From contig JACIWL010000003.1 in assembly GCA_014360995.1 (NCBI GenBank), positions 22,127-86,126 on the forward strand: a stretch of 64,000 bases of DNA, read 5' to 3'. The stretch is from Candidatus Bipolaricaulota bacterium. Its GTDB lineage: Bacteria > Bipolaricaulota > Bipolaricaulia > Bipolaricaulales > Bipolaricaulaceae. Of this stretch, positions 1-64,000 are shown one piece after another (within the stretch, counting starts at the first letter, position 1; each line of letters begins with the position of its first letter). A program made the position numbers and the translations under genes. Below the pieces are notes generated by a model. The model saw nothing but the letters and a program-made list of their open reading frames with translations. It ran no database searches and was not told where the DNA came from.

Positions 1-1212
1 GAGCTGAAGATCATCGAGTTTTCTCGGCGCACCCGGAACATTGTAGTTTCTCGCAAAGAATGGCAGAAGGACCAGGAAGAGCGCGCCAAAGACGCCCTTT
101 TTGCCTCCCTCACCCCGGGAAAGATCATCGAGGGCACGGTAAAAAGCGTGGTGGACTTTGGGATCTTCGTGGATGTAGGTGGCCATGACGGCCTTGTGCA
201 CCGCACGGAGATCTGCTGGAAAGATATCCCCGCTCCGCCGCCGGGGAAATTCCGGCCTGGCCAGAAGATCAAGGTCATGGTCCTTGAGGCCGACCGCAAG
301 GAGGAACGCATTTCCCTTTCCATCAAACGCCTGAGGCCCAACCCCTGGGAGGGCATCGCCCAACGCTATCCCGTGGGAGCGAAGGTCAAGGGGAAAGTCG
401 TTTCCATCACGGATTTCGGCGCCTTTGTCGAGCTTGAGGAGGACGTGGAAGGGCTTGTCCACATTTCCGAACTTTCCTGGACGCCGGTGAAGCATCCTAA
501 AGAGGTGGTGCAGCCCGGGCAAGAGGTGGAGGTGGTGGTGCTCGCCGTGAACGAGGCGGAGCACCGAATCAGCCTCTCCCTCCGCAAAGCTCTTCCCGAT
601 CCTTGGGAGGATGTGGAGCACCGGTACCCCAAGGGCGCCCTGGTGGAGGGGAAGGTCACGAACGTCACGGATTTCGGGGCGTTTGTGGAGCTGGAGCCGG
701 GGATCGAGGGTCTCATCCATGTCTCCGAGCTTTCCTGGGAACGCGTGTCCCATCCCAAGGAGGTTGTCCAGCCCGGCCAAAAGGTGCGGGCCATGGTCCT
801 CCGGGTGGATCAGCAAAACCGCCGGATCAGCCTCTCCCTTAAGGCCCTCCAGCAGGACCCCTGGGAAGAGTTTTTGGAGCAGTACTCCGTGGGCTCCGTG
901 GTCTCCGGTCCGGTCACGCAGATAAAGGAGTTCGGGGCGTTTGTGCGCATCACCCCCGCCGTGGAGGGCCTCATCCACGTCTCGGAGATCTCTAACGAGC
1001 GAATTGGCCACCCCTCCGAGGTCTTGCGTTTGGGGCAGGAGGTCACGGCCAAGATCATCGGGATCAACGAGGCCAAGCGTCAGGTGCGCCTGTCCATCAA
1101 AAAGCTCCAGGAGGATTTTGCCCAGGCGGAGACGGAGAAGTTCATCTCCACCCAGCCGGTGCGGGAAACCATTACCCTTCGGGAGAGGCTCCGGGAACTG
1201 GGTATGGGATGA
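1..1212 (+). CDS. rpsA: 30S ribosomal protein S1, 5'-truncated by the window edge
   Basis: Frame 1 is open from base 1 (ELKIIEFSRRTRNIVVSRKE...). Four repeated S1/OB motifs of the type G.V.G.V..VTDFGAFVEL...EGL.H.SELSW. The listed start at 148 is an internal codon. Confidence 0.9.
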   Translation, partial: ELKIIEFSRRTRNIVVSRKEWQKDQEERAKDALFASLTPGKIIEGTVKSVVDFGIFVDVGGHDGLVHRTEICWKDIPAPPPGKFRPGQKIKVMVLEADRKEERISLSIKRLRPNPWEGIAQRYPVGAKVKGKVVSITDFGAFVELEEDVEGLVHISELSWTPVKHPKEVVQPGQEVEVVVLAVNEAEHRISLSLRKALPDPWEDVEHRYPKGALVEGKVTNVTDFGAFVELEPGIEGLIHVSELSWERVSHPKEVVQPGQKVRAMVLRVDQQNRRISLSLKALQQDPWEEFLEQYSVGSVVSGPVTQIKEFGAFVRITPAVEGLIHVSEISNERIGHPSEVLRLGQEVTAKIIGINEAKRQVRLSIKKLQEDFAQAETEKFISTQPVRETITLRERLRELGMG

Positions 1213-1528
1213 GGACCACCGCCGCGGCCCAGCGCGCGGTGTGCGCCAACGACACGGGGAATTCCTGGCCGCGCCAAAAAAGGCGCGGCCCATTTTTACT
1301 GGGGAGGATCTCGATCTCCCGAAAGGGCACCCCCCGCCCCAGGGCCTTGCAGAACGCCTCCTTTGCCGCAAACCGCACGGCCAACCTTTGCACGAAAAGA
1401 TCGCCTCGGGCCTTTTGGGCGTAAGCGATTTCCGCGGCGGTGAAAAGGCGGTTCTGCCCGCGCTCCCCCCACCGCGCCAAAAACGTGCGAAAACGGGGAA
1501 CGTCCACGATATCAATCCCTATGCGCAT
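1172..1528 (-). CDS. acpS: holo-[acyl-carrier-protein] synthase
   Basis: 118 aa. MRIGIDIVDV...FTAAE...FAAKEA..KALG is the typical AcpS/4'-phosphopantetheinyl transferase pattern. ATG at 1526-1528 overlaps the gmk 3' end. Confidence 0.85.
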   Translation of the reverse strand: MRIGIDIVDVPRFRTFLARWGERGQNRLFTAAEIAYAQKARGDLFVQRLAVRFAAKEAFCKALGRGVPFREIEILPSKNGPRLFWRGQEFPVSLAHTARWAAAVVLIPYPVPGASPEG

Positions 1529-2139
1529 TGGACAATCCTCATCCGCTCCGCCCGGATGATGGCCTCCACCCGGGCCACCGCCTCCTCAAGGTCGTCGTTG
1601 ACCACAAGGTAGTCGAATTCCGGGATGTGTTGGAGTTCCTCGCGGGCGATGCGCAGCCGTTCGGCCAACGCTTCCTCACTTTCCGTGCCGCGGCGGCGCA
1701 CCCGCCGCACCAGTTCCTCCCAGCTCGGTGGAACAAGGAAGATGAGGACCACGGGGAAGCCCAGGTTGGCCGTGCGGATAGCCTTCGCCCCACGCACCTC
1801 CACATTTAAAACCACATCCAGCCCGCGCTTTAGCCGGTCTATGACCTCGCTTTTCGGCGTCCCATAGCGATGCCCTTGGTAGACGGTCCACTCCAGAAGC
1901 GCTCCTTCGGCGATGAGGCGGTCGAATTCCGCTTCGCTCACGAAGTAATAATCGCGGCCGTGTACCTCCTCGGGCCGGCGCGGCCGCGTCGTGGCGGAAA
2001 CGGAGAACGTGAGCTTGGGATCCCGGGAGAGGAGGGCGGAGATCACCGAGGACTTTCCCACACCGGAGGGCCCGGCGATGACGAAGGCGATGCCTCGTTC
2101 TCCTTGGAGCGCAACGCCCTGAGGAAGGAGGTTTTTCAT
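1519..2139 (-). CDS. gmk: guanylate kinase
   Basis: P-loop GPSGVGKSS and guanylate kinase-like body. The internal ATG at 2137-2139 overlaps the yicC stop as ATGA. The 86 upstream codons of the listed ORF are Gly/Arg/Pro-rich and non-homologous. Confidence 0.9.
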   Translation of the reverse strand: MKNLLPQGVALQGERGIAFVIAGPSGVGKSSVISALLSRDPKLTFSVSATTRPRRPEEVHGRDYYFVSEAEFDRLIAEGALLEWTVYQGHRYGTPKSEVIDRLKRGLDVVLNVEVRGAKAIRTANLGFPVVLIFLVPPSWEELVRRVRRRGTESEEALAERLRIAREELQHIPEFDYLVVNDDLEEAVARVEAIIRAERMRIVQCA

Positions 2140-2990
2140 TCCACGTTCCGCGCCTGTTCGCGGAGGCGCTCCGCCGCAAGGCGCATCTCCAAGGCCAATT
2201 GGGCGAGTTCTGGCCCATAGGCCTTGGCGGCCAAGGTCCCGGCCTCCCGCCCGATCTCTTGGGCCAAGAACTCCAGCTCCTTTCCCACCGCGCCATCCTG
2301 GAAGAGGAGCTCTTCCAGCCGGCGGGCATGGGCCTGGAGTCGATCGAGCTCCTCCCGCACGTCGCTTCGCCCCAAAAGGAGGGCTATCTCCGCGCAAAGC
2401 CGGCCCTCGTCGACCGTCCCCAGCTCCTTTATGCGCGCCCGGAGCCTCTCCGTTGCCAGTTCTTGGTCCTTTTTAGCCAGCTCTTCCGCTTTCGCGAGAA
2501 GCCCCAAAAGGGCTTCCTTTTCGCGGAGGAGAACTTGGCGCAGGGCCTCGCCCTCGCGGGCCCGCTCGATTTGGGCCGCGCCGATGGCCTGGCTTAGCGC
2601 CTCCTCCACCGCGGGCCAAAGGGCTTCTTCATCGGGCCTGGTCTCCTGAAACACTCCCAAGGCGAGAAGGTGGGAAAGGCCCGGCTTTTCCTCCACGCAC
2701 ACCGCTGCGCGTAAGGCTCGCAGATCCGCAAAATACTTTTTCGCGAGCTCCACATTCAACGCTTTTCCTCCTATCTGCGGCGAAGGGGTAAGGCGGACGG
2801 TGGCCTCCACCGTCCCGCGGAAAAAAGCATGGCGCAGCTTTTCCTCCGCGCGATAAAGGAGGAGGGGGAAATCCGAAAGGCCGCGCACGCGGACCTCTAA
2901 AAATCGGCCGTTCAGTGTGCGGAGGTCCACCTCTACTTGGAACCCCTCTCCTTGCGCCCGGCCACGGCCAAAACCCGTCATGCTACGCAA
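2136..2990 (-). CDS. yicC: YicC family stress-induced protein / endoribonuclease
   Basis: N-terminus MRSMTGFGRG matches the YicC signature (E. coli MIRSMTAYA), followed by a long coiled-coil C-terminal half. The start is TTG at 2990, with an alternative ATG at 2981. Confidence 0.85.
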   Translation of the reverse strand: MRSMTGFGRGRAQGEGFQVEVDLRTLNGRFLEVRVRGLSDFPLLLYRAEEKLRHAFFRGTVEATVRLTPSPQIGGKALNVELAKKYFADLRALRAAVCVEEKPGLSHLLALGVFQETRPDEEALWPAVEEALSQAIGAAQIERAREGEALRQVLLREKEALLGLLAKAEELAKKDQELATERLRARIKELGTVDEGRLCAEIALLLGRSDVREELDRLQAHARRLEELLFQDGAVGKELEFLAQEIGREAGTLAAKAYGPELAQLALEMRLAAERLREQARNVE

Positions 2991-3831
2991 CTTCGCTCAC
3001 CTCGCGGAAGAGGGCGGCGGCATAGCCCACGACCTGTTCCATCATCCCTGCGATTTCCCCGGAGGTGCGGTAAAGGAGGAGCTCTGAAGCGCGCAAGTTC
3101 AAAGCCTTTGCCGCAGCGAGGAACAGGGCCAAAGCCCCTACACCACAGATGGAGATGCGCCGCGCCCGCACCACCTCCAGGAACCCAGGAAGGTCCAGGT
3201 CCAAAACATAACGCAGGGCCAAAAGGTCCTTTTCCTTGGCGAGCTCGTGGGGCTCATAGTGGGTGAAGTCCGTGGAGCAAATGAGGACCACCGGTTTTTT
3301 TGCAAGCACCTGGGCCATGTTAGCTCCGGCGCTCTCCGCCTCGCGCAGGGAGAGGGGCTGGACCACTCCTGCCACAAACGGCATTTTCCCGTAAAGGTAG
3401 TGGAGGAAGGGGAGCTGGACCTCCACGGAGTGCTCCTCCAAAAAGGGGGCGTCGGTGATCTCCGCCCCGGTGGCTTCAGCTATGGCGTGGGTGAGCTCGC
3501 GGTGGATGGGCATGGGCCCGAAGGGTGTTTCCCACTCTCCTGGCGCGGCAAGGGAGATGCTCGAGCCCAGGCCAGTGTGATTTGTTCCCAAGATCACCGC
3601 GGCTTCGGGCCGGCCGATCCTCCACAAGGCCAGATACCCCGCGCCAGCCACCGTCCCGGAATAGCGGTATCCCGCATGGGGGAGGATAAGCCCTACCGGG
3701 CGCACCAAAGGCGGCCCCGGAGGCCCGAGTTCCTCTTGGCTTATTCCCAAGCACCTTGCGATTTCCCTTGCTAGCCGCGCCGGATCCGCCGGATAAAACG
3801 TGCCCGCCGCACAAGCCCACCGAAATCCCAT
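2983..3831 (-). CDS. AmmeMemoRadiSam system protein B (MEMO1 family)
   Basis: 282 aa. AGTFYP.D...L and LPHAGY.YSG motifs are typical of the MEMO1/AmrB family. No AMMECR1 or radical-SAM partner lies next to it. Confidence 0.8.
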   Translation of the reverse strand: MGFRWACAAGTFYPADPARLAREIARCLGISQEELGPPGPPLVRPVGLILPHAGYRYSGTVAGAGYLALWRIGRPEAAVILGTNHTGLGSSISLAAPGEWETPFGPMPIHRELTHAIAEATGAEITDAPFLEEHSVEVQLPFLHYLYGKMPFVAGVVQPLSLREAESAGANMAQVLAKKPVVLICSTDFTHYEPHELAKEKDLLALRYVLDLDLPGFLEVVRARRISICGVGALALFLAAAKALNLRASELLLYRTSGEIAGMMEQVVGYAAALFREVSEVA

Positions 3832-3897
3832 TTCCCGCTATTGTACGCCACTTCCCCTAAAAGGCAGTATGATGGCAAGAAGCTCCTGTTGACGAAG

Positions 3898-3937
3898 CCA
3901 GTAATGGTGCTTCGCGATCACGGTTACCCATGGAGCC
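3898..3937. mobile_element. Solo remnant of an IS terminal segment (copy 1 of the block also found at 10349-10388)
   Basis: ccagtaatggtgcttcgcgatcacggttacccatggagcc closely resembles ccggtaacggtgcctcacaattacggttacccatggagcc, which sits next to the IS256-family pseudogene. Confidence 0.45.
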
Positions 3938-4296
3938 TTTTCAGACCCTCAGGGCTTCGGCCAAAGGTCCAAGCCCTTGACATATTCCCCAAGGCCTCCT
4001 TTGACCTCTTTCGGGAAGCCAGGACCCGCTACATAGATCTTCTGCACCTTGCCCCTTACCCGTTCTTTGTGGATCAGCTTACGCACTCCAGTTTCGAATC
4101 GGTGTAGATGGCTTTAAGGAGCTTTCGAGCTTTTTTCGTCTCGCCGCGGGCGTACCCGGTGAGTCTTTTGATCACATTCCAGCATTTCTCTGCACGGGCC
4201 TGGTTGTGGGCAAAAGGAAGCAAGTTTGGGTTTGGGTATTTGAGCGATGTCGCCAGCCCCCAATCCCCAGGTCCAAGTCCCCAAAAGGTACGGATA

Positions 4297-4507
4297 GCGG
4301 ACTTGCGGTGGTAGCTGGTGAGGGCCACAGGCGGGGAGTTAGGGATTGGAGACTAGGGAATAGCGATTCCAAGGGACTTTGGTCGGCAACTTTCCACCAG
4401 TTCACTATACTAGCGCGGGTCATCGGTTCTTTCTTTGTTTTAGGGTAACACCTATTTTGAGGAATCAATGACCTTTTCGGTAACGATTTCAATGAGTCAA
4501 CTCGTTG
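4297..4507. repeat. About 210-bp dispersed repeat, copy 1 (partner at 10596-10805, same orientation)
   Basis: gcggacttgcggtggtagctggtgagggcca.aggc.gggagttagggattggagactagggaatagc.attccaagggactttggtcggcaactttccacca... recurs with scattered substitutions and small indels. No intact ORF is conserved between the copies. Confidence 0.8.
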
Positions 4508-4633
4508 GCTTGCTTATACCTCAATATCCCTTTAGAATATTCGAATGTTGTACCTTGTGGGAAGGAGGTGATTTACGGGCAAATAGTTTTTAGCCAGACA
4601 TAAAAAGTAAAGCAGACAAGGGAGGTGAAGCTG

Positions 4634-6133
4634 ATGAAGAAGTTTTGGGTTTTACTTGTGCTTTTTGTGGGTTTTCTTGGGCTAGCACAGCAATATGGGG
4701 GTACGGTAGTCATTGCCTGGGGTACGGATGCAGTGCGCCTTGACCCGGCAGACATGACCGACAACCCCTCGGAAACGGTGCTCCGCCATATCATGGATGG
4801 CTTGGTGGAGTTTGACGAAGGGCTTAACATAAACCCGTGCCTAGCCAAATCATGGGAGATTTCTGAGGACGGCACGGTCTACACATTTTATTTGCGCGAA
4901 GGCATTAAGTTCCACGATGGAACACCATTCAACGCTGAGGCCGTGGCCTTTAACTTCAACCGCATCATCACCCAAAACCTAAGGAGGACAGCGCTGTTTC
5001 AGCCCTATATTGAGTCCGTTACTGCTGTGGACGAGTATGTAGTGGTGTTCAAGCTTTTTGCTCCCTTCGGTGCTTTCCTGCACCATCTTTCTCATGGTGC
5101 CGCTCTCATTCAGTCGCCCACTGCAGTTAAGACCTGGGGAACGGAGGTGGGCAAACATCCCGTAGGAACCGGGCCGTTCAAGTTCGTGGAGTGGGTTCCC
5201 GGTGATCACATCACTCTTGAGGCTAACACCGAATATTGGAAGGGGCGTCCCTATCTGGACCGCATTATCTTTCAAGTTGTTCCTGAAGCGGCAACGCGCG
5301 TTTTCCGAATCGAGAGCGGCGAAGCTCACGTAGCTACGCGCATTCCCCCCACAGAGGTCCCCCGACTTCAAATCAACCCCAATATCGAGGTCATGGTTCG
5401 GCAAACTCTGCGGGTGATATACATTGGCATGAACAACCAGAAGCCGCCGTTTACGGATGTGCGGGTGCGGCAGGCTGTGAACTACGCTATTGATAAGGAG
5501 CTACTCTGCCAAAGCATTCTCGGAGGCTATGCCGATCCTGCGGATTCCCCCTTGGCCCCCTTGACTTGGGGCTATTACTCCACTGGTGGGTACCCCTACG
5601 ACCCGGAGAAGGCCAAGGCGCTCCTTGCCGAGGCTGGTTATCCCAATGGGTTCGAAGCAACCCTTTACACGCCGAAGGGGCGCTACCTAATGGACTATGA
5701 GACCGCTTTAGCTGTGCAGGCGATGCTGGCGGACGTGGGGATTAAAGTGCGCGTTCAGGTCATGGAGTGGGCGGCATATCTCAGCATGCTGGAGCGCCGC
5801 GAGCAGGAGATGTTCCTTTTGGGTTGGGCTCCTTCCACTGCCGACGGTGACTGGGTCTTGCGGCCTCTTCTCCACTCCGCCAACTGGTCGCCGCGCGACA
5901 ACAACGCCCTTTACGCCAACCCCGAAGTGGACGCCCTCATTGAGCAAGGTATGAGGGCCATGGGGCAGGAGCGCTATGAGCTTTATAAAAAAGCACAAGA
6001 GATCATCGTACGCGATGCACCTTGGGCTTTCCTCTACGTGCTTAAAGACATCAACGTCTACAACAAGAAGCTTCACAATGTGCAATACTTGCCCATTGAA
6101 ATACTTCTCGTGAAGAACGCCTGGCTTGGGTAA
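4634..6133 (+). CDS. ABC transporter substrate-binding protein, family 5 (DppA/OppA/NikA-like)
   Basis: Signal peptide MKKFWVLLVLFVGFLGLAQQ and family-5 SBP-like body. GGAGG lies 8 nt upstream of ATG 4634. The listed GTG at 4625 is less likely. Confidence 0.85.
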   Translation: MKKFWVLLVLFVGFLGLAQQYGGTVVIAWGTDAVRLDPADMTDNPSETVLRHIMDGLVEFDEGLNINPCLAKSWEISEDGTVYTFYLREGIKFHDGTPFNAEAVAFNFNRIITQNLRRTALFQPYIESVTAVDEYVVVFKLFAPFGAFLHHLSHGAALIQSPTAVKTWGTEVGKHPVGTGPFKFVEWVPGDHITLEANTEYWKGRPYLDRIIFQVVPEAATRVFRIESGEAHVATRIPPTEVPRLQINPNIEVMVRQTLRVIYIGMNNQKPPFTDVRVRQAVNYAIDKELLCQSILGGYADPADSPLAPLTWGYYSTGGYPYDPEKAKALLAEAGYPNGFEATLYTPKGRYLMDYETALAVQAMLADVGIKVRVQVMEWAAYLSMLERREQEMFLLGWAPSTADGDWVLRPLLHSANWSPRDNNALYANPEVDALIEQGMRAMGQERYELYKKAQEIIVRDAPWAFLYVLKDINVYNKKLHNVQYLPIEILLVKNAWLG

Positions 6134-6191
6134 ATGGAGACGGGCCCCGCCTCGGATGGGTGGGGCCCTTTCTTTTTTACCCTAATAGGAA

Positions 6192-7112
6192 ATGCTGGCC
6201 TTCTTCGTGCGACGCCTTTTGATGCTGCTTTTTGTGCTTTTTTCCGTAGTCACCATGGCCTTTTTCGTCATGCGGCTGGCGCCGGGAGACCCGGCGCGGA
6301 TCATCGCCGGCTTTGACGCACCTTACGAGACAATCTTGGCCCTGCGGCGTGAGCTAGGGCTGGACCGACCAGTGATTGTGCAATATGTTCGATATTTGGG
6401 GTCCCTTCTTCGCGGGGACTTTGGCCGCTCCTACAACACACGCCGGCCAGTTTTGGAAGAGCTGGGCTGGCGTTACAAGAACACCCTAATCCTTGCTATC
6501 TGCGCCGTCTCTTTTTCCACATTTTTGGGGCTAACTTTGGGAGGGCTTTCCGCTATTAAACCTTACTCAATTTTTGACAACTTTGCCATGGTTGTTGCGC
6601 TCCTTGGCGTTTCCGCTCCTATCTTCTGGTTGGCCGTCATTTTCATGTGGGTTTTTGGGGTGAAACTCCGCATCTTTCCCACCGGAGGCACAGGGACAGT
6701 TCGTCATATCGTCCTTCCTTCTTTGACGCTGGGATTGGCTTTATCCGCGGTTATTGCGCGTATGACGCGAAGTTGCCTTTTGGAGTGTTTGGGGCAGGAC
6801 TATGTACGCACTGCACGAGCCATGGGTTTTGGGGAAAGGACCGTGATCTTTCGCTACGCCCTGCGTAACGCCCTTATCCCGGTGGTCACTGTAGTGGGCC
6901 TGCAGCTTGGGTATTCCTTGGCCGGGGCAGTTCTAACCGAAACCGTATTCGCTTGGCCAGGCCTTGGACGACTTTTGGTTGACTCCATATTCGCCCGAGA
7001 TTATCCGGTAGTGCAAGGGTGCTTCATCTTTGTGGCGTTCACTTTTGCTCTTACGAATTTTCTCGTGGATGTCGTTTACTCTCTTTTGGATCCTCGCATT
7101 CGCTATCACTAG
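6192..7112 (+). CDS. ABC peptide transporter permease (DppB/OppB-like)
   Basis: 306 aa polytopic membrane protein. C-terminal ...VDVVYSLLDPRIRY is characteristic of DppB/OppB permeases. Confidence 0.9.
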   Translation: MLAFFVRRLLMLLFVLFSVVTMAFFVMRLAPGDPARIIAGFDAPYETILALRRELGLDRPVIVQYVRYLGSLLRGDFGRSYNTRRPVLEELGWRYKNTLILAICAVSFSTFLGLTLGGLSAIKPYSIFDNFAMVVALLGVSAPIFWLAVIFMWVFGVKLRIFPTGGTGTVRHIVLPSLTLGLALSAVIARMTRSCLLECLGQDYVRTARAMGFGERTVIFRYALRNALIPVVTVVGLQLGYSLAGAVLTETVFAWPGLGRLLVDSIFARDYPVVQGCFIFVAFTFALTNFLVDVVYSLLDPRIRYH

Positions 7113-7114
7113 CC

Positions 7115-7951
7115 ATGCGGATCCTAAAGACCATCTTCCGCAATGTGGGCGCTACCCTTGGCTTTTTCGGTGTTTTGGCGTTTATAGTTGTCGGAATAAC
7201 CGCTCCTTACATTGCTCCGTTTGATCCAAACAAACAGAACCTGCGTGCCATTTTTCAGCCACCTTCGCAAGATCATCCATTTGGTACAGACCAGTTTGGC
7301 CGGGATGTTCTGAGCCGGGTATTGTGGGGAGCCCGAACCTCCCTTATTGTAGCCACGAGCGCCATCGCTTTAGCCATGCTTATGGGAGCGCTTGCGGGCG
7401 TTATTGTAGGGTACCGGGGCGGCTGGTTGGACGAGGTGGTGATGCGCTTTGTCGACGTCCTTTTGACTTTTCCCGACATTTTCTTGGCCATCATCATCAC
7501 CGCTGTTGTTCCGCCAGGTTTAGGTACGACGATTCTTGCTATCGCTGTGTATAACTTGCCTCAATTCATCAGAGTAGCACGTGCTGCTGCTCTGAACGTA
7601 CGGGAAAATGCGTTTGTGGAAGCAGCGAAGGCAAGCGGTGCCTCTACTAGCCACGTGGTGTTTAGACATATCTTGCCTAACTCCTTGGCGCCGATCGTTG
7701 TTTTGGCTACCCTGCGTACGGCCGCTTCTATCTTGACTGCTGCCGGTTTGAGTTTTTTGGGGTTGGGGGTGCAACCGCCCACAGCGGAGTGGGGTACGAT
7801 GGTTAGTGAGGCAAGGGTTTATATCGTATCCGCGCCCTGGACCAGCATATTTCCTGGCTTAGCCATTTTCTTCACGGTGCTTTCCTTTAACCTTTTGGGG
7901 GATGGCATCAACGACGCGTTGAACCCGCGCCGGCGGGCATTTCGCGGATAA
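7115..7951 (+). CDS. ABC peptide transporter permease (DppC/OppC-like)
   Basis: Start MRILKTIFRNVG at ATG 7115, 3 nt after the upstream stop. C-terminal LLGDGINDALNPRRR is typical of DppC/OppC. Confidence 0.9.
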   Translation: MRILKTIFRNVGATLGFFGVLAFIVVGITAPYIAPFDPNKQNLRAIFQPPSQDHPFGTDQFGRDVLSRVLWGARTSLIVATSAIALAMLMGALAGVIVGYRGGWLDEVVMRFVDVLLTFPDIFLAIIITAVVPPGLGTTILAIAVYNLPQFIRVARAAALNVRENAFVEAAKASGASTSHVVFRHILPNSLAPIVVLATLRTAASILTAAGLSFLGLGVQPPTAEWGTMVSEARVYIVSAPWTSIFPGLAIFFTVLSFNLLGDGINDALNPRRRAFRG

Positions 7952-7963
7952 AAGGAGGTTTGA

Positions 7964-9103
7964 ATGAGCAAAGTTTCTGGAACGCTCCTTGTCCGTAACG
8001 CCAATATATTTGCCCCTCAACCTTTGGGCATAAATGACATCCTTGTGGTTGCCGGAAAAATCGTTTTTATTTCTGAGGACATTGAAAAGCCTTCCTGGGT
8101 GGAGAAAGAGTTTGATTGCGATGGCAGATGTGTTATACCTGGGCTTATTGATCTTCATGTGCATTTATTGGGCGGAGGCGGTGAAGCCGGTCCATCTTCA
8201 CGCCTTCCCGAAGTAACTTTTGCCGAGCTTGCTCAAGGCGGAATTACCACTTGTGTAGGTTGTTTAGGCACAGATGATGTTACACGGCACTTAGAAGAGC
8301 TTTTAGCGAAAGCACGGGCCTTGTGCGACCAAGGAAGCACAGCCTACATTTACACTGGTTCCTACCAAATTCCCCCTGTAACTTTAACCGGTTCTGTAAA
8401 ACGAGATCTTGTACTAATTCCGGAGGTAATTGGGGTCGGAGAGATAGCTATTTCCGATCATCGCTCTTCTCAGCCCACGCTTGAGGAGTTTGTGCGGGTG
8501 GCGGCAGAGGCTCGTGTAGGGGGGCTGCTGGGGGGAAAACGAGGAATAGTGCACATCCACGTAGGTAGCGCTCCCTCTGGGCTTGAGATCCTTAGGCAGA
8601 CCGTGCAAAGCACACCCCTTCCCATCTCCCAATTTCATCCCACCCACGTGAATCGGACACCAAAGCTTTTGGGGGAGGCGGTGGAATGGGTAAGGGCAGG
8701 AGGAACGGTGGATTTGACCGTGCCAAGTAAAACGCTGACCTGGGAGTTTGTGAGTGCAGTACGAAAGTTGGCAGAGGTTGACCCGGATTGGGAAAGATTC
8801 ACATTCAGCTCGGACGGGGGTGGGTCCATGCCCAAGTTTGACGAACACGGGCACCTTATTGGATATGCTTCAGGCGATGTGCGAGCCCTGTGGGAAGCGG
8901 TTAGAGGCCTTCTTCAAGAAGGTTTTCCTTTGGAAATCGTGTTGCGACCCGTTACGGTGAACCCGGCGCGGATTCTCGGTATCGAAGGAAGCAAAGGAGA
9001 AATAGATGTGGGAAAGGATGCCGACCTTGTTGTTTTGGACGAAAACTTCCACGTAGTGGCGACGATTGCTAAAGGCAAGGTGATTTACTCTGCTGCTTTA
9101 TAG
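7964..9103 (+). CDS. iadA: isoaspartyl dipeptidase (beta-aspartyl peptidase)
   Basis: GLIDLHVHLLGGGGEAGPSSRLPEV, AISDHRSS and PTHVNR blocks match E. coli IadA. AAAGGAGG lies upstream of the ATG. Confidence 0.85.
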   Translation: MSKVSGTLLVRNANIFAPQPLGINDILVVAGKIVFISEDIEKPSWVEKEFDCDGRCVIPGLIDLHVHLLGGGGEAGPSSRLPEVTFAELAQGGITTCVGCLGTDDVTRHLEELLAKARALCDQGSTAYIYTGSYQIPPVTLTGSVKRDLVLIPEVIGVGEIAISDHRSSQPTLEEFVRVAAEARVGGLLGGKRGIVHIHVGSAPSGLEILRQTVQSTPLPISQFHPTHVNRTPKLLGEAVEWVRAGGTVDLTVPSKTLTWEFVSAVRKLAEVDPDWERFTFSSDGGGSMPKFDEHGHLIGYASGDVRALWEAVRGLLQEGFPLEIVLRPVTVNPARILGIEGSKGEIDVGKDADLVVLDENFHVVATIAKGKVIYSAAL

Positions 9104-9135
9104 AAGCGTAAACCCGTGGTTTTTTACTCCTTGAC

Positions 9136-10352
9136 GCTTCGGGTACATAGTATCCCGTTTATTGTGTCTGGCTAGCATGGTAGCTCCCTATCTCAATTTC
9201 CGCAAATCCTCGCAACCTCCTTGCCAACAGCCTTTCGTTCAAGCCCGAGAGGACCAGGTACAGAAGCTTCTCCCCCGCTCCTTCATGGACGAAGATTTCC
9301 ACGGCTTTGGTCCACCTTTTCACTTCCTTACAAAGGCGCGAAAGTTGGTATAAAGATACCGCCGAAGCGCAGAAGGATAGTTCAGAAAGGCCAGCAAGGC
9401 CAAAGCCTTCGTTTCCCACTTCTCCCCACCTAGCACGCAACTCTTTCAGCGCTTCTTCGGCTTCCTTCAAGCTCTCCGCCTTGTACACCGCCTGGAGGAG
9501 CTCGGCCACCCCTTGCTGATCCCCCTTCCTCACCTTGTTGAGGCTATCGCGCACGGCGTGAAGAACACAAAGCTGCCACTGGCTTTTGGGAAAGATCTTC
9601 TTGATTGCCTCCTCCAAGCCAGGGAGGTCATCGCTGATAAAGATCCGAACCTTTTCCATCCCACGACGTTGGAGCTCCTTCAGCACTTCTTCCCAGTTTT
9701 CCGCGCTTTCCCCTTCCGCCCCAAACAACCAGAAACCCAAGATCTCCCTTCTTCCATCGGGAAGGATCCCCAAAGCTGGGTACACCGGTTCCTTGGCTGT
9801 TTGGCCCCGCCGGATGTGGAGGAAGGTCCCGTCGAGGTAGATCGCGTAGTATTCTGGGCTCAAAGGCCGTTCCCGCCAGGCCTTGGCCTCTTCTTCCACT
9901 ACCTGGGTCAGGCGGGAGATGCTTTGCGGGGAGTGGAACGCCCCGTAGATCACCTCCAAGAACCGAAAGATGCCGGATACTGGCCTCGGCAGCGTAGAGG
10001 GGAAGATCCCTCGGAAAGCTCCAAGGAAGCCCTTCTTCGCTTAGGGAGGATCGCCGGCCGGAAATCCCTCTCCTGCACCCGGGGTACCCGCAGATCCTCT
10101 ATGGGGCCTTACAGGGTCAGAAGATCCCGGGTGTAGTACCCGTTGGCCTTGGTGGGGCGGTTCTCCATATGGTCCGCTCCCCCACCATCAGCCGCTCCAG
10201 AAGTCCCTTGACCATGGCCTTGATCTCTTCCCAAATTTATCTAGGATGTCCTCGCGGTTTTCTTCCCGCATGGTGGCTTTCCTCCTTTCTGTCTGGGTTT
10301 TCTGGGAAAGCTACCATGCTGCCCCTCAGGCACAACCTGTTACCGAAGCCGG
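9136..10352 (-). mobile_element. Decayed IS256-family insertion sequence (approximate ends)
   Basis: Contains the transposase pseudogene. Short imperfect inverted similarity occurs near 9136 (gacgcttcgggtaca) and 10352 (complement of accggcttcggtaaca). The ends are not firmly defined. Confidence 0.6.
9159..10271 (-). pseudogene. IS256-family (mutator-type) transposase, frameshifted N-terminal third
   Basis: The 266-aa ORF 9159-9959 carries IS256-type blocks (YLDGTF..IRR, LGILPDGRREILGFWL..ESAENW, FISDDLPGLEEAI...WQLCVLHAVRD). The upstream N-terminal part (MREENRED..., NGYYTRDLLTL.GPIEDLRVPR) is spread over at least two other frames. Confidence 0.8.
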
Positions 10353-10595
10353 TAACGGTGCCTCACAATTACGGTTACCCATGGAGCCTCCTTAGCTTTT
10401 GAAGATTTTGTTCGACCCTTCAGCGCAGGGCCAGAGGCCCAGGCCCTTCTCCTTATGAACCTTGAATCCGGGGTCGTACCCGATGAGCTTTCCGATCACA
10501 CCCTCTACTTAAGCCCGCTTGTTTGTTTCCAAAAAGAGATTCGGCGCTGAGCAATGTCCCAAACCCTCAGTCCCTATCCCTGAAGGATGCGGAGG

Positions 10596-10805
10596 GCGGA
10601 CTTGCGGTGGTAGCTGGTGAGGGCCAAAGGCAGGGAGTTAGGGATTGGAGACTAGGGAATAGCAATTCCAAGGGACTTTGGTCGGCAACTTTCCACCAAT
10701 TCCCGTATACTGGCGCGGGTCATCGGTTCCTCCTTTCTTGTTAGGTAACACCCATTTTGAGAAATCGATGACCCTTTCGATAACAATTTCAACGAGGCAA
10801 CTCGG
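10596..10805. repeat. About 210-bp dispersed repeat, copy 2 (partner at 4297-4507)
   Basis: Same sequence block and orientation as copy 1. It ends 45 nt before tRNA-Gln. Confidence 0.8.
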
Positions 10806-10809
10806 CAGG

Positions 10810-10839
10810 TTGACCGCGGTCCTCCTTCCGGGCTAAACT
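10810..10839 (+). promoter_or_regulatory. Candidate sigma70-like promoter for tRNA-Gln
   Basis: TTGACC (10810-10815), an 18-nt spacer, then TAAACT (10834-10839), 10 nt before the tRNA 5' end. By-eye match only. Confidence 0.3.
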
Positions 10840-10849
10840 TCACTGGGCC

Positions 10850-10923
10850 TGGGAGATCGGCTAATGGTAGGCCGGCGGGCTCTGGACCCGCTAGTGGGGG
10901 TTCGAATCCCTCTCTCCCAGCCA
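10850..10923 (+). tRNA. tRNA-Gln (anticodon CUG)
   Basis: Manual fold: acceptor TGGGAGA/TCTCCCA with U1-A72; D arm GGCT-AATGGTA-GGCC; anticodon arm GCGGG-CTCTGGA-CCCGC; T arm GGGGG-TTCGAAT-CCCTC; encoded CCA. Resembles E. coli tRNA-Gln (UGGGG...CCCCAGCCA). Confidence 0.85.
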
Positions 10924-11508
10924 AAGGGAAAGCTCCTCCTCCAAGGGCGCCAGGATAAACGCCGCTTTTTCCTCGGCCAAGTCTGCAAGTTCCGTGCGCG
11001 CTTGCCCCAGCTCCCGACGGAAGTTTTCATCCCGTAGGGAATGGGCGTTGGCGTCCACCGTATAGAGGGCGGAGGTGCACGCGGCCCACGCCAAGCGCGC
11101 CGCGCAGGCGAGGTCGCTTCTTGCGCTCTTTGGGCAAATGGTGAGGAGACGTTCAGCCAGATCCATCAAGGCCAAGGCTTTTTGGGCTGTCTCCAAAGGG
11201 ACCCCGGCGGCGCGCACGAGAGCTTTTTCCAACTCCTCTCCGCCCTTTTTCTGGGCCGCGACCACTTGGGCATAGGCCTCAGCGTCGGCCTCTGCCAGCT
11301 CCAGGAATTTTTGTAAGAACCCCTCGGCGCGGCTCACGGATTCCCCCACTTCCCGGCCGCGCCTTTGGGCCAATGCCGCCACCTTGCGCACCAACGCCGC
11401 GGCCAGGGCCCCGCTCAACGCTGCCGCGGTCCCCCCTCCCGGAACAGGCTCCGTGGAGCCCAACGCCTCAAGGAACTTCTCAATGGAAACGCCCGTCAGC
11501 CCCTTCAT
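10891..11508 (-). CDS. fchA: cyclodeaminase/cyclohydrolase family protein (FTCD C-terminal type; methenyl-THF cyclohydrolase-like)
   Basis: MKGLTGVSIEKFLEALGSTEPVPGGGTAAALSGALAAALV is the FTCD_C signature. ATG 11506-11508 overlaps the folD stop as ATGA. The last 11 codons run antisense through the tRNA-Gln T arm. Confidence 0.8.
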   Translation of the reverse strand: MKGLTGVSIEKFLEALGSTEPVPGGGTAAALSGALAAALVRKVAALAQRRGREVGESVSRAEGFLQKFLELAEADAEAYAQVVAAQKKGGEELEKALVRAAGVPLETAQKALALMDLAERLLTICPKSARSDLACAARLAWAACTSALYTVDANAHSLRDENFRRELGQARTELADLAEEKAAFILAPLEEELSLWLGERDSNPH

Positions 11509-12407
11509 TTTCCATTTCCTCCTTGGTGAATCCGCCGGGCTGCTTCCACCACGTGTTGGAGAAGAAGGGCGGTGGTAACAGGTCCGACCCCACCGGGAAC
11601 AGGGGTCCAGGCCCCCACCACCTCGGCCACCGCCGGATCGGCGTCTCCCACGATTTCTCCGTTTCGTACGGAAATCCCGACGTCCACCACCACCGCGCCC
11701 GGACGGACCATCTCCACCTTTAGGATGCCAGGAGAGCCGGCGGCGAGGCAAATCAGATCAGCCCGACGGGTCACCTGTCCCAAATCCGGGGCGTATCGCT
11801 CGCACACCGTCACTACGGATAGTCCTTCCCGCAGAAGAAGGATGCTTAAAGGAAGCCCGACCCGGCCACCTCCCACCACCACCGCCTCCTTTCCCCGCAG
11901 CGAAAAACCGTAAAAAAGGAGGAGCTCCAGCACGGCCTGGGGCGTCGTGGGGAGGGCGTAGCCCAGCTCGCGTCGCAGATCTGCAAAACCCGCGGAGCCC
12001 GCTCCCTGCCAAAGCAAACGCCCAAGATTCTGGGGATTAACGCCGTCCACATCCTTTTCCGGCGGGATTAAAACGCTCAGGCCCGGCCAGGGGAAGGGCT
12101 CGAGGAGAAGAAGGCCGTGGACTTGGGGATCAGCGCCAACGTCCACGATTAGACTGCGTACGGCCTCCTTGGGCAGGCCTGAATCCAACGGGAAAAGGCC
12201 GATTTCCAAGGGGATTTGATTTGCCGCCCTCTTAAGCGCCGCGCAGTAACGTTCAGCTGAGCTCACCCCTTGCGCGTAGAACACGGCCAGGGTCGGCCGG
12301 ACTCCTTGGGCACACAGCTCCTTGGCTTTAAGCCTTACCTCGGTCAAAATCCTTTTGCTGAGCGGTTTTCCCAAAAGGAGCCGTCCCTTTTCCCTTGCCT
12401 CGGCCAT
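11505..12407 (-). CDS. folD: bifunctional methylene-THF dehydrogenase / methenyl-THF cyclohydrolase
   Basis: 300 aa FolD-like protein, including ...VVVGGGRVGLPLSILLL... (NADP-binding) and PVPGGVGPVTTALLL near the C-terminus. Confidence 0.9.
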   Translation of the reverse strand: MAEAREKGRLLLGKPLSKRILTEVRLKAKELCAQGVRPTLAVFYAQGVSSAERYCAALKRAANQIPLEIGLFPLDSGLPKEAVRSLIVDVGADPQVHGLLLLEPFPWPGLSVLIPPEKDVDGVNPQNLGRLLWQGAGSAGFADLRRELGYALPTTPQAVLELLLFYGFSLRGKEAVVVGGGRVGLPLSILLLREGLSVVTVCERYAPDLGQVTRRADLICLAAGSPGILKVEMVRPGAVVVDVGISVRNGEIVGDADPAVAEVVGAWTPVPGGVGPVTTALLLQHVVEAARRIHQGGNGK

Positions 12408-12447
12408 CGCCGGGCACTATACACTGTCAGCCCTGCGGAGGTGTATC

Positions 12448-14100
12448 TTGGAAATCCGGCGGATTGAGGAGATAGCGCGAAAAATTCACCTTTCCCCTGA
12501 GGAGCTTGAGCTTTATGGGCCTTACAAGGCAAAAGTTTCCCTTTCCGCCCTTGAGCGGAGGAAGGGGTGGCCAAGGGGACGGTATGTGGTGGTGAGTGGG
12601 ATCACCCCTACCCCTTTGGGGGAGGGGAAGACCGTCACGGCCATCGGCCTTTCCCAGGCCTTTTGGCGGATGGGGAAAACCTCCATTGTTTGCTTGAGGC
12701 AGCCCTCGTTGGGACCGGTGTTTGGGGTGAAGGGTGGGGCCACCGGCGGCGGCAAGGCCCAGCTTCTCCCCGTGGACGAGATCAACCTGGGCCTCACCGG
12801 CGATTTTCACGCTGTAACCATGGCCCATAACCTGGCCTGCGCCTTCCTCGATAACCACCTCTACCGCGGCAACGCCTTGAACATAGATCCAGAAAGGATC
12901 TTCATCCGAAGGGTCCTTGACCTTTGTGACCGCTGGGCTCTAAGCGAAGTCCTTCTTGGCTTGCGGGGCTTTCCAAGAAGGAGCGGGTTTGATATCACCC
13001 CCACCTCTGAAGTGATGGCCATCCTCGCCTTGGCCCGTGATCTTTGGGAGTTGCGCCGCCGCCTGGGCCGGATGGTCCTCGCCCTCACCAAAGAGGGGAA
13101 GCCCGTGACCTGCGAGGACCTGCGGGTGGCCGGAGCCATGGCCGCCCTCCTGCGGCAAGCGTTAAAGCCGAATCTCGTTCAAACCGGTGAGGGAACGCCG
13201 GCTTTTGTGCACACCGGGCCATTTGCCAACATCGCCCACGGGAACTCCTCGGTGGTGGCGGACCTCCTGGCCGTAGGTCTTGCGGAATTCGTGGTGACCG
13301 AGGCCGGCTTTGGCTCGGACATCGGCCTTGAGAAATTTGTGCACATCAAGTGCCGGGCTTCGGGCCTTGCCCCGGATTGTGTGGTACTGGTGGCAAGCAT
13401 CCGGGCGTTGAAAGTGCACTCCGGAAAATACGAGGCCAAGCCTGGCCGGCCCCTCGATCCCCGCCTTTTTGATCCCGACCCGGAGGCGGTAGAGGAGGGC
13501 TGTGCCAACCTGGAAAAGCACATGGAAAACGTTCATCTTTTTGGGCTTCCTTGTGTGGTGGCCCTGAACCGGTTCCCCCAAGACGACCCGAAAGAGGTGC
13601 ACGTTGTGCGGAAGTTTGTGGAGGGGAAGGGCGCCCTCTTTGCCGAAAGCCGGGCTTTCGCCGAGGGCGGAGAAGGAGCGCGGGAGCTGGCCGAGGCCGT
13701 GGTAGAGGCAGCCAGTCGTCCCAAGGACATGCGGTTTTTATATGATCTTTCCGAGCCGCTTTCCGTGAAAATCGAGCGTATAGCGAAACTCATGTACGGC
13801 GCGGATGGGGTGGAGTTTTCTGAACTAGCACAGACACGCCTTGAGGAGTTCGCAAGGCTTGGGTGGGGAGAGCTTCCAATTTGCCTGGCGAAAACGCACC
13901 TTTCCCTTTCCCATGACCCAGCCCTCAAGGGCCGGCCGCGGGGCTTCACCCTCCCCGTGCGGGATCTTAGGCCCATGGTAGGCGCCGGTTTTCTTTATGC
14001 CCTTTGCGGAGAGATCTCCACCATGCCCGGACTTCCCACCCATCCGGCCGGCGAGAAGATCGATATCGACGAAAATGGAAACGTGATTGGGCTCGTTTAG
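12448..14100 (+). CDS. fhs: formate--tetrahydrofolate ligase
   Basis: ITPTPLGEGKTVTAIGL, GGGKAQL.P and FANIAHGNSS blocks. Probable TTG start at 12448, 6 nt after GGAGG (MEIRRIEEIARKIHL...). The listed start 12322 would overlap folD. Confidence 0.9.
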   Translation: MEIRRIEEIARKIHLSPEELELYGPYKAKVSLSALERRKGWPRGRYVVVSGITPTPLGEGKTVTAIGLSQAFWRMGKTSIVCLRQPSLGPVFGVKGGATGGGKAQLLPVDEINLGLTGDFHAVTMAHNLACAFLDNHLYRGNALNIDPERIFIRRVLDLCDRWALSEVLLGLRGFPRRSGFDITPTSEVMAILALARDLWELRRRLGRMVLALTKEGKPVTCEDLRVAGAMAALLRQALKPNLVQTGEGTPAFVHTGPFANIAHGNSSVVADLLAVGLAEFVVTEAGFGSDIGLEKFVHIKCRASGLAPDCVVLVASIRALKVHSGKYEAKPGRPLDPRLFDPDPEAVEEGCANLEKHMENVHLFGLPCVVALNRFPQDDPKEVHVVRKFVEGKGALFAESRAFAEGGEGARELAEAVVEAASRPKDMRFLYDLSEPLSVKIERIAKLMYGADGVEFSELAQTRLEEFARLGWGELPICLAKTHLSLSHDPALKGRPRGFTLPVRDLRPMVGAGFLYALCGEISTMPGLPTHPAGEKIDIDENGNVIGLV

Positions 14101-14945
14101 TACATGGTTTGCATGTCCAAAAGCCCGCGGCGCACAGCAATCCGCTCGGCAACCCGAAAGATCCACAAAGAAAGGGCCATTCCTAAAAACGTGGCGCCCG
14201 CGAGGATCAAAAGCAAAGTGGAATCGGAGAAGGGAGAAAGCTCAGCATGCAACCCCTGTCCGAGGAGGGTGCGGCGCAGGGCCTCGAACCAGTACGTGGG
14301 CGGAAGCCAAAGCCCCAAGGCCCGGAAGGGCAAAGGAAGGAGGGAAAGGGGAAAGGCCGTCCCGCAAAGAAGATAGAGCCCCCCAGCCACCACATCCCCC
14401 ACCACCCAACCATGCCGGGCGATGAGGAGGGAGACCCCGGCGAGGAGGATCCCGTAAAAGGCCAAGGCGGCCAAGCCCAAAATCAATGCCGCCGTGAAGA
14501 GCCCGGGATTGACAAGGGAAAGCCTCACCTTAAGGAAGGCGAGGCCAAAAGCGAGGGTGATGAGGACGGAGATGGTAGCCACTGCGGTTTTGGCCATCCC
14601 CCGGCCGAGGAGGTAGCCATAAAGGTGCATGGGCGCCATGTACACGTACTTCAGCATCCCATAATGCTCGCGGTCGTCGATCACCGTCCAGCTTATGCCG
14701 GAAAGGACGTTCACCACGTAGAGATAGAACGTGGTGCCAAGAAACGCTTGGGGGAAAAGGGGGTTTTCAAGGCCCCCTTTGGCTACGAGGAGGTACATGA
14801 AAACAAGGATGAGGACCCCTGCCACGGGTTTGATCACGGAGTAGATGGCAAAAAGGAAAGGCTCGGTCCAGTTGGATTCAATCTGCCAGCCAAGCCAAGT
14901 TCCCGCTTTAAAACCGTGCCAGGCCTCGAAGAGGCGCCGCATCAC
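14097..14945 (-). CDS. ABC-2 type transporter permease
   Basis: 282 aa with six predicted hydrophobic spans. Overlaps the upstream permease stop. Confidence 0.8.
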   Translation of the reverse strand: MMRRLFEAWHGFKAGTWLGWQIESNWTEPFLFAIYSVIKPVAGVLILVFMYLLVAKGGLENPLFPQAFLGTTFYLYVVNVLSGISWTVIDDREHYGMLKYVYMAPMHLYGYLLGRGMAKTAVATISVLITLAFGLAFLKVRLSLVNPGLFTAALILGLAALAFYGILLAGVSLLIARHGWVVGDVVAGGLYLLCGTAFPLSLLPLPFRALGLWLPPTYWFEALRRTLLGQGLHAELSPFSDSTLLLILAGATFLGMALSLWIFRVAERIAVRRGLLDMQTMY

Positions 14946-15766
14946 TGCCCCCTTAGGGTGAGCCTCCCCTCCCGCCGCGCAAGGTCTTCGAAAAAGCGAA
15001 GCCCCTCGCGGGAAAGGAAGAGGAATAAAACGGCGAGGAAGGCGAGGATTCCTAGCTCAACCTCAACGGAGAGGAAGCGAAATTTCTCCATGAGCTGGGG
15101 ATAGAGGAGTTGGCGCATGGCGTCGAGGCCCAAAGTGATGGGGATGAGGGAGGCCACCGCCGCCACCCAGAACCCCAAGGCCCGTACAGGGAAGTAGAAC
15201 CCCGAAAAAAGGTAAACCGGCTCCATGAAAAGCTGAGAGAGGTGCCAGGCCTCGCGCCCCCAAAGGAGAAATACCGAGCTTAAAAGCATGCCAAGGCCAT
15301 AAAGGGAAATGAGGGTGAGGAGGAACACGCCAAAAAAGAGCGCGCCATCGGCCACTTGAAGGGGCACGCGGAAGAGAAGCGTCCCCACCAGGATCACCCC
15401 CGCGGCCCGCACGGTGGTGGCGGTAAGCCCGCCCAGGGCCATCCCCAAAAGGATGGCCATCCGGGAAGTGGGAGCGATGAGGTAAAGCTGGAGGTTCCCC
15501 GTCTCCTTCTCCCAGTAAAGCTGGCTGGCCATGCTCCAAAGGACGTTCATCCAGTAGGCGATCATTGCCCCGCCCAAAACGGCAAACCCCGAGAACTCCA
15601 AAGGAGCGCCGATGGCCCGGTAGATGTAGACATAGGCGGAAACCTGAAGTAAAGGCAGGAAAACGTCGAAGAAAAGCCAGCTTTTCTCCCGCCAAACCCC
15701 GATGAACCGGGGATAAGCCCGGCCCAACACGGTGCGCAAAAATGTCTTCCAACCAGGGTTCGTCAT
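14942..15766 (-). CDS. ABC-2 type transporter permease
   Basis: Start MTNPGWKTFLRTVLGRAYPRF at ATG 15764-15766 overlaps the ATPase stop as ATGA. The 238-codon upstream extension in the listed ORF is an antisense-type artefact. Confidence 0.8.
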   Translation of the reverse strand: MTNPGWKTFLRTVLGRAYPRFIGVWREKSWLFFDVFLPLLQVSAYVYIYRAIGAPLEFSGFAVLGGAMIAYWMNVLWSMASQLYWEKETGNLQLYLIAPTSRMAILLGMALGGLTATTVRAAGVILVGTLLFRVPLQVADGALFFGVFLLTLISLYGLGMLLSSVFLLWGREAWHLSQLFMEPVYLFSGFYFPVRALGFWVAAVASLIPITLGLDAMRQLLYPQLMEKFRFLSVEVELGILAFLAVLFLFLSREGLRFFEDLARREGRLTLRGQ

Positions 15767-16788
15767 GGGCTTTCTTCGCTGAGTTTTCTCCCCACCAAAG
15801 AGAGGAAGACATCCTCCAGTGTAGGCTCCTCCTTTTTGAGCTCCGCAAGGCGCGCTCCCGCCGCGTGCAAGCGGGAAAGGACGGAGACCAACGCCTCCTC
15901 TTCGGAGAGGATGAGATCTACGCTTAAGCGCCCTTCCTCCATATGCTGGGCCAGGGCACGCACCCCCTTCATCCCGTCCAGGAGGTTCTTTGCGTCGGCG
16001 ATCCCCTCCACGTAGAGGCGGAACACGACGTCCCTCTGGAGGGCCTTTTTCAGCTCCGCGGGTGGAGCGCAGGCCAGGATCCTTCCCCGGTCGATGATGG
16101 CCACCCGCTGACAAAGCTCGTCCGCCTCGTGCATGTAGTGGGTGGTGAGGAGGATCGTGCGGTCGGGATGGTCTAAGAGCCACTGGCGCACGAAATCCCG
16201 AATGGTGCGGGCGGTCTGCACATCGAGCCCCAAAGTGGGCTCGTCCAAAAAGAGGATTTTTGGGTCGGTAAGGAAGCCCCGCACGATGTTCATCTTCTGG
16301 CGCATCCCGGAGGAGAGGTGGTAGACTTTGGTGCTGGCGCGGTCGGCCATGCCCACTAAAGAAAGAAGCTCCCGGATGCGGCGGCGGGCCTCCCGGGAGG
16401 GAATCCCGTAGAACTGGGCGAACATCCAGAGGTTTTCCTCCACGGTGAGAAGGCCATAGCCGGAGGTTTCCCCTCCGCACACCATATTGATGTGGCGGCG
16501 GACCTCTGCGGGGTTTTCCACCACATCCGCCCCGGCCACCCAGGCCCGTCCGGAAGTGGGGGCAAGGAGTGTGGCAAGGATCTTGATAAGTGTGGTCTTC
16601 CCCGCGCCGTTTGGTCCAAGAAGTCCAAAGAGCTCACCCCAGCAAACCTCCAGGTTCACCCGATCCAGGGCGAGGATCTCCCGCCGCCCTTCCCGCGCCT
16701 CCCTTTTGCGCAGGCGAAAAACGCGGGTGAGCTCCTCCGTTTTAACCGCGATTTCCCCAAGGAGCATACGGCCCATGAGTGTACCCAA
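15763..16788 (-). CDS. ABC transporter ATP-binding protein (ABC-2/DrrA-like, with C-terminal extension)
   Basis: Walker A GPNGAGKTT, signature LSSGMRQK, Walker B ILFLDEPT. Confidence 0.9.
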   Translation of the reverse strand: MGTLMGRMLLGEIAVKTEELTRVFRLRKREAREGRREILALDRVNLEVCWGELFGLLGPNGAGKTTLIKILATLLAPTSGRAWVAGADVVENPAEVRRHINMVCGGETSGYGLLTVEENLWMFAQFYGIPSREARRRIRELLSLVGMADRASTKVYHLSSGMRQKMNIVRGFLTDPKILFLDEPTLGLDVQTARTIRDFVRQWLLDHPDRTILLTTHYMHEADELCQRVAIIDRGRILACAPPAELKKALQRDVVFRLYVEGIADAKNLLDGMKGVRALAQHMEEGRLSVDLILSEEEALVSVLSRLHAAGARLAELKKEEPTLEDVFLSLVGRKLSEESP

Positions 16789-16841
16789 ACCTTTCCCTCC
16801 TTTTATCGTGCCGCGTAAACTTTTAAGGGAGGTGGTGGCTC

Positions 16842-17051
16842 ATGCGGCTTCCGAGGTTTCTGTTCCGGGTTCACGACGAGGACGTGGAGGAGGAGGCCAG
16901 GCTCATTTGCCGGGTGTTGGGGATTGAAGACGTGGAGATTCGCCTGGACGACACGGTGGCCGAGGCCTGGCTGGAGGACTACGAGGCCAACCGCACTATC
17001 TACGGCCTGGAGAAAATTCGGGAATACTTGGAAAACCTCGTGCGCAGCTGA
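16842..17051 (+). CDS. hypothetical small acidic protein (69 aa)
   Basis: ATG preceded by GGGAGGTGG. No recognisable family. Divergent from the ABC-2 operon. Confidence 0.45.
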   Translation: MRLPRFLFRVHDEDVEEEARLICRVLGIEDVEIRLDDTVAEAWLEDYEANRTIYGLEKIREYLENLVRS

Positions 17052-17063
17052 CCTCGCGGTTGA

Positions 17064-17519
17064 TCATGTTGGACTCAATTTGCTGAATTCGCCGCGCTTG
17101 GTCCGCTCATAAAGATGGTAGTGCTTGATTTCCCGCAGGGGCTTTGTGTCCATATAGCGGTGCTTGGTGGCCACCTCGAACGAGAGGCGGGCCTTCTCAT
17201 CCTGGGAAAACAAAAGCTTTCCCCGCGCGATCACCTCGTGGGCTAAAAGGGGTGGAGCCCCGTGCAAAAGCACCAAGCCCACCCGATCCGTACCCAACGC
17301 TTCCATAAGTTCCACCATCATCCGGGCCTTGTAGCCGTAGGGCTCAGCCTTGTCCAACTTCTGGTACGCCTTTTCCTCCACGAAAAGGGCGATGTCCACG
17401 TCGCTTTGGGGGTGGGTACGTCCGAAAACGGAAGAGCCAAATAGGTGGGCGGCGACGACTTCGGGTCGCTTTTCCAAAACCACTTGCGGTTTTGTCCGTA
17501 TTTCCTCGATGGTGAGCAT
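17064..17519 (-). CDS. nucleotidyltransferase domain protein (MNT/MntA-like)
   Basis: HLFGSSVFGRTHPQSDVDIALFV is the minimal nucleotidyltransferase GS...D.D motif. No HEPN partner gene is adjacent. Confidence 0.75.
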   Translation of the reverse strand: MLTIEEIRTKPQVVLEKRPEVVAAHLFGSSVFGRTHPQSDVDIALFVEEKAYQKLDKAEPYGYKARMMVELMEALGTDRVGLVLLHGAPPLLAHEVIARGKLLFSQDEKARLSFEVATKHRYMDTKPLREIKHYHLYERTKRGEFSKLSPT

Positions 17520-17605
17520 CCCAGCGATTTTATCCCGCTCGGGGCGGACTGGTTTAGCTTTTTTGCTTGCTCATACGGTATACTGGGGATGCGAAAGGGG
17601 GCGTA

Positions 17606-19492
17606 ATGAAAGGTGTAGCGGGGAAGATCCTTTTTGTGGACCTCTCTTCCGGGGCTATTCGCGTCGAGGAAATTCCTGACAAGGTCTTTCGGCTTTTCTT
17701 GGGGGGCTGGGGGTTGGCGGCGAAACTGGCGTGGGATTTGATCCCCAAGGGTGCGGATCCCCTGGGCCCGGAGAACGTGGTGACCATGGCCCCTGGGCTT
17801 CTCACAGGAACAGGGATCCCCACGGCCTCGAAAACGGCGTTTTCCTTCCGCTCTCCCCTCACTGGGGCCTTATGCCGCTCCATGGCCGGAGCTTGGAGCG
17901 GGGTGGCCTTGCGCAAGGCCGGCTTCGACGCCCTCGTGATCCGGGGTAAGAGCGAAAAACCGGTGGTCCTCATGATCGAAGACGGAATCGCCCGTCTTGA
18001 GCCCGCCGGCGATCTTTGGGGCCTAGATACCCGCGCCACCCGCCGGGCCCTTCTGGAACGCTATGGAGAGGGCATCCGCACCGCCCTCATTGGCCCCGCG
18101 GGGGAAAAACTCTCCTGGATCGCCACCATCGAGTGCGACGGCCGTCAGGCCGGAAGGGGCGGCGGCGGGGCCGTACTCGGCGCAAAAAAGCTCAAGGCCA
18201 TCGTGGTGAAGGGCACAGGGGAAGTCCCCATGGCCGATCCACAAAAGGTCAAGGAGCTCATCCGCCACTGGAACGAGATCATCCGCAAGCACCCTGTGAC
18301 TGAGGCGGACATGAAATATGGCTCAGGGGAGTTCCTGGACTGGATGAACCGAGTTTCCGGGACTTTTCCTTCCCGTAACTGGCAGTGGGGATACTTCAAA
18401 AGCGCCTATGAGAGGGCCAAGGAGGGGAAGATCGAGCTTGACCCTTACTATTGGGCGCCGAAGTACTCCAAGAGGAACGTGGCCTGCCCGTTTTGCACCA
18501 AGCCTTGCGGCCAGCTTTTTGTCGTGGAAAAAGGGAAGTATGGCCCCATCGAGGTGGACGGGCCGGAGTACGAGACCCTCTACTCCCTGGGCGGGGCGCC
18601 GGAAATCGCGGAGATCGAGGCTGTGGCCAAGGCCAACGAGATCTGCGACCTCCTTGGTCTTGACACAATTTCCGCTGGCCTCACCGTGGCCTGGGCCATG
18701 GAGGCCGTGGAACGGGGCTACCTAAAACCGGCAGATCTGGACGGAATCGATCTGCGCTTTGGAGATGCCGAGGCCATGCTGAAGGTTCTGGAGAGGATGG
18801 GCCGGCGGGAGGGGAAGGTCGGGGAGCTTCTTTCCGACGGGTCCCGGGCCGCGGCGAAAAAACTTGGAAAGGGCGAAGAGTTCGCCATCCACATAAAGGG
18901 CATGGAGCTTCCTGCCTACGACATCCGCGGCTCCAAGGGGGTGGCCTTGGCCTTCGCCGTGGCCTTCCGTGGCGGAGACCACCTCACCGCCGGGGTCTAT
19001 GGCACCGAATACGGCGGGGCCTGGTGGAAGTTTGAGGCCGTGGATCGCCGAAGCCTCCGAGGCAAAGGCTTTGAAGTGAAACTCCACGAGGACCTCATGG
19101 CCCTCTACGACGCTCTTGGGGTGTGCAAGTTCTCCCGCCACATCTTCTTCCTCGAGGCCTTCCCGGAAATGGTGGCTGCCCAGACCGGGCTAGAGCTCAC
19201 CATGGCCGAGCTCCTCACCGTAGGGGAGCGCATCTACAACTTGGCCCGGGCGTTTAACGTCCGGGAGGGCTTGTCACGGCGGGACGACCATCTCCCCCAC
19301 CGGGTAATGAATGAGCCCATTCCCGAGGGGCCTTCCGCGGGAGACCGCGTCTCCTACGAGGAGCTGCAAAAGCTCTTGGACGATTACTACGAAGCCCGGG
19401 GCTGGAGCAGGGAAGGGATACCGCTTAAAGCGCGCCTCGTCTCCTTGGATCTTGCGGAGGTGGCCGAGGCCGTGGGCGCCAAGGGCGTTTAA
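17606..19492 (+). CDS. aor: aldehyde:ferredoxin oxidoreductase (tungstopterin AOR family)
   Basis: MKGVAGKILFVDLSSG..., AOR N-terminal and alpha-helical domains. ATG 17606 follows AAGGGGG. Confidence 0.9.
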   Translation: MKGVAGKILFVDLSSGAIRVEEIPDKVFRLFLGGWGLAAKLAWDLIPKGADPLGPENVVTMAPGLLTGTGIPTASKTAFSFRSPLTGALCRSMAGAWSGVALRKAGFDALVIRGKSEKPVVLMIEDGIARLEPAGDLWGLDTRATRRALLERYGEGIRTALIGPAGEKLSWIATIECDGRQAGRGGGGAVLGAKKLKAIVVKGTGEVPMADPQKVKELIRHWNEIIRKHPVTEADMKYGSGEFLDWMNRVSGTFPSRNWQWGYFKSAYERAKEGKIELDPYYWAPKYSKRNVACPFCTKPCGQLFVVEKGKYGPIEVDGPEYETLYSLGGAPEIAEIEAVAKANEICDLLGLDTISAGLTVAWAMEAVERGYLKPADLDGIDLRFGDAEAMLKVLERMGRREGKVGELLSDGSRAAAKKLGKGEEFAIHIKGMELPAYDIRGSKGVALAFAVAFRGGDHLTAGVYGTEYGGAWWKFEAVDRRSLRGKGFEVKLHEDLMALYDALGVCKFSRHIFFLEAFPEMVAAQTGLELTMAELLTVGERIYNLARAFNVREGLSRRDDHLPHRVMNEPIPEGPSAGDRVSYEELQKLLDDYYEARGWSREGIPLKARLVSLDLAEVAEAVGAKGV

Positions 19493-19505
19493 ATCCCGAC
19501 GAAGG

Positions 19506-20771
19506 CTAAGAAAGGAAGTCCCTGGGACGGGCCAAAAATTCGGGAAGGGGAAGGGTTGAGCTCGTTCCCGAGCGAAGATCTTTCAGGTTGACCTTTCCCT
19601 GGGAAAGTTCGTCCGGGCCAAGAAGAAGGGCATAGCGGGCCCTTCTTGCGGCAACGCTCATGACCTTGCGCAAAGAACGCCCCATGTAATCCAAATCCGT
19701 CGCTATCCCCAAGCGGCGAAGGGAAGCCAGAATCTCCAAGGCTTTCCTTCGCCCTTCTTCTCCAATGGGCACTAAATACACATCGAGGTCCGGGGCCTCG
19801 GCGTCCACAGGCCGATTTTGGGAGAGGACGAGGACCAGGCGCTCCATGCCCCCGGCGAAGCCCACCCCTGGAGTGGGAGGGCCGCCCAAGAGCTCCACCA
19901 GGTCGTCGTAACGGCCCCCGCCCAAAAGGGCGTCCTGGGCCCCAAGCTCCCGGGAGCAGAGCTCAAATACGGTGCGGGTGTAATAGTCAATCCCCCGCAC
20001 AAGCCGGGGGTCAAGCTCATAGGAAAGCCCAAGGTCGCGAAGGATGGAAAGGAGCTCCTCGAAGTGTTCTCGGCACTTTTCGCAGAGATAATCGAGGCTC
20101 TTTGGGGCTCCGGTGATGGCCCCTTGGCACTGGGGTTCTTTACAGTCCAAGATCCGCAAGGGGTTTTCCTCAAGGCGCCGCTGGCAGTCCAGGCAGAGCT
20201 TCTCTTTTTGCCCGGAAAAATAGGAGCGCAGGGCCTCGCGATAAAGGGGCCGGTCCTCGCGGCAGCCGATGGAATTAAGCCTGAGAAAAAGCCCCTCCCG
20301 GGAAAGGCCCACCCTCTCCATGAGGTGCCAAGCGAGATCGATCACCTCCGCGTCCAGGGCGGGGTCCAATGATCCCAGCGCTTCCACGCCGTATTGGTGG
20401 AACTGGCGCTGCCTTCCTCGTTGGGGCTTTTCGTAGCGGAACATGGGGCCAATGTAGTAGAGCTTGGCCAGATCCCCTTTGGCATAAAGCCCGTGCTCGA
20501 TATAGGCGCGCACCACGGAGGCCGTGGCCTCCGGCCGCAGGGCCAGCATCTGCCCCTTCTTGTCGGGGAAGACGTACATCTCCTTGTGCACGATGTCCGT
20601 GGCCTCACCCACCGTGCGGGAAAAAAGTTCTGCTAGCTCCAAAAGGGGTAGCCTTATTTCTCTATAGCCGTACAAAGAAAAAACGCTGCGGATCTCGTTC
20701 TCGAGTTTCTGCCAAAGGCCGGCCTCCTCGGGGAGGATATCCCGCATGCCCCGGACGCTTTCCACCTTCAT
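19506..20771 (-). CDS. hisS: histidine--tRNA ligase
   Basis: 421 aa. GMRDILPEE, MFRYEKPQRGRQRQFHQ and GGGRYD class II HisRS motifs. Confidence 0.92.
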   Translation of the reverse strand: MKVESVRGMRDILPEEAGLWQKLENEIRSVFSLYGYREIRLPLLELAELFSRTVGEATDIVHKEMYVFPDKKGQMLALRPEATASVVRAYIEHGLYAKGDLAKLYYIGPMFRYEKPQRGRQRQFHQYGVEALGSLDPALDAEVIDLAWHLMERVGLSREGLFLRLNSIGCREDRPLYREALRSYFSGQKEKLCLDCQRRLEENPLRILDCKEPQCQGAITGAPKSLDYLCEKCREHFEELLSILRDLGLSYELDPRLVRGIDYYTRTVFELCSRELGAQDALLGGGRYDDLVELLGGPPTPGVGFAGGMERLVLVLSQNRPVDAEAPDLDVYLVPIGEEGRRKALEILASLRRLGIATDLDYMGRSLRKVMSVAARRARYALLLGPDELSQGKVNLKDLRSGTSSTLPLPEFLARPRDFLS

Positions 20772-21235
20772 TTCTTGAACTCCCGCTCCAGGTTGAGTAT
20801 CTCCACCAGGGCTTCGGCGGCCTGGGCCCCTTTGTTTCCGGCCTTTCCGCCGGCCCGCTCCAGCGCCTGGTCGAAGGTGTCGGCGGTGAGGACGCCAAAG
20901 GTCACGGGGACAGGACCCTCCAGGGCCAGTTTCGCCAGTCCCTTGGCCACTTCGGCGGCAATGTACTCAAAGTGAGGAGTTTCCCCGCGCACCACCGCCG
21001 CCAAAGCCACCACTCCGTCCACCTTCCCGCTTTCCCCCAAGATCCGCACGGCCCGGGGAAGCTCAAACGCCCCCGGCACCCATAGGACCACCATGTCCTC
21101 GTCCCGCACCCCAAGACGGCGCAGGCGATCCTGGGCTCCAGCCAAAAGCTCCCGTGTTACAAGCTCGTTGAACCGGGAGACCACAAGCCCGATGCGCAGC
21201 CCCCGCCCATCCAGCCTCCCCTCAAACACCGGCAT
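20768..21235 (-). CDS. ribH: 6,7-dimethyl-8-ribityllumazine synthase
   Basis: 155 aa. IGLVVSRFN, VPGAFELP and TPHFEY motifs. Confidence 0.92.
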   Translation of the reverse strand: MPVFEGRLDGRGLRIGLVVSRFNELVTRELLAGAQDRLRRLGVRDEDMVVLWVPGAFELPRAVRILGESGKVDGVVALAAVVRGETPHFEYIAAEVAKGLAKLALEGPVPVTFGVLTADTFDQALERAGGKAGNKGAQAAEALVEILNLEREFKK

Positions 21236-21244
21236 ACTCCCTCC

Positions 21245-22450
21245 TTACACGCTTTTTAGCTCATGCCCAAGCTTTTCTTTTTTGGTCCGAAGATAGCGCT
21301 GGTTGTAGGGGTTGGGCTCGACCTCGATGGGGACCCGTTCCATAATCTCTAGGCCGTATCCGGAAAGGGCGGCGATCTTTTTGGGGTTGTTCGTAAGAAG
21401 CCGAATCCTTCGCACCCCGAGGTCCACGAGGATTTGCGCGCCAATTCCATAATCCCGGAGATCCGGAGGATAGCCAAGCCTCAAGTTGGCCTCCACTGTG
21501 TCCAGACCTTGATCTTGGAGGTGGTAGGCGCAAACTTTATTTACAAGGCCGATCCCGCGGCCCTCGTGCTGGCGCATATACAACACCACGCCCTTTCCTT
21601 CCTTTTCCACCATCTCCATGGCCCGGTGGAGCTGGTCCCCGCAGTCGCAGCGCAACGAGCCCAAGGCATCCCCGGTAAGGCACTCCGAGTGCACCCGCAC
21701 CAAAACCGGCTCCTCCCCGTTCAGCTCCCCTTTCACCAGGGCCACGTGCTCAAAGCCCGAGATCTTGTCGCGGTAGGTGATGATGCGGAAGTTCCCGTAC
21801 CGGGTGGGAAGGTCGGCTTCGCACACCCGCTCCACCAGTTTCTCCCTCTTTTTGCGCCAGGCGATGAGGTCGGCGATGGTGAGGATGAGGAGGCCGTGTT
21901 TTTCCGCGAACTTCATGAGGTCGGGAAGGCGAGCCATGGTCCCGTCCTCGTTCATGATCTCGCAGATGACCCCGACAGGGTTCAGGCCGGCTAGGCGGCA
22001 AAGGTCCACGGCGGCCTCGGTGTGGCCGGCCCGGCGCAGCACCCCCCCGTCTTTGGCGATCAAGGGGAACACGTGGCCGGGCCGCACCAAATCCTCCGGA
22101 CGGGAGTGGGGGTCCGCCAAGACCCGGATGGTCCGGCAGCGATCATGGGCAGAGATCCCCGTGGTTATTCCCTCCCGGGCATCCACGGACACGGTGAACG
22201 CTGTTTCGTGGCTATCCCGCGGGGGGTTCACCATGAGGGGAAGATCCAGGCGCTCCGCCCACTCTCGGCTCATGGGGACGCAAAGGAGCCCCCGGCCTTC
22301 CTTGATCATGAAGTTGATGGCCTCGGGCGTGGCCTTCTCCGCGGCCATCACCAAATCCCCTTCATTTTCGCGATCCTCGTCGTCCACGACGATGATCATC
22401 CGGCCAGATCTTATGGCCTCTACCGCCTCCTCCACTGTGGCCAGCCTCAT
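21245..22450 (-). CDS. ribBA: bifunctional 3,4-dihydroxy-2-butanone-4-phosphate synthase / GTP cyclohydrolase II
   Basis: 401 aa. [11 protein letters not shown] (DHBP synthase) and HSECLTGD...C.CG.QL (GCH II) motifs. Confidence 0.92.
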
Positions 22451-23016
22451 TTCTCCCTCCAGCGTCGCAGGTATTTTGCCAAGATGTCGAACTCCAGGTT
22501 TACCCGGCTCCCCACCCGGCGGAATTTCAGGTTCGTGTGGGAATAAGTGTAGGGGACAATGGCGCAGCGGAAAGTCCCCTCTCCCACAGAAAAGGGGGTA
22601 AGGCTGATCCCATCCACGGCCACCGAGCCTTTATCGGCAAGCAGTTCGTCGAACCTTGGGTCGAAGGATACCTCCAAGAGGAAGTCCTCGCCGCGGTGGG
22701 AAAGGAGCGTGATTTTCCCCACAGTATCCACATGGCCCAGCACAAAATGCCCGCCCAGCTCGTCCCCGGCGCGCAAAGAAGGCTCGAGGTTCACCCAGTC
22801 CCCGGGCCGAAGGTCCCCGAGGTTCGTGCGGGAAAGGGTCTCCCAAGAAAGATCGAACCCCAAAAGCCCCTCGGAGAGGGCGGAGACAGTTAGGCAGACC
22901 CCGTTTACGGCCACGCTGGCCCCAAGGCCTTCTTTGAAATCCTTCGCGGAGATCCAAAGCCGGCGCGGTTCCACCCGCGCCACCCTTCCTACCGCCCGGA
23001 CGATCCCAGTGAACAC
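22447..23016 (-). CDS. ribE: riboflavin synthase alpha subunit
   Basis: A GTG start at 23016 gives the canonical MFTGIV N-terminus (the listed TTG is one codon upstream). Internally duplicated lumazine-binding halves. Confidence 0.9.
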
Positions 23017-23073
23017 CAAAAAGTTTACCTCATTGTTGCAGAGCTAAGGAACAGTCGGTAAAGTCCTCGCGCC

Positions 23074-24531
23074 ATGGTCAAGGCCTTGTCCTTTGCTCTT
23101 TTCTTCGTGGTGGGAGCTTTGGCTGGAGGGACGCCGGAGATGACCACCCTCCTCATTGATGGCCAGGAGGTGGTTCAGGTCACCACCGGCCTTGTGCGCT
23201 ACCAATTCGCCGAAAAGGGCGGGGTTCTGCGCAGCGCCTACATCCACTTCTCCACCTACGGAACAAATCCGCTCGAGGTCGTCCCCGGCTGGACGGGAAC
23301 AACGTTGTCCCCAGGGGTGAGCCTCCCCTTTGAAGTCTGGGTTGGGGAAACCCCGGTTTGGGAAAATTATGCCGTCCAAACGGAAAAGTTAGGGAAAAAT
23401 GCGATTTCTCTCATCTTTTCCTTGGCGAGCGCGGAGGTAAAAGCGCGCAAGGAATTCGTCCTCGTTCAAGATGCTCTCTACACTGGGAATTTTGCGGTTT
23501 CTGTGGAGGGAGAGGGTCCGGTAAGGTTGATCCTCGGCCATCTTCCCGCCGGGCGCGATGCGCCCGAGCTCGTTTACGTCTACGACGGGAAGTTGCACAA
23601 AGCCCCCCTTGCCCCTGGCACTTACGCCCGCTTTGAGGGGCTTGGCCTTGTGGGTGGAGAAGCGGTTTTCTTCTTCCGCCTGGAGGAAGGCGAGGCTCAG
23701 CCCTTTTTGGGAAGGAATAATTTTGGCCAACCCGTCATTGGTCTAGAGGCGCAGGACACCCTTCAGGTGAAGGGGTTCTTCTACACGGGCCGGAACCGCT
23801 ATGTTCTCCTTGTTGATGCCGGCCTTGCCCCTCTGGCGAGCTCCGGGCCCTTCACCACCGTTTTGGTAGGGGTGATTCGCTTTTTCGAGTGGCTTTATCG
23901 CCTCACTGGGAACTACGGCTGGGCCATAATCCTTTTTACCATCATCACCCGCCTCGTCCTTTATCCCCTCATGCGCAACCAGTACCGATCCATGGCGAAG
24001 ATGCAAAAACTGGCCCCGAAGATCAAAAAGATCCAAGAGCGTTTCAAAGACGACCGCGAGGCCCTTCAGCGCCAGCTCCTTGAGCTTTATCGGCAAGAGA
24101 AGGTCAACCCCTTGGGCGGATGCCTCCCCATGCTCCTCCAATTCCCCATCCTCATCCTCCTCTGGCAGGCCATCATGTATTCCGCGGAGAAGATCCACCT
24201 CTCCCCGGGGTTTCTCTGGATCTCCGACCTCTCCAAACCCGACCCCTACTACCTTTTGGTGATTTTGGGCACTGGGGTGCAGATCCTTTACACGTGGTAC
24301 ACCCAGCGCCGCATGCCTCAAGAGGTCCCGGGCGGCTCCCAATTCCTGGGGTACGTCTTCCCCCTCGTCATGGCCGTGCTCTTCTTGAGTTTTCCCGCGG
24401 GCCTTTGGCTTTATTGGACCTTCACCACCATCGTTCAATTTGCCCAGCAACTTGTCATCGATTGGGAGATGGCCCGGGAAGAGGGGCGGAAAGCCCTGGA
24501 GGCAGGAAAAGATGGAGGAGAAGGTTCGTGA
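23074..24531 (+). CDS. yidC: membrane protein insertase YidC
   Basis: 485 aa with a large N-terminal exported domain followed by the 60-kDa IMP core (GWAIILFTIITRLVLYPL, LGGCLPMLLQFPI). Confidence 0.9.
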   Translation: MVKALSFALFFVVGALAGGTPEMTTLLIDGQEVVQVTTGLVRYQFAEKGGVLRSAYIHFSTYGTNPLEVVPGWTGTTLSPGVSLPFEVWVGETPVWENYAVQTEKLGKNAISLIFSLASAEVKARKEFVLVQDALYTGNFAVSVEGEGPVRLILGHLPAGRDAPELVYVYDGKLHKAPLAPGTYARFEGLGLVGGEAVFFFRLEEGEAQPFLGRNNFGQPVIGLEAQDTLQVKGFFYTGRNRYVLLVDAGLAPLASSGPFTTVLVGVIRFFEWLYRLTGNYGWAIILFTIITRLVLYPLMRNQYRSMAKMQKLAPKIKKIQERFKDDREALQRQLLELYRQEKVNPLGGCLPMLLQFPILILLWQAIMYSAEKIHLSPGFLWISDLSKPDPYYLLVILGTGVQILYTWYTQRRMPQEVPGGSQFLGYVFPLVMAVLFLSFPAGLWLYWTFTTIVQFAQQLVIDWEMAREEGRKALEAGKDGGEGS

Positions 24532-24988
24532 GGCTCTGCTCCGCTTTTTCTCCGGTCTCCTTGAGGTTTTAGGGGAAGAGGGAAAGGTGGAGGTGCGGGA
24601 GGAAGCGGGGGCGGTGTACGTAAACCTCTTGGGCCGCTTCAAGAGCCTGGCCCAAGAGGACGAGGAGCTGCGCGCGGCATTGGCCAGGCTCGCCGGCCTT
24701 CACCTCAAGGTCACCCTGCGAGAAACCGTGAACCTGGAAGTGGACATCAACGGGCAAGAAGAGGGGCGACGGAAGAAGCTTTTGGCCCGGGCTTTGGCCT
24801 TGGCCCAGCGGGTGAGGGAGGAAAAGCGCAGCATAGAACTGGAACCCATGCCTCCCAAGGACCGCCGCCTCATCCACTTGGCGTTGGCCAATTTCCCCGG
24901 CGTCCGCACTTATTCCGTGGGAAAAGGGGAGGATCGCCGCGTGGTGATCGCTCCCGCAGAGGCTAGCGGCTCCGAAGCCGCTCGCTAA
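24512..24988 (+). CDS. jag: Jag/KhpB-like RNA-binding protein (KH + R3H)
   Basis: R3H block RRLIHLALANFPGVRTYSVGKGEDRRVVI. ATG 24512 lies inside the yidC 3' end, the usual yidC-jag arrangement. Confidence 0.8.
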   Translation: MEEKVREALLRFFSGLLEVLGEEGKVEVREEAGAVYVNLLGRFKSLAQEDEELRAALARLAGLHLKVTLRETVNLEVDINGQEEGRRKKLLARALALAQRVREEKRSIELEPMPPKDRRLIHLALANFPGVRTYSVGKGEDRRVVIAPAEASGSEAAR

Positions 24989-25904
24989 GCCGCGTTAAGC
25001 CCCAAAGTATCGGGCCGGCAATGCACATGGAGGAATAGGTTCCCACCACCACCCCACACAACATGGCCACCATGAACTCCCGCAGGGCCACCCCGGCCGC
25101 CACAAGGAGGACCACTACCGGGATCATCGTGGTGCCGGAGGTGTTGAGGGCCCTGGTCAAGGACTGGTTGAGGGAGCGGTTTATCACTTCCCAAAGGGGC
25201 GTTTTCTTCTGTAAACGCAGGTTTTCCCGCACCCTATCAAACACCACGATCGTGGCGTTGATGGAATACCCCACCACCGTGAGCAAAGCAGCAATCACCG
25301 GGAGGTTGATCTCAAGCCTTGCCACGCTGAATACCCCCAAAGTGATGATCACGTCATGCAAAAGGGTCAAAACAGCGGCAATGCCGTAGCGCAGGCGGAA
25401 ACGCACAGCAATGTACACTAGCATCCCCGCCAAAGCCACAAGGATCGCTTGCCAAGCGCGATTCACGATCTCCCGGGAAACCTGGGCACCTATGGTGGTG
25501 ATGCTGTACTCAAACGGCGCGACCAGCCCAATTTCCGGTCGAGGTTTGACCAGCCTCTCCCGGACCCTTTCCGCTACCTCTTCTTCCGTGGTTTTAACGG
25601 TGATGCTCACTCCAGGAAGTTCCATCCTTTGTCCCCGCTCGTCCGTTCGTTCTGCTGACAACCGCTGGAGGTAAAAACTGGCTTTAGTTCCGATCTCGTC
25701 CAACGTGGCCTGCACTTGAGCCCGGATCTGAGAAAGGTCCACCTCTGTCCCCGCGGGATAAAGGAGGGTCAGTTGCAGTCCACCGGTGAAATCGATGCCG
25801 GGATGTAGTCCCAGTGCTACTAAGGCGATGATCGACCCCACAAAAAGAACAAGAGAGACGAGGCCAAAGAGCTTGGCCTTGCCCATGAAGTCGATCTGGC
25901 CCAT
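24963..25904 (-). CDS. secF: protein translocase subunit SecF
   Basis: 313 aa. GIDFTGG near the N-terminus and six TM spans of SecF type. No secD is adjacent. Confidence 0.9.
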   Translation of the reverse strand: MGQIDFMGKAKLFGLVSLVLFVGSIIALVALGLHPGIDFTGGLQLTLLYPAGTEVDLSQIRAQVQATLDEIGTKASFYLQRLSAERTDERGQRMELPGVSITVKTTEEEVAERVRERLVKPRPEIGLVAPFEYSITTIGAQVSREIVNRAWQAILVALAGMLVYIAVRFRLRYGIAAVLTLLHDVIITLGVFSVARLEINLPVIAALLTVVGYSINATIVVFDRVRENLRLQKKTPLWEVINRSLNQSLTRALNTSGTTMIPVVVLLVAAGVALREFMVAMLCGVVVGTYSSMCIAGPILWGLTRLSERLRSR

Positions 25905-25907
25905 GGC

Positions 25908-26168
25908 CTAACCCCCGAAGGCCTTAGCTGCCAGGCGGGATTTGAGGCGGGCCGCCTTATTGGGGTGAATAGTGCCGCGGATGGCCGCCTTGTCCACGGC
26001 CTTTTGGAACATGGAGAAGGCGCGCCGTGCTCCCTCCAAATCCCCGCTTTGCGCCAGCCGCAAGACCTCTCGCCGCCAGTAGCGGATCGCGCTCTTCCTC
26101 AACTCATTGCGCCGACGCCGCACTAGACTCTTCCGTAGTGCTTTTTTCGCTGATTTTGTGACCGGAAT
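25908..26168 (-). CDS. rpsT: 30S ribosomal protein S20 (start codon uncertain)
   Basis: S20 homology begins at ..VTKSAKKALRKSLVRRRRN. The only in-frame candidate near that point is ATT at 26166-26168, 6 nt after AGGGGGGA. The next canonical start is ATG at 26298-26300, which adds 44 residues. Confidence 0.75.
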   Translation of the reverse strand: MPVTKSAKKALRKSLVRRRRNELRKSAIRYWRREVLRLAQSGDLEGARRAFSMFQKAVDKAAIRGTIHPNKAARLKSRLAAKAFGG

Positions 26169-26298
26169 AACACATCCCCCCTTTAGCCTGGGAATCCAAG
26201 GACGAAGCTTATCCCAAGGGCAGGGTTTCGCAACCGAGGACCAGTGACGAACGTCCTCTTGGCAAGGGCTAAGGCTCGCGGTACTCTCGAGCTCGGCC

Positions 26299-29200
26299 AT
26301 GATCGAGTACGTCCGCAAACGGGATGGAAGCCTTGTGCCCTATGAGCGCGGCCGCATCGTAGCCGCCATCCTTTCCGCTTTGCAGGAGGTGGGCCGGGAT
26401 GACGCCGCCCTAGCCCAGGAGCTGGCCCTGCGGGTGGAGCGGATCCTGGAGGGCCGGTTTGGCCCCCTCTTCGGCCCACCCCACGTGGAGGAGATCCAAG
26501 ATGCCGTAGAGGAAGTGCTCATGACCTCGGGGATTCCCGAGGCCGCGCGGGCGTACATCGTCTACCGCGAACAGCACAAAAAGATGCGGGAAGTCCAAGA
26601 ACTGGTGGATCCTGCCCTTGTCGAGAGTTACCTCAACGGACAGGACTGGCGGGTGCGGGAAAACTCGAACATGGCCTTTTCCCTTCAGGGCCTGAACGTG
26701 TTTCTTACGGAGAAAATCATTAGCCGCTATTGGCTTTTCCAAGTTTATCCACGGCCGATCCGCGAGGCCCACGAATCCGGGGACTTCCACATCCACGACC
26801 TTGGCACGTTGGGACCTTATACCTACTACGGCAAGGAAGTGGTGGTGGCTAAACACGCCGGTCAGCTGAAGCTTTGTTCGTTTGAGCAGCTTTATGCGGA
26901 CGTCCCCGGGGAAGAAATCCTCCTCAATGAGGCCGATGGGGCGTACGCCAAGTTCCCCAAAGACTTGTATGTGCTGGACAAAGACGGCTGGACGCGGGTG
27001 GTGCGGCTCGTGCGGAAGGCCAAGCACCGCCCCATGCGGTTCATCAAGAACCGCGGCGGTCGCAGCGTCATCGTAACCGATAACCACCCTATGATCGTGG
27101 AAACAGGAATAAAGGAGGCCCTCGAAGTCAGGGAAGACGACCGAACTTTTACGGTGAGCTGGGCGCGCCTGCTGGCCGAGGAAGGCCTTTTCTCCCAGGA
27201 GGCCATCGACCTGGCAGAAGAGATTCGCCAAAAGGGGTTCTCTGGCCCGCCGGTGTACCTCGATGGGGTGCCCCTTGAGGAGGCAAGCGACGGAGAACTT
27301 CTTCATACCGCTACCTTCTCCATCCCCCGGTTCATCAAATTGACGGAGGATTTTGGTTACTTTGTAGGCTTAGTTTTGGCCGAAGAGCGTTTAACCTATG
27401 ACGAAAAAAGCCCGAGGGTCATTTCCATCACTAGTCAAAGCCGAGAGCTACTTTTGCGGGCCAACCGCGGCCTTTTGGATAATCAGCTTTCCGGGTGTCT
27501 GAGGCCAAAGGAGGATGGTCGCTGGGAACTGCGGGTGACCAATCCGTTTCTCCTGTTTCTGTTTGAGAGGGTGTTTGAAATCCGCCCCGGATCCCGCCAC
27601 AAAACCCTGCCCGTTGGGGTCCTCAACTATAGTCGGGACTTTGTAAAAGGGCTCGTCGCTGGGTTGCTTGACGGGGACGGGACGATGGAGAGCTGCGATA
27701 CCCGCCTTTGCCTTAAAATGGCCGCCCGAACCCTCCTTGAGCAGTTGGCCGTAGTATTAGAGCTTTTGGGGTTTGTCCCCCGCGATCGCGCTATAGAGGG
27801 ACAAGGAAGTCGCCGATGGGCCTTGGGACGGGAGATCGTTCAGAAATACCCGCTATATGGCCTCTCCGTCAGCAAGACAAGAGTGGAACTTCCCGAGGAG
27901 AAATACCAGGTTGCGGCGGTGGCCACTAGGGCCTGGCATGACGTCGACCATGACCAATGGCACCGAGTGATCAACAACGACCCCGTGGACATCCCCGATG
28001 AATTCATCTACGACATCACTACTGAGTCCGGGACGTTGGTCGTGAACGGAATGTGGAACCATAACTGTGTAGGATGGGATCTCGCTGACCTCCTCATGGT
28101 GGGTTTCCGGGGGGCTCGGGGCAAGATCGAATCCCGGCCACCCAAACACTTCCGCACCGCCCTCCTTCAGGCGGTGAACTTCCTTTACACCCTGCAAGGG
28201 GAGGCTGCCGGAGCCCAGGCTTTCTCCAACGTCGACACCCTTTTTGCCCCCTTCATCGCCGCAGACGGCCTTTCCTACAAAGAGGTGAAACAAGCCCTTC
28301 AGGAATTCATCTATAACTTGAACGTTCCCACCCGGGTTGGCTTTCAAACTCCCTTCACCAACGTGACCCTGGATCTCCGGCCGCCAGAGCATTTGGCGAA
28401 GCTTCCGGCCATTGTGGGCGGGGAGCCCCTTCGGGCCCAGTACGGGGAATTTGAGCGGGAGATGAAGATGTTCAACCGGGCCTTCGCCGAGATCATGGCC
28501 GAAGGGGATGCCAAGGGCCGCGTCTTCACCTTCCCCATCCCCACTTATAACGTGACCCGGGACTTCCCCTGGGATGACCCGGATCTCTCCCCCATTTGGG
28601 AGATGACCGCGCGCTACGGCATCCCTTATTTTGCGAACTTCATCAATTCCGACATGCGGCCAGAGGACACGCGGAGCATGTGCTGCCGGCTGCGCCTGGA
28701 CTTGCGGGAGCTCCGCTACCGCGGGGGCGGGCTTTTCGGCTCAAACCCCCTCACTGGGTCCATCGGTGTGGTGACCTTGAACCTCCCCCGCCTTGCCTAC
28801 CTTTCCCGCAACGAGCGCGAGTTCTTCGAGCGGCTGGACGATCTTCTTCAGCTTGCCGGAAAATCCTTGATTATCAAAAGGAAATTCTTGGAACGCCTCA
28901 CCGAGCAGGGTCTTTACCCCTACTCCAAGTTCTACCTGCGCTCGATAAAGGAGCTCACCGGGGAGTACTGGAAGAATCACTTCTCCACCATCGGGGTGAT
29001 CGGCCTAAATGAGGCCTGTTTGAATCTCCTTGGGTGCAACATTGCCGACCCTGAGGGCATTGCCTTCGCCACCCGAGTTCTCGATCATCTGCGGGAGAAA
29101 CTCGTGGCCTTTCAGGAGGCCACCGGGCATCTATGGAATTTGGAAGCCACACCGGCGGAGGGCGCTAGCTATCGTCTGGCCATGCTCGATAAAAAACGTT

Positions 29201-29673
29201 TCCCGAAGATCATCGTGGCCAACGAGCGGGAGGTGGCGGAGCGCGGGGCCGCTCCCTATTACACCAACTCTTCGCATCTTCCTGTGAACTACACGGACGA
29301 CCTTTTCCTGGCTTTGCGGCTTCAGGAGCCCCTCCAGACCCGGTATACCGGCGGGACGGTCTTTCACGTGTGGCTTGGGGAGAGGATTCCTTCGCCAGAG
29401 GCAGCCAAAACCTTGGTGCGCCGCATTTTTGAACGCTTTCGCATCCCCTACCTCACCCTGACCCCCACCTTCTCCGTGTGCCCAAACCACGGGTATCTGG
29501 TGGGAGCACTCGAGGCCTGCCCCCTCTGTGGCGAGCGGACGGAGGTTTATTCGCGCGTGGTGGGGTATCTCCGGCCTGTGGAGCAGTGGAACGCTGGAAA
29601 ACAGGAGGAGTTCAAGGACCGCGTCTCCTTCGCCTCAAGCGCGGCCATCCTACCCAGCTCGCTTAAAATCTAG
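26299..29673 (+). CDS. nrdD: anaerobic ribonucleoside-triphosphate reductase (class III), intein-containing
   Basis: N-terminal ATP-cone (VRKRDGSLVPYERGRI). C-terminal Zn ribbon CPNHG...CPLCG and glycyl-radical motif SRVVGYLRP. The body is interrupted by a 415-codon intein. Confidence 0.92.
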   Translation: MIEYVRKRDGSLVPYERGRIVAAILSALQEVGRDDAALAQELALRVERILEGRFGPLFGPPHVEEIQDAVEEVLMTSGIPEAARAYIVYREQHKKMREVQELVDPALVESYLNGQDWRVRENSNMAFSLQGLNVFLTEKIISRYWLFQVYPRPIREAHESGDFHIHDLGTLGPYTYYGKEVVVAKHAGQLKLCSFEQLYADVPGEEILLNEADGAYAKFPKDLYVLDKDGWTRVVRLVRKAKHRPMRFIKNRGGRSVIVTDNHPMIVETGIKEALEVREDDRTFTVSWARLLAEEGLFSQEAIDLAEEIRQKGFSGPPVYLDGVPLEEASDGELLHTATFSIPRFIKLTEDFGYFVGLVLAEERLTYDEKSPRVISITSQSRELLLRANRGLLDNQLSGCLRPKEDGRWELRVTNPFLLFLFERVFEIRPGSRHKTLPVGVLNYSRDFVKGLVAGLLDGDGTMESCDTRLCLKMAARTLLEQLAVVLELLGFVPRDRAIEGQGSRRWALGREIVQKYPLYGLSVSKTRVELPEEKYQVAAVATRAWHDVDHDQWHRVINNDPVDIPDEFIYDITTESGTLVVNGMWNHNCVGWDLADLLMVGFRGARGKIESRPPKHFRTALLQAVNFLYTLQGEAAGAQAFSNVDTLFAPFIAADGLSYKEVKQALQEFIYNLNVPTRVGFQTPFTNVTLDLRPPEHLAKLPAIVGGEPLRAQYGEFEREMKMFNRAFAEIMAEGDAKGRVFTFPIPTYNVTRDFPWDDPDLSPIWEMTARYGIPYFANFINSDMRPEDTRSMCCRLRLDLRELRYRGGGLFGSNPLTGSIGVVTLNLPRLAYLSRNEREFFERLDDLLQLAGKSLIIKRKFLERLTEQGLYPYSKFYLRSIKELTGEYWKNHFSTIGVIGLNEACLNLLGCNIADPEGIAFATRVLDHLREKLVAFQEATGHLWNLEATPAEGASYRLAMLDKKRFPKIIVANEREVAERGAAPYYTNSSHLPVNYTDDLFLALRLQEPLQTRYTGGTVFHVWLGERIPSPEAAKTLVRRIFERFRIPYLTLTPTFSVCPNHGYLVGALEACPLCGERTEVYSRVVGYLRPVEQWNAGKQEEFKDRVSFASSAAILPSSLKI
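26821..28065 (+). other. Intein with LAGLIDADG homing-endonuclease domain inside nrdD
   Basis: The N-extein ends at ...HIHDLGTLGPY and the C-extein resumes at CVGWDL. Block A-like TYYGKEVVV...G; block B VIVTDNHP; LAGLIDADG motifs FGYFVGLVLAEE and FVKGLVAGLLDGDG; blocks F/G IYDITTESGTLVVNGMWNHN followed by +1 Cys. Confidence 0.8.
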
Positions 29674-29686
29674 TCTTTAGGCCAAG

Positions 29687-30418
29687 GTGGAGAAACGCGA
29701 AGTATTCGGAACAATCGTGTATGTCCAGCCGCTTTCCCTCATGGATTATCCAGGGAAACTCGCGGCCATCGCATTTTTTGCTGGCTGCAACCTGCGTTGC
29801 CCGTTTTGCTATAACTCCGAGCTCGTCCTTCCTGAACTCATGGGAGCCCTGCGGCCCCTGCCCTTGGAGGAGGTTTTGGAAAAGCTTTCGGAGCGGGTTG
29901 GTTTTTTGGATGGAGTGGTCCTCACCGGCGGTGAGCCCACCCTTGCCCCCGATCTTCCCGATCTCCTCCGGTCCTTAAAAAACTTGGGTTTCTTGGTGAA
30001 GCTAGACACTAACGGTACAAATCCCCAAGTTCTTGAAGAGCTTCTTCGTGCCGGGCTTTTGGATTACGTGGCTTTGGACCTAAAAGCCCCTTTCCCCCGC
30101 TATGCTGAATTCATCGGCTTTCCAGGGGCGGAGAAGGTGGTGGAGGCCGTGCAGGAAAGCCTTTCCGTCATTTTGCGCATGGCTCCCGACTATGAGGTCC
30201 GCACCACCGTGGCTCCCGGGCTTTCCCCCGCGGATCTTTTGGCCATCGCCCAAGAGATCAGGGGAGCCAAGCGCTATGTCCTCCAGCCATTTTTGGTCCC
30301 CAGGGAAAAGCGCCTTGTAAATGAAGAATGGCGGACGCGCCCAGCCCTGAGCCCGGCGGAACTTAAGGGCTTTCTCCCCGAGCTTTCGAGGTTTGTTTAC
30401 GCCGAAGTGCGGGCCTAG
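29687..30418 (+). CDS. nrdG: anaerobic ribonucleoside-triphosphate reductase activating protein (radical SAM)
   Basis: CNLRCPFCYN cluster and GGEPTL. Located directly downstream of nrdD. GTG start. Confidence 0.85.
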   Translation: MEKREVFGTIVYVQPLSLMDYPGKLAAIAFFAGCNLRCPFCYNSELVLPELMGALRPLPLEEVLEKLSERVGFLDGVVLTGGEPTLAPDLPDLLRSLKNLGFLVKLDTNGTNPQVLEELLRAGLLDYVALDLKAPFPRYAEFIGFPGAEKVVEAVQESLSVILRMAPDYEVRTTVAPGLSPADLLAIAQEIRGAKRYVLQPFLVPREKRLVNEEWRTRPALSPAELKGFLPELSRFVYAEVRA

Positions 30419-31386
30419 TCCAAGCCGACCCTGGCCCGCACTTCCCGGATCACTTCTTTGGCGATCTTTCGTGCCCTTTCTGCCCCGGCGGCAAGGACCT
30501 CTTCTACATCTTTTTCCGTGAGCTCCTTTCGTCTTTCCCTAATGGGGCGCAAAGTTTCCATGAGGTAACGGAAAAGCGTTTCCTTCAAGTCCCGGTACAA
30601 AAGTTTTCCCTCTTGGTGCAGGCGCTTAAACTCTTCCGTGACCTCCGCCGGGGCCACGAGCTCAAGGAGGGTGAAGAGGTTGGCCACCCCAGGGCTCATG
30701 GGTTGCCCCGGGGTGAGGCCCACATCGGTTACCGCCGTTCTGATTTTTCGCCAGATTTCTTCTTCTGGCTCCATGAGGCCGATGTAGTGGTCAGGGCCGT
30801 AGGATTTGCTCATTTTTCGTGTGGGATCGGCGAGGGACATGAGGCGCGGGACCTTTCCCAAGATGGGCTCGGGCTCGGGGAAGAACTCGCCGAACCGCCA
30901 ATTGAAGCGGCGGGCGATGCGCCGGGCCAGCTCCAAATGCTGGAGCTGGTCCTCGCCCACTGGGACGTGATCGGCCAAATAAAGGAGGATGTCGGCCGCC
31001 TGCAGCACCGGATAGTAAAAAAGGCCTCCGTTCACAAATTCCTGCCCTTTTGCCTTCTCTTTGAACTGGGTCATGCGGGTGAGATCGCCAAAGGAGGTCA
31101 CACATCCCAAAATCCAGCAAAGTTCGGTGTGTTCAGGGACATCGGACTGGACAAAGAGGATGGATTTTTCCGGGTCGATCCCGCAGGCGAGGAGATCCAG
31201 AGCTAGGTCCTGTTTAGCTTTCCTGAGCTCCTCTGGGCGGGTGTTCTCGTTGGTGAGGGCGTGGTAGTCCACGATGCAGTAAATGCAGAAGTTTCCCTCT
31301 TGGAGTTCCACCCACTGCTTTATCGCCCCAAAGTAGTTCCCAAGATGGACGGTTCCCGTCGGCTGAATCCCCGAAAAAATCCGCAT
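30415..31386 (-). CDS. trpS: tryptophan--tRNA ligase
   Basis: MRIFSGIQPTGTVHLGNYFG (HIGH region) and KMSKS. ATG 31384-31386 preferred. The listed TTG at 31425 adds 13 residues. Confidence 0.92.
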   Translation of the reverse strand: MRIFSGIQPTGTVHLGNYFGAIKQWVELQEGNFCIYCIVDYHALTNENTRPEELRKAKQDLALDLLACGIDPEKSILFVQSDVPEHTELCWILGCVTSFGDLTRMTQFKEKAKGQEFVNGGLFYYPVLQAADILLYLADHVPVGEDQLQHLELARRIARRFNWRFGEFFPEPEPILGKVPRLMSLADPTRKMSKSYGPDHYIGLMEPEEEIWRKIRTAVTDVGLTPGQPMSPGVANLFTLLELVAPAEVTEEFKRLHQEGKLLYRDLKETLFRYLMETLRPIRERRKELTEKDVEEVLAAGAERARKIAKEVIREVRARVGLD

Positions 31387-31639
31387 GGCCAGGGGAAGTA
31401 TAGAGAGGAAGGAACTTTCCCGCAAGAAAACCCCATTTACAAAGCCCGGGCCTGCGCAATAACGGCCACTTTGATGATAGCAGATGGCCAGATGCCCTGT
31501 GGGAAATCGAATGGAACCACCTCACACTCTCAAGGCCCATTTTCTCTGTTCTTCTGCCTGTACACCCTATTCCTCCCTTAATAAGGCGAAGGGCGCGGTT
31601 GGCGCTTAAGCAACCGGCTTGGGGACCAAGGGAGGAGGT

Positions 31640-31925
31640 ATGGTCAAAGATCCACAGCCCAAAGCGGCCTGGTTGGTTCGGGCAGGGCGCTTTGGCGAGG
31701 ATGAGGAGCTGGCGTTAGAGGAGGGGCTGGCCACCATCGGGTTCAGGAGTGTGCCCGACCTCAAAAGCTTTCCCCCCGCGAGGCCCTGGTGGACTACTTG
31801 CTTCGATCTGACCTCGAGGGTTCTCCATACCGGGCCTCTAACCTTGCCGCACAGTTGTGGGCCTTTCGGGAAGAGGTGCATGTGGGCGACATCGCCTCTT
31901 TGGGGTCGGGTCTTTAGTTTTTGTG
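31640..31925 (+). pseudogene. N-terminal fragment of a restriction-endonuclease-like (Mrr-type N-domain) gene, frameshifted and truncated
   Basis: ATG after AAGGGAGGAGG. MVKDPQPKAAWLVRAGRFGEDEELALEEGLATIGF...DL. The frame is lost in a C6 run at 31772-31777. The shifted frame continues REALVDYLL...AAQLWAFREEVHVGDIA and runs into the terminal repeat at 31895. Confidence 0.45.
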
Positions 31926-32087
31926 TTCTTGGCGGTTGCGTACCTAAACTCGTCTTTTCTGTACATCGAGGGCTATGGATTGCACGGCAAATGCTTCCGG
32001 GTCCAAGGAAAGCAAAAGTCGGAGGCGAGAAGCTCAGGACCCTAGAAGCGTGTTAACCCAAAAATCAAAGACCTGACCCCAAAGAGG
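31895..32087. mobile_element. MITE-like element bounded by inverted copies of the GGGGTCAGGTCTTTACTTTTTG motif
   Basis: Left end cctctttGGGGTCGGGTCTTTAGTTTTTGTG (31895-31925). Right end cccAAAAATCAAAGACCTGACCCCaaagagg (32057-32087) is its inverted copy. Confidence 0.6.
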
Positions 32088-32107
32088 GTGATGAAACTAA
32101 GAGGGGT

Positions 32108-32530
32108 CTAGACATCTACGACACCCTGGGCGATCCAGGTCCCGTCCCGCTCCTCCACCTGGACCCAGTTGTAGGTGGCAGCCTTAACATCAATACCCCG
32201 CCCGTGCTTTGCTGGATCGAACCTCTCCCCAAACGCCTCGCCCATGGCCCGGTACCGTTCCTTTTCCTTCGTTATCCGTAAAGAAAAGCGGCCAAAAAGA
32301 AGGCCCTTTGTGTCGCGCAGAAAAAGAAGCTCCGCCAAAAAGCGCACAAATAAATCCTCGAGGGATTCCGCTTCCACCTCGAAGGGCACCGCTTCCTTGG
32401 GCTCGATTCTCTCAAGATCGGCCATGAGGGAGAACATGGCCCGCGCCGCCTCGCAAAACGCCTCCTCCACCGTGCTCCCGATCCCGCGCACGCCCATGTC
32501 TGAAGGATGGGGAATAAGTTCGTAGGCCAT
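32108..32530 (-). CDS. archease
   Basis: 140 aa. MAYELIPHPSDMGVRGIGSTVEEAF..A and C-terminal KAATYN...V match the archease family. Confidence 0.9.
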   Translation of the reverse strand: MAYELIPHPSDMGVRGIGSTVEEAFCEAARAMFSLMADLERIEPKEAVPFEVEAESLEDLFVRFLAELLFLRDTKGLLFGRFSLRITKEKERYRAMGEAFGERFDPAKHGRGIDVKAATYNWVQVEERDGTWIAQGVVDV

Positions 32531-32531
32531 C

Positions 32532-33080
32532 CTATCCTCCGAACCTCCAAGAAGCGACGGGCGTATATTTTGCTCCTTCTGGCCGAAGCTCGGAGCGCAT
32601 TAACGTTAGCCTTTCCACCAAAATCTCTGGGACGGCCAAAGATTCCTTTGGCAAAATAGGCCGCAAGTCCTTGGGCGTTTTGAACCGGGCCAGGGTCACA
32701 TGGGGCAAAGGCTCCTTCTTCTCCGGGGGAAAGCCTAGAGCCTGCACGGCCTCCTCCACCTGCTGACAGAGTTTTCGGAACTCGGCAGACTCGGCCCTGG
32801 AGCCGGCCCAAAAGACCCGGGCGGCCTTAGGTTGGGGGAACCCTCCCAAAACTTCGAGGGCAAGCACAAAAGGCTTTGCTTCTTGAGCCACCTTTTTCCC
32901 CACTTCCAAAAGTTGGGAAAGCTTCTCCTCAGGCACTTCCCCGAGAAAGCGCACGGTCAGGTGGTAGTTCTCCGGCGGCACCCAGGACCCATCTCCCAAA
33001 GAGACGCGAAAGCGCTTAGCCACCTGGGCCAGGGCCTCCTGCACATCCTCCGCAAGCTCTATGCAAAAGAAAAGGCGCAC
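32532..33080 (-). CDS. thpR: RNA 2',3'-cyclic phosphodiesterase (2H phosphoesterase, LigT/ThpR)
   Basis: 182 aa. MRLFFCIEL plus two H.T/S motifs (HLTVRFLG and HVTLARF). Confidence 0.85.
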   Translation of the reverse strand: MRLFFCIELAEDVQEALAQVAKRFRVSLGDGSWVPPENYHLTVRFLGEVPEEKLSQLLEVGKKVAQEAKPFVLALEVLGGFPQPKAARVFWAGSRAESAEFRKLCQQVEEAVQALGFPPEKKEPLPHVTLARFKTPKDLRPILPKESLAVPEILVERLTLMRSELRPEGAKYTPVASWRFGG

Positions 33081-33118
33081 GGTGCAATTATAAGGCCTGC
33101 TACACTAGGCTTTGGGCC

Positions 33119-34225
33119 ATGGCTGAGGAGTTAACCCTGCGCGGGCCGGTAATCCACGATTTTCCCTATCCGCCGGAAAGGCGGAAGTGCCCGCATCGGG
33201 CCCTGGTCTCTTTGACACCGGCGGGAAGCTGCCTTCACCTTTGCCCCATGTGCTACGCCCGGGCCTACCCCTGGAGCCGCGACGCCCCTGCCCTCTACAT
33301 CAACACCGCGGAAAAACTCGCAAAAGAACTGGAAAAGGTGGAAATCTGCCCGCCCCTTTATATCAGCCAGATCACCGATCCCCTCCAGCCTTTGCCGGAA
33401 GTGCGGAAGCTCACCGCTCGAGTGGTGGAGGTGGCCATCCGCTTCGGGGTTCCGTTTCACATCATCACGAAAAGCGGGGATGGAGTCCTTTGGCTTTTGC
33501 GCCGCATCCCCGCGCTTTGTGAATATCCGCGCTGGTGGCTTTCCATGACCATCGAGGCCCCTCCAGAAAAGCAAAAGATCACAAGCCCCGGAGCTTCGCC
33601 CGTGGAAGAGAGGCTTCGGGCTGTGGAGAAGTGTGCGAAGGAGGGGATCTTCGTGGTCGTGCGCACCGATCCCGCGATCTTTGGCCTCGTTCACGAAGAG
33701 GATGAGCTTTGGATCCTCGACCACGCCCGGGATGCGGGGGCAAGCCACATCATCTCCGCCATGGGGCACTTCAACCGCGTTTCTTTTGCGAGGCTTCTTG
33801 AGGCCCTGCGCGCCGCTGGCTTCAACCGGGAGGCGGCGGAGGTGCAAAGGAACTACAAGCCCGGAAGAGCCGAGGGCTTCTTCCAAAGCGCGGCCACGAT
33901 AAGGGCGCCCTTTTCCTTGCGTCAAAAATTCCATCGTTTCATGCGGAACGAAGCGGAAAAGCGGGGCATGACCTATGCCGCTTGCCTAGAGATGGGGCGG
34001 GAATGGGATTCCCCTGGGATCCCCCACTGTGAGGCCGCTCCGCAAGGGAGGCTAGCGAAAAAGACTTCTTCCGGAAAATTCGAGCTTCTTCCCGATTGCT
34101 ATGCCGATTGCCTTCGCCATTGTCCGAATCCTGCTTCTCCTCCTTGTGGGCGGCCTGAGCTCCTCCGCCAATTTCCCTACAAATTCGCGACTTTACTTCC
34201 CCGGCCCTCCCCGCTTTTGGCCTGA
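33119..34225 (+). CDS. radical SAM protein (SplB/COG1533-like), function unknown
   Basis: CLHLCPMCY gives a C-x3-C-x2-C cluster near the N-terminus, followed by a TIM-barrel-like body. The Cys-rich tail (CYADCLRHCPNPASPPC) suggests an auxiliary metal site. Confidence 0.8.
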   Translation: MAEELTLRGPVIHDFPYPPERRKCPHRALVSLTPAGSCLHLCPMCYARAYPWSRDAPALYINTAEKLAKELEKVEICPPLYISQITDPLQPLPEVRKLTARVVEVAIRFGVPFHIITKSGDGVLWLLRRIPALCEYPRWWLSMTIEAPPEKQKITSPGASPVEERLRAVEKCAKEGIFVVVRTDPAIFGLVHEEDELWILDHARDAGASHIISAMGHFNRVSFARLLEALRAAGFNREAAEVQRNYKPGRAEGFFQSAATIRAPFSLRQKFHRFMRNEAEKRGMTYAACLEMGREWDSPGIPHCEAAPQGRLAKKTSSGKFELLPDCYADCLRHCPNPASPPCGRPELLRQFPYKFATLLPRPSPLLA

Positions 34226-34304
34226 TCCCGAGAAAGCCTGAAACCCTTGCTAAGAAACTGGGTCGGGTAAAATCCCAAGGAAACGAGCGAGGAGGTGGAC
34301 GGCG

Positions 34305-35765
34305 ATGTCCCAGGCCTGGCGTGGCCCTTTGGAGAGGATCGACGAATTTCGCTGGCGGATACCGCGCACCTATAAAAAAGAGATGCGTACCGACGGCATC
34401 ATCTACGCCTCGGAGAAGATGATCCCCACCATTTGCGAGGATCAGGCGCCTGAGCAGGTGGCCAACGTGGCCTGCCTTCCGGGGATCGTGGGCTATTCCA
34501 TGGCCATGCCCGACATCCACTTCGGTTACGGCTTTCCCATCGGCGGGGTGGCCGCCTTCGATGTGAAAGAGGGGGTGGTATCCCCGGGCGGGGTAGGCTA
34601 CGACATCAACTGCGGAGTGCGCCTCATCCGCACGAACCTCACGGTGGAGGACGTAAAGCCCCGCCTTCCTGCCCTTTTGGACGCGATCTTCGCCAACGTC
34701 CCCTGCGGGGTGGGGATGGGAGGGAAGATCAAGGTCACCGCCGAGGAGCTTCGGCAAGTGATGGTGAAGGGAGCGCGCTGGGCGGTGGAGCGGGGCTATG
34801 GCTGGCCGGAGGACCTTGAGCATTGTGAGGAAGGAGGAGCGTTAGCCGGCGCCGATCCTGCGGCTGTTTCCAGCCGGGCTGTGGAGCGCGGCCGACCTCA
34901 GCTGGGAAGCCTCGGGGCGGGCAATCACTTCCTCGAGATCCAGGTGGTGGAGGAGATCTATGATCCCGCCGCGGCGGCCAAAATGGGGGTCACCGCAAAG
35001 GGCCAGGTCACGGTGATGGTCCACACCGGCTCCCGCGGCTTTGGCCACCAGATCTGCGACGACTACCTTCAGGTCATGCAGAACGCCGTGCGCAAGTACG
35101 GGATAAACCTGCCTGACCGGCAATTGGTGTGTGCTCCCGTGGAGTCCCCGGAAGGGAAGAGGTATTTTGCGGCCATGGCCTGCGCCGCCAACTACGCCTG
35201 GGCCAACCGCCAGATGATCACCCACTGGGTGCGGGAGGCCTTTGAGCAGGTGTTCAAAAAGAGCGCCAAAGAGCTTGGGCTTTTCGTCATCTACGATGTG
35301 GCCCACAACATTGCCAAGATCGAGGAGCACGAGGTGGACGGCCAAAAAGTAAAAGTGTGCGTGCACCGGAAAGGGGCGACGCGGGCCTTCCCCCCTGGGC
35401 ACCCGGCCGTGCCCAAGGACTATCGGGAGATTGGCCAACCTGTCCTCGTTCCCGGGGATATGGGCACCCTTTCCTATATCCTCGTGGGCACAGAGCGGGC
35501 CATGAAGGAGACCTTCGGCTCCACCTGTCATGGCGCCGGCCGGCTCATGAGCCGGGCCGCGGCGTTGCGCCAAAAAAGCGGGCGAGAAGTGGCCGAGGAG
35601 CTTCGGGAAAAAGGGATCCTTGTGCGGGCCGCAAGCGATAAAACCCTCGTGGAGGAGATGCCCGAGGCCTATAAAGACGTGACGGAGGTGGTGGAGGCCT
35701 GCCACGGCGCGGGGATCTCCCGCATGGTGGTGCGGGTGCGGCCGATCGGCGTGGTGAAGGGCTAG
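34305..35765 (+). CDS. rtcB: RNA-splicing ligase RtcB (3'-phosphate/5'-hydroxyl ligase)
   Basis: 486 aa. PDIHFGYGFPIGGV, GYDINCGVRL, GSRGFGHQ and STCHGAGR motifs. Confidence 0.93.
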   Translation: MSQAWRGPLERIDEFRWRIPRTYKKEMRTDGIIYASEKMIPTICEDQAPEQVANVACLPGIVGYSMAMPDIHFGYGFPIGGVAAFDVKEGVVSPGGVGYDINCGVRLIRTNLTVEDVKPRLPALLDAIFANVPCGVGMGGKIKVTAEELRQVMVKGARWAVERGYGWPEDLEHCEEGGALAGADPAAVSSRAVERGRPQLGSLGAGNHFLEIQVVEEIYDPAAAAKMGVTAKGQVTVMVHTGSRGFGHQICDDYLQVMQNAVRKYGINLPDRQLVCAPVESPEGKRYFAAMACAANYAWANRQMITHWVREAFEQVFKKSAKELGLFVIYDVAHNIAKIEEHEVDGQKVKVCVHRKGATRAFPPGHPAVPKDYREIGQPVLVPGDMGTLSYILVGTERAMKETFGSTCHGAGRLMSRAAALRQKSGREVAEELREKGILVRAASDKTLVEEMPEAYKDVTEVVEACHGAGISRMVVRVRPIGVVKG

Positions 35766-35823
35766 CCCCTTTTGGTGAAAAAAAGCAAGGGAAGGGGTAT
35801 GATGCCCAGGGCGAGGAGGAAGG

Positions 35824-38133
35824 ATGCCCAAGGAACAGGTTCCCGAAGTAAAGCTTAAGGTGGCCGAGGCCCTGCAGCAGGACGTGGGCCGGGGCATTGC
35901 CCGCATTGCCGGGCAGTATCTCGAGCAAATTGGCGTCTCCCCAGGGGAGCCGGTGGAGATCGAGGGGCAAAGGCTCACCGGAGCCGTAGCGGCCCTGGCT
36001 TACCAAGCTGACGCCGGGCTCGACATCGTCCGCATCGATGGCCTCATCCGCACCAACGCCGGGGTGAGCGTGGGGGACACGGTCATCGTGCGGAAGGCCA
36101 AGTGGAAGCCCGCCAACCACGTGACCCTCGCTCCGGCAAGGCGGGGGCTTCGGCTCATCCTCCCTCCCGAGAGCCTGCGGGCCGTTCTTGTGGGGCGGGT
36201 AGTGCGCGCCGGCGATGTCGTCTCCACCGCGGGAAGGGCGGAGCGGGCGCCCTTCGGCGGGGAACTCCTCACCGACCGAATCTTCCGGGACTTCTTCGAG
36301 ATGATGGCCCCGATTTCCTTCGGGTTTGGGGAGCTCCTCCTCAAAGTGGTGAGCACCCAGCCCGCGGGGATCGTGCGCATCACCCCCGAAACCCAAATCG
36401 AGCTCCTCCCGGAGTACGTGGAGGTGGCCGAGCGGGGAAGGGAGGTTCCCGAGGTGACCTACGAGGACATCGGGGGGCTGCGGGACGTGATCCAGAAGAT
36501 CCGGGAGATGGTGGAGCTCCCCCTCAAAAAGCCCGAGCTTTTCGCGCGGCTTGGGATCGAGCCTCCTCGGGGGGTCCTCCTTTACGGCCCGCCGGGCACA
36601 GGGAAAACCCTCCTCGCCAAGGCCGTGGCCCACGAGACCGATGCCCACTTCATCGCCATCTCCGGCCCGGAGATCATGTCCCGCTACTACGGGGAAAGCG
36701 AGCAAAGGCTTAGGGAGATCTTCGAAGAGGCCCAGAAGAACGCGCCCTCCATCATCTTCATCGACGAGCTTGACTCCATCGCCCCAAGGAGGAGCGAGGT
36801 CACTGGAGAGGTGGAGAGGCGGGTGGTGGCCCAGCTCCTTACCCTCATGGATGGGCTCAAAGAGAGGCGGAACGTGATCGTGATTGGGGCCACAAACCGC
36901 ATTGAGGCCATTGATCCGGCCCTGCGCCGCCCGGGAAGGTTCGATCGGGAGATCGAGGTGCGCGTCCCCGACCGGGAGGGCCGCAAAGAGATCCTCATGA
37001 TCCACACCCGGGGGATGCCCCTTGCCCCCGATGTGAATTTGGACGAGCTCGCTACGGTAACCCATGGGTTTGTGGGGAGTGACCTTGCTGCTCTTGCTCG
37101 GGAGGCGGCGATGAACGCCCTGCGCCGCGTCCTGCCCAAGATAAACCTCGACGAAAAAGAGATCCCCAAGGAGATCCTGGACGAGCTTGTGGTGCGCAGG
37201 GAGGACTTCGAGGCCGCCCTCAAAGAAGTCCGGCCCTCGGCCATGCGGGAGATCATGATCGAGATCCCCACCGTCACCTGGGACGATATCGGTGGGCTAG
37301 AGGAGGTAAAGCAGCTTTTGCGGGAGGCGGTGGAGCTTCCGTTGGTGAACCCCGAGGCCTTTCGGAGGCTGGGGATCCGCGCGCCCAAGGGGATCCTCCT
37401 TTATGGGCCGCCGGGGACGGGGAAGACCCTTTTGGCCAAGGCCGTGGCCAACGAGTCGCAGGCCAACTTCATCACCGCCAAGGGCTCGGATCTCCTTTCC
37501 AAGTGGTACGGGGAAAGCGAGCAAAGGATCGCCGAGGTCTTCCGACGGGCGCGGCAGGTGGCCCCGGCCGTGATCTTCCTGGACGAGCTCGACGCCTTGG
37601 CCCCTCGGCGGGGCACGGCCATCGGAGAGCCCCACGTCACCGAGCGCATCGTGAACCAGATGCTCGCCGAGCTCGACGGCCTCGAAGAGCTGCGGGGGGT
37701 GGTGGTGATCGGGGCCACCAACCGGCCGGACATTATCGATCCCGCCCTCCTTCGGCCGGGCCGCTTCGACGAGCTCATCTATGTTCCCCTTCCCGACGAA
37801 AAAGCGCGGCTGGCCATCTTTAAGGTCCACACGAAGGGGATGTCCCTCGCCCCCGATGTGGACTTGGTGGAGCTGGCGCGCCGCACCGAGGGCTACAGCG
37901 GCGCGGACATCGCCGAGGTCTGCCGGAAGGCCGGCCGCCTCGCCCTCCGGGAGGACCCCAAAGCCGAGGCCGTGTCCATGCGCCACTTCCTGGAGGCCTT
38001 GGAGAAGACCCCGCCCTCCGTCTCCCCAGAGGAGCGGGCCAGGTACGACAAACTCAGCAAGAACCTGCGCCGGGCCGTGCGCCGTCTGGCCGGCTTCATG
38101 GTGGAGGAAGAAGAAACCAAGGAGGAAAAGTGA
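35824..38133 (+). CDS. Cdc48/VAT-like double-ring AAA+ ATPase
   Basis: 769 aa. N-domain of Cdc48 type (GRGIARI...[22 protein letters not shown]). Two AAA modules, each with GPPGTGKT and IIFIDELD / VIFLDELD. The C-terminus ends in EEEETKEEK. Confidence 0.9.
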
Positions 38134-38819
38134 AAAAGTTTCTCGCGGTTTTGGCCCTTGTCGGGCTTGCCCTTGCCGGACTAGCCCAAACCCCGGTGGC
38201 CGTGGTCAACGGCCAGCCCATCACCAAAGAGGAACTGGACAGCGTCACCAGGCTCAACGAGATCCTTTTTATGTTGTATTACCAATACCCGCGCTTCGCC
38301 CAGTCCCTTCTTGTAACTCCGGAGGGAAAAGCCTTCCTTACGCGCTACCAGCGCGATGTCCTTGAGGATCTCATCCTCCACAAGATCCAACTTCAAGAGG
38401 CCCAATCCCGCGGGATCGCCGCCGATCCCGCCCAGGTGGAGGAACTCGTGAACCAAACCATCGAGCGCATCAAGATTTACTATGGCTTAAGTGATGAAGA
38501 GCTTGTAGCTGAGCTTGCCAAGGAAGGGCTCACCTTGGAAGAGTTCCGTGCTGAACTCAGGCCCCAGGCGGAGGAACAGGTCCTGATCGAAGCCTTGAAA
38601 ACGGCGGTAACCCCCGACGTCACCGTAAGCGAGGAGGAAATCGTCGCCTATTATCAACAGAACCCCGGCCAATTTGTGGATGCCCAGGGGAAGACTCTTC
38701 CGCTTGAGGAAGTGCGGGAGAAAATCGCGTCTGTGCTTATTTCGCAAAAGAAAGAGGAGGCCTGGCAGAACTGGCTTAAGGGGGCGCGCGAGGCCGCTAG
38801 CGTGCAGATAAACTTGTAA
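38130..38819 (+). CDS. exported SurA N-terminal-domain-like chaperone protein
   Basis: Signal peptide [33 protein letters not shown] and following helices resemble SurA_N/PpiD-type domains. No parvulin domain is evident. GTG start overlaps the upstream stop (GTGA). Confidence 0.6.
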
Positions 38820-38822
38820 AAT

Positions 38823-39407
38823 TCAGCCGCGCTTTTCCACGCGATCGATATACTCGCGGGTGTAAACGTTCACCCGGATTATGTCGCCTTCCCCAATAAA
38901 CTGAGGCACTAAAACCTCAAGCCCGTTTTCCAGGATTGCGGGCTTATAGACGTGGCTTTCCTTGTCGCGGATGGCCGGGGCCGTGCTCACCACCCGCAAA
39001 TCCACCGTTTCCGGAAACACCACCGAGACGGGATTTCCCTCGTAAAACTCCACGGGAACGCGCTGATTGGGCTGGAGAAAAACCTCCAATTCCCCGATCA
39101 TCGCCGCGGGGATGGAGACTTGGTCGTAAGTCTCCAGGTCCATGAAGTAGAAGGCCTCACCGTCGGTGTAGAGGTATTCCATGGGGCGCCTCTCCAGTGC
39201 CACTTCCTGGACCTCCTCCTCCGGCCGCAACCGTCGCTCCACCAGCGCTCCCGTCCGAAGGTTTCGGAGTTTTAGGTAGACGAGACCTTTTTGCTGGGCG
39301 CTTCCAGTGTGGCGCACGGCCTCCAACACCCGGAAAAGATCCCCCTCCATGCGCACGGTCGCCCCGGGCCGAAGCTCGCTGGCCAGTGCCACCCTGCCCT
39401 CCTTCAC
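38823..39407 (-). CDS. efp: elongation factor P family protein with atypical loop
   Basis: 194 aa. EF-P three-domain pattern (L.PG..V...G.L..V.E; YLY.DG..F.FMD.ETY.Q; ETVDL.V..T.P; KPA.LE.G..V.VP.FI..GD.I.V). Confidence 0.8.
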   Translation of the reverse strand: MKEGRVALASELRPGATVRMEGDLFRVLEAVRHTGSAQQKGLVYLKLRNLRTGALVERRLRPEEEVQEVALERRPMEYLYTDGEAFYFMDLETYDQVSIPAAMIGELEVFLQPNQRVPVEFYEGNPVSVVFPETVDLRVVSTAPAIRDKESHVYKPAILENGLEVLVPQFIGEGDIIRVNVYTREYIDRVEKRG

Positions 39408-39505
39408 TACCGATGGTAATAGGAGGAGGTCTTCCTCACCACTCCGCCGGGGATAATCTTCCCTTGTTCCTTGTGAAAAGGGCGGTGTCGGCCTAACATT
39501 TTGTT

Positions 39506-41608
39506 ATGCTAAATCTGCCTAATGAAAATGTGATTCCGGAGAGGATTCGGGGGATTGTAGAGCTTGCTCAAAATCTTTGGTGGACCTGGCATCCTTCGGC
39601 GCGGCGGCTCTTTCGGGCCCTGGACTACCAGGCTTGGCTAGAGACCACCCACAATCCCGTCCTCATGCTCCGGGTCATCCGACCCCAGCGCTTCCAGGAG
39701 CTCGCCAATGACCCGGAGTTCTTGGCCCTCTATGACCAAGTGATGGCGGAGTACCGGGCTGATTTATCCCGTCCTTCCCTGGACCTTCCCGGCCCGGTGG
39801 CCTATTTCTGCGCGGAGTTTGGGGTTCATGTTTCCTTGCCCATCTACGCCGGCGGGCTAGGGATCCTCGCCGGGGACACGCTCAAGGAAGCAAGCGATAT
39901 GGCCCTCCCCATGGTGGGGATAGGACTCATCTACACCCAGGGGTATGTAACCCAGCGCATTCGCGAGGACGGCTGGCCAGAGGAGGAGCAGAAGGCTTTG
40001 GACCCCAGTGCTCATCCCCTTGAGCCTGTGCGGGATTCCTCCGGCTCCCCCTTGCTTTTGGAGATCCCGGCGTTTCGGCCCAGCGTGCGAGCCCAGGTCT
40101 TTTTGGCCCGGGTGGGCCGGGTGCCCCTCTACCTCCTCACCACCGACGTGGAGGGGAACGCTCCCCAAGACCGGACCATCTCCCAAAGGCTTTACACCAC
40201 GGATTTAGAACAAAGGTTTAAGCAGGAATGGGTGCTGGGGGTGGGAGGGATGCGGGCCTTAGAGCGCTTAGGGATTCGCCCGGCCGTTCTCCACCTGAAC
40301 GAGGGCCACCCGGCCTTCGCCCTCCTCGAGCACCTCCGCCAATTTTTGGCCCAAGGCCTCTCCTTCGAGGAAGCTCTCCTTCGCACCCGTCAGACCACGG
40401 TGTTCACCACCCATACCCCGCTTCCCGTGGCGACGGATGTGTTCCCCTTTGCCCTCCTTGATCGCTATCTTGCCCCCTATTGCCAAGAGCACGGCCTTCC
40501 GTACGAGGCCATTTTGGAGCTTGGGAAGGATCCCAAGAATCCGGAGGCGGGGTTCAACATGACCATTTTCGCCCTGCGCCTTTCTCGGCACGTAAACGCC
40601 GTAAGCCGCCGTCACGGGGAGGTGGCCCGCCGCATTTGGGCCGGGATCCGCTTCCGGGACGAGGAAGTGAGGATTGAGGCTATCACCAATGGCGTACACC
40701 TCTTCACTTGGATCGAACCACTTAGGGTTCAGCGCCTTTTGGATAAATACTTGGGCAAAGATTGGCGGGAAAGGCCCGACGATCCGGAAGTTTGGCAAGG
40801 GGTGGAGAAGATCCCGGATGAGGAGCTTTGGGCTGTGCATCAGGAGAGAAAAGAGGCGTTAATCGCCGAGCTTGCGGCCAGGGCTCGCAGGCGCTGGCGG
40901 GAAGGGGCTCCGGCCAAAAGCGTTTTGGCCTTCGGAACACTTCTTGATCCCAACGCCCTCACCCTCGGATTTGCCCGCCGCTTTACTGCCTACAAACGGC
41001 CGGACCTCCTCCTTTATAACCTAGAAAGGCTGAAAAAACTCGTGACAGATCCATTCCGGCCAGTGCAAATCATCTTTGCCGGAAAGGCCCATCCGGCAGA
41101 CATTGAAGGAAAACGCCTGATCCAAAAAGTTTTTCAACTCGCTTGTGATCCGGCGTTCGCCGGAAGGATTGCATTCGTTGAGGAATACGACCAGCACCTG
41201 GCGCGGTTCCTAGTGGCCGGGGTGGATGTGTGGGTCAACACCCCTCTTCCGCCTTTGGAGGCCAGCGGGACGAGCGGGATGAAGGCCAGCGCCAACGGGG
41301 TGCCCCATCTTTCCGTCCTGGACGGGTGGTGGCTGGAGGGTTATACGGGCGAAAACGGCTGGGCTTTTGGGGGCGAGGAACATTCCGAGGGCCGGAATCA
41401 GGCGGACGCCGAGGCCCTCTATCGCCTGCTGGAGGATAAGATCGTCCCCCTTTATTACGAGCGCGGGCCGGATGGGGTGCCCCATGGCTTTGTGCGCGTT
41501 ATGAAAGAGGCGATAAGGACGGTGGCCCCGCGGTTCTGCACCCGCCGGATGCTTCGGGAATACCTGAAGAAGTTGTACATTCCGGCCGTAAGGGGGAAAG
41601 GGCCGTGA
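39506..41608 (+). CDS. glgP: alpha-glucan family phosphorylase (GT35)
   Basis: 700 aa. N-terminal LAQNLWWTWHP (DUF3417 type), GGLGILAGD, and EASGTSGMKA (PLP-lysine region). Confidence 0.88.
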   Translation: MLNLPNENVIPERIRGIVELAQNLWWTWHPSARRLFRALDYQAWLETTHNPVLMLRVIRPQRFQELANDPEFLALYDQVMAEYRADLSRPSLDLPGPVAYFCAEFGVHVSLPIYAGGLGILAGDTLKEASDMALPMVGIGLIYTQGYVTQRIREDGWPEEEQKALDPSAHPLEPVRDSSGSPLLLEIPAFRPSVRAQVFLARVGRVPLYLLTTDVEGNAPQDRTISQRLYTTDLEQRFKQEWVLGVGGMRALERLGIRPAVLHLNEGHPAFALLEHLRQFLAQGLSFEEALLRTRQTTVFTTHTPLPVATDVFPFALLDRYLAPYCQEHGLPYEAILELGKDPKNPEAGFNMTIFALRLSRHVNAVSRRHGEVARRIWAGIRFRDEEVRIEAITNGVHLFTWIEPLRVQRLLDKYLGKDWRERPDDPEVWQGVEKIPDEELWAVHQERKEALIAELAARARRRWREGAPAKSVLAFGTLLDPNALTLGFARRFTAYKRPDLLLYNLERLKKLVTDPFRPVQIIFAGKAHPADIEGKRLIQKVFQLACDPAFAGRIAFVEEYDQHLARFLVAGVDVWVNTPLPPLEASGTSGMKASANGVPHLSVLDGWWLEGYTGENGWAFGGEEHSEGRNQADAEALYRLLEDKIVPLYYERGPDGVPHGFVRVMKEAIRTVAPRFCTRRMLREYLKKLYIPAVRGKGP

Positions 41609-42474
41609 CCCTCATCCTTGTGGGACTTTTGGCCCTGGGCGCATCTTGTGCTGAGCCGGTCTTTCTCCGCCCCGTCCCTTGGCTTGGCGACCTTGTCATC
41701 GCCGAACAAAGCCTCGTCCTCGGAAGTACCGGTCAGGTTGTCGAGATGAGTTACCATGGCGAGATCCTCCGGGTTCTTCCCTTCCCCGCTGGTCAAATCC
41801 AAGCGTTGGCATTGGGCCCAGGTTTTCTTGCCGCAGGGGGCTGGAATCTCCTGCGCCTTTGGACTTGGCCCGCGGGAGAAATCCTTTTGGACATCCTAGG
41901 TTTTGGCACGATGATCAAAGACCTTGCTGTCGCTGATTCCCTTATCCTGGCCGCCGGAGCCGACGGCCGGGTCCTCGCCTTCTCCCTAAGCGGGGAGGTG
42001 CTCTGGAGCATGCGCGCCCATGAAGGGACCGTCTGGGGGATTGCCGCTACCTCTAAGTTATTTGCTACAGCCGGGAGCGATCGCGCCGCCCTTTGGGACT
42101 TGGAAAGCAAAAAGGAAGTTCACACCTTCCCAGGGAGGACCTGGGAGGTGGACTTTTCCCCGGATGGTTTCCTCCTTGCCGGGGGTGCGGGGAAGATCCT
42201 CAAATTGTGGGACACCGCGTTGGGGCTTTCCCTCCTTGAAATCTGGGCCCACGAAAGCTGCACGGTGGCGGTGGCTTTCTCCCCGGATGGAAGGAAAGTG
42301 GCCACGGGTTCCCTGGACCAAAGCGCGGCCCTTTGGGACGCGGAAAGCGGGCAATTGCTTGAGCGCATAACCGGGTTTCCCGCCATCGTTCGGGCCGTGG
42401 GCTTCAGCCCCGATGGCCGGCTCCTCGCCGCCGGCGCCGAGGACGGCACCATCGCCCTCCTCCGCCTTCCCTAA
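41605..42474 (+). CDS. WD40-repeat beta-propeller lipoprotein
   Basis: MTLILVGLLALGASC lipobox-like signal. Repeated ...FSPDG..LA.G..D....LWD... units. GTG overlaps the glgP stop (GTGA). Confidence 0.8.
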   Translation: MTLILVGLLALGASCAEPVFLRPVPWLGDLVIAEQSLVLGSTGQVVEMSYHGEILRVLPFPAGQIQALALGPGFLAAGGWNLLRLWTWPAGEILLDILGFGTMIKDLAVADSLILAAGADGRVLAFSLSGEVLWSMRAHEGTVWGIAATSKLFATAGSDRAALWDLESKKEVHTFPGRTWEVDFSPDGFLLAGGAGKILKLWDTALGLSLLEIWAHESCTVAVAFSPDGRKVATGSLDQSAALWDAESGQLLERITGFPAIVRAVGFSPDGRLLAAGAEDGTIALLRLP

Positions 42475-42541
42475 AACCCCTCCTTTTCCGTAGAATTTCC
42501 CGCTCGACCAAATTTTTGGCAAAAGTTTAAAGGGAGGGGCA

Positions 42542-43558
42542 ATGTACCAAAGAAGGGTGCAGGTCACCGGAGGCGGGACGTACTTGGTAACCCTGCCCAA
42601 GGAATGGGTGACGGAGATGGGGGTGAGCCAGGGGAGTGTGCTCTCCCTAGTCCCCACATATTCCGGTGGGTTACTTTTGCTTGCGCCGGCGATGCGGGAG
42701 CACAACCGGGCGCGCATAAATATGGACGGGAAAAACGCAGTTCAACTTTTGCGCGACATCATCGCCTACTACATTGCCGGCTACGAGGTGATCGAGGTGA
42801 TTGGCAAGCGGATCCGGCCGGAGGAGCGCCGGACGATTCGGGAGATTGCCCAGTCGCTAGTGGGGATGGAGATCCTTGGCGAGACCCAGTCGGCGGTGAC
42901 CCTGGGGTGTGTGGCGGATGTGCGGGACTTTCCGGTGGATGCCACCATTCGCCGCATCTACGGGATAACGGAGGCCATGTGGGCTGATGCCTTGCAAGCT
43001 TTCCTTGGTCGAGACGAGGAGCTAGCTCGGGATGTGATCGAGCGCGACGGTGACGTGGACCGGTTGGTGCTTCTTGTCGCCCGCCAGTTTGGCCTCCTTC
43101 TGCGGGATCTCCTTTTGGAAGAGGAAGTCGGCCGTTCCCGCCAGGAGTTCTGGCACTACCAAACCGTGGCCGACCAGTTGGAGCGTGTAGCGGATCACGC
43201 AGCCAAAGTATGCCGGGCCGCGTTGGCCTTGGCCTCCCCGCCACTTTCCGCCTTTGCCGAGAAGCTTCGTGCCCTTGCCGAGGTGTCATTTTCAGTGATC
43301 GCCGAGGCCGTGCGGGCCTTTGAGGAGAGGGATGCAAAAAGGGCCAATAGCGTCCTGGAAGGGAAAGAGACCCCAGAGGAGGTCTTGCCCTGGGTCCAGG
43401 CCGCGGCGAAGGAGCAACCGGAAAACGCCCTTTCCCTCTCCATCGCCGTGGATAGCCTTCTCCGCATCCGTGAGCACGGGTTCAACATCGCCGAAACGGC
43501 CCTGGACGTCTCGGTCGTGGCCCGTCCCCTTCGCCCTTTAAAGGAACTCCAGGGCTAA
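42542..43558 (+). CDS. PhoU-domain protein with N-terminal AbrB/SpoVT-type domain
   Basis: RRVQVTGGGTYLVTLPKEWV..MGV..GS.L is an AbrB-like swapped hairpin. It is followed by two PhoU-like helical repeats (D.ELARDVIERD..VDRL). Confidence 0.8.
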   Translation: MYQRRVQVTGGGTYLVTLPKEWVTEMGVSQGSVLSLVPTYSGGLLLLAPAMREHNRARINMDGKNAVQLLRDIIAYYIAGYEVIEVIGKRIRPEERRTIREIAQSLVGMEILGETQSAVTLGCVADVRDFPVDATIRRIYGITEAMWADALQAFLGRDEELARDVIERDGDVDRLVLLVARQFGLLLRDLLLEEEVGRSRQEFWHYQTVADQLERVADHAAKVCRAALALASPPLSAFAEKLRALAEVSFSVIAEAVRAFEERDAKRANSVLEGKETPEEVLPWVQAAAKEQPENALSLSIAVDSLLRIREHGFNIAETALDVSVVARPLRPLKELQG

Positions 43559-44896
43559 GACGCCAAGACAAGCAAGAAGGCTTAGAGGAGTCACAAGGAA
43601 CCCATATTTCATGAATGTCTTGAAGGTGATGCGGAAATCTTTTCCTGTTAGGATGGTCATCCACATGATCCCCGCCAATGCCCCAATCGGTGTGAGATTC
43701 GCCCCGAGATTAGAGCCCGCCACTGTGGCCAAAGCTCCGGGAAGAACGGCCTCCTTGGGGACAGCCCGCAGGGCCGTGGCGAAGGCCAGCGTCATGGGGA
43801 TGTTGTTGAGGAGGTTTGCGCTCAAAGCTGAACTCACACCAAAAAGGAACGTTAATAAGGGCGGGAAGCCCAGGCTAAGCTTGTAGAGTTTTTGGCCAAA
43901 AAGGGCTGTCACTCCGTAGCGGTCAAGGGCGTAAACGGTTACAAAAAGGGAGAGAACGAAGGGCACAAGGGGCCAGGGAACGCGCCGGAGGGTTTCAGCT
44001 ACGGTGGAGTCGTTTTTCAGTTTTCTTCGCAGGGCCTTGGCGTAGGACTCCCGTAAGATCAGGATTATCAAGAGAGCGAGGGCAAAAGCCGCGGAAATCT
44101 TCCACATGGGCAATCCCAGGTAGGGAGCCAAGGCCAGGGCTACCACACAGCCAGCCAAGGTCAAAAGCCCCAAGAGAGCGCCGGGCCTATCGGTTATAGC
44201 CTCCCATGGGTCCAAGGCCACGGGCTTTATAGGCTTGCGGATCTCCTTACGAAAGACGAGGTAGAGAAGCGCGGCGTTGGCCACCCCCGCCACCAGGGTG
44301 GGAAGGGCCATCCACTTGGAATAATCCACGAACGTGAACCGAAAGGCCGAGGCCACAAGGATGTTCGTGGGGTTTCCAATGTAGAGGGCCATGGACCAGG
44401 TATTGGCAGCGAAGAATTCCGCAATGAGATAGGGTTTAGGATTGATTCCGGCGTGCTTGGCGAAGTAATAAACGAACGGGGTAAAGGTGAGGACCACGAT
44501 GTCGTTGGAAGTGAAAACGGTGAGGATGGAGACGGCAATATATACGGCGAAGAAGAGCTTGACCCCGTCGGTCTTGGCGCTGGCCAGGGCATAGCGGGCG
44601 CAGGCTTCAAAGAACCCGGTAATGTCCAGGAAAATACTCATGAACACCATGGAGATGAAGAGAGTAAGGATCCCCAACGGGCGGAGCTCTTCGGTGCCGT
44701 TTAGACCCTGAACGATGTCCGACCCAGTGAGGAGGCCCGTGGCCAGGATCAAAAGGGGGCCCAAAAGCGCCCCAAAGAAATAGGTTTCCAGCCTAAGCTC
44801 GCGCTTCCTTGTGCGAATGTAAAGGTACGGCCTGCGCAGGATGAGGCCAAACGTAGCTAAACAGGAAAAGAGGAAGATCAGGGCTGCCGTTAGCAT
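43538..44896 (-). CDS. ArsB/NhaD superfamily permease
   Basis: 452 aa with about 11-12 hydrophobic spans and an internal duplication typical of ArsB/NhaD/CitMHS-type anion permeases. The 3' end overlaps the convergent PhoU-like gene by 21 nt. Confidence 0.8.
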   Translation of the reverse strand: MLTAALIFLFSCLATFGLILRRPYLYIRTRKRELRLETYFFGALLGPLLILATGLLTGSDIVQGLNGTEELRPLGILTLFISMVFMSIFLDITGFFEACARYALASAKTDGVKLFFAVYIAVSILTVFTSNDIVVLTFTPFVYYFAKHAGINPKPYLIAEFFAANTWSMALYIGNPTNILVASAFRFTFVDYSKWMALPTLVAGVANAALLYLVFRKEIRKPIKPVALDPWEAITDRPGALLGLLTLAGCVVALALAPYLGLPMWKISAAFALALLIILILRESYAKALRRKLKNDSTVAETLRRVPWPLVPFVLSLFVTVYALDRYGVTALFGQKLYKLSLGFPPLLTFLFGVSSALSANLLNNIPMTLAFATALRAVPKEAVLPGALATVAGSNLGANLTPIGALAGIMWMTILTGKDFRITFKTFMKYGFLVTPLSLLACLGVLALEFL

Positions 44897-45137
44897 AGGG
44901 CCAAAGGATCTTTACGCCCATCCAGGCGGGGCGGAATTCATTTCCACACGAAGATCTGTGGAGATCATGGGAGACGTCCAGGCCCAACTTATACCCCAAC
45001 CAAGGGGAAAGCACAACCTTCCAAGACTGTTGAACTTCCAGGGAAACTGTCTAGCTTTTGTCACCTGACCTGGGAGGCTTAAGGTTTGCCCTCGCCGCCC
45101 CTCAGCGCACAAACGCCGCTACTTCCTTGGTCCTCCT

Positions 45138-45498
45138 CGGCCTCCTTTTAAGCTCTCCGCCTTTTACACCGTCTGGAGGCGCTCGGCCACCCCTTGCCAA
45201 TCCCCCTTTCTCACCTTGTTAAGGCTGTCTCGTACGGCGTGGAGTACACGAAGCCGCCACTCGCTTTTGGGGAAGATCTTCTTGATCGTCTCCTCCAAAC
45301 CAGGGAGGTCGTCGTTCACAAAGATTCGAACCTTATCCACCCGCGCCACCTGAAATCCTTGAGGACCTCTTTCCAGTTCTGAGCACTTTCCCCTTCGGCC
45401 AAGAATACAGAATCCCAAGCTCTCCCTTCTTCCATCGGGCAAGATCCCCAACGCAGGTACACCGGTTCCATGGTCATGGGATTGGCCCTCCTCAGCAT
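45138..45498 (-). mobile_element. Internal fragment of an IS256-family transposase gene
   Basis: Nucleotide and peptide similarity to 9455-9800 (GILPDGRRE.LGF, NDDLPGLEETIKKIFPKSEW.L.VLHAVRDSLNKVRKGD.QGVAE.LQ.V), with frameshifts and both ends missing. Confidence 0.75.
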
Positions 45499-45536
45499 CC
45501 TAGGCCTGGACCTTTGGTCAGCTAAACTTCGGACCT

Positions 45537-45568
45537 AAAAAGAAAAAAGGGGCCCGCGCTCGGGCCCC
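45537..45568 (-). terminator. Rho-independent terminator after the lamin-tail-domain gene
   Basis: The minus strand reads GGGGCCCG-AGCG-CGGGCCCC followed by TTTTTTCTTTT. Confidence 0.6.
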
Positions 45569-45589
45569 TTCACAAACCTAGGCACAAAC

Positions 45590-47248
45590 TTACCGAACGA
45601 TTAGGTGAAGAAGACAATAGTGTCCGCCGGGCCCAGCTACGGCCACCCGGTATTCCCCAGGCTCAAGCGACTTGGCATCGACCACGAGGCGCCAGCGTCC
45701 AAGGGCTTCTTGATATTCGAGGCGGAAGGCTTGAGCTAGCTTCGGATCGTCAGGCCACCAACGGACCCTCGACCTTTTATTCGGATCCGGGCAATAGCGC
45801 GTCATCACAAATTGACTTGTGTGGAATAAGAGGAAAGTCGGCCAGCTCGAGCTGTAAAGGATAGCACCTTCATTTGTACTTCTTGGGGTTGCCTTAAGAT
45901 CCTCAAATTTTGCGTCCTTCCCCACCACGATAAGGCCTGTATTGGTGTACCAGTTCTCCAGGGTGTCCGGAGCAAATAGGCTGATGCGCTCCATGGATTG
46001 GAACTCCGGGGAGCCTGCTACCCATCCCTTGGTAACCCGCGGATCAGCGTTGGCCGTGTCCACCACCTTACCGGTTGGATCGAGGAGTTCCAGCACTTCG
46101 CCCCGCGGGTCGAGGGCTAGGTCGTAGACAAGGTCCGCCGGGATACCCCGCACCACCTCATCGCGCCCGCGTTCGAGAAGGTAGGCGCTTGCCGCAGCAA
46201 CTAAACCCCGGAGTTCCACAACCTTCCACTCCCTCTCCGCGACAGTAGTGGCCTGAGTGAGACGCCAGCGCAGGATCCAACCCGTGAGGTCCACCGCGTT
46301 CTCCGTGACGTTCATGAGCTCGATCCACTGGTCGTCCGCGTTTGCTGCGGTCCCACCCCAGGCGATTTCGTTGATCACAATTGGGCCAGTATCGTCGTAG
46401 ATGAGGACAGCTGCGGTGTCGCTGACCACGTCGTCGGTGCGGCGCTTCATGAGGTAGAACCCGTGGGGGGCAATCGTCCCGCGGAGCTCCACGACCTTCA
46501 CGTACTGGTCGAGCACGCCCTCCGGCTGCTTGCGCCGCCAGCGGAGGGTCCACCCCGTGAGGTCCAGCAGCTCATCAAACGAGCGGTAGAGTTCAATCCA
46601 TTCGTGCATCGGATCGGCTTCCGTGCCGCCCCAGGCGACCTCGTTGATCACGATCCGCGGGCCGAGGGCGCCGCCTCCACCGGCGATCTCCTCCCCGCAG
46701 TCCACCACCATGATCTGGATCATTCCCAGGGCAAAAGCGCCCATGGGGTCCGTGACGATATACGTAATGCGGTCGGTGCCCAGGAAGTCAAACTGCGGGG
46801 TATACACCACGTCCACCGAAGCCTCGTGAGGGGCACGGTATGTAACCGCACTTAGGCTCCCGCTCAAAGCGCCGGAAGCAGGTGCTCCAAGGATTGCGAA
46901 CGTCAACGGATGTGAGTCCGGATCCGCTGGGTTCAGGTTGGCGTCATACCCCCGAAGGGAAAAGGCGAGGAGTGTGTTCCAGCATGTCACGAGGGGCAGG
47001 GCCTCTGCCGTGGGGGGCGCGTTGTTCCATACCCAGTCTTTCAGGGCATCGGGACCATTTGCGCTGCCGAGCCCTGTCTCCCGATGCAGGAGGGCCCCGC
47101 CGAGCGTGACGTCCGTAATCGCTCTGATCACGACCCTGCCCGGGGTAGCCGCGAACACGGTCAGAGAAGCTTTTCCACCGATGGTCGAGGGGCTCGATGC
47201 GGTTACCACCGTGGCTCCCGCCGTATTTTCAAGGAGCACGAATACCAC
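45590..47248 (-). CDS. Surface protein segment with Ig/cadherin-like domain and two lamin-tail domains (distal part of an interrupted frame)
   Basis: Two LTD units (IVINEVAWGGTEADPMHEWIELY...LDLTGWTLRWR and IVINEIAWGGTAANADDQWIELMN...VDLTGWILRWR) and one Ig-like unit (LTFAILGAPASGALSG...TYTPQFDFLGTDRITYIVTD). In the same frame as 47273-48514, 8 sense codons after its TGA. Confidence 0.7.
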   Translation of the reverse strand: MVFVLLENTAGATVVTASSPSTIGGKASLTVFAATPGRVVIRAITDVTLGGALLHRETGLGSANGPDALKDWVWNNAPPTAEALPLVTCWNTLLAFSLRGYDANLNPADPDSHPLTFAILGAPASGALSGSLSAVTYRAPHEASVDVVYTPQFDFLGTDRITYIVTDPMGAFALGMIQIMVVDCGEEIAGGGGALGPRIVINEVAWGGTEADPMHEWIELYRSFDELLDLTGWTLRWRRKQPEGVLDQYVKVVELRGTIAPHGFYLMKRRTDDVVSDTAAVLIYDDTGPIVINEIAWGGTAANADDQWIELMNVTENAVDLTGWILRWRLTQATTVAEREWKVVELRGLVAAASAYLLERGRDEVVRGIPADLVYDLALDPRGEVLELLDPTGKVVDTANADPRVTKGWVAGSPEFQSMERISLFAPDTLENWYTNTGLIVVGKDAKFEDLKATPRSTNEGAILYSSSWPTFLLFHTSQFVMTRYCPDPNKRSRVRWWPDDPKLAQAFRLEYQEALGRWRLVVDAKSLEPGEYRVAVAGPGGHYCLLHLIVR

Positions 47249-47272
47249 CGGTGTTCCATCCGGCGCTGATGT

Positions 47273-48514
47273 TCAGCCGGCCCCAGTGTTGGTCTCCACC
47301 TGCGCGGTTACTGTATGGTGCGTGCCCACCGGATTCACTGACACAAGAGGGGTAACACTGATCCGGGCGTCCGCATACATCTTCGTAGCCGGACCGCTTG
47401 AGTTGCCCATGCCGTTCGTGGTCCGCACGATCTGGGTGCCGCCTGCGAACGTCATCGTGACCGTGGCCGACGCCGTGAACACAGCTGGTGAGGGTTGGTT
47501 GATGGTGAGGTTCCAGGTAGCGCTCATCCCGTCCGCGGCCACCGTTGGTCCGCTCAGAACCTGGCTCCCTGGGGTCGGCGTCACGGTGTAGTTGAGAGTC
47601 CACGAACTCGGCGCCGCGCCCTCAGCGTACGCCGTGATCAGGAACGTGTGCGGGTTACCCACCGCGTTTGTCGCCTGCCCCGGGTTGATCATGATGTAGC
47701 CATCTACCCCTACGTAGTGGCTTGGATCGGTCGCTGTCACTGTCTGCCCGTCGTACGTCGTCGTTGCGGTCCCAACGTTCCCGTACTGCCCGGCCACGGC
47801 CGTCCCCGTTTTCGTCAGGGGCGCGCTCGCCCCGGGAGCAAGGCTTGGGATCGTCCCGATCGAACCCACCTGATCGTCCGTCACGACGATGTCTGTCAGC
47901 GTTACGTCCCCGGTGTTCGTCACCTTGTACGTCCACGTCACCGTGGACCCCGCGGGCACCGCTGGACCGGGCGGCATGTTTGCATCTACCCCGTTTGTCT
48001 TCTTCTCGAGCACAAGCCCTGGCTGGCCAGGCGAAGGACATGCCGGTCCCTCAACCTGATAAAAGCAGTTGCCTGGCCCTGCCTTCACCGCGGCTGTGGT
48101 GTAGCCGGTGGGCCAGTATCCGCGGAGCGTGATCCAGTACTCGCGGCATTGGGGCGTGTTGAATTCTTGGTCGAACTTCACGCCGAATAGATGTGTTGTG
48201 GGATCCGTGCCACACTCGTAGCTGTGACTTGCCGCCACGATGTCTGCGCACCCCGCGCACGTCGTGGGCAGGCCCAAAACCCAATGACTGATGGCCGGGT
48301 CGCCGTTCGAGCACACGCGGTACTGAAACGTAGTGTTCATCCCGTCAAACGTGGCCCCAAGGAACACCACGGCGTATTGAGAACAATTTTGGGCTGAGGC
48401 ATGAAACCAGGCTCCTGCGCCCAAGAGCAGGACGAGAAGGAGGGAAATAAACCCGGTTCTCGCCAGCCGCACCGGTAAGCGCGCTTCTTTGCCAATCCTG
48501 AACAAACTTGCCAT
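47273..48514 (-). CDS. Secreted DUF11/Ig-like repeat protein (proximal part of the interrupted frame)
   Basis: Signal peptide ...ISLLLVLLLGAGAWFHASAQ. Cys-rich N-domain. DUF11-type unit (LEKKTNG.DAN..PGP.V..GS.VTWTYKVTNTGDVTL..IVVTDD). Ig-like repeats with N.VG..HT. RBS AAGGGGGG before the ATG. Confidence 0.8.
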   Translation of the reverse strand: MASLFRIGKEARLPVRLARTGFISLLLVLLLGAGAWFHASAQNCSQYAVVFLGATFDGMNTTFQYRVCSNGDPAISHWVLGLPTTCAGCADIVAASHSYECGTDPTTHLFGVKFDQEFNTPQCREYWITLRGYWPTGYTTAAVKAGPGNCFYQVEGPACPSPGQPGLVLEKKTNGVDANMPPGPAVPAGSTVTWTYKVTNTGDVTLTDIVVTDDQVGSIGTIPSLAPGASAPLTKTGTAVAGQYGNVGTATTTYDGQTVTATDPSHYVGVDGYIMINPGQATNAVGNPHTFLITAYAEGAAPSSWTLNYTVTPTPGSQVLSGPTVAADGMSATWNLTINQPSPAVFTASATVTMTFAGGTQIVRTTNGMGNSSGPATKMYADARISVTPLVSVNPVGTHHTVTAQVETNTGAG

Positions 48515-48640
48515 GATACCCCCCTTACTTCCTTCGCGGCTCTAACCTAGGAGCCTGAGAGAGGTCCATGGCTTGGTGTCCTGGATCGCTCTTTAGCCGC
48601 TAGGTTCCCTGCGACCAGGGTCTTTCCGATCCCTGGCCCT

Positions 48641-48673
48641 AAAAATAAAAAGCTGCCAGGTTTCCCTGGCAGC
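48641..48673 (-). terminator. Rho-independent terminator downstream of the pyrH-nitroreductase transcription unit
   Basis: The minus strand reads GCTGCCAGG-GAAA-CCTGGCAGC followed by TTTTTATTTTT. Confidence 0.7.
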
Positions 48674-48879
48674 CCGACCGCCCGTTCTGGGCTCGTGGAT
48701 TTGCGTCCCTACATTCCTGTAGGTTTGCCCTTTTCAGGGAAGCAAAGCCATTGTATGCCGAAAATTCTCCCTGTCAAATGGACATTTGACCCAAGTTGAT
48801 AGATCGCAACCAGCCGGGAAAACTTCCGGATGCAGCCCAGCCTTCAGGAAACCCTACGTGGGGCCAAGGGAATGCGGTT

Positions 48880-49395
48880 TTAGAGATGTTGGCCGAACCG
48901 CTGCCAATGTACCTTTGCTGGGTCGTACTGGGTGCGGGGTTCCGGGTGCTCGGCCGGCACACCCACCGGGATGACCGCGAAGATCCAGTAATCCTGGGGC
49001 ACGCCCAGAAGTGGGTGGATAGCGTCCTGGCGCTTTTCGTCCATGCCGCACCAGGTGGCGCCCAGTCCCAAGTTGGCCGCAGCTAAAAGGAGGTTCTCCA
49101 CCGCGGCAGCCATGTCCTGGAAGAAGTAGAAGTTCCCGGCGGGTTTCCCTAGGGGAATGATCACCGCGCCTGCGTCCACCCCAAATTTCGCGTACGGATG
49201 GGCAGTACAAACTTCCCGGATCTTCTCCCGCTCGGTGAGGACCAAAAACTCCCAGGGTTGGCGGTTGCGGGCCGAGGGCGCGGCCATGGCCGCCTTGAGC
49301 AGCACCTCCAGTTTCTCTTTCGGCACGGGCTCGCCCGTGAACTTGCGCACGGACCTCCGCCGCATGATGAACTCCAAAACCTCTTTCTCCGTCAT
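48880..49395 (-). CDS. nitroreductase family protein
   Basis: 171 aa. RRSVRKFT...P...L..LL.AA..APSA.N.QPW.F is the nitroreductase N-terminal signature. ATGA overlap with pyrH. Confidence 0.85.
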   Translation of the reverse strand: MTEKEVLEFIMRRRSVRKFTGEPVPKEKLEVLLKAAMAAPSARNRQPWEFLVLTEREKIREVCTAHPYAKFGVDAGAVIIPLGKPAGNFYFFQDMAAAVENLLLAAANLGLGATWCGMDEKRQDAIHPLLGVPQDYWIFAVIPVGVPAEHPEPRTQYDPAKVHWQRFGQHL

Positions 49396-50099
49396 CCTTC
49401 GCCTCCGATGAGGGAGCCCCTTTTCCCGGAAAGGGCCTCCAGAAGCGCCCCCTCTTTGTCGGCCTTAAACACGAGGATGGGAAGCCCATTTTCTTGGGCG
49501 ATGGCCACCGCGGCCTGGTCCATGACCCGCAATCCCCGGGCCAGGTACTCCCTGTGGCTCAGGCGGGGGAGGAATTTCGCCTCCGGGTTTCGGAGCGGAT
49601 CGTCATCATAGAGGCCGGGGACCTTGGAGGCCTTAAGGACGACCTCCGCTTCCACGGAGAGGGCGCGGATCACGGCGGCGGTGTCGGTGGTGACGTAGGG
49701 GTCGCCCGTTCCCGCGGCGAAGATCACCACTGATCCTGAGCCCATGGCCTCCTTGGCCCGCCAGGGATCTACGGGTTCGGCCACGCCGGCCACGGGGAGC
49801 GCGGACATGAGGAGGGCGGGAACGCCTTTCCGGAGGAGAAATTCCCGCAATACCACCCCGTTGAGGAGGGTGCCGAGCATGCCCACGATGTGGCCGGAGG
49901 TTTGGGGGAGGAAGGGCAAGGCCGCGCCACGGGCCACGTTGCCCCCGCCCACGACCACCGCGAGCTCCGCCCCGGCCTCCCGGGCCCGCCCGATCTCCCC
50001 GGCATAAAAAGAAAAGGCCCCTTCGTCCAAGGGGCCTTCCTTTCCACCCAAGACCTCTCCTGAGATCTTCAGGAGGGCCCTCTTCCACCGCAAACTCAT
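49392..50099 (-). CDS. pyrH: UMP kinase
   Basis: 235 aa. LLKISGE.L, VVGGGN and AGTG.PY.TTD motifs. Confidence 0.92.
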   Translation of the reverse strand: MSLRWKRALLKISGEVLGGKEGPLDEGAFSFYAGEIGRAREAGAELAVVVGGGNVARGAALPFLPQTSGHIVGMLGTLLNGVVLREFLLRKGVPALLMSALPVAGVAEPVDPWRAKEAMGSGSVVIFAAGTGDPYVTTDTAAVIRALSVEAEVVLKASKVPGLYDDDPLRNPEAKFLPRLSHREYLARGLRVMDQAAVAIAQENGLPILVFKADKEGALLEALSGKRGSLIGGEG

Positions 50100-50689
50100 C
50101 CCTCGCCCACCTGAAAGCGCACGAACCGGCGAATGACCACGGGCTCACCTAATTTGGCTGCAAGCTCCCCCACCACGTCCTCCACCCGCAAGTTGGGGTC
50201 GCGCACATAGGGCTGCTTCAGGAGGCAGTTTTCCTCGAAGAATTTTTGGAGCCTTCCCTCCACGATCTTCTCCACGATGTGGGGTGGTTTTCCCTCCCGC
50301 TCGGCCTGCTTGCGCAGGATTTCTTTTTCCTGCTCCACCACTTCTTGAGGCACGTCTTCGGGAGAGACCCAGCGGGGGCGGGCCGCGGCGATCTGCATGG
50401 CCAGGTTCCTTAGGAACTCCCGGAAGGCCTCGGAGTTGGCGGCAAAATCCGTGGCGGTGTTCACCTCCACCAAAACCCCGATTTTCCCGGAGTGATGGAT
50501 GTACGCCTCCACTCGCCCTTCCTTCACCTGGCGGGTTTGGCTAGCCAAAAACTCCTTTCCCTCCTCGCGCAGGATCTTTTTGGCCTTTTCGATGTCCCCG
50601 CCCGCTTTGATCAGGGCTTGTTTGCAGTCCATGATGCCAAGGCCCGTTTCCTCCCGCAGCTTTTTCACTAGCTCCACGGTGATCTCCAT
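50096..50689 (-). CDS. tsf: elongation factor Ts (short form)
   Basis: 197 aa. VKKLREETG.GIMDCK.AL (UBA-like N-domain) and IGVLVEVN..TDF.A. Confidence 0.92.
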   Translation of the reverse strand: MEITVELVKKLREETGLGIMDCKQALIKAGGDIEKAKKILREEGKEFLASQTRQVKEGRVEAYIHHSGKIGVLVEVNTATDFAANSEAFREFLRNLAMQIAAARPRWVSPEDVPQEVVEQEKEILRKQAEREGKPPHIVEKIVEGRLQKFFEENCLLKQPYVRDPNLRVEDVVGELAAKLGEPVVIRRFVRFQVGEG

Positions 50690-50692
50690 CCT

Positions 50693-51478
50693 TCACTCCT
50701 TTTCCTCAAGCTTCTCCATCATTTCCATGAGCTGTTCCTCGTCCACGGCGATCATCTCCGGCCGTGGCATCTCCCGCGCCTCTTCGTGGGCCACCGGCGC
50801 CGCCAATTGCAGGCCCTCCCGGCCCTCCAAAACCGCGTCGGCAATGCGGGAGGTGATGAGCCGCGTGGACTTTATGGCATCGTCATTCCCGGGGATGGGA
50901 TAGTCGATAAGGTCCGGGTCGGCGTCGGTGTCGCAGATGGCCACGATGGGGATCTTCATGGCGTTGGCCTCGCGCACGGCGTGGATCTCCACGGTGGGGT
51001 CGATGACGAAGACCACGCCGGGGAGGCGGTCCATTTCTCTGAGCCCATCGAAATTGCGTTTGAGGCGCAAAAGCTCCTTCTCTAGCTTGAGCCTCTCTTT
51101 TATGGGGAGCCTTTCGTATTTCCCCTCGGCGAAGTTGCGCTCAAGCTCGAGCATGTGGAGGACGCGGCGGCGGATGACCTCGAAGTTGGTGAGGGTCCCG
51201 CCGATCCAGCGGCGGTTCACAAAGTGGGCCCCACAGCGGCGCGCCTCCTCCTCCACGATGGCCTGGACCTGGCGCTTTGTTCCCACAAAGAGAATCCCCT
51301 TCCCCTGGGCGGCCTGCTCGCGCACAAAGAAATAGGCGCGCTCGAACATCTCCAGGGTCTTGGTAAGGTCGATGATGTGAATCCCTTTCCGCTCGGTGTA
51401 GATGTACTCCCGCATCTTGGGGTTCCATTTCCGGGCGCGGTGCCCAAAATGAACCCCAGCTTCAAGGAGTTCCTTCAT
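50693..51478 (-). CDS. rpsB: 30S ribosomal protein S2
   Basis: MKELLEAGVHFGHRARKWNPKM. ATG 51476-51478 preferred. The listed start adds 19 non-homologous residues. Confidence 0.92.
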   Translation of the reverse strand: MKELLEAGVHFGHRARKWNPKMREYIYTERKGIHIIDLTKTLEMFERAYFFVREQAAQGKGILFVGTKRQVQAIVEEEARRCGAHFVNRRWIGGTLTNFEVIRRRVLHMLELERNFAEGKYERLPIKERLKLEKELLRLKRNFDGLREMDRLPGVVFVIDPTVEIHAVREANAMKIPIVAICDTDADPDLIDYPIPGNDDAIKSTRLITSRIADAVLEGREGLQLAAPVAHEEAREMPRPEMIAVDEEQLMEMMEKLEEKE

Positions 51479-51581
51479 CGTGAGCAACGGCAAACCTCCT
51501 CCTTTCTTGCTCGGGGTGGCCGAGTATATCCGCATCCACCCTCCCCCACAACGCCCCGGGGTTTTGAGCTAAGATCGGATT

Positions 51582-52940
51582 GTGCTCGAGGGCGAGGTCC
51601 GTCACATCCCCCGTAATCCCGAGGCCGAGCAGGTGGTGCTGGGAGCGGCCCTGCTCGCACCGGAGGAGGTCGTGCCCCGCATCCTTCCCCGCCTCAGGCC
51701 CGAACACTTCTACTTCAAAGCCCACCAGGAGATCTACCGCACCATCATCGAGCTTTTCGAGCACGGGCAGCTTCCCGATGTGGTCACCGTGGCCAATCGC
51801 CTGGAGGAGCGGGGGAAGCTAGAAGGAGTAGGCGGGAGGACTTATCTACAGGAGCTTTTGCTCAAGGTTCCGGCCACGGCGGCGGTGGAGCATTACGCGG
51901 AAATTGTGGAGCAGAAGGCCCTGCGGCGCTGGCTCATCGAGGCCGCGGCCCGTATTGCTGAGCTGGGCTACGAAGAAGAGCTTCCCGTGGAGGAGGCTCT
52001 GGACCGGGCGGAGGAGGCGATCTTCACCATCGCCGAGCGCCGTTCCATGCCTGGCTATTTCTTGCTTCGCGATTTCCTTCCCTCCCACTTGGAGGTTCTG
52101 GAGGAGCTTCATCGGGACCCGAAAAGGCGGCCGGTGACGGCCATCTCCACGGGATTTCAGGAGTTCGACGCCTTCACCGCTGGCCTTCATCCCTCGGATC
52201 TCATCGTCATCGCCGGCCGGCCGGGAACGGGGAAGACGGCCATGGCCCTGAACATCGCTCGGGACGCCGCCCTCCGCCAGGGGAAGAAGGTGGGGATTTT
52301 CTCCCTGGAGATGTCCAAGGAGCAGGTCTTGGAGCGGCTCCTTTGCGCGGAGGCCCAGGTGGACCTCCACCGCCTGCGCACCGGTTACCTTCCTCCCGCC
52401 AAATGGGGGTTAATTGCGGCCGCCGCCGGCCGCCTCAACGACGCGGTGATCCTCATCGACGACACCCCCAACACCACCGTCCTTTCCATCAAGGCCAAGG
52501 CCCGCCAGATGATGCGCGAGCACGGCCTCGATTTGGTGATCGTGGACTACCTCCAGCTCGTGGAGGCCGGGATCAAAACGGATGTGCGGGAGCAGCAAAT
52601 CGCCTATGTCTCGCGTACGCTGAAGGGTTTAGCCCGCGAGCTAGGGATACCCGTGATCGCCTGCTCCCAGCTCAACCGGCAGGTGGAGAGGCGGGGGGAG
52701 GATGCCCGGCCGAAACTCTCGGACCTGAGGGAGTCTGGAGCCATCGAGCAGGACGCGGACCTGGTGGTGTTCATCCACCGGCCGGAGGGGCAAAAGGCGG
52801 ACACAAGCCCAGTGGTGGAGACGGAGATCATCGTGGCCAAACAGCGCAACGGCCCCACCGGAAGCTTCCGGCTCCTCTTCCATAAAGGTTTCGTGAGCTT
52901 CTACTCCCCCACAAAGGAAGCGGAGGAGGTCCCGTTTTAG
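51582..52940 (+). CDS. dnaB: replicative DNA helicase
   Basis: 452 aa. IPRNPEAEQVVLGA.L, GRPGTGKT (Walker A), LVIVDYLQL and SQLNR motifs. GTG start. No intein. Confidence 0.92.
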   Translation: MLEGEVRHIPRNPEAEQVVLGAALLAPEEVVPRILPRLRPEHFYFKAHQEIYRTIIELFEHGQLPDVVTVANRLEERGKLEGVGGRTYLQELLLKVPATAAVEHYAEIVEQKALRRWLIEAAARIAELGYEEELPVEEALDRAEEAIFTIAERRSMPGYFLLRDFLPSHLEVLEELHRDPKRRPVTAISTGFQEFDAFTAGLHPSDLIVIAGRPGTGKTAMALNIARDAALRQGKKVGIFSLEMSKEQVLERLLCAEAQVDLHRLRTGYLPPAKWGLIAAAAGRLNDAVILIDDTPNTTVLSIKAKARQMMREHGLDLVIVDYLQLVEAGIKTDVREQQIAYVSRTLKGLARELGIPVIACSQLNRQVERRGEDARPKLSDLRESGAIEQDADLVVFIHRPEGQKADTSPVVETEIIVAKQRNGPTGSFRLLFHKGFVSFYSPTKEAEEVPF

Positions 52941-52952
52941 AAAGGAGGCGCG

Positions 52953-53336
52953 TTGGTTCCCAAAGACCTTCGGTACACCAAGGACCACGAGTGGGTGCGC
53001 GTGGAGGACGGAAGGGCGCGGGTGGGCATCACCGAATTCGCCCAAAAATCCCTGGGAGATATCGTGTTCGTCGAGCTTCCGCCCGTGGGGAAAGAGGTGA
53101 AAAAAGGGGAGCGCACGGCCACTGTAGAATCGGTGAAGGCCGTGGGCGAGGTCTTCGCTCCCGTCTCCGGGAAGGTCCTGGAGGTGAACGAGGGCGTCAC
53201 CAAAAGCCCGGACCTCATCAATAAGGACCCCTACGGCCAGGGCTGGCTTTTCCTCCTTTCCCTCGCCGACCCTAAAGAAGTGGAGAGCCTCCTCACCCCG
53301 GAGGCCTATGAGGAGCTGGTGAAGGGAGGGGGATGA
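52953..53336 (+). CDS. gcvH: glycine cleavage system protein H
   Basis: 127 aa. YTKDHEWV and lipoyl-lysine block VESVKAV. TTG start after AAAGGAGG. Confidence 0.92.
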   Translation: MVPKDLRYTKDHEWVRVEDGRARVGITEFAQKSLGDIVFVELPPVGKEVKKGERTATVESVKAVGEVFAPVSGKVLEVNEGVTKSPDLINKDPYGQGWLFLLSLADPKEVESLLTPEAYEELVKGGG

Positions 53337-54649
53337 ACCCGTACATACCGCACACAAAGCGCGATATCGAGGAGATGCTTAAGGCGGTGGGCCTCCCGGA
53401 CGTGGAGGCCCTTTTTTCCGATATCCCTGAGGAAGTGCGCCGGCGGTTCAAGCCCCTCGGCCTTCCTCCCCGGGACGAGATCTGGGTCTTTCGCCACATC
53501 GCCGAGCTTTCCGAGCGCTCCACGGGAAGAGGGCTCATCCCGTTCCTGGGAGCTGGGCTCTATGACCACTACGTGCCCCCTTTGGTGGGCCACATCCTTT
53601 CCCGCGCGGAGTTCTACACGGCCTACACCCCGTACCAAGCGGAGATCTCCCAAGGGACCCTCACCTGGATGTTCGAGTACCAGACGATGGTGTGTGAGCT
53701 GACCGGCATGGAGGTGGCCAATAGCTCCATGTACGACGGGGCCACGGCCCTGGCGGAAGCGGTGTACATGGCCCGCCGGACCGTGGGCGGAAGCACCGTT
53801 TTGGTCCCGAAATCCCTCAACCCAAACGTGCGGGAGGTCCTGGCCACCTACGCCTGGGCCGCCGGGCTCCGCCTCGTGGACGTTCCCTATGATGAGCAAG
53901 GCCAGCTTAGACTCGTCGAGGTTCCCGAAGATACCTGCGCCCTCATCGTCCAAGAGCCCAACTTTTTCGGGGTGATCGAGGACCTTTCCGGCCTTAAGGA
54001 GCGCATTGGCCGGGCTTTTCTCATCGTGTACGTGAACCCCATCGCTTTAGGGGTTTTGGAGCCGCCGGGGAAGTTCGGGGCGGACGTGGTGGTGGGGGAG
54101 GGCCAGGTTTTGGGGCTTCCTCTTTCCTTTGGCGGCCCCCTTTTGGGGATTTTCGCCACGAAGATGGAGTACCTCCGGCGCATGCCGGGGCGGATCTCCG
54201 GCCGCACCGTGGACGCGGAAGGAAAAGAGGGCTACGTCATGGCCTTCCAGACCCGGGAGCAGCACATTCGCCGCGAGGAGGCCACCTCTAACATCTGCAC
54301 CAATTCCGCCCTGTGCGCCTTGGCCGCCACCGTGTACATGGCTGCTTTAGGGCCGGAGGGCCTGCGGCGGGTGGCCCTCCTTTCCATGGAACGGGCCTAT
54401 AGTTTGGCTGAACGCCTCTTTTCCCTTCCCGGCTTTAGGCCCGCGTTTTCAGGGCCCTTCCTCTACGAGTTTGCCGTGGCCTGTGCAGACGCGGAGGCCG
54501 CGGTGAAAAGGCTTCGCCAAGCGGGAATCGCCGTGACAAGCCCAGTCCTCCTCAGAAAATGCGGGGTGGAAAACGCGTTCCTTGTGGCCGTCACGGAAAA
54601 GCGCACCCCTGAAGAGCTCGATCTTTTTGTGCGTGCCCTTTCCTCTTAG
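53333..54649 (+). CDS. gcvPA: glycine dehydrogenase (decarboxylating) subunit 1
   Basis: 438 aa. FLGAG.YDHYVP and YTPYQAEISQG motifs. ATGA overlap with gcvH. Confidence 0.92.
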   Translation: MNPYIPHTKRDIEEMLKAVGLPDVEALFSDIPEEVRRRFKPLGLPPRDEIWVFRHIAELSERSTGRGLIPFLGAGLYDHYVPPLVGHILSRAEFYTAYTPYQAEISQGTLTWMFEYQTMVCELTGMEVANSSMYDGATALAEAVYMARRTVGGSTVLVPKSLNPNVREVLATYAWAAGLRLVDVPYDEQGQLRLVEVPEDTCALIVQEPNFFGVIEDLSGLKERIGRAFLIVYVNPIALGVLEPPGKFGADVVVGEGQVLGLPLSFGGPLLGIFATKMEYLRRMPGRISGRTVDAEGKEGYVMAFQTREQHIRREEATSNICTNSALCALAATVYMAALGPEGLRRVALLSMERAYSLAERLFSLPGFRPAFSGPFLYEFAVACADAEAAVKRLRQAGIAVTSPVLLRKCGVENAFLVAVTEKRTPEELDLFVRALSS

Positions 54650-54658
54650 GAGGTGAGG

Positions 54659-56107
54659 ATGCCCACCATCTACGATCGCGGCCAAAGGGGACGGAAAGCC
54701 CTGGCCCTGCCCGAGCTTTCCCAGCCGGAGGAGGAGCTCCTTCGGAAGATCCCGGAGGGGATGCGGCGGAAGGCCCCGCCGCTCTTGCCCGAAGTTTCCC
54801 AGCCCGAGCTAATTCGCCACTATACCCACCTTTCCCGCCTCAACTACGGGGTGGATACGGGCTTTTATCCCCTGGGAAGCTGTACCATGAAGTACAACCC
54901 CAAGCTCCACGAGGAGCTGGCGCGTCTTCCCGGGTGTACTGGGCTTCACCCTCTCCTTCCCGAGGAAGAGGTGCAGGGGGCCCTGGCCGTTCTCTGGGAG
55001 CTTTCCCAGTATTTGAAGGAGATTGCGGGGATGCCGGGGATCACCCTGCAGCCCGCGGCCGGAGCCCACGGGGAGCTCACCGGCATGTTCCTCATCAAGC
55101 GCTATTTTGAGGATCGCGGGGAGATCCCGCGCCGCCAAAAGATCCTCCTTCCCGACTCCGCCCACGGCACGAACCCGGCCTCGGCGGCCATGGCCGGATT
55201 CCAGGTGGTCTCCATCCCCTCAGACAAAAGGGGGATGGTGGACCTCGAGGCCCTGAAAAGGAATCTCGACGAGGGCGTGGCGGGGATCATGCTCACCGTG
55301 CCCAATACCCTGGGGATCTTCGAGGAGGACATCCTGGAGATCACGGACCTGGTGCACCGGGTCGGCGGGCTTTGCTACTTCGACGGGGCCAATCTCAACG
55401 CGTTTTTGGGCCGGGCCAGGCCGGGCGACATGGGCGCCGACATCTTCCATTTCAACCTGCACAAGACCTTCTCCACCCCCCACGGTGGGGGCGGCCCGGG
55501 CGCCGGACCCTTGGCCGTGTCCGAGCCCCTCATCCCCTACCTTCCCGTCCCGGAGATCGTGAAGGAGGGGGAAAAATTCCGGCTCCACTTCGATAAACCC
55601 AAGTCCATCGGCCGGGTGCACCCTTATTTTGGGAACTTCCTAGTGATGGTGCGGGCCTTGGCCTACATCCTGACCCTGGGCGACGAAGGCATGCGGGAGG
55701 TTTCTGCCTGTGCCGTCCTGGCTGCCAATTACCTCCGGGTGAAGCTCAAGGGAACCTACAAGCTCCCCTATGATCGGCTTTGCAAACATGAGTTCGTCCT
55801 TTCGGGGGAGGGCCTGGCGGAAGGGATCCGGACCCTGGACATTGCCAAGCGCCTCATCGATTACGGGTTCCATCCGCCCACGATCTATTTCCCCTTGATC
55901 GTGAAGGAGGCGCTGATGATCGAGCCCACGGAAACGGAGCCGAAGGAGGTTTTGGATGCGTTTTGCGAGGCGATGCTTAGGATTGCCGAGGAGGCCAGGA
56001 CCAATCCGCAACTCCTGAAGGAGGCGCCGCATCGAGCGCCGGTGCGGAGGCTCGATGAGGCCCGGGCCGTGCGGGAGCCGGTCCTTCGCTATCCCTTCCT
56101 CGCGTAA
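54659..56107 (+). CDS. gcvPB: glycine dehydrogenase (decarboxylating) subunit 2
   Basis: PLGSCTMKYNP and the PLP-lysine region NLHKTFSTPHGGGGPG. ATG 54659 lies 5 nt after GGAGG. The listed GTG 54653 is two codons upstream. Confidence 0.92.
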   Translation: MPTIYDRGQRGRKALALPELSQPEEELLRKIPEGMRRKAPPLLPEVSQPELIRHYTHLSRLNYGVDTGFYPLGSCTMKYNPKLHEELARLPGCTGLHPLLPEEEVQGALAVLWELSQYLKEIAGMPGITLQPAAGAHGELTGMFLIKRYFEDRGEIPRRQKILLPDSAHGTNPASAAMAGFQVVSIPSDKRGMVDLEALKRNLDEGVAGIMLTVPNTLGIFEEDILEITDLVHRVGGLCYFDGANLNAFLGRARPGDMGADIFHFNLHKTFSTPHGGGGPGAGPLAVSEPLIPYLPVPEIVKEGEKFRLHFDKPKSIGRVHPYFGNFLVMVRALAYILTLGDEGMREVSACAVLAANYLRVKLKGTYKLPYDRLCKHEFVLSGEGLAEGIRTLDIAKRLIDYGFHPPTIYFPLIVKEALMIEPTETEPKEVLDAFCEAMLRIAEEARTNPQLLKEAPHRAPVRRLDEARAVREPVLRYPFLA

Positions 56108-56278
56108 CTGGGCAAGGAAAACGGGCGAACTTTGAGCGTATGGCGTTCAGCGTGCGCGATTTTCATGACCTTGTTCGGCTCCTCCGGGAGCACGCTCCCG
56201 CGTATTTGGCCAGGCTCATCCTCGACCCCGAGCTCATGGAGCTTTTGGACTCCGAACAGGCCCGGGCCGCCCTTTCGA

Positions 56279-57757
56279 CTAGCGCCGGCGCAGGAACGTG
56301 CGCAAGAGGATAAGAACTGGGATGATCTCCAATCTCCCCGCCCACATGTGGAAGGAAAGCAGGAGTTTGGCCGAAGTGGGCATCTCGGGGTGGGTGAGGC
56401 CCACGGAAAGGCCCACGTTTCCCTGGGCGGAGGCCACCTCGAAGAGGAAGTCGGCCAGGGTGTAGCGCCCGGCCGGGTAGAACTGGGCCAAAAGGAACGC
56501 CCCAAGCACAAGGAAGCTGATCCACAGGAAAAACAGGGCCGCGGCCTCGCTTATGCGGCGATGGACCTGGTCTTGGGGGATGGTTTCCGTTCCCAGCCGG
56601 CACAGGACGACCGCGTCTGGTGGGGACAGAAGGCGCCGGATTTGCCAGGCGATACCCCGCACGAGCACGGCAAGGCGCATGACCTTCATCCCCCCAGCGG
56701 TGGACCCCGCGGCCCCGCCCACCACCATCCCCACCGTGAGGAGGAGCTTTCCTGTCTCGGACCAGCCCGAAAGGTCCACGGTTTGGAACCCCGTACAGGT
56801 CATGGCCGAGACGTATTGGAAGGCGGCGGTACGGAAGGCCTGCACCCCCGGCAAGGATCGCCAAAGCACCAACCCCAAAAGGCCCGTCCCAAAAAGAAGG
56901 GCGAGAAGAAGCCAGCGGGTCTGGAGATCCCGCCAGAGAACTTGCGGCCCCTTTTGCAGCATCTGGTAGTGGATGACAAAGCTCACCGCCCCTGCCACCA
57001 TGGAAAAGATGGCCACCACTTCCACCCCCACCGCGCGGTAATGGCCGAGGGAGTCGGGCCAGAGGCTGAACCCACCCGTGGCCACTCCGGTCATGGCGTG
57101 GTTCAGAGCCTCCCAGGGCGGCATCCCCACGCTGAAGAAGGCCAGGGCGCTCAGGACCGTGTAAAGGCCGTAGATCCACCACATGCTGTGCACGGTGGAG
57201 CGCACGGAGGGGTGGATTTTTTCTGCGCGGGCCTCGGCGTAATAGAGGGTGGCCGCGGAAAGCCCGGGCCCGGCCAGGACGGCGATCATGAGGACGATCA
57301 CCCCCATCCCCCCAATCCACTCCATGAGCGACCGCCACCACTGGAGGGTCTTGGGCAAAAGATCAGGGCGGAGGGCCATGGTCAGGCCCGTGCCCGTAAA
57401 GCCAGAGACGCTTTCAAAAAAGGCGCTGACAAAGTCCGCATAAGGGAAAAGAAGGCCCCCGCCAAGCCGGTGGGAGATGAGAAAGAGGGGAAGGGCCCCC
57501 AAGAGGGGCACCAAAAGCCAGCCTAGCCCAGCCACAAAAAGGCCGTGCTTAAGCTCCGTCTCCCCCGCGCCCCGGAAAGGCCAATAAAGAAGAGCCCACA
57601 CCAACAACGCGGCAAGGATCGTCAAAATCAAGGGCAAAAGGGCGAAGTTTTCGCGGAAAAAGAGGGCCACCGGAAGCGTCCCTGCAGCCATGAATGCCAC
57701 CACGAGGGACAAAAGCCCCAAATTCCGGAGGACGATCCTTAGGTCCGCAAAACTCAT
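56279..57757 (-). CDS. trkH: TrkH family potassium uptake protein
   Basis: 492 aa polytopic protein with repeated M1-P-M2 units and selectivity-filter-like segments (FTGTGL, ATGGFS, TCTGFQ, SAQGNVGLS). Confidence 0.9.
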   Translation of the reverse strand: MSFADLRIVLRNLGLLSLVVAFMAAGTLPVALFFRENFALLPLILTILAALLVWALLYWPFRGAGETELKHGLFVAGLGWLLVPLLGALPLFLISHRLGGGLLFPYADFVSAFFESVSGFTGTGLTMALRPDLLPKTLQWWRSLMEWIGGMGVIVLMIAVLAGPGLSAATLYYAEARAEKIHPSVRSTVHSMWWIYGLYTVLSALAFFSVGMPPWEALNHAMTGVATGGFSLWPDSLGHYRAVGVEVVAIFSMVAGAVSFVIHYQMLQKGPQVLWRDLQTRWLLLALLFGTGLLGLVLWRSLPGVQAFRTAAFQYVSAMTCTGFQTVDLSGWSETGKLLLTVGMVVGGAAGSTAGGMKVMRLAVLVRGIAWQIRRLLSPPDAVVLCRLGTETIPQDQVHRRISEAAALFFLWISFLVLGAFLLAQFYPAGRYTLADFLFEVASAQGNVGLSVGLTHPEMPTSAKLLLSFHMWAGRLEIIPVLILLRTFLRRR

Positions 57758-57762
57758 AAGGT

Positions 57763-58425
57763 TCAGCCGGTGAGGATGGAGATGAGGTGCTCAGGCGTGT
57801 GTTCTTTGCTGAAGATGGTGAGGATATCCCCGGGCCGGACGACCGTGCTCCCCTTGGCGATCTCCAGCTCTCCGTCGCGCTCTATCGCCGCCACCAGCAC
57901 CCCTTCAGGGATGATCCCCTCCTCCCCCGCTTCCCGCAGGGTTTTCCCCACCAAGGGGGAGGTCTCCGGCACGGTCACGCGAAACATCTGGGCCCCGCCG
58001 GGGAGGGTCACGAGGTCCCGCAGTTTCGGGTGGAGGGCGGCGTGGTAGAGGTACTCGGCTACGATCACGTCGGGGTTCTCCATGACGTGGGCCCCGAGCC
58101 GGCGGAAAAGTTCGGTGTGGGCCCGGTTATTCACCACGGAGACGATGGTGGGGATGCCCAGGTCCTGGGCGGCGGCGATGACCATGAGGTTCGTGGCGTC
58201 GTCGGAGGTGGTGGTGATGAGGGCATCAGCCCGCTCCGCCCCGGCCTCGCGCAACGCGTCCACGGAGGCCGCGTCGGCCTGGATCACCAAAACATCGTAC
58301 TTCCGGGCAATGGCGTTGGCCTTTTCTGGGTTACGCTCGATCACCGCCACGTTGTGGCGGTCCCGCACCGCAAGGTCAATAAGAGCACTGCCTATTCCGC
58401 CAGCACCCACCACAATAAGGTACAT
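57763..58425 (-). CDS. trkA: Trk system NAD-binding protein TrkA (single N+C module)
   Basis: MYLIVVGAGGIGSAL Rossmann motif plus a TrkA_C domain. Sits 6 nt upstream of trkH. Confidence 0.9.
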   Translation of the reverse strand: MYLIVVGAGGIGSALIDLAVRDRHNVAVIERNPEKANAIARKYDVLVIQADAASVDALREAGAERADALITTTSDDATNLMVIAAAQDLGIPTIVSVVNNRAHTELFRRLGAHVMENPDVIVAEYLYHAALHPKLRDLVTLPGGAQMFRVTVPETSPLVGKTLREAGEEGIIPEGVLVAAIERDGELEIAKGSTVVRPGDILTIFSKEHTPEHLISILTG

Positions 58426-58543
58426 GCGGCCGGTATCCTACCGCGCCTCAAGCCCTCTGACAATTGGGGTTTGAGGAGCAGGGATTTTGCCCCCTTTCCC
58501 CAAAAAGCCAGGAAAAGGGGGCGGGGGATAAGATTGGCCCGTC

Positions 58544-58774
58544 ATGGAGAAGTGGGCGAAGCTCACGGTGGTTTGGGGCGAGGCCAAGGCCCTCATCCTC
58601 AAGGGCTTCCTCGAGGGGGAGGGGATCCAGGTGCGCCTGCGCTACCACGTCCCTCCAAGCGTTTACCCCCTCACAGTGGACGGACTAGCGGAGATCCAGA
58701 TCCTCGTGCGCGAGGAGGACTTGCCGTTGGCCCAGGAGGCCTTGGCCGCCTTCCGCCTTCCCGGGGAGGAGTAG
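58544..58774 (+). CDS. DUF2007-like small protein (putative signal-transducing fold)
   Basis: 76 aa. Pattern V....EA.ILKGFLE.EGI.V...........L....EI.VREEDL..A.E.L. The next gene starts immediately after its stop. Confidence 0.55.
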   Translation: MEKWAKLTVVWGEAKALILKGFLEGEGIQVRLRYHVPPSVYPLTVDGLAEIQILVREEDLPLAQEALAAFRLPGEE

Positions 58775-59424
58775 GTGCGCTGGCCGAGCGAGGAGGAATT
58801 AACCCGGGCCCGGAAGGAATTGGTGGCCGAGCTCCGCCAAAAGGGCATCCGGGACCCCCGCGTCCTTTCCGCCCTGGAAAAAGTCCCCCGCCACCTGTTT
58901 GTCCTCCCGGAGTTCATCCATTTGGCCTACGATGACCGCCCCCTCCCCATCGGCCTGGGCCAGACCATCTCCCAGCCCTACATCGTGGCCCTCTCCACTG
59001 AGGCTTTGGCCCTCTCCCCCGAGGACCGGGTCTTGGAGATCGGCACCGGCTCCGGGTACCAGACGGCCATTTTGGCCGAGCTAGCTAAGGAGGTGTTCAC
59101 CGTGGAGAGGATTCCCGAGCTTTCCTGGGAGGCCCAGGAGCGCCTGCGCAAGCTCGGCTACACGAACGTGCGGTTCCGCGTGGGCGATGGCACGAAGGGC
59201 TGGCCGGAAGAGGCCCCCTTCCCCGCCATCCTCGTCACCGCCGCCGCGCCCCGCGTCCCCCCAAGCCTACTTTCCCAACTCGCCGAGGGCGGAAGGCTCG
59301 TGATCCCCGTGGGAGGGAGGTTCCAACAGGACCTTTGGCTCGTGCGAAAGGAGGGAGGAAGGCCCGTTTACGAGCACCTTTGCCCGGTGAGCTTCGTCCC
59401 CCTCATCGGGGAGGAGGGATGGCG

Positions 59425-59428
<4 letters not shown>
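58775..59428 (+). CDS. pcm: protein-L-isoaspartate O-methyltransferase
   Basis: [10 protein letters not shown] and SAM-binding [15 protein letters not shown] start. Confidence 0.9.
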
Positions 59429-60459
<1,031 letters not shown>

Positions 60460-60547
60460 CCCTGACGAAGCGGACATTTCTCGGGCTGCCCTGTCCCCAA
60501 ACGGAGGCCATCCGGGGTGTAGCCTCCGTTACGTCCAAGGGGGCAGG

Positions 60548-61297
60548 ATGACCGGGAAGAGCTTCGCCGGGCATTTATCCCAAAGGCTAGTGGGCCTTTT
60601 TCTCCTCCTTTTGGCCGTTGGCCTTTCCTCCACGGCCATTCCCTTGGGGTTTGAGTCCGGGCCCCATTACTTCCGCACCTATCCTCCGGCCATAAGCGCC
60701 TTCATCCAGCTCACCAACCAGGCCATCCGCTACGGGAACCAGACGTTTTTCGGGGAGATCCCCCTCATCCCCCTCATCTCTGGCGGGGTGGGGGTGCGGG
60801 CGGCGGAGACCTTGGGCGAGTCCTTCTCCTTGGGATTGGGTTTCTCCCTTTTGGGGATGGGTACGGGAACGGAAGGCTCCTGGGGCGCGCAAAAGGTGGA
60901 GGTGAGCCTCGGGCTCACCTACGCCGATCTGCATGTCCTTTGCGCCTTTTCCCCTATTCCGGGAGTCCTTTACCTTGGGGCCACGGCTGGCCTTGGCTGG
61001 ACCAGGCTTTCTTACGCCGTGGACTTTCCGAACTTGAACCTTTCCTTTATTCCGGCGGTGGGGGAGGCGATCTACACTGGCCGGACCTTCGCCGCCGCCT
61101 TCTTTTTGCGCGCGGCCTGGCCTATCTTTCCCAACCTCACCGCTGGACTTGAGGCCGGGTTCCGCTGGGCCCTCTTCCCCGGGCTTTCCGCACCCCAAGG
61201 GGTTCCTTTGGATTTGAACCGCGACGGAAAGCCCGATCAGCTCGATCTTTCCGGCTTTTGGCTTGGGTTCAGTTTGCGGGTGGAGTTCCCGCTATGA
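60548..61297 (+). CDS. hypothetical exported/membrane protein, possibly beta-barrel
   Basis: N-terminal hydrophobic segment LVGLFLLLLAVGL. Alternating Gly/aromatic-rich strands. C-terminus ...GFSLRVEFPL. ATGA overlap with the next gene. Confidence 0.5.
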   Translation: MTGKSFAGHLSQRLVGLFLLLLAVGLSSTAIPLGFESGPHYFRTYPPAISAFIQLTNQAIRYGNQTFFGEIPLIPLISGGVGVRAAETLGESFSLGLGFSLLGMGTGTEGSWGAQKVEVSLGLTYADLHVLCAFSPIPGVLYLGATAGLGWTRLSYAVDFPNLNLSFIPAVGEAIYTGRTFAAAFFLRAAWPIFPNLTAGLEAGFRWALFPGLSAPQGVPLDLNRDGKPDQLDLSGFWLGFSLRVEFPL

Positions 61298-61923
61298 AGG
61301 AGGGGGAGATGCGCCGCGTTTTCTTGATCTTTGGGATTTTGGCTGGTGTCTTGGCGCTCTCGGGGTGCGTGGGTAAGTTCGTGGCCAAAGCTCCGGAGGC
61401 CTTGTTTTCCATCCGGCCCACGGAGGGGATCGCCCCCCTCACCGTGGTCTGCGACGCCTCCCTTTCCTTTTCCGAAAGCGGCCGGATCGTTGAGTACATT
61501 TGGGATTTCGGCGACGGCACAAAGGGCTTTGGCCCCATTGTTTCCCATACCTACCTTCGGGGTGGAACGTACCGCGTGACCGTCACTGTCTACGACGAGC
61601 GTGGCCTGAAAAGCACCCGCGAGTCCCAGGTCACCGTGTACTTTCCCAAGCCAGAGCCGGATTTCTCCTTTGCCCCGCCCCTTCCCGGAACCTATGAGAC
61701 CATCGTCTTCGACGCCTCTGCCTCCCAAAGCCCCAACGGGAAGATCGTGCGCTACATGTGGGCCTTCGGGGACGGCACCTCCGCGGAGGGGATGATTGTG
61801 GAGAAGAGCTACCGCTACGGCGGAACGTATCTTGTCACCCTCTCCGTGGAGGACGAGGCCGGCCAGGTGGGAAGTGTTAGCAAAACGATCACGGTCCAAG
61901 GGGGGCCGAGCTGTGGCTATTAG
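61294..61923 (+). CDS. lipoprotein with two PKD domains
   Basis: Lipobox LALSGC. Two PKD units (PL.V..DAS.S.....I..Y.WDFGDGT...G....H.Y..GGTY.VTL.V.D). Confidence 0.8.
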   Translation: MKEGEMRRVFLIFGILAGVLALSGCVGKFVAKAPEALFSIRPTEGIAPLTVVCDASLSFSESGRIVEYIWDFGDGTKGFGPIVSHTYLRGGTYRVTVTVYDERGLKSTRESQVTVYFPKPEPDFSFAPPLPGTYETIVFDASASQSPNGKIVRYMWAFGDGTSAEGMIVEKSYRYGGTYLVTLSVEDEAGQVGSVSKTITVQGGPSCGY

Positions 61924-62548
61924 GCGGGCTTTGGGGCTGGGGATCTTGGCGGCGGGAGTTTTCCTCTCGGGGTGTGTGAAGAATGCGGTGTCTCCTTCGG
62001 CGGGGGTTATGGCCGTGGTGGTGGCCGAGCCCAGGGAGGGCAAGGCCCCGCTCACTGTGCAGTTCGATGCCACTCGTTCGGTGGATCCTGCTGGTCCCAT
62101 CACCGACTACCTTTGGGATTTTGGGGATGGCTCGCCGGTGGTTTCCGGGGAGAGGGTTTCTCATACCTATCGCCGGGCCGGGGAGTACCTGGTGACCCTG
62201 GTAGTGGTGGGGCTTTCGGGGACGGGGCGGGCCACGGTCCTTGTGCGGGTCCTCAATAATCCGCCGGAGGCGCGCTTTTCCGTCTGGCCCGAGGACCCGT
62301 GGACGGAGGAGCTCGTGACCTTTGATGCCTCTGCCTCCTCTGACCCCGATGGCGATCCCCTCACCTATCTCTGGGACTTCGGCGATGGGGGGATGGCCCA
62401 AGGGAAGGTGGTGCAGCACACCTATCAGAAGGCCGGGGAGTACGTGGTGATCCTTACCGTTTCCGATCCTTCCGGGGCGCAAGCCCGGGCCACGAAGCTC
62501 CTCAAGGTGGAGGAGTGCGTGGGCGGTGGCTGCGGCCGACGCCGCTAA
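61913..62548 (+). CDS. lipoprotein with two PKD domains (tandem paralogue)
   Basis: Probable GTG start at 61913 after AAGGGGGG. Lipobox FLSGC. Two PKD units with WDFGDG. C-terminus VEECVGGGCGRRR. Confidence 0.75.
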   Translation: MAIRRALGLGILAAGVFLSGCVKNAVSPSAGVMAVVVAEPREGKAPLTVQFDATRSVDPAGPITDYLWDFGDGSPVVSGERVSHTYRRAGEYLVTLVVVGLSGTGRATVLVRVLNNPPEARFSVWPEDPWTEELVTFDASASSDPDGDPLTYLWDFGDGGMAQGKVVQHTYQKAGEYVVILTVSDPSGAQARATKLLKVEECVGGGCGRRR

Positions 62549-62554
62549 ACCTTC

Positions 62555-62807
62555 GGGGTCAGGTCTTTACTTTTTGTGTCCCTGGGCTTCCCCCACCCGC
62601 TTGGCGGTGAGGCTCACCGCGGAGTGAAGCCCCACGAATTCGGCCACTTCCTTTGGGGTATAACGGTGCACCCGCGCTGCCCGGTAGATCCGCCCGGCAC
62701 AAGGGGCCTTACGCGCGAATGCGGCAAAGAGCTTTGTAAGCTTGCCCGTGCCAGGCATCAAGTGCACCCCAATTCCCGGGTGACACAAAAAGTAAAGACC
62801 TGACCCC
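62555..62807. mobile_element. MITE-like deletion derivative of the RAYT-type element
   Basis: The ends GGGGTCAGGTCTTTACTTTTTGTGTC (62555-62580) and its exact inverted copy (62782-62807) are identical over 26 nt. The interior keeps a start-region homologue of the 63808 gene and an HTH-like remnant (RIYRAARVHRYTPKEVAEFVGLHSAVSLTAKRV) on the minus strand. Confidence 0.65.
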
Positions 62808-62812
62808 TAAGG

Positions 62813-63499
62813 CTAAGACCTCCGAGGCTTGAGGCGCAGCATGATGGCATCGGCCAAAGCTCGGAAACTGGCCTTCAACGCCCTAACGTCGAGGGGCAGC
62901 ACCATCTCCACAGGCCACCGCTCAATCTCGTCGGGAAACTCTTGGGCTTTTTCTAGGGCCTGGGCAAACCAGTACAAATCAAACCCGGGGTCCTTAGCCG
63001 GCGCCAGCTCCAGGAGCACCCAGGGGTCCACCTCGCGAAAAATGAATGCGAGGTCGACCGCGTCCCTCGGTTCTTCCCGCCCAAAGAACGCGAGCAACTT
63101 GTCCACTGCAAGATCCTGAAAGTCGTTCACCAAGCCCAACTCGGTCTCCACGGGCGGCGCAAACCTATTCGGGGCGTCGTAGGCGAACTGCACGCGCACC
63201 GCCTCCGACCCGCGCGACACTTGAAGTTCGGCGAAGGTGGCCAGCCGGCGAACGACGGCCACGTCAATTCCCTCCCTGCGCAAGGCTTCTTCCGCTACCC
63301 GCGAGAACGGCTGTACAAGCCCGTGCTCTGTGGTGAAAAGATCGAGGTCAAAAGACCGGCGATGGCCAAGGTAGAACTCCGCGAGCGCTGTCCCGCCGGT
63401 GAGGTAAAACCTTTCGGCATCAGGGACGTTTCTCAGGGCGCGCAAAACCTCCAGCTGAAGCGGGGTGAGAAGGCCGTTACGCTTCGGCGCGCGCTGCAT
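62813..63499 (-). CDS. nucleotidyltransferase AbiEii/AbiGii toxin family protein (DUF1814)
   Basis: 228 aa. FYLTGGTALAEFYLGHRRSFDLDLF is the AbiEii-type NTase motif. Confidence 0.8.
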   Translation of the reverse strand: MQRAPKRNGLLTPLQLEVLRALRNVPDAERFYLTGGTALAEFYLGHRRSFDLDLFTTEHGLVQPFSRVAEEALRREGIDVAVVRRLATFAELQVSRGSEAVRVQFAYDAPNRFAPPVETELGLVNDFQDLAVDKLLAFFGREEPRDAVDLAFIFREVDPWVLLELAPAKDPGFDLYWFAQALEKAQEFPDEIERWPVEMVLPLDVRALKASFRALADAIMLRLKPRRS

Positions 63500-63755
63500 G
63501 GTGGGCCAACACCCGCGTCCACAGCCGACGCACTGCAGGGGGGAGGTCCAACTCGGGCAACACCCTCCGAACCTCGTCCCAGTCCAGAGCCGACACGTCC
63601 TCGGCCCGGCCGTGGATCAGCACTTGCTTAAGGTACCACTTGCGCTGCCAGGGATCGGAAAGGTCCAGTTCGCGTTTGGACCACACGATGTAGCGCTTGG
63701 GCTCCACGGTGCTCTCCTTACACACCATCGTAGAAACAGCCGAAGCTAGCGTCAA
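63477..63755 (-). CDS. small putative cognate antitoxin of the AbiEii-like toxin
   Basis: 92 aa (or 83 aa from the second Met). Overlaps the toxin start by 23 nt. ...W......LD..D.......Y..QVL.HG....V..LDW.... resembles the small partners often found upstream of DUF1814 genes. Not a full-length AbiEi. Confidence 0.5.
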   Translation of the reverse strand: MTLASAVSTMVCKESTVEPKRYIVWSKRELDLSDPWQRKWYLKQVLIHGRAEDVSALDWDEVRRVLPELDLPPAVRRLWTRVLAHHAARAEA

Positions 63756-63761
63756 GTCAAG

Positions 63762-63786
63762 GGGGTCAGGTCTTTACTTTTTGGGT
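63762..63786 (+). repeat. Terminal motif of the RAYT-type element (left end)
   Basis: GGGGTCAGGTCTTTACTTTTTGGGT, 22 nt upstream of the transposase ATG. The same motif occurs at 31902, 32057 (inverted), 62555 and 62784 (inverted). Confidence 0.75.
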
Positions 63787-63807
63787 TTCCCAGGGTATAC
63801 TTGCGGC

Positions 63808-64000
63808 ATGGCGCGGCCGTTGCGCATCGAGTTCCCCGGGGCCCTCTATCACATCACCTCCCGAGGGAACGCAGGCCAAGAGGTCTTCCTCGACGACAAG
63901 GACCGCTTTTCGTTCCTCGACCTTTTGGGCGAGGTCGTAGAGCGCTTCCACTGGCGCTGCTACGCCTACTGCCTCATGCCCAACCACTACCACCTCCTTG
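63808..64000 (+). CDS. REP-associated tyrosine transposase / IS200-like Y1 (HUH) transposase, 3'-truncated by the window edge
   Basis: Own translation: MARPLRIEFPGALYHITSRGNAGQEVFLDDKDRFSFLDLLGEVVERFHWRCYAYCLMPNHYHLL. It contains the HUH motif (HYH) in the canonical AYCLM.NH.HLL context. Not in the ORF track because no stop falls inside the window. Confidence 0.85.
   Translation, partial: MARPLRIEFPGALYHITSRGNAGQEVFLDDKDRFSFLDLLGEVVERFHWRCYAYCLMPNHYHLL

Follow-up and report, generated by a model that had tools for sequence, protein, structure and literature searches.

A rearranged archease-RtcB neighbourhood in a Candidatus Bipolaricaulota genome, probably a juxtaposition of separately promoted genes

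Introduction

We asked whether a six-gene locus of a Candidatus Bipolaricaulota bacterium, in which rtcB sits beside archease, thpR, a radical-SAM (rSAM) gene and a gene for a Cdc48-like unfoldase, is a functional module or a product of dense gene packing. The locus occupies positions 32108-38819 of the window, the whole 64,000-nucleotide stretch of DNA that was analysed, and the initial annotation had offered both readings: an RNA-repair or stress-recovery module that includes the rSAM enzyme and Cdc48, or fortuitous packing. A functional module would be new biology, since it would tie RNA ligation to radical-SAM chemistry and to protein unfolding. The pairing of archease with rtcB is already known as the 'tRNA splicing operon' (Desai et al. 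2014, PMC3973293). Our literature search returned no described association of RtcB, archease and a radical-SAM protein, the three terms co-occurring only in a tRNA-modification review, and it returned nothing on RtcB in Bipolaricaulota.

The evidence points instead to the known archease-RtcB system in rearranged form, lying among unrelated neighbours. We consider it probable that the region comprises four separately promoted units juxtaposed in a compact genome, in an order that arose by local rearrangement and is kept by synteny and not by function.

Gene content of the locus

Open reading frame coordinates and profile searches (Pfam, NCBIfam) bore out the six genes, strands, domains and 38-bp divergent gap of the initial annotation. 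On the minus strand, thpR (2H RNA 2',3'-cyclic phosphodiesterase; 32532-33080) is the first gene of a bicistron and archease (32108-32530; PF01951, 139.7 bits, full length) the second, with a gap of 1 nt between them. On the plus strand, beyond the divergent gap (33081-33118), an rSAM gene resembling spore photoproduct lyase (SPL) at 33119-34225 is followed after 79 bp (34226-34304) by rtcB (34305-35765) and after a further 58 bp (35766-35823) by cdc48 (35824-38133), which encodes a CDC48/VAT-family double-ring AAA+ ATPase; the reading frame of cdc48 overlaps by 4 bp that of an exported, SurA_N-like gene (38130-38819). Archease and rtcB are not adjacent on one strand: they lie 1.8 kb apart on opposite strands, with thpR and the rSAM gene between them. 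The remaining window genes are mixed housekeeping genes, densely packed with short spacers.

The E. coli rtcBA operon has a sigma-54 activator, RtcR. A profile search of window reading frames of at least 250 aa found no RtcA (RTC) or RtcR (Sigma54_activat) domain, in agreement with the initial annotation, and Rfam gave no match in the region or in the inserted segments of two close relatives (L004 and L007).

A thpR-archease-rtcB operon in other Bipolaricaulota

ThpR scores well above the equivalog cut-off (TIGR02258, 146 bits against 65.7) and carries both HxT motifs, HLTV (H40-L-T) and HVTL (H127-V-T); it may act here on >p ends or on cyclic nucleotides. RtcB and archease, as established for their families, would join RNA 3'-P or >p ends to 5'-OH ends. 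In E. coli, ThpR turns RNA>p into a 2'-phosphate end, and RtcB does not act on such ends (PMC4201822). Because that product is not ligatable by RtcB, the two enzymes share a substrate without forming sequential steps.

We compared neighbourhoods in limited samples of 52, 80 and 7 loci. The 80 RtcB loci are diverse and total 753 kb; archease immediately precedes rtcB in 47 of them, and neither ThpR nor an orthologue of the rSAM gene occurs in any. In the more distant Bipolaricaulota, five of the seven Cdc48 loci (L140, L141, L142, L145 and L146) have a thpR-archease-rtcB operon divergent from cdc48, with spacers to cdc48 of 68-75 bp where measured (L140-L142). These observations support a three-gene operon, thpR-archease-rtcB, that is conserved in five further genomes of Bipolaricaulota; this is a modestly new point. 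Thus the association of RtcB, archease and ThpR drawn in the initial annotation is conserved and its shared RNA>p chemistry stands, whereas a reading of ThpR and RtcB as successive steps does not. The activities characterised for these two enzymes put them in competition for one RNA end, and the pairing of such competitors in one conserved operon makes the unsettled physiological role of ThpR testable. The thpR-archease pair of the window would be a tight, probably leaderless remnant of this phylum-wide RNA end-processing and ligation operon.

The window rtcB differs from the operonic rtcB

The window RtcB (486 aa) matches PF01139 over its full length (profile positions 1-426 of 426; 626 bits), and C103, H208, H240, H334 and H409 are invariant in an alignment of 19 RtcBs that includes it; we take their catalytic, metal- or GMP-binding roles to be those assigned in the P. 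horikoshii enzyme. Its best NCBIfam match is the intein-containing RtcB model NF038162, below the cut-off of that model. Its identity to RtcBs of other phyla is 65-71%, vs 49-52% to the operonic RtcB of L140-L142, L145 and L146. On these identities we assign the window rtcB to the mainstream, archaeal-type subfamily, and it appears not to be an orthologue of the rtcB in the operon of other Bipolaricaulota. The window lineage would have lost the operonic rtcB and gained the rSAM gene and another rtcB between thpR and cdc48; the mainstream rtcB would have displaced the ancestral gene and now lies on the opposite strand, presumably with its own promoter and ribosome-binding site.

The complete layout is confined to close relatives (L001-L008 and L134-L136; RtcB 88-96% identical), in which the efp, glgP and WD40 flanks are syntenic too. 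The RtcBs of the nearest outgroups have unrelated flanks, dciA and an MFS gene in one case (83% identity) and ppdK and greA in another (71%). When linkage was sought beyond this lineage, the rSAM-rtcB-cdc48 order was absent from 44 rSAM, 80 RtcB and 7 distant Cdc48 loci. The proposed repair module with rSAM and Cdc48 is therefore mostly unsupported, its linkage being confined to one narrow, wholly syntenic lineage, and for these two genes the fortuitous-packing alternative is favoured. The order would be a local and recent rearrangement in one sublineage, maintained by ordinary synteny.

The landing site of the new rtcB is an observation that counts against simple juxtaposition. The replacement gene came to lie beside thpR-archease, which is unlikely if insertion was random, and the rSAM gene sits at the same spot. 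This suggests selection for closeness of rtcB to archease and thpR.

Promoter-like boxes recur at each unit

The divergent spacer between thpR and the rSAM gene is a putative control region that holds two -10-like boxes back to back. On the minus strand, ATTATA at 33087-33092 becomes TATAAT; it lies 6 nt ahead of the GTG of thpR, a distance that implies a leaderless thpR transcript. TACACT at 33101-33106 lies 12 nt ahead of the rSAM ATG. These two hexamers are the sole conserved elements of this spacer in nine relatives, in which it ranges from 31 to 1011 bp, and the thpR-side ATTATA is found in L140-L142 too. A putative rtcB promoter and ribosome-binding site (34266-34297) consists of GGTAAAAT at 34266-34273 and a Shine-Dalgarno element, GAGGAGGTG, at 34289-34297; both are kept in all nine relatives, across spacers of 44 to 839 bp. 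The corresponding putative elements before cdc48 (35796-35823) are GGTATGAT at 35796-35803, a sigma-70-like match conserved in relatives as GGGTAAGAT or GGGTATGAT, followed by a GAGGAGG Shine-Dalgarno element. Where cdc48 opens a divergent unit (L140-L142 and L144), an equivalent box, TACCAT, precedes it. The motif G[GT]TAnn[AC]T occurs six times in the 70-nt zones 5' of genes, against 0.87 expected.

Every junction is broken by an insertion in some close relative (L004 or L007). L004 has an 839-bp insertion between rSAM and rtcB, with the rtcB box and Shine-Dalgarno element retained 3' of it, and a 2.2-kb insertion with an intact Mrr-like (restriction-enzyme) gene between rtcB and cdc48, where the cdc48 box is retained; L007 has an insertion of ~1 kb, including a run of N, between thpR and rSAM. 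The conserved boxes suggest that rSAM, rtcB and cdc48 each have their own -10-like promoter and ribosome-binding site, both roles being read from sequence. Between the plus-strand genes we found no convincing intrinsic terminator, a hairpin 3' of rtcB having a z-score of -1.5 and lacking a U tract; since no canonical terminator separates rSAM, rtcB and cdc48, read-through co-transcription is possible. Separate transcription of the plus-strand genes is favoured by boxes that persist despite the 839-bp and 2.2-kb insertions.

Cdc48 is a persistent neighbour of the RNA genes

The window Cdc48 exceeds its subfamily cut-off (TIGR01243, 1086 bits vs 802.65) and has the N, D1 and D2 parts of the family (CDC48_N, CDC48_2, two AAA and two AAA_lid_3 domains). 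It is 65-69% identical to archaeal Cdc48, and identity across Bipolaricaulota is 70-83%. HbYX is the C-terminal motif that docks archaeal Cdc48 on the 20S proteasome; the window protein ends in ...EEEETKEEK, lacking an HbYX-type tail, and the window holds no proteasome gene. Its partner appears to be the overlapping SurA_N-like gene, with which cdc48 would form a translationally coupled pair; the pair recurs in L140, L141, L144 and L145 and would retain the ancestral cdc48 promoter here. The 229-aa partner has a signal-peptide-like N-terminus and matches to SurA_N and SurA_N_3. Only SurA_N-type domains pass their cut-offs (Rotamase_2 reaches 26.3 bits against 27, over 53 residues), so that the chaperone-plus-parvulin architecture of the SurA PPIase is not present.

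In the ancestral layout, cdc48 is a persistent, divergently transcribed neighbour of thpR-archease-rtcB, and Cdc48 adjoins RNA genes in both ancestral and derived layouts over a range of 73-97% Cdc48 identity. It could therefore be proposed that Cdc48 is functionally coupled to ThpR-archease-RtcB throughout the phylum, for example in recovery from stress damage to RNA and protein or in ribosome rescue, with co-regulation through the divergent region and a tightening here by placement of rtcB directly 5' of cdc48. The direct adjacency of cdc48 to the operon in most of the distant loci, and to RNA genes in all loci of the window clade, speaks for such coupling, as does its survival of the rearrangement that moved and replaced rtcB. 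However, dnaE-cofD on one flank and glgB-glgP on the opposite flank are likewise conserved in these loci, so the adjacency has no more specificity than synteny in general. Two of the seven distant loci (L143 and L144) have cdc48 without the RNA genes, L133 keeps rtcB-cdc48 with archease and thpR missing, and L004 tolerates its 2.2-kb insertion between rtcB and cdc48. Elsewhere, a Cdc48-like gene lies near RtcB in only 1 of the 80 diverse loci (L067), in a different operon. Finally, the coupling of cdc48 to an exported SurA_N-like gene means that membership of an operon is no guide to function at this locus. On balance we regard functional coupling of Cdc48 to the RNA genes as unlikely; under the juxtaposition that we favour, Cdc48 would unfold proteins separately from RNA repair.

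The L067 gene was rejected as an operon partner: it encodes a 631-aa AAA protein and is separated from archease-rtcB by two genes on the opposite strand.

The radical-SAM gene belongs to a rare family

The rSAM protein is a radical-SAM superfamily member (PF04055, 38 bits against a cut-off of 29.5) with a partial TIM barrel and the motif C38-x3-C42-x2-C45 (CxxxCxxC), whose three cysteines are invariant in an alignment of 30 homologues; C24, C289, C304, C327, C331 and C343 are conserved in that alignment as well. It falls far under the cut-offs of named families (PA0069, 51 vs 360 bits; Rv2578c, 23 vs 430 bits), it matches no SplB model in the NCBIfam search, and a search of PDB sequences with the rSAM profile gave spurious matches alone. 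An AF2 model (pLDDT 93) has as its top PDB folds the spore photoproduct lyase structures 4FHC, 4FHG and 4K9R, all weak matches (TM 0.49-0.60, rmsd 4.4-4.9 Å, 15-16% identity). The family is rare, with 47 representative clusters at E<=1e-30 among 1.84 billion.

Outside Bipolaricaulota, no rtcB, archease or cdc48 gene occurs within 10 kb of the rSAM orthologue in any of 44 loci (WOR-3, Stahlbacteria, archaea), and thpR lies 7 kb away in one. In archaea and some WOR-3, the neighbours are genes for a GT4 glycosyltransferase, an NAD-epimerase, a PIG-L deacetylase and a hexapeptide acetyltransferase, and an HDAC-like gene, although the archaeal loci are close kin and so amount to few independent observations. 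Where it is conserved, this context points toward glycan metabolism, and the function of the rSAM protein is most likely unrelated to RtcB.

We weighed against this the possibility that the rSAM enzyme is the true partner of RtcB, the two genes having entered as one cassette and the SPL-like enzyme acting either before ligation or after it to repair or modify a lesion in nucleic acid, for instance a cross-link left by UV or radicals in tRNA or rRNA. The rSAM gene and the non-orthologous rtcB do share an insertion point between thpR and cdc48, for which a single event is most parsimonious; the top structural match is a DNA-repair enzyme; and one RtcB locus elsewhere (L076) carries, 2.6 kb downstream and past uvrC, a distant COG1533-type paralogue. 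Yet an rSAM orthologue stands beside rtcB in none of the 44 loci of other lineages and none of the 80 RtcB loci, and the RtcB of the closest outgroup (83% identity) lacks one as a neighbour. In L004, 839 bp separate rtcB from rSAM, and rtcB is preceded by a conserved -10 box and ribosome-binding site of its own. Across domains, the family is found next to sugar and glycan genes, and the fold match is weak (TM about 0.55), with SPL-related thresholds missed. A partnership of the rSAM enzyme with RtcB is accordingly very improbable.

The seven distant Bipolaricaulota Cdc48 loci hold no rSAM orthologue. Two apparent candidates were rejected: the L076 gene is a distant PA0069-like paralogue past uvrC and a HAD phosphatase, its high score having come from a self-built profile, and a 344-aa gene upstream of cdc48 in L144 has no similarity.

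Discussion

A long shot, in our judgement, is a composite account in which an undescribed, conserved Bipolaricaulota thpR-archease-rtcB operon, at times with a WD40-like gene and a methyltransferase, is kept beside cdc48, ThpR works with RtcB and not against it (for example by producing 3'-P ends, by opening 2',5' links or by clearing cyclic nucleotides), and the window lineage rebuilt the operon with a different RtcB and a nucleic-acid-directed SPL-like rSAM enzyme into an RNA-lesion and protein stress-recovery locus. The juxtaposition of independent units that we favour carries a general lesson: close gene spacing in a compact genome is by itself no sign of common function. The rare SPL-like radical-SAM family, with its Cys-rich C-terminal region, is of interest in its own right.

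Comparison with known systems

Like the E. coli rtcBA/RtcR system, the locus encodes an RtcB of the family that seals RNA >p or 3'-P ends to 5'-OH ends, but it has archease in place of RtcA and RtcR, and its RtcB is of the archaeal, mainstream type. With the archease-rtcB operon (PMC3973293) it shares the same two families, both full length; the window differs in having the two genes on opposite strands, and the Bipolaricaulota version of the operon adds as its first gene thpR, a gene seen in none of the 80 RtcB loci elsewhere. The window ThpR resembles ThpR/LigT (Remus et al. 2014, PMC4201822) in its equivalog-level match and both HxT motifs, whereas the E. coli gene is not operonic with RtcB and the Bipolaricaulota thpR heads an operon with archease and rtcB. 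The rSAM protein has in common with SPL and COG1533 proteins (PA0069, Rv2578c) a radical-SAM core with CxxxCxxC, SPL as its top, though weak, fold match and weak PA0069 and Rv2578c profile matches, but has its own N-terminal HDFPY...RKCPH motif and belongs to a rare family with a Cys-rich C-terminal region. The N-D1-D2 architecture of the window Cdc48 is that of archaeal Cdc48/VAT and actinobacterial Cpa, from which it is set apart as a bacterial protein without an HbYX-like tail whose gene appears coupled to that of an exported SurA_N-like protein.

Gene content of the window locus

All six genes proposed for this locus in the initial annotation were recovered under the same names by ORF calling and profile searches (Pfam, NCBIfam). 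The minus strand carries archease (32108-32530) and thpR (32532-33080), whose product matches its family at equivalog level and has both HxT motifs. The plus strand carries a radical-SAM gene (rSAM; 33119-34225; C38-x3-C42-x2-C45), rtcB (34305-35765), cdc48, encoding a CDC48-family N-D1-D2 ATPase (35824-38133), and a gene for an exported SurA_N-like protein (38130-38819) that overlaps cdc48 by 4 bp. Spacers measure 38 bp between thpR and rSAM, 79 bp between rSAM and rtcB, and 58 bp between rtcB and cdc48. Upstream lie an intein-bearing nrdD, nrdG and trpS, and efp follows the six genes on the minus strand. The reported lack of RtcA and RtcR also held, as a domain search of window ORFs of at least 250 aa found neither. 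Judged by the names of its homologues, the window belongs to Candidatus Bipolaricaulota, for which Acetothermia is another name.

The anaerobic ribonucleotide reductase NrdD (26299-29673, plus strand; 1124 aa; NrdG activase gene next) contains an intein, since an insert of ~400 aa with a LAGLIDADG-like domain divides its NRDD profile match into two stretches. In the 680-bp trpS/archease gap lies a frameshifted N-terminal remnant of an Mrr-like restriction endonuclease (31649-31902, plus strand; ~87 of 340 aa, 62-64% identity). The close relative L004 carries the gene intact (Mrr_cat, 77.7 bits), in its case as an insertion between rtcB and cdc48 (13653-14675); judging from these two positions, the Mrr-like gene seems to be mobile within the locus. 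Elsewhere in the window, a c-di-GMP-I-GGC riboswitch (48664-48738, minus strand; 59.5 bits, barely over the gathering score of 59) is situated upstream of genes (47273-48514 and 45590-47248) whose products have DUF7507 and lamin-tail/Big_9 domains. The window's only tRNA gene, tRNA-Gln(CTG) (10850-10923, plus strand), has a truncated Mutator-family transposase close by (9159-9959, minus strand; match to profile positions 125-301 of 379). G+C content is 0.53 at 4001-10000 versus ~0.60 elsewhere, and this stretch may be of foreign origin.

A thpR-archease-rtcB operon across Bipolaricaulota

Cdc48 is conserved in Bipolaricaulota at 70-83% identity, and we looked up seven of its loci in more distant members of the phylum (L140-L146). 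In five of them, namely L140 (Ca. Bipolaricaulis sibiricus), L141, L142, L145 and L146, thpR, archease and rtcB are arranged as a single operon on the minus strand, from which cdc48(-surA_N) diverges across a spacer of 68-75 bp in L140-L142; in the remaining two (L143, L144) cdc48 is present but the RNA genes are not. Four of the five operon-bearing loci are flanked by dnaE-cofD and/or glgB-glgP, and none of the five has a radical-SAM gene. The operonic RtcBs are 73-79% identical among themselves and only 44-53% identical to the window RtcB and every other sampled RtcB; the window RtcB shares 57-71% identity with RtcBs from other phyla.

The simplest history would start from an ancestral phylum layout of cofD / rtcB<-archease<-thpR / cdc48->surA_N. 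In the window sublineage the operonic rtcB would then have been lost, and rSAM together with an rtcB of another subfamily would have taken up a plus-strand position between thpR and cdc48.

The operon runs on in genomes of the Bipolaricaulis sibiricus type, L140 (3530-4459, minus strand) and L145 (2551-3480, minus strand), into a gene for a 309-aa protein and then one for a UbiE/GidB-like methyltransferase. The 309-aa protein is 39-40% identical to the window WD40 protein, whose gene (41605-42474, plus strand) lies 6 kb from rtcB, where it overlaps the end of glgP.

Neighbours of RtcB and of the radical-SAM protein elsewhere

Scanning metagenomes with an RtcB alignment yielded 80 loci (753 kb in total; RtcB 57-67% identical to the window RtcB), which were scored by iterated profile searches. 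Archease lies directly upstream of rtcB on the same strand in 47, the arrangement of the established archease-rtcB operon; ThpR is near RtcB in none, even with an 8-sequence profile at E<=1, and an orthologous rSAM is likewise found in 0/80. The lone rSAM match, in L076, was rejected as an orthologue: it is a distant PA0069-like paralogue and lies downstream of uvrC.

Among nearer RtcBs, the cluster is still present in L134-L136 (88% identical to the window RtcB), with dnaE-cofD upstream instead of nrdDG-trpS and glgB inserted after efp. An RtcB 83% identical adjoins dciA and an MFS transporter gene, and one 71% identical adjoins ppdK, greA and lysS. On contig L133 (JGI Ga0453288_0082, 6598-8000) the encoded RtcB matches that of L134-L136 exactly, yet cofD, archease and thpR are missing, a deletion that may be real strain variation; several genes of this contig (enolase, rSAM, cdc48) are split, probably through frameshifts from error-prone sequencing.

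The rSAM family is small (72 clusters at 90% identity; 47 representative clusters with E<=1e-30 out of 1.84 billion proteins). Its 30-member alignment has an invariant N-terminal HD(FPY)...R-C-H motif, CxxxCxxC and additional invariant cysteines (C289, C304, C327, C331, C343). The closest solved structure to its confident AlphaFold model (pLDDT 93) is spore photoproduct lyase (SPL; TM 0.49-0.60, 15-16% identity), and its sequence scores far beneath the PA0069 and Rv2578c family cut-offs; rSAM therefore appears to be an SPL-like radical-SAM enzyme outside any named family.

Sampling one genome per species gave 52 rSAM loci, searched by tblastn with the window proteins. The full archease, thpR, rSAM, rtcB, cdc48, surA_N layout occurs only in 8-9 Bipolaricaulota loci (rSAM identity 73-81%), in which synteny extends to efp, glgP and the WD40 gene. 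In none of the 44 non-Bipolaricaulota loci (WOR-3, Stahlbacteria, unclassified bacteria, Methanomicrobia/Halobacteriota, Bathyarchaeia and Woesearchaeota; rSAM identity 28-52%) did tblastn find rtcB, archease or cdc48 within 10 kb of rSAM, and only L011 has thpR, 7 kb off. Recurring neighbours in archaeal MAGs (L029-L050) encode a GT4 glycosyltransferase, an NAD-dependent sugar epimerase, a PIG-L deacetylase and a hexapeptide acetyltransferase, and in WOR-3 (L009, L011, L017) the orthologue is flanked by genes for an HDAC-type deacetylase and a GT4 glycosyltransferase. These neighbours hint at a sugar or glycan substrate and do not point to RNA repair, although the pointer is only modest because the archaeal loci are closely related to one another.

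Putative promoters and transcription units

Aligned across nine relatives, the three spacers show almost no conservation beyond short boxes, from which promoter signals were read by sequence only. These are ATTATA (minus strand TATAAT) 6 nt ahead of the thpR start codon; TACACT or TAAACT ~12 nt before that of rSAM; GGGTAAAAT then GGAGGTGA ahead of rtcB; and GGGTA(A/T)GAT then GAGGAGG ahead of cdc48. Genomes with the ancestral layout share the box on the thpR side and have TACCAT ahead of cdc48. The rtcB and cdc48 boxes persist in L004 despite 839 bp between rSAM and rtcB (11108-11946; an insertion without a convincing ORF or Rfam match) and 2.2 kb, carrying the intact Mrr-like gene, between rtcB and cdc48; in another close relative, L007, ~1 kb is inserted between thpR and rSAM. 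Thus a separate promoter seems to serve each of rSAM, rtcB and cdc48, although some read-through is possible since no convincing terminator was found between these genes. The only tight couplings in the locus are thpR-archease and cdc48-surA_N.

Within 70 nt upstream of window genes, the motif G[GT]TAnn[AC]T was observed 6 times versus 0.87 expected. Many window genes lack a Shine-Dalgarno site and have a TAnnAT-like -10 box just 6-12 nt ahead of the start codon (for example upstream of 17519(-), 51582(+), 3831(-), 12407(-) and 33080(-)), a pattern suggesting that leaderless mRNAs are frequent in this organism; rtcB and cdc48 differ in having leaders with strong GGAGG sites.

Relation to known RNA-repair operons

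ThpR, archease and RtcB are genuinely associated, and this holds throughout the phylum. The gene arrangement described in the initial annotation is confirmed; the data do not support extending an RNA-repair module to rSAM and Cdc48, which are probably coincidental neighbours of the RNA genes. That Cdc48 is truly coupled to them is unlikely: cdc48 has long adjoined them, under a putative promoter of its own and inside a general-synteny block, and a Cdc48-like gene occurs in only 1 of the 80 RtcB loci (L067), with two opposite-strand genes between it and archease-rtcB. A partnership of rSAM with RtcB is harder still to credit, the two being linked only in one narrow, fully syntenic lineage and in 0/44 and 0/80 loci elsewhere.

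The most interesting part of the finding that is left is the conserved thpR-archease-rtcB operon. E. coli ThpR converts RNA 2',3'-cyclic phosphate ends to 2'-phosphate ends, on which RtcB is inert (PMC4201822), so ThpR as characterised is not an upstream step for RtcB. An archease-rtcB operon is already known (PMC3973293), and the Bipolaricaulota thpR-archease-rtcB operon is a variant of it.
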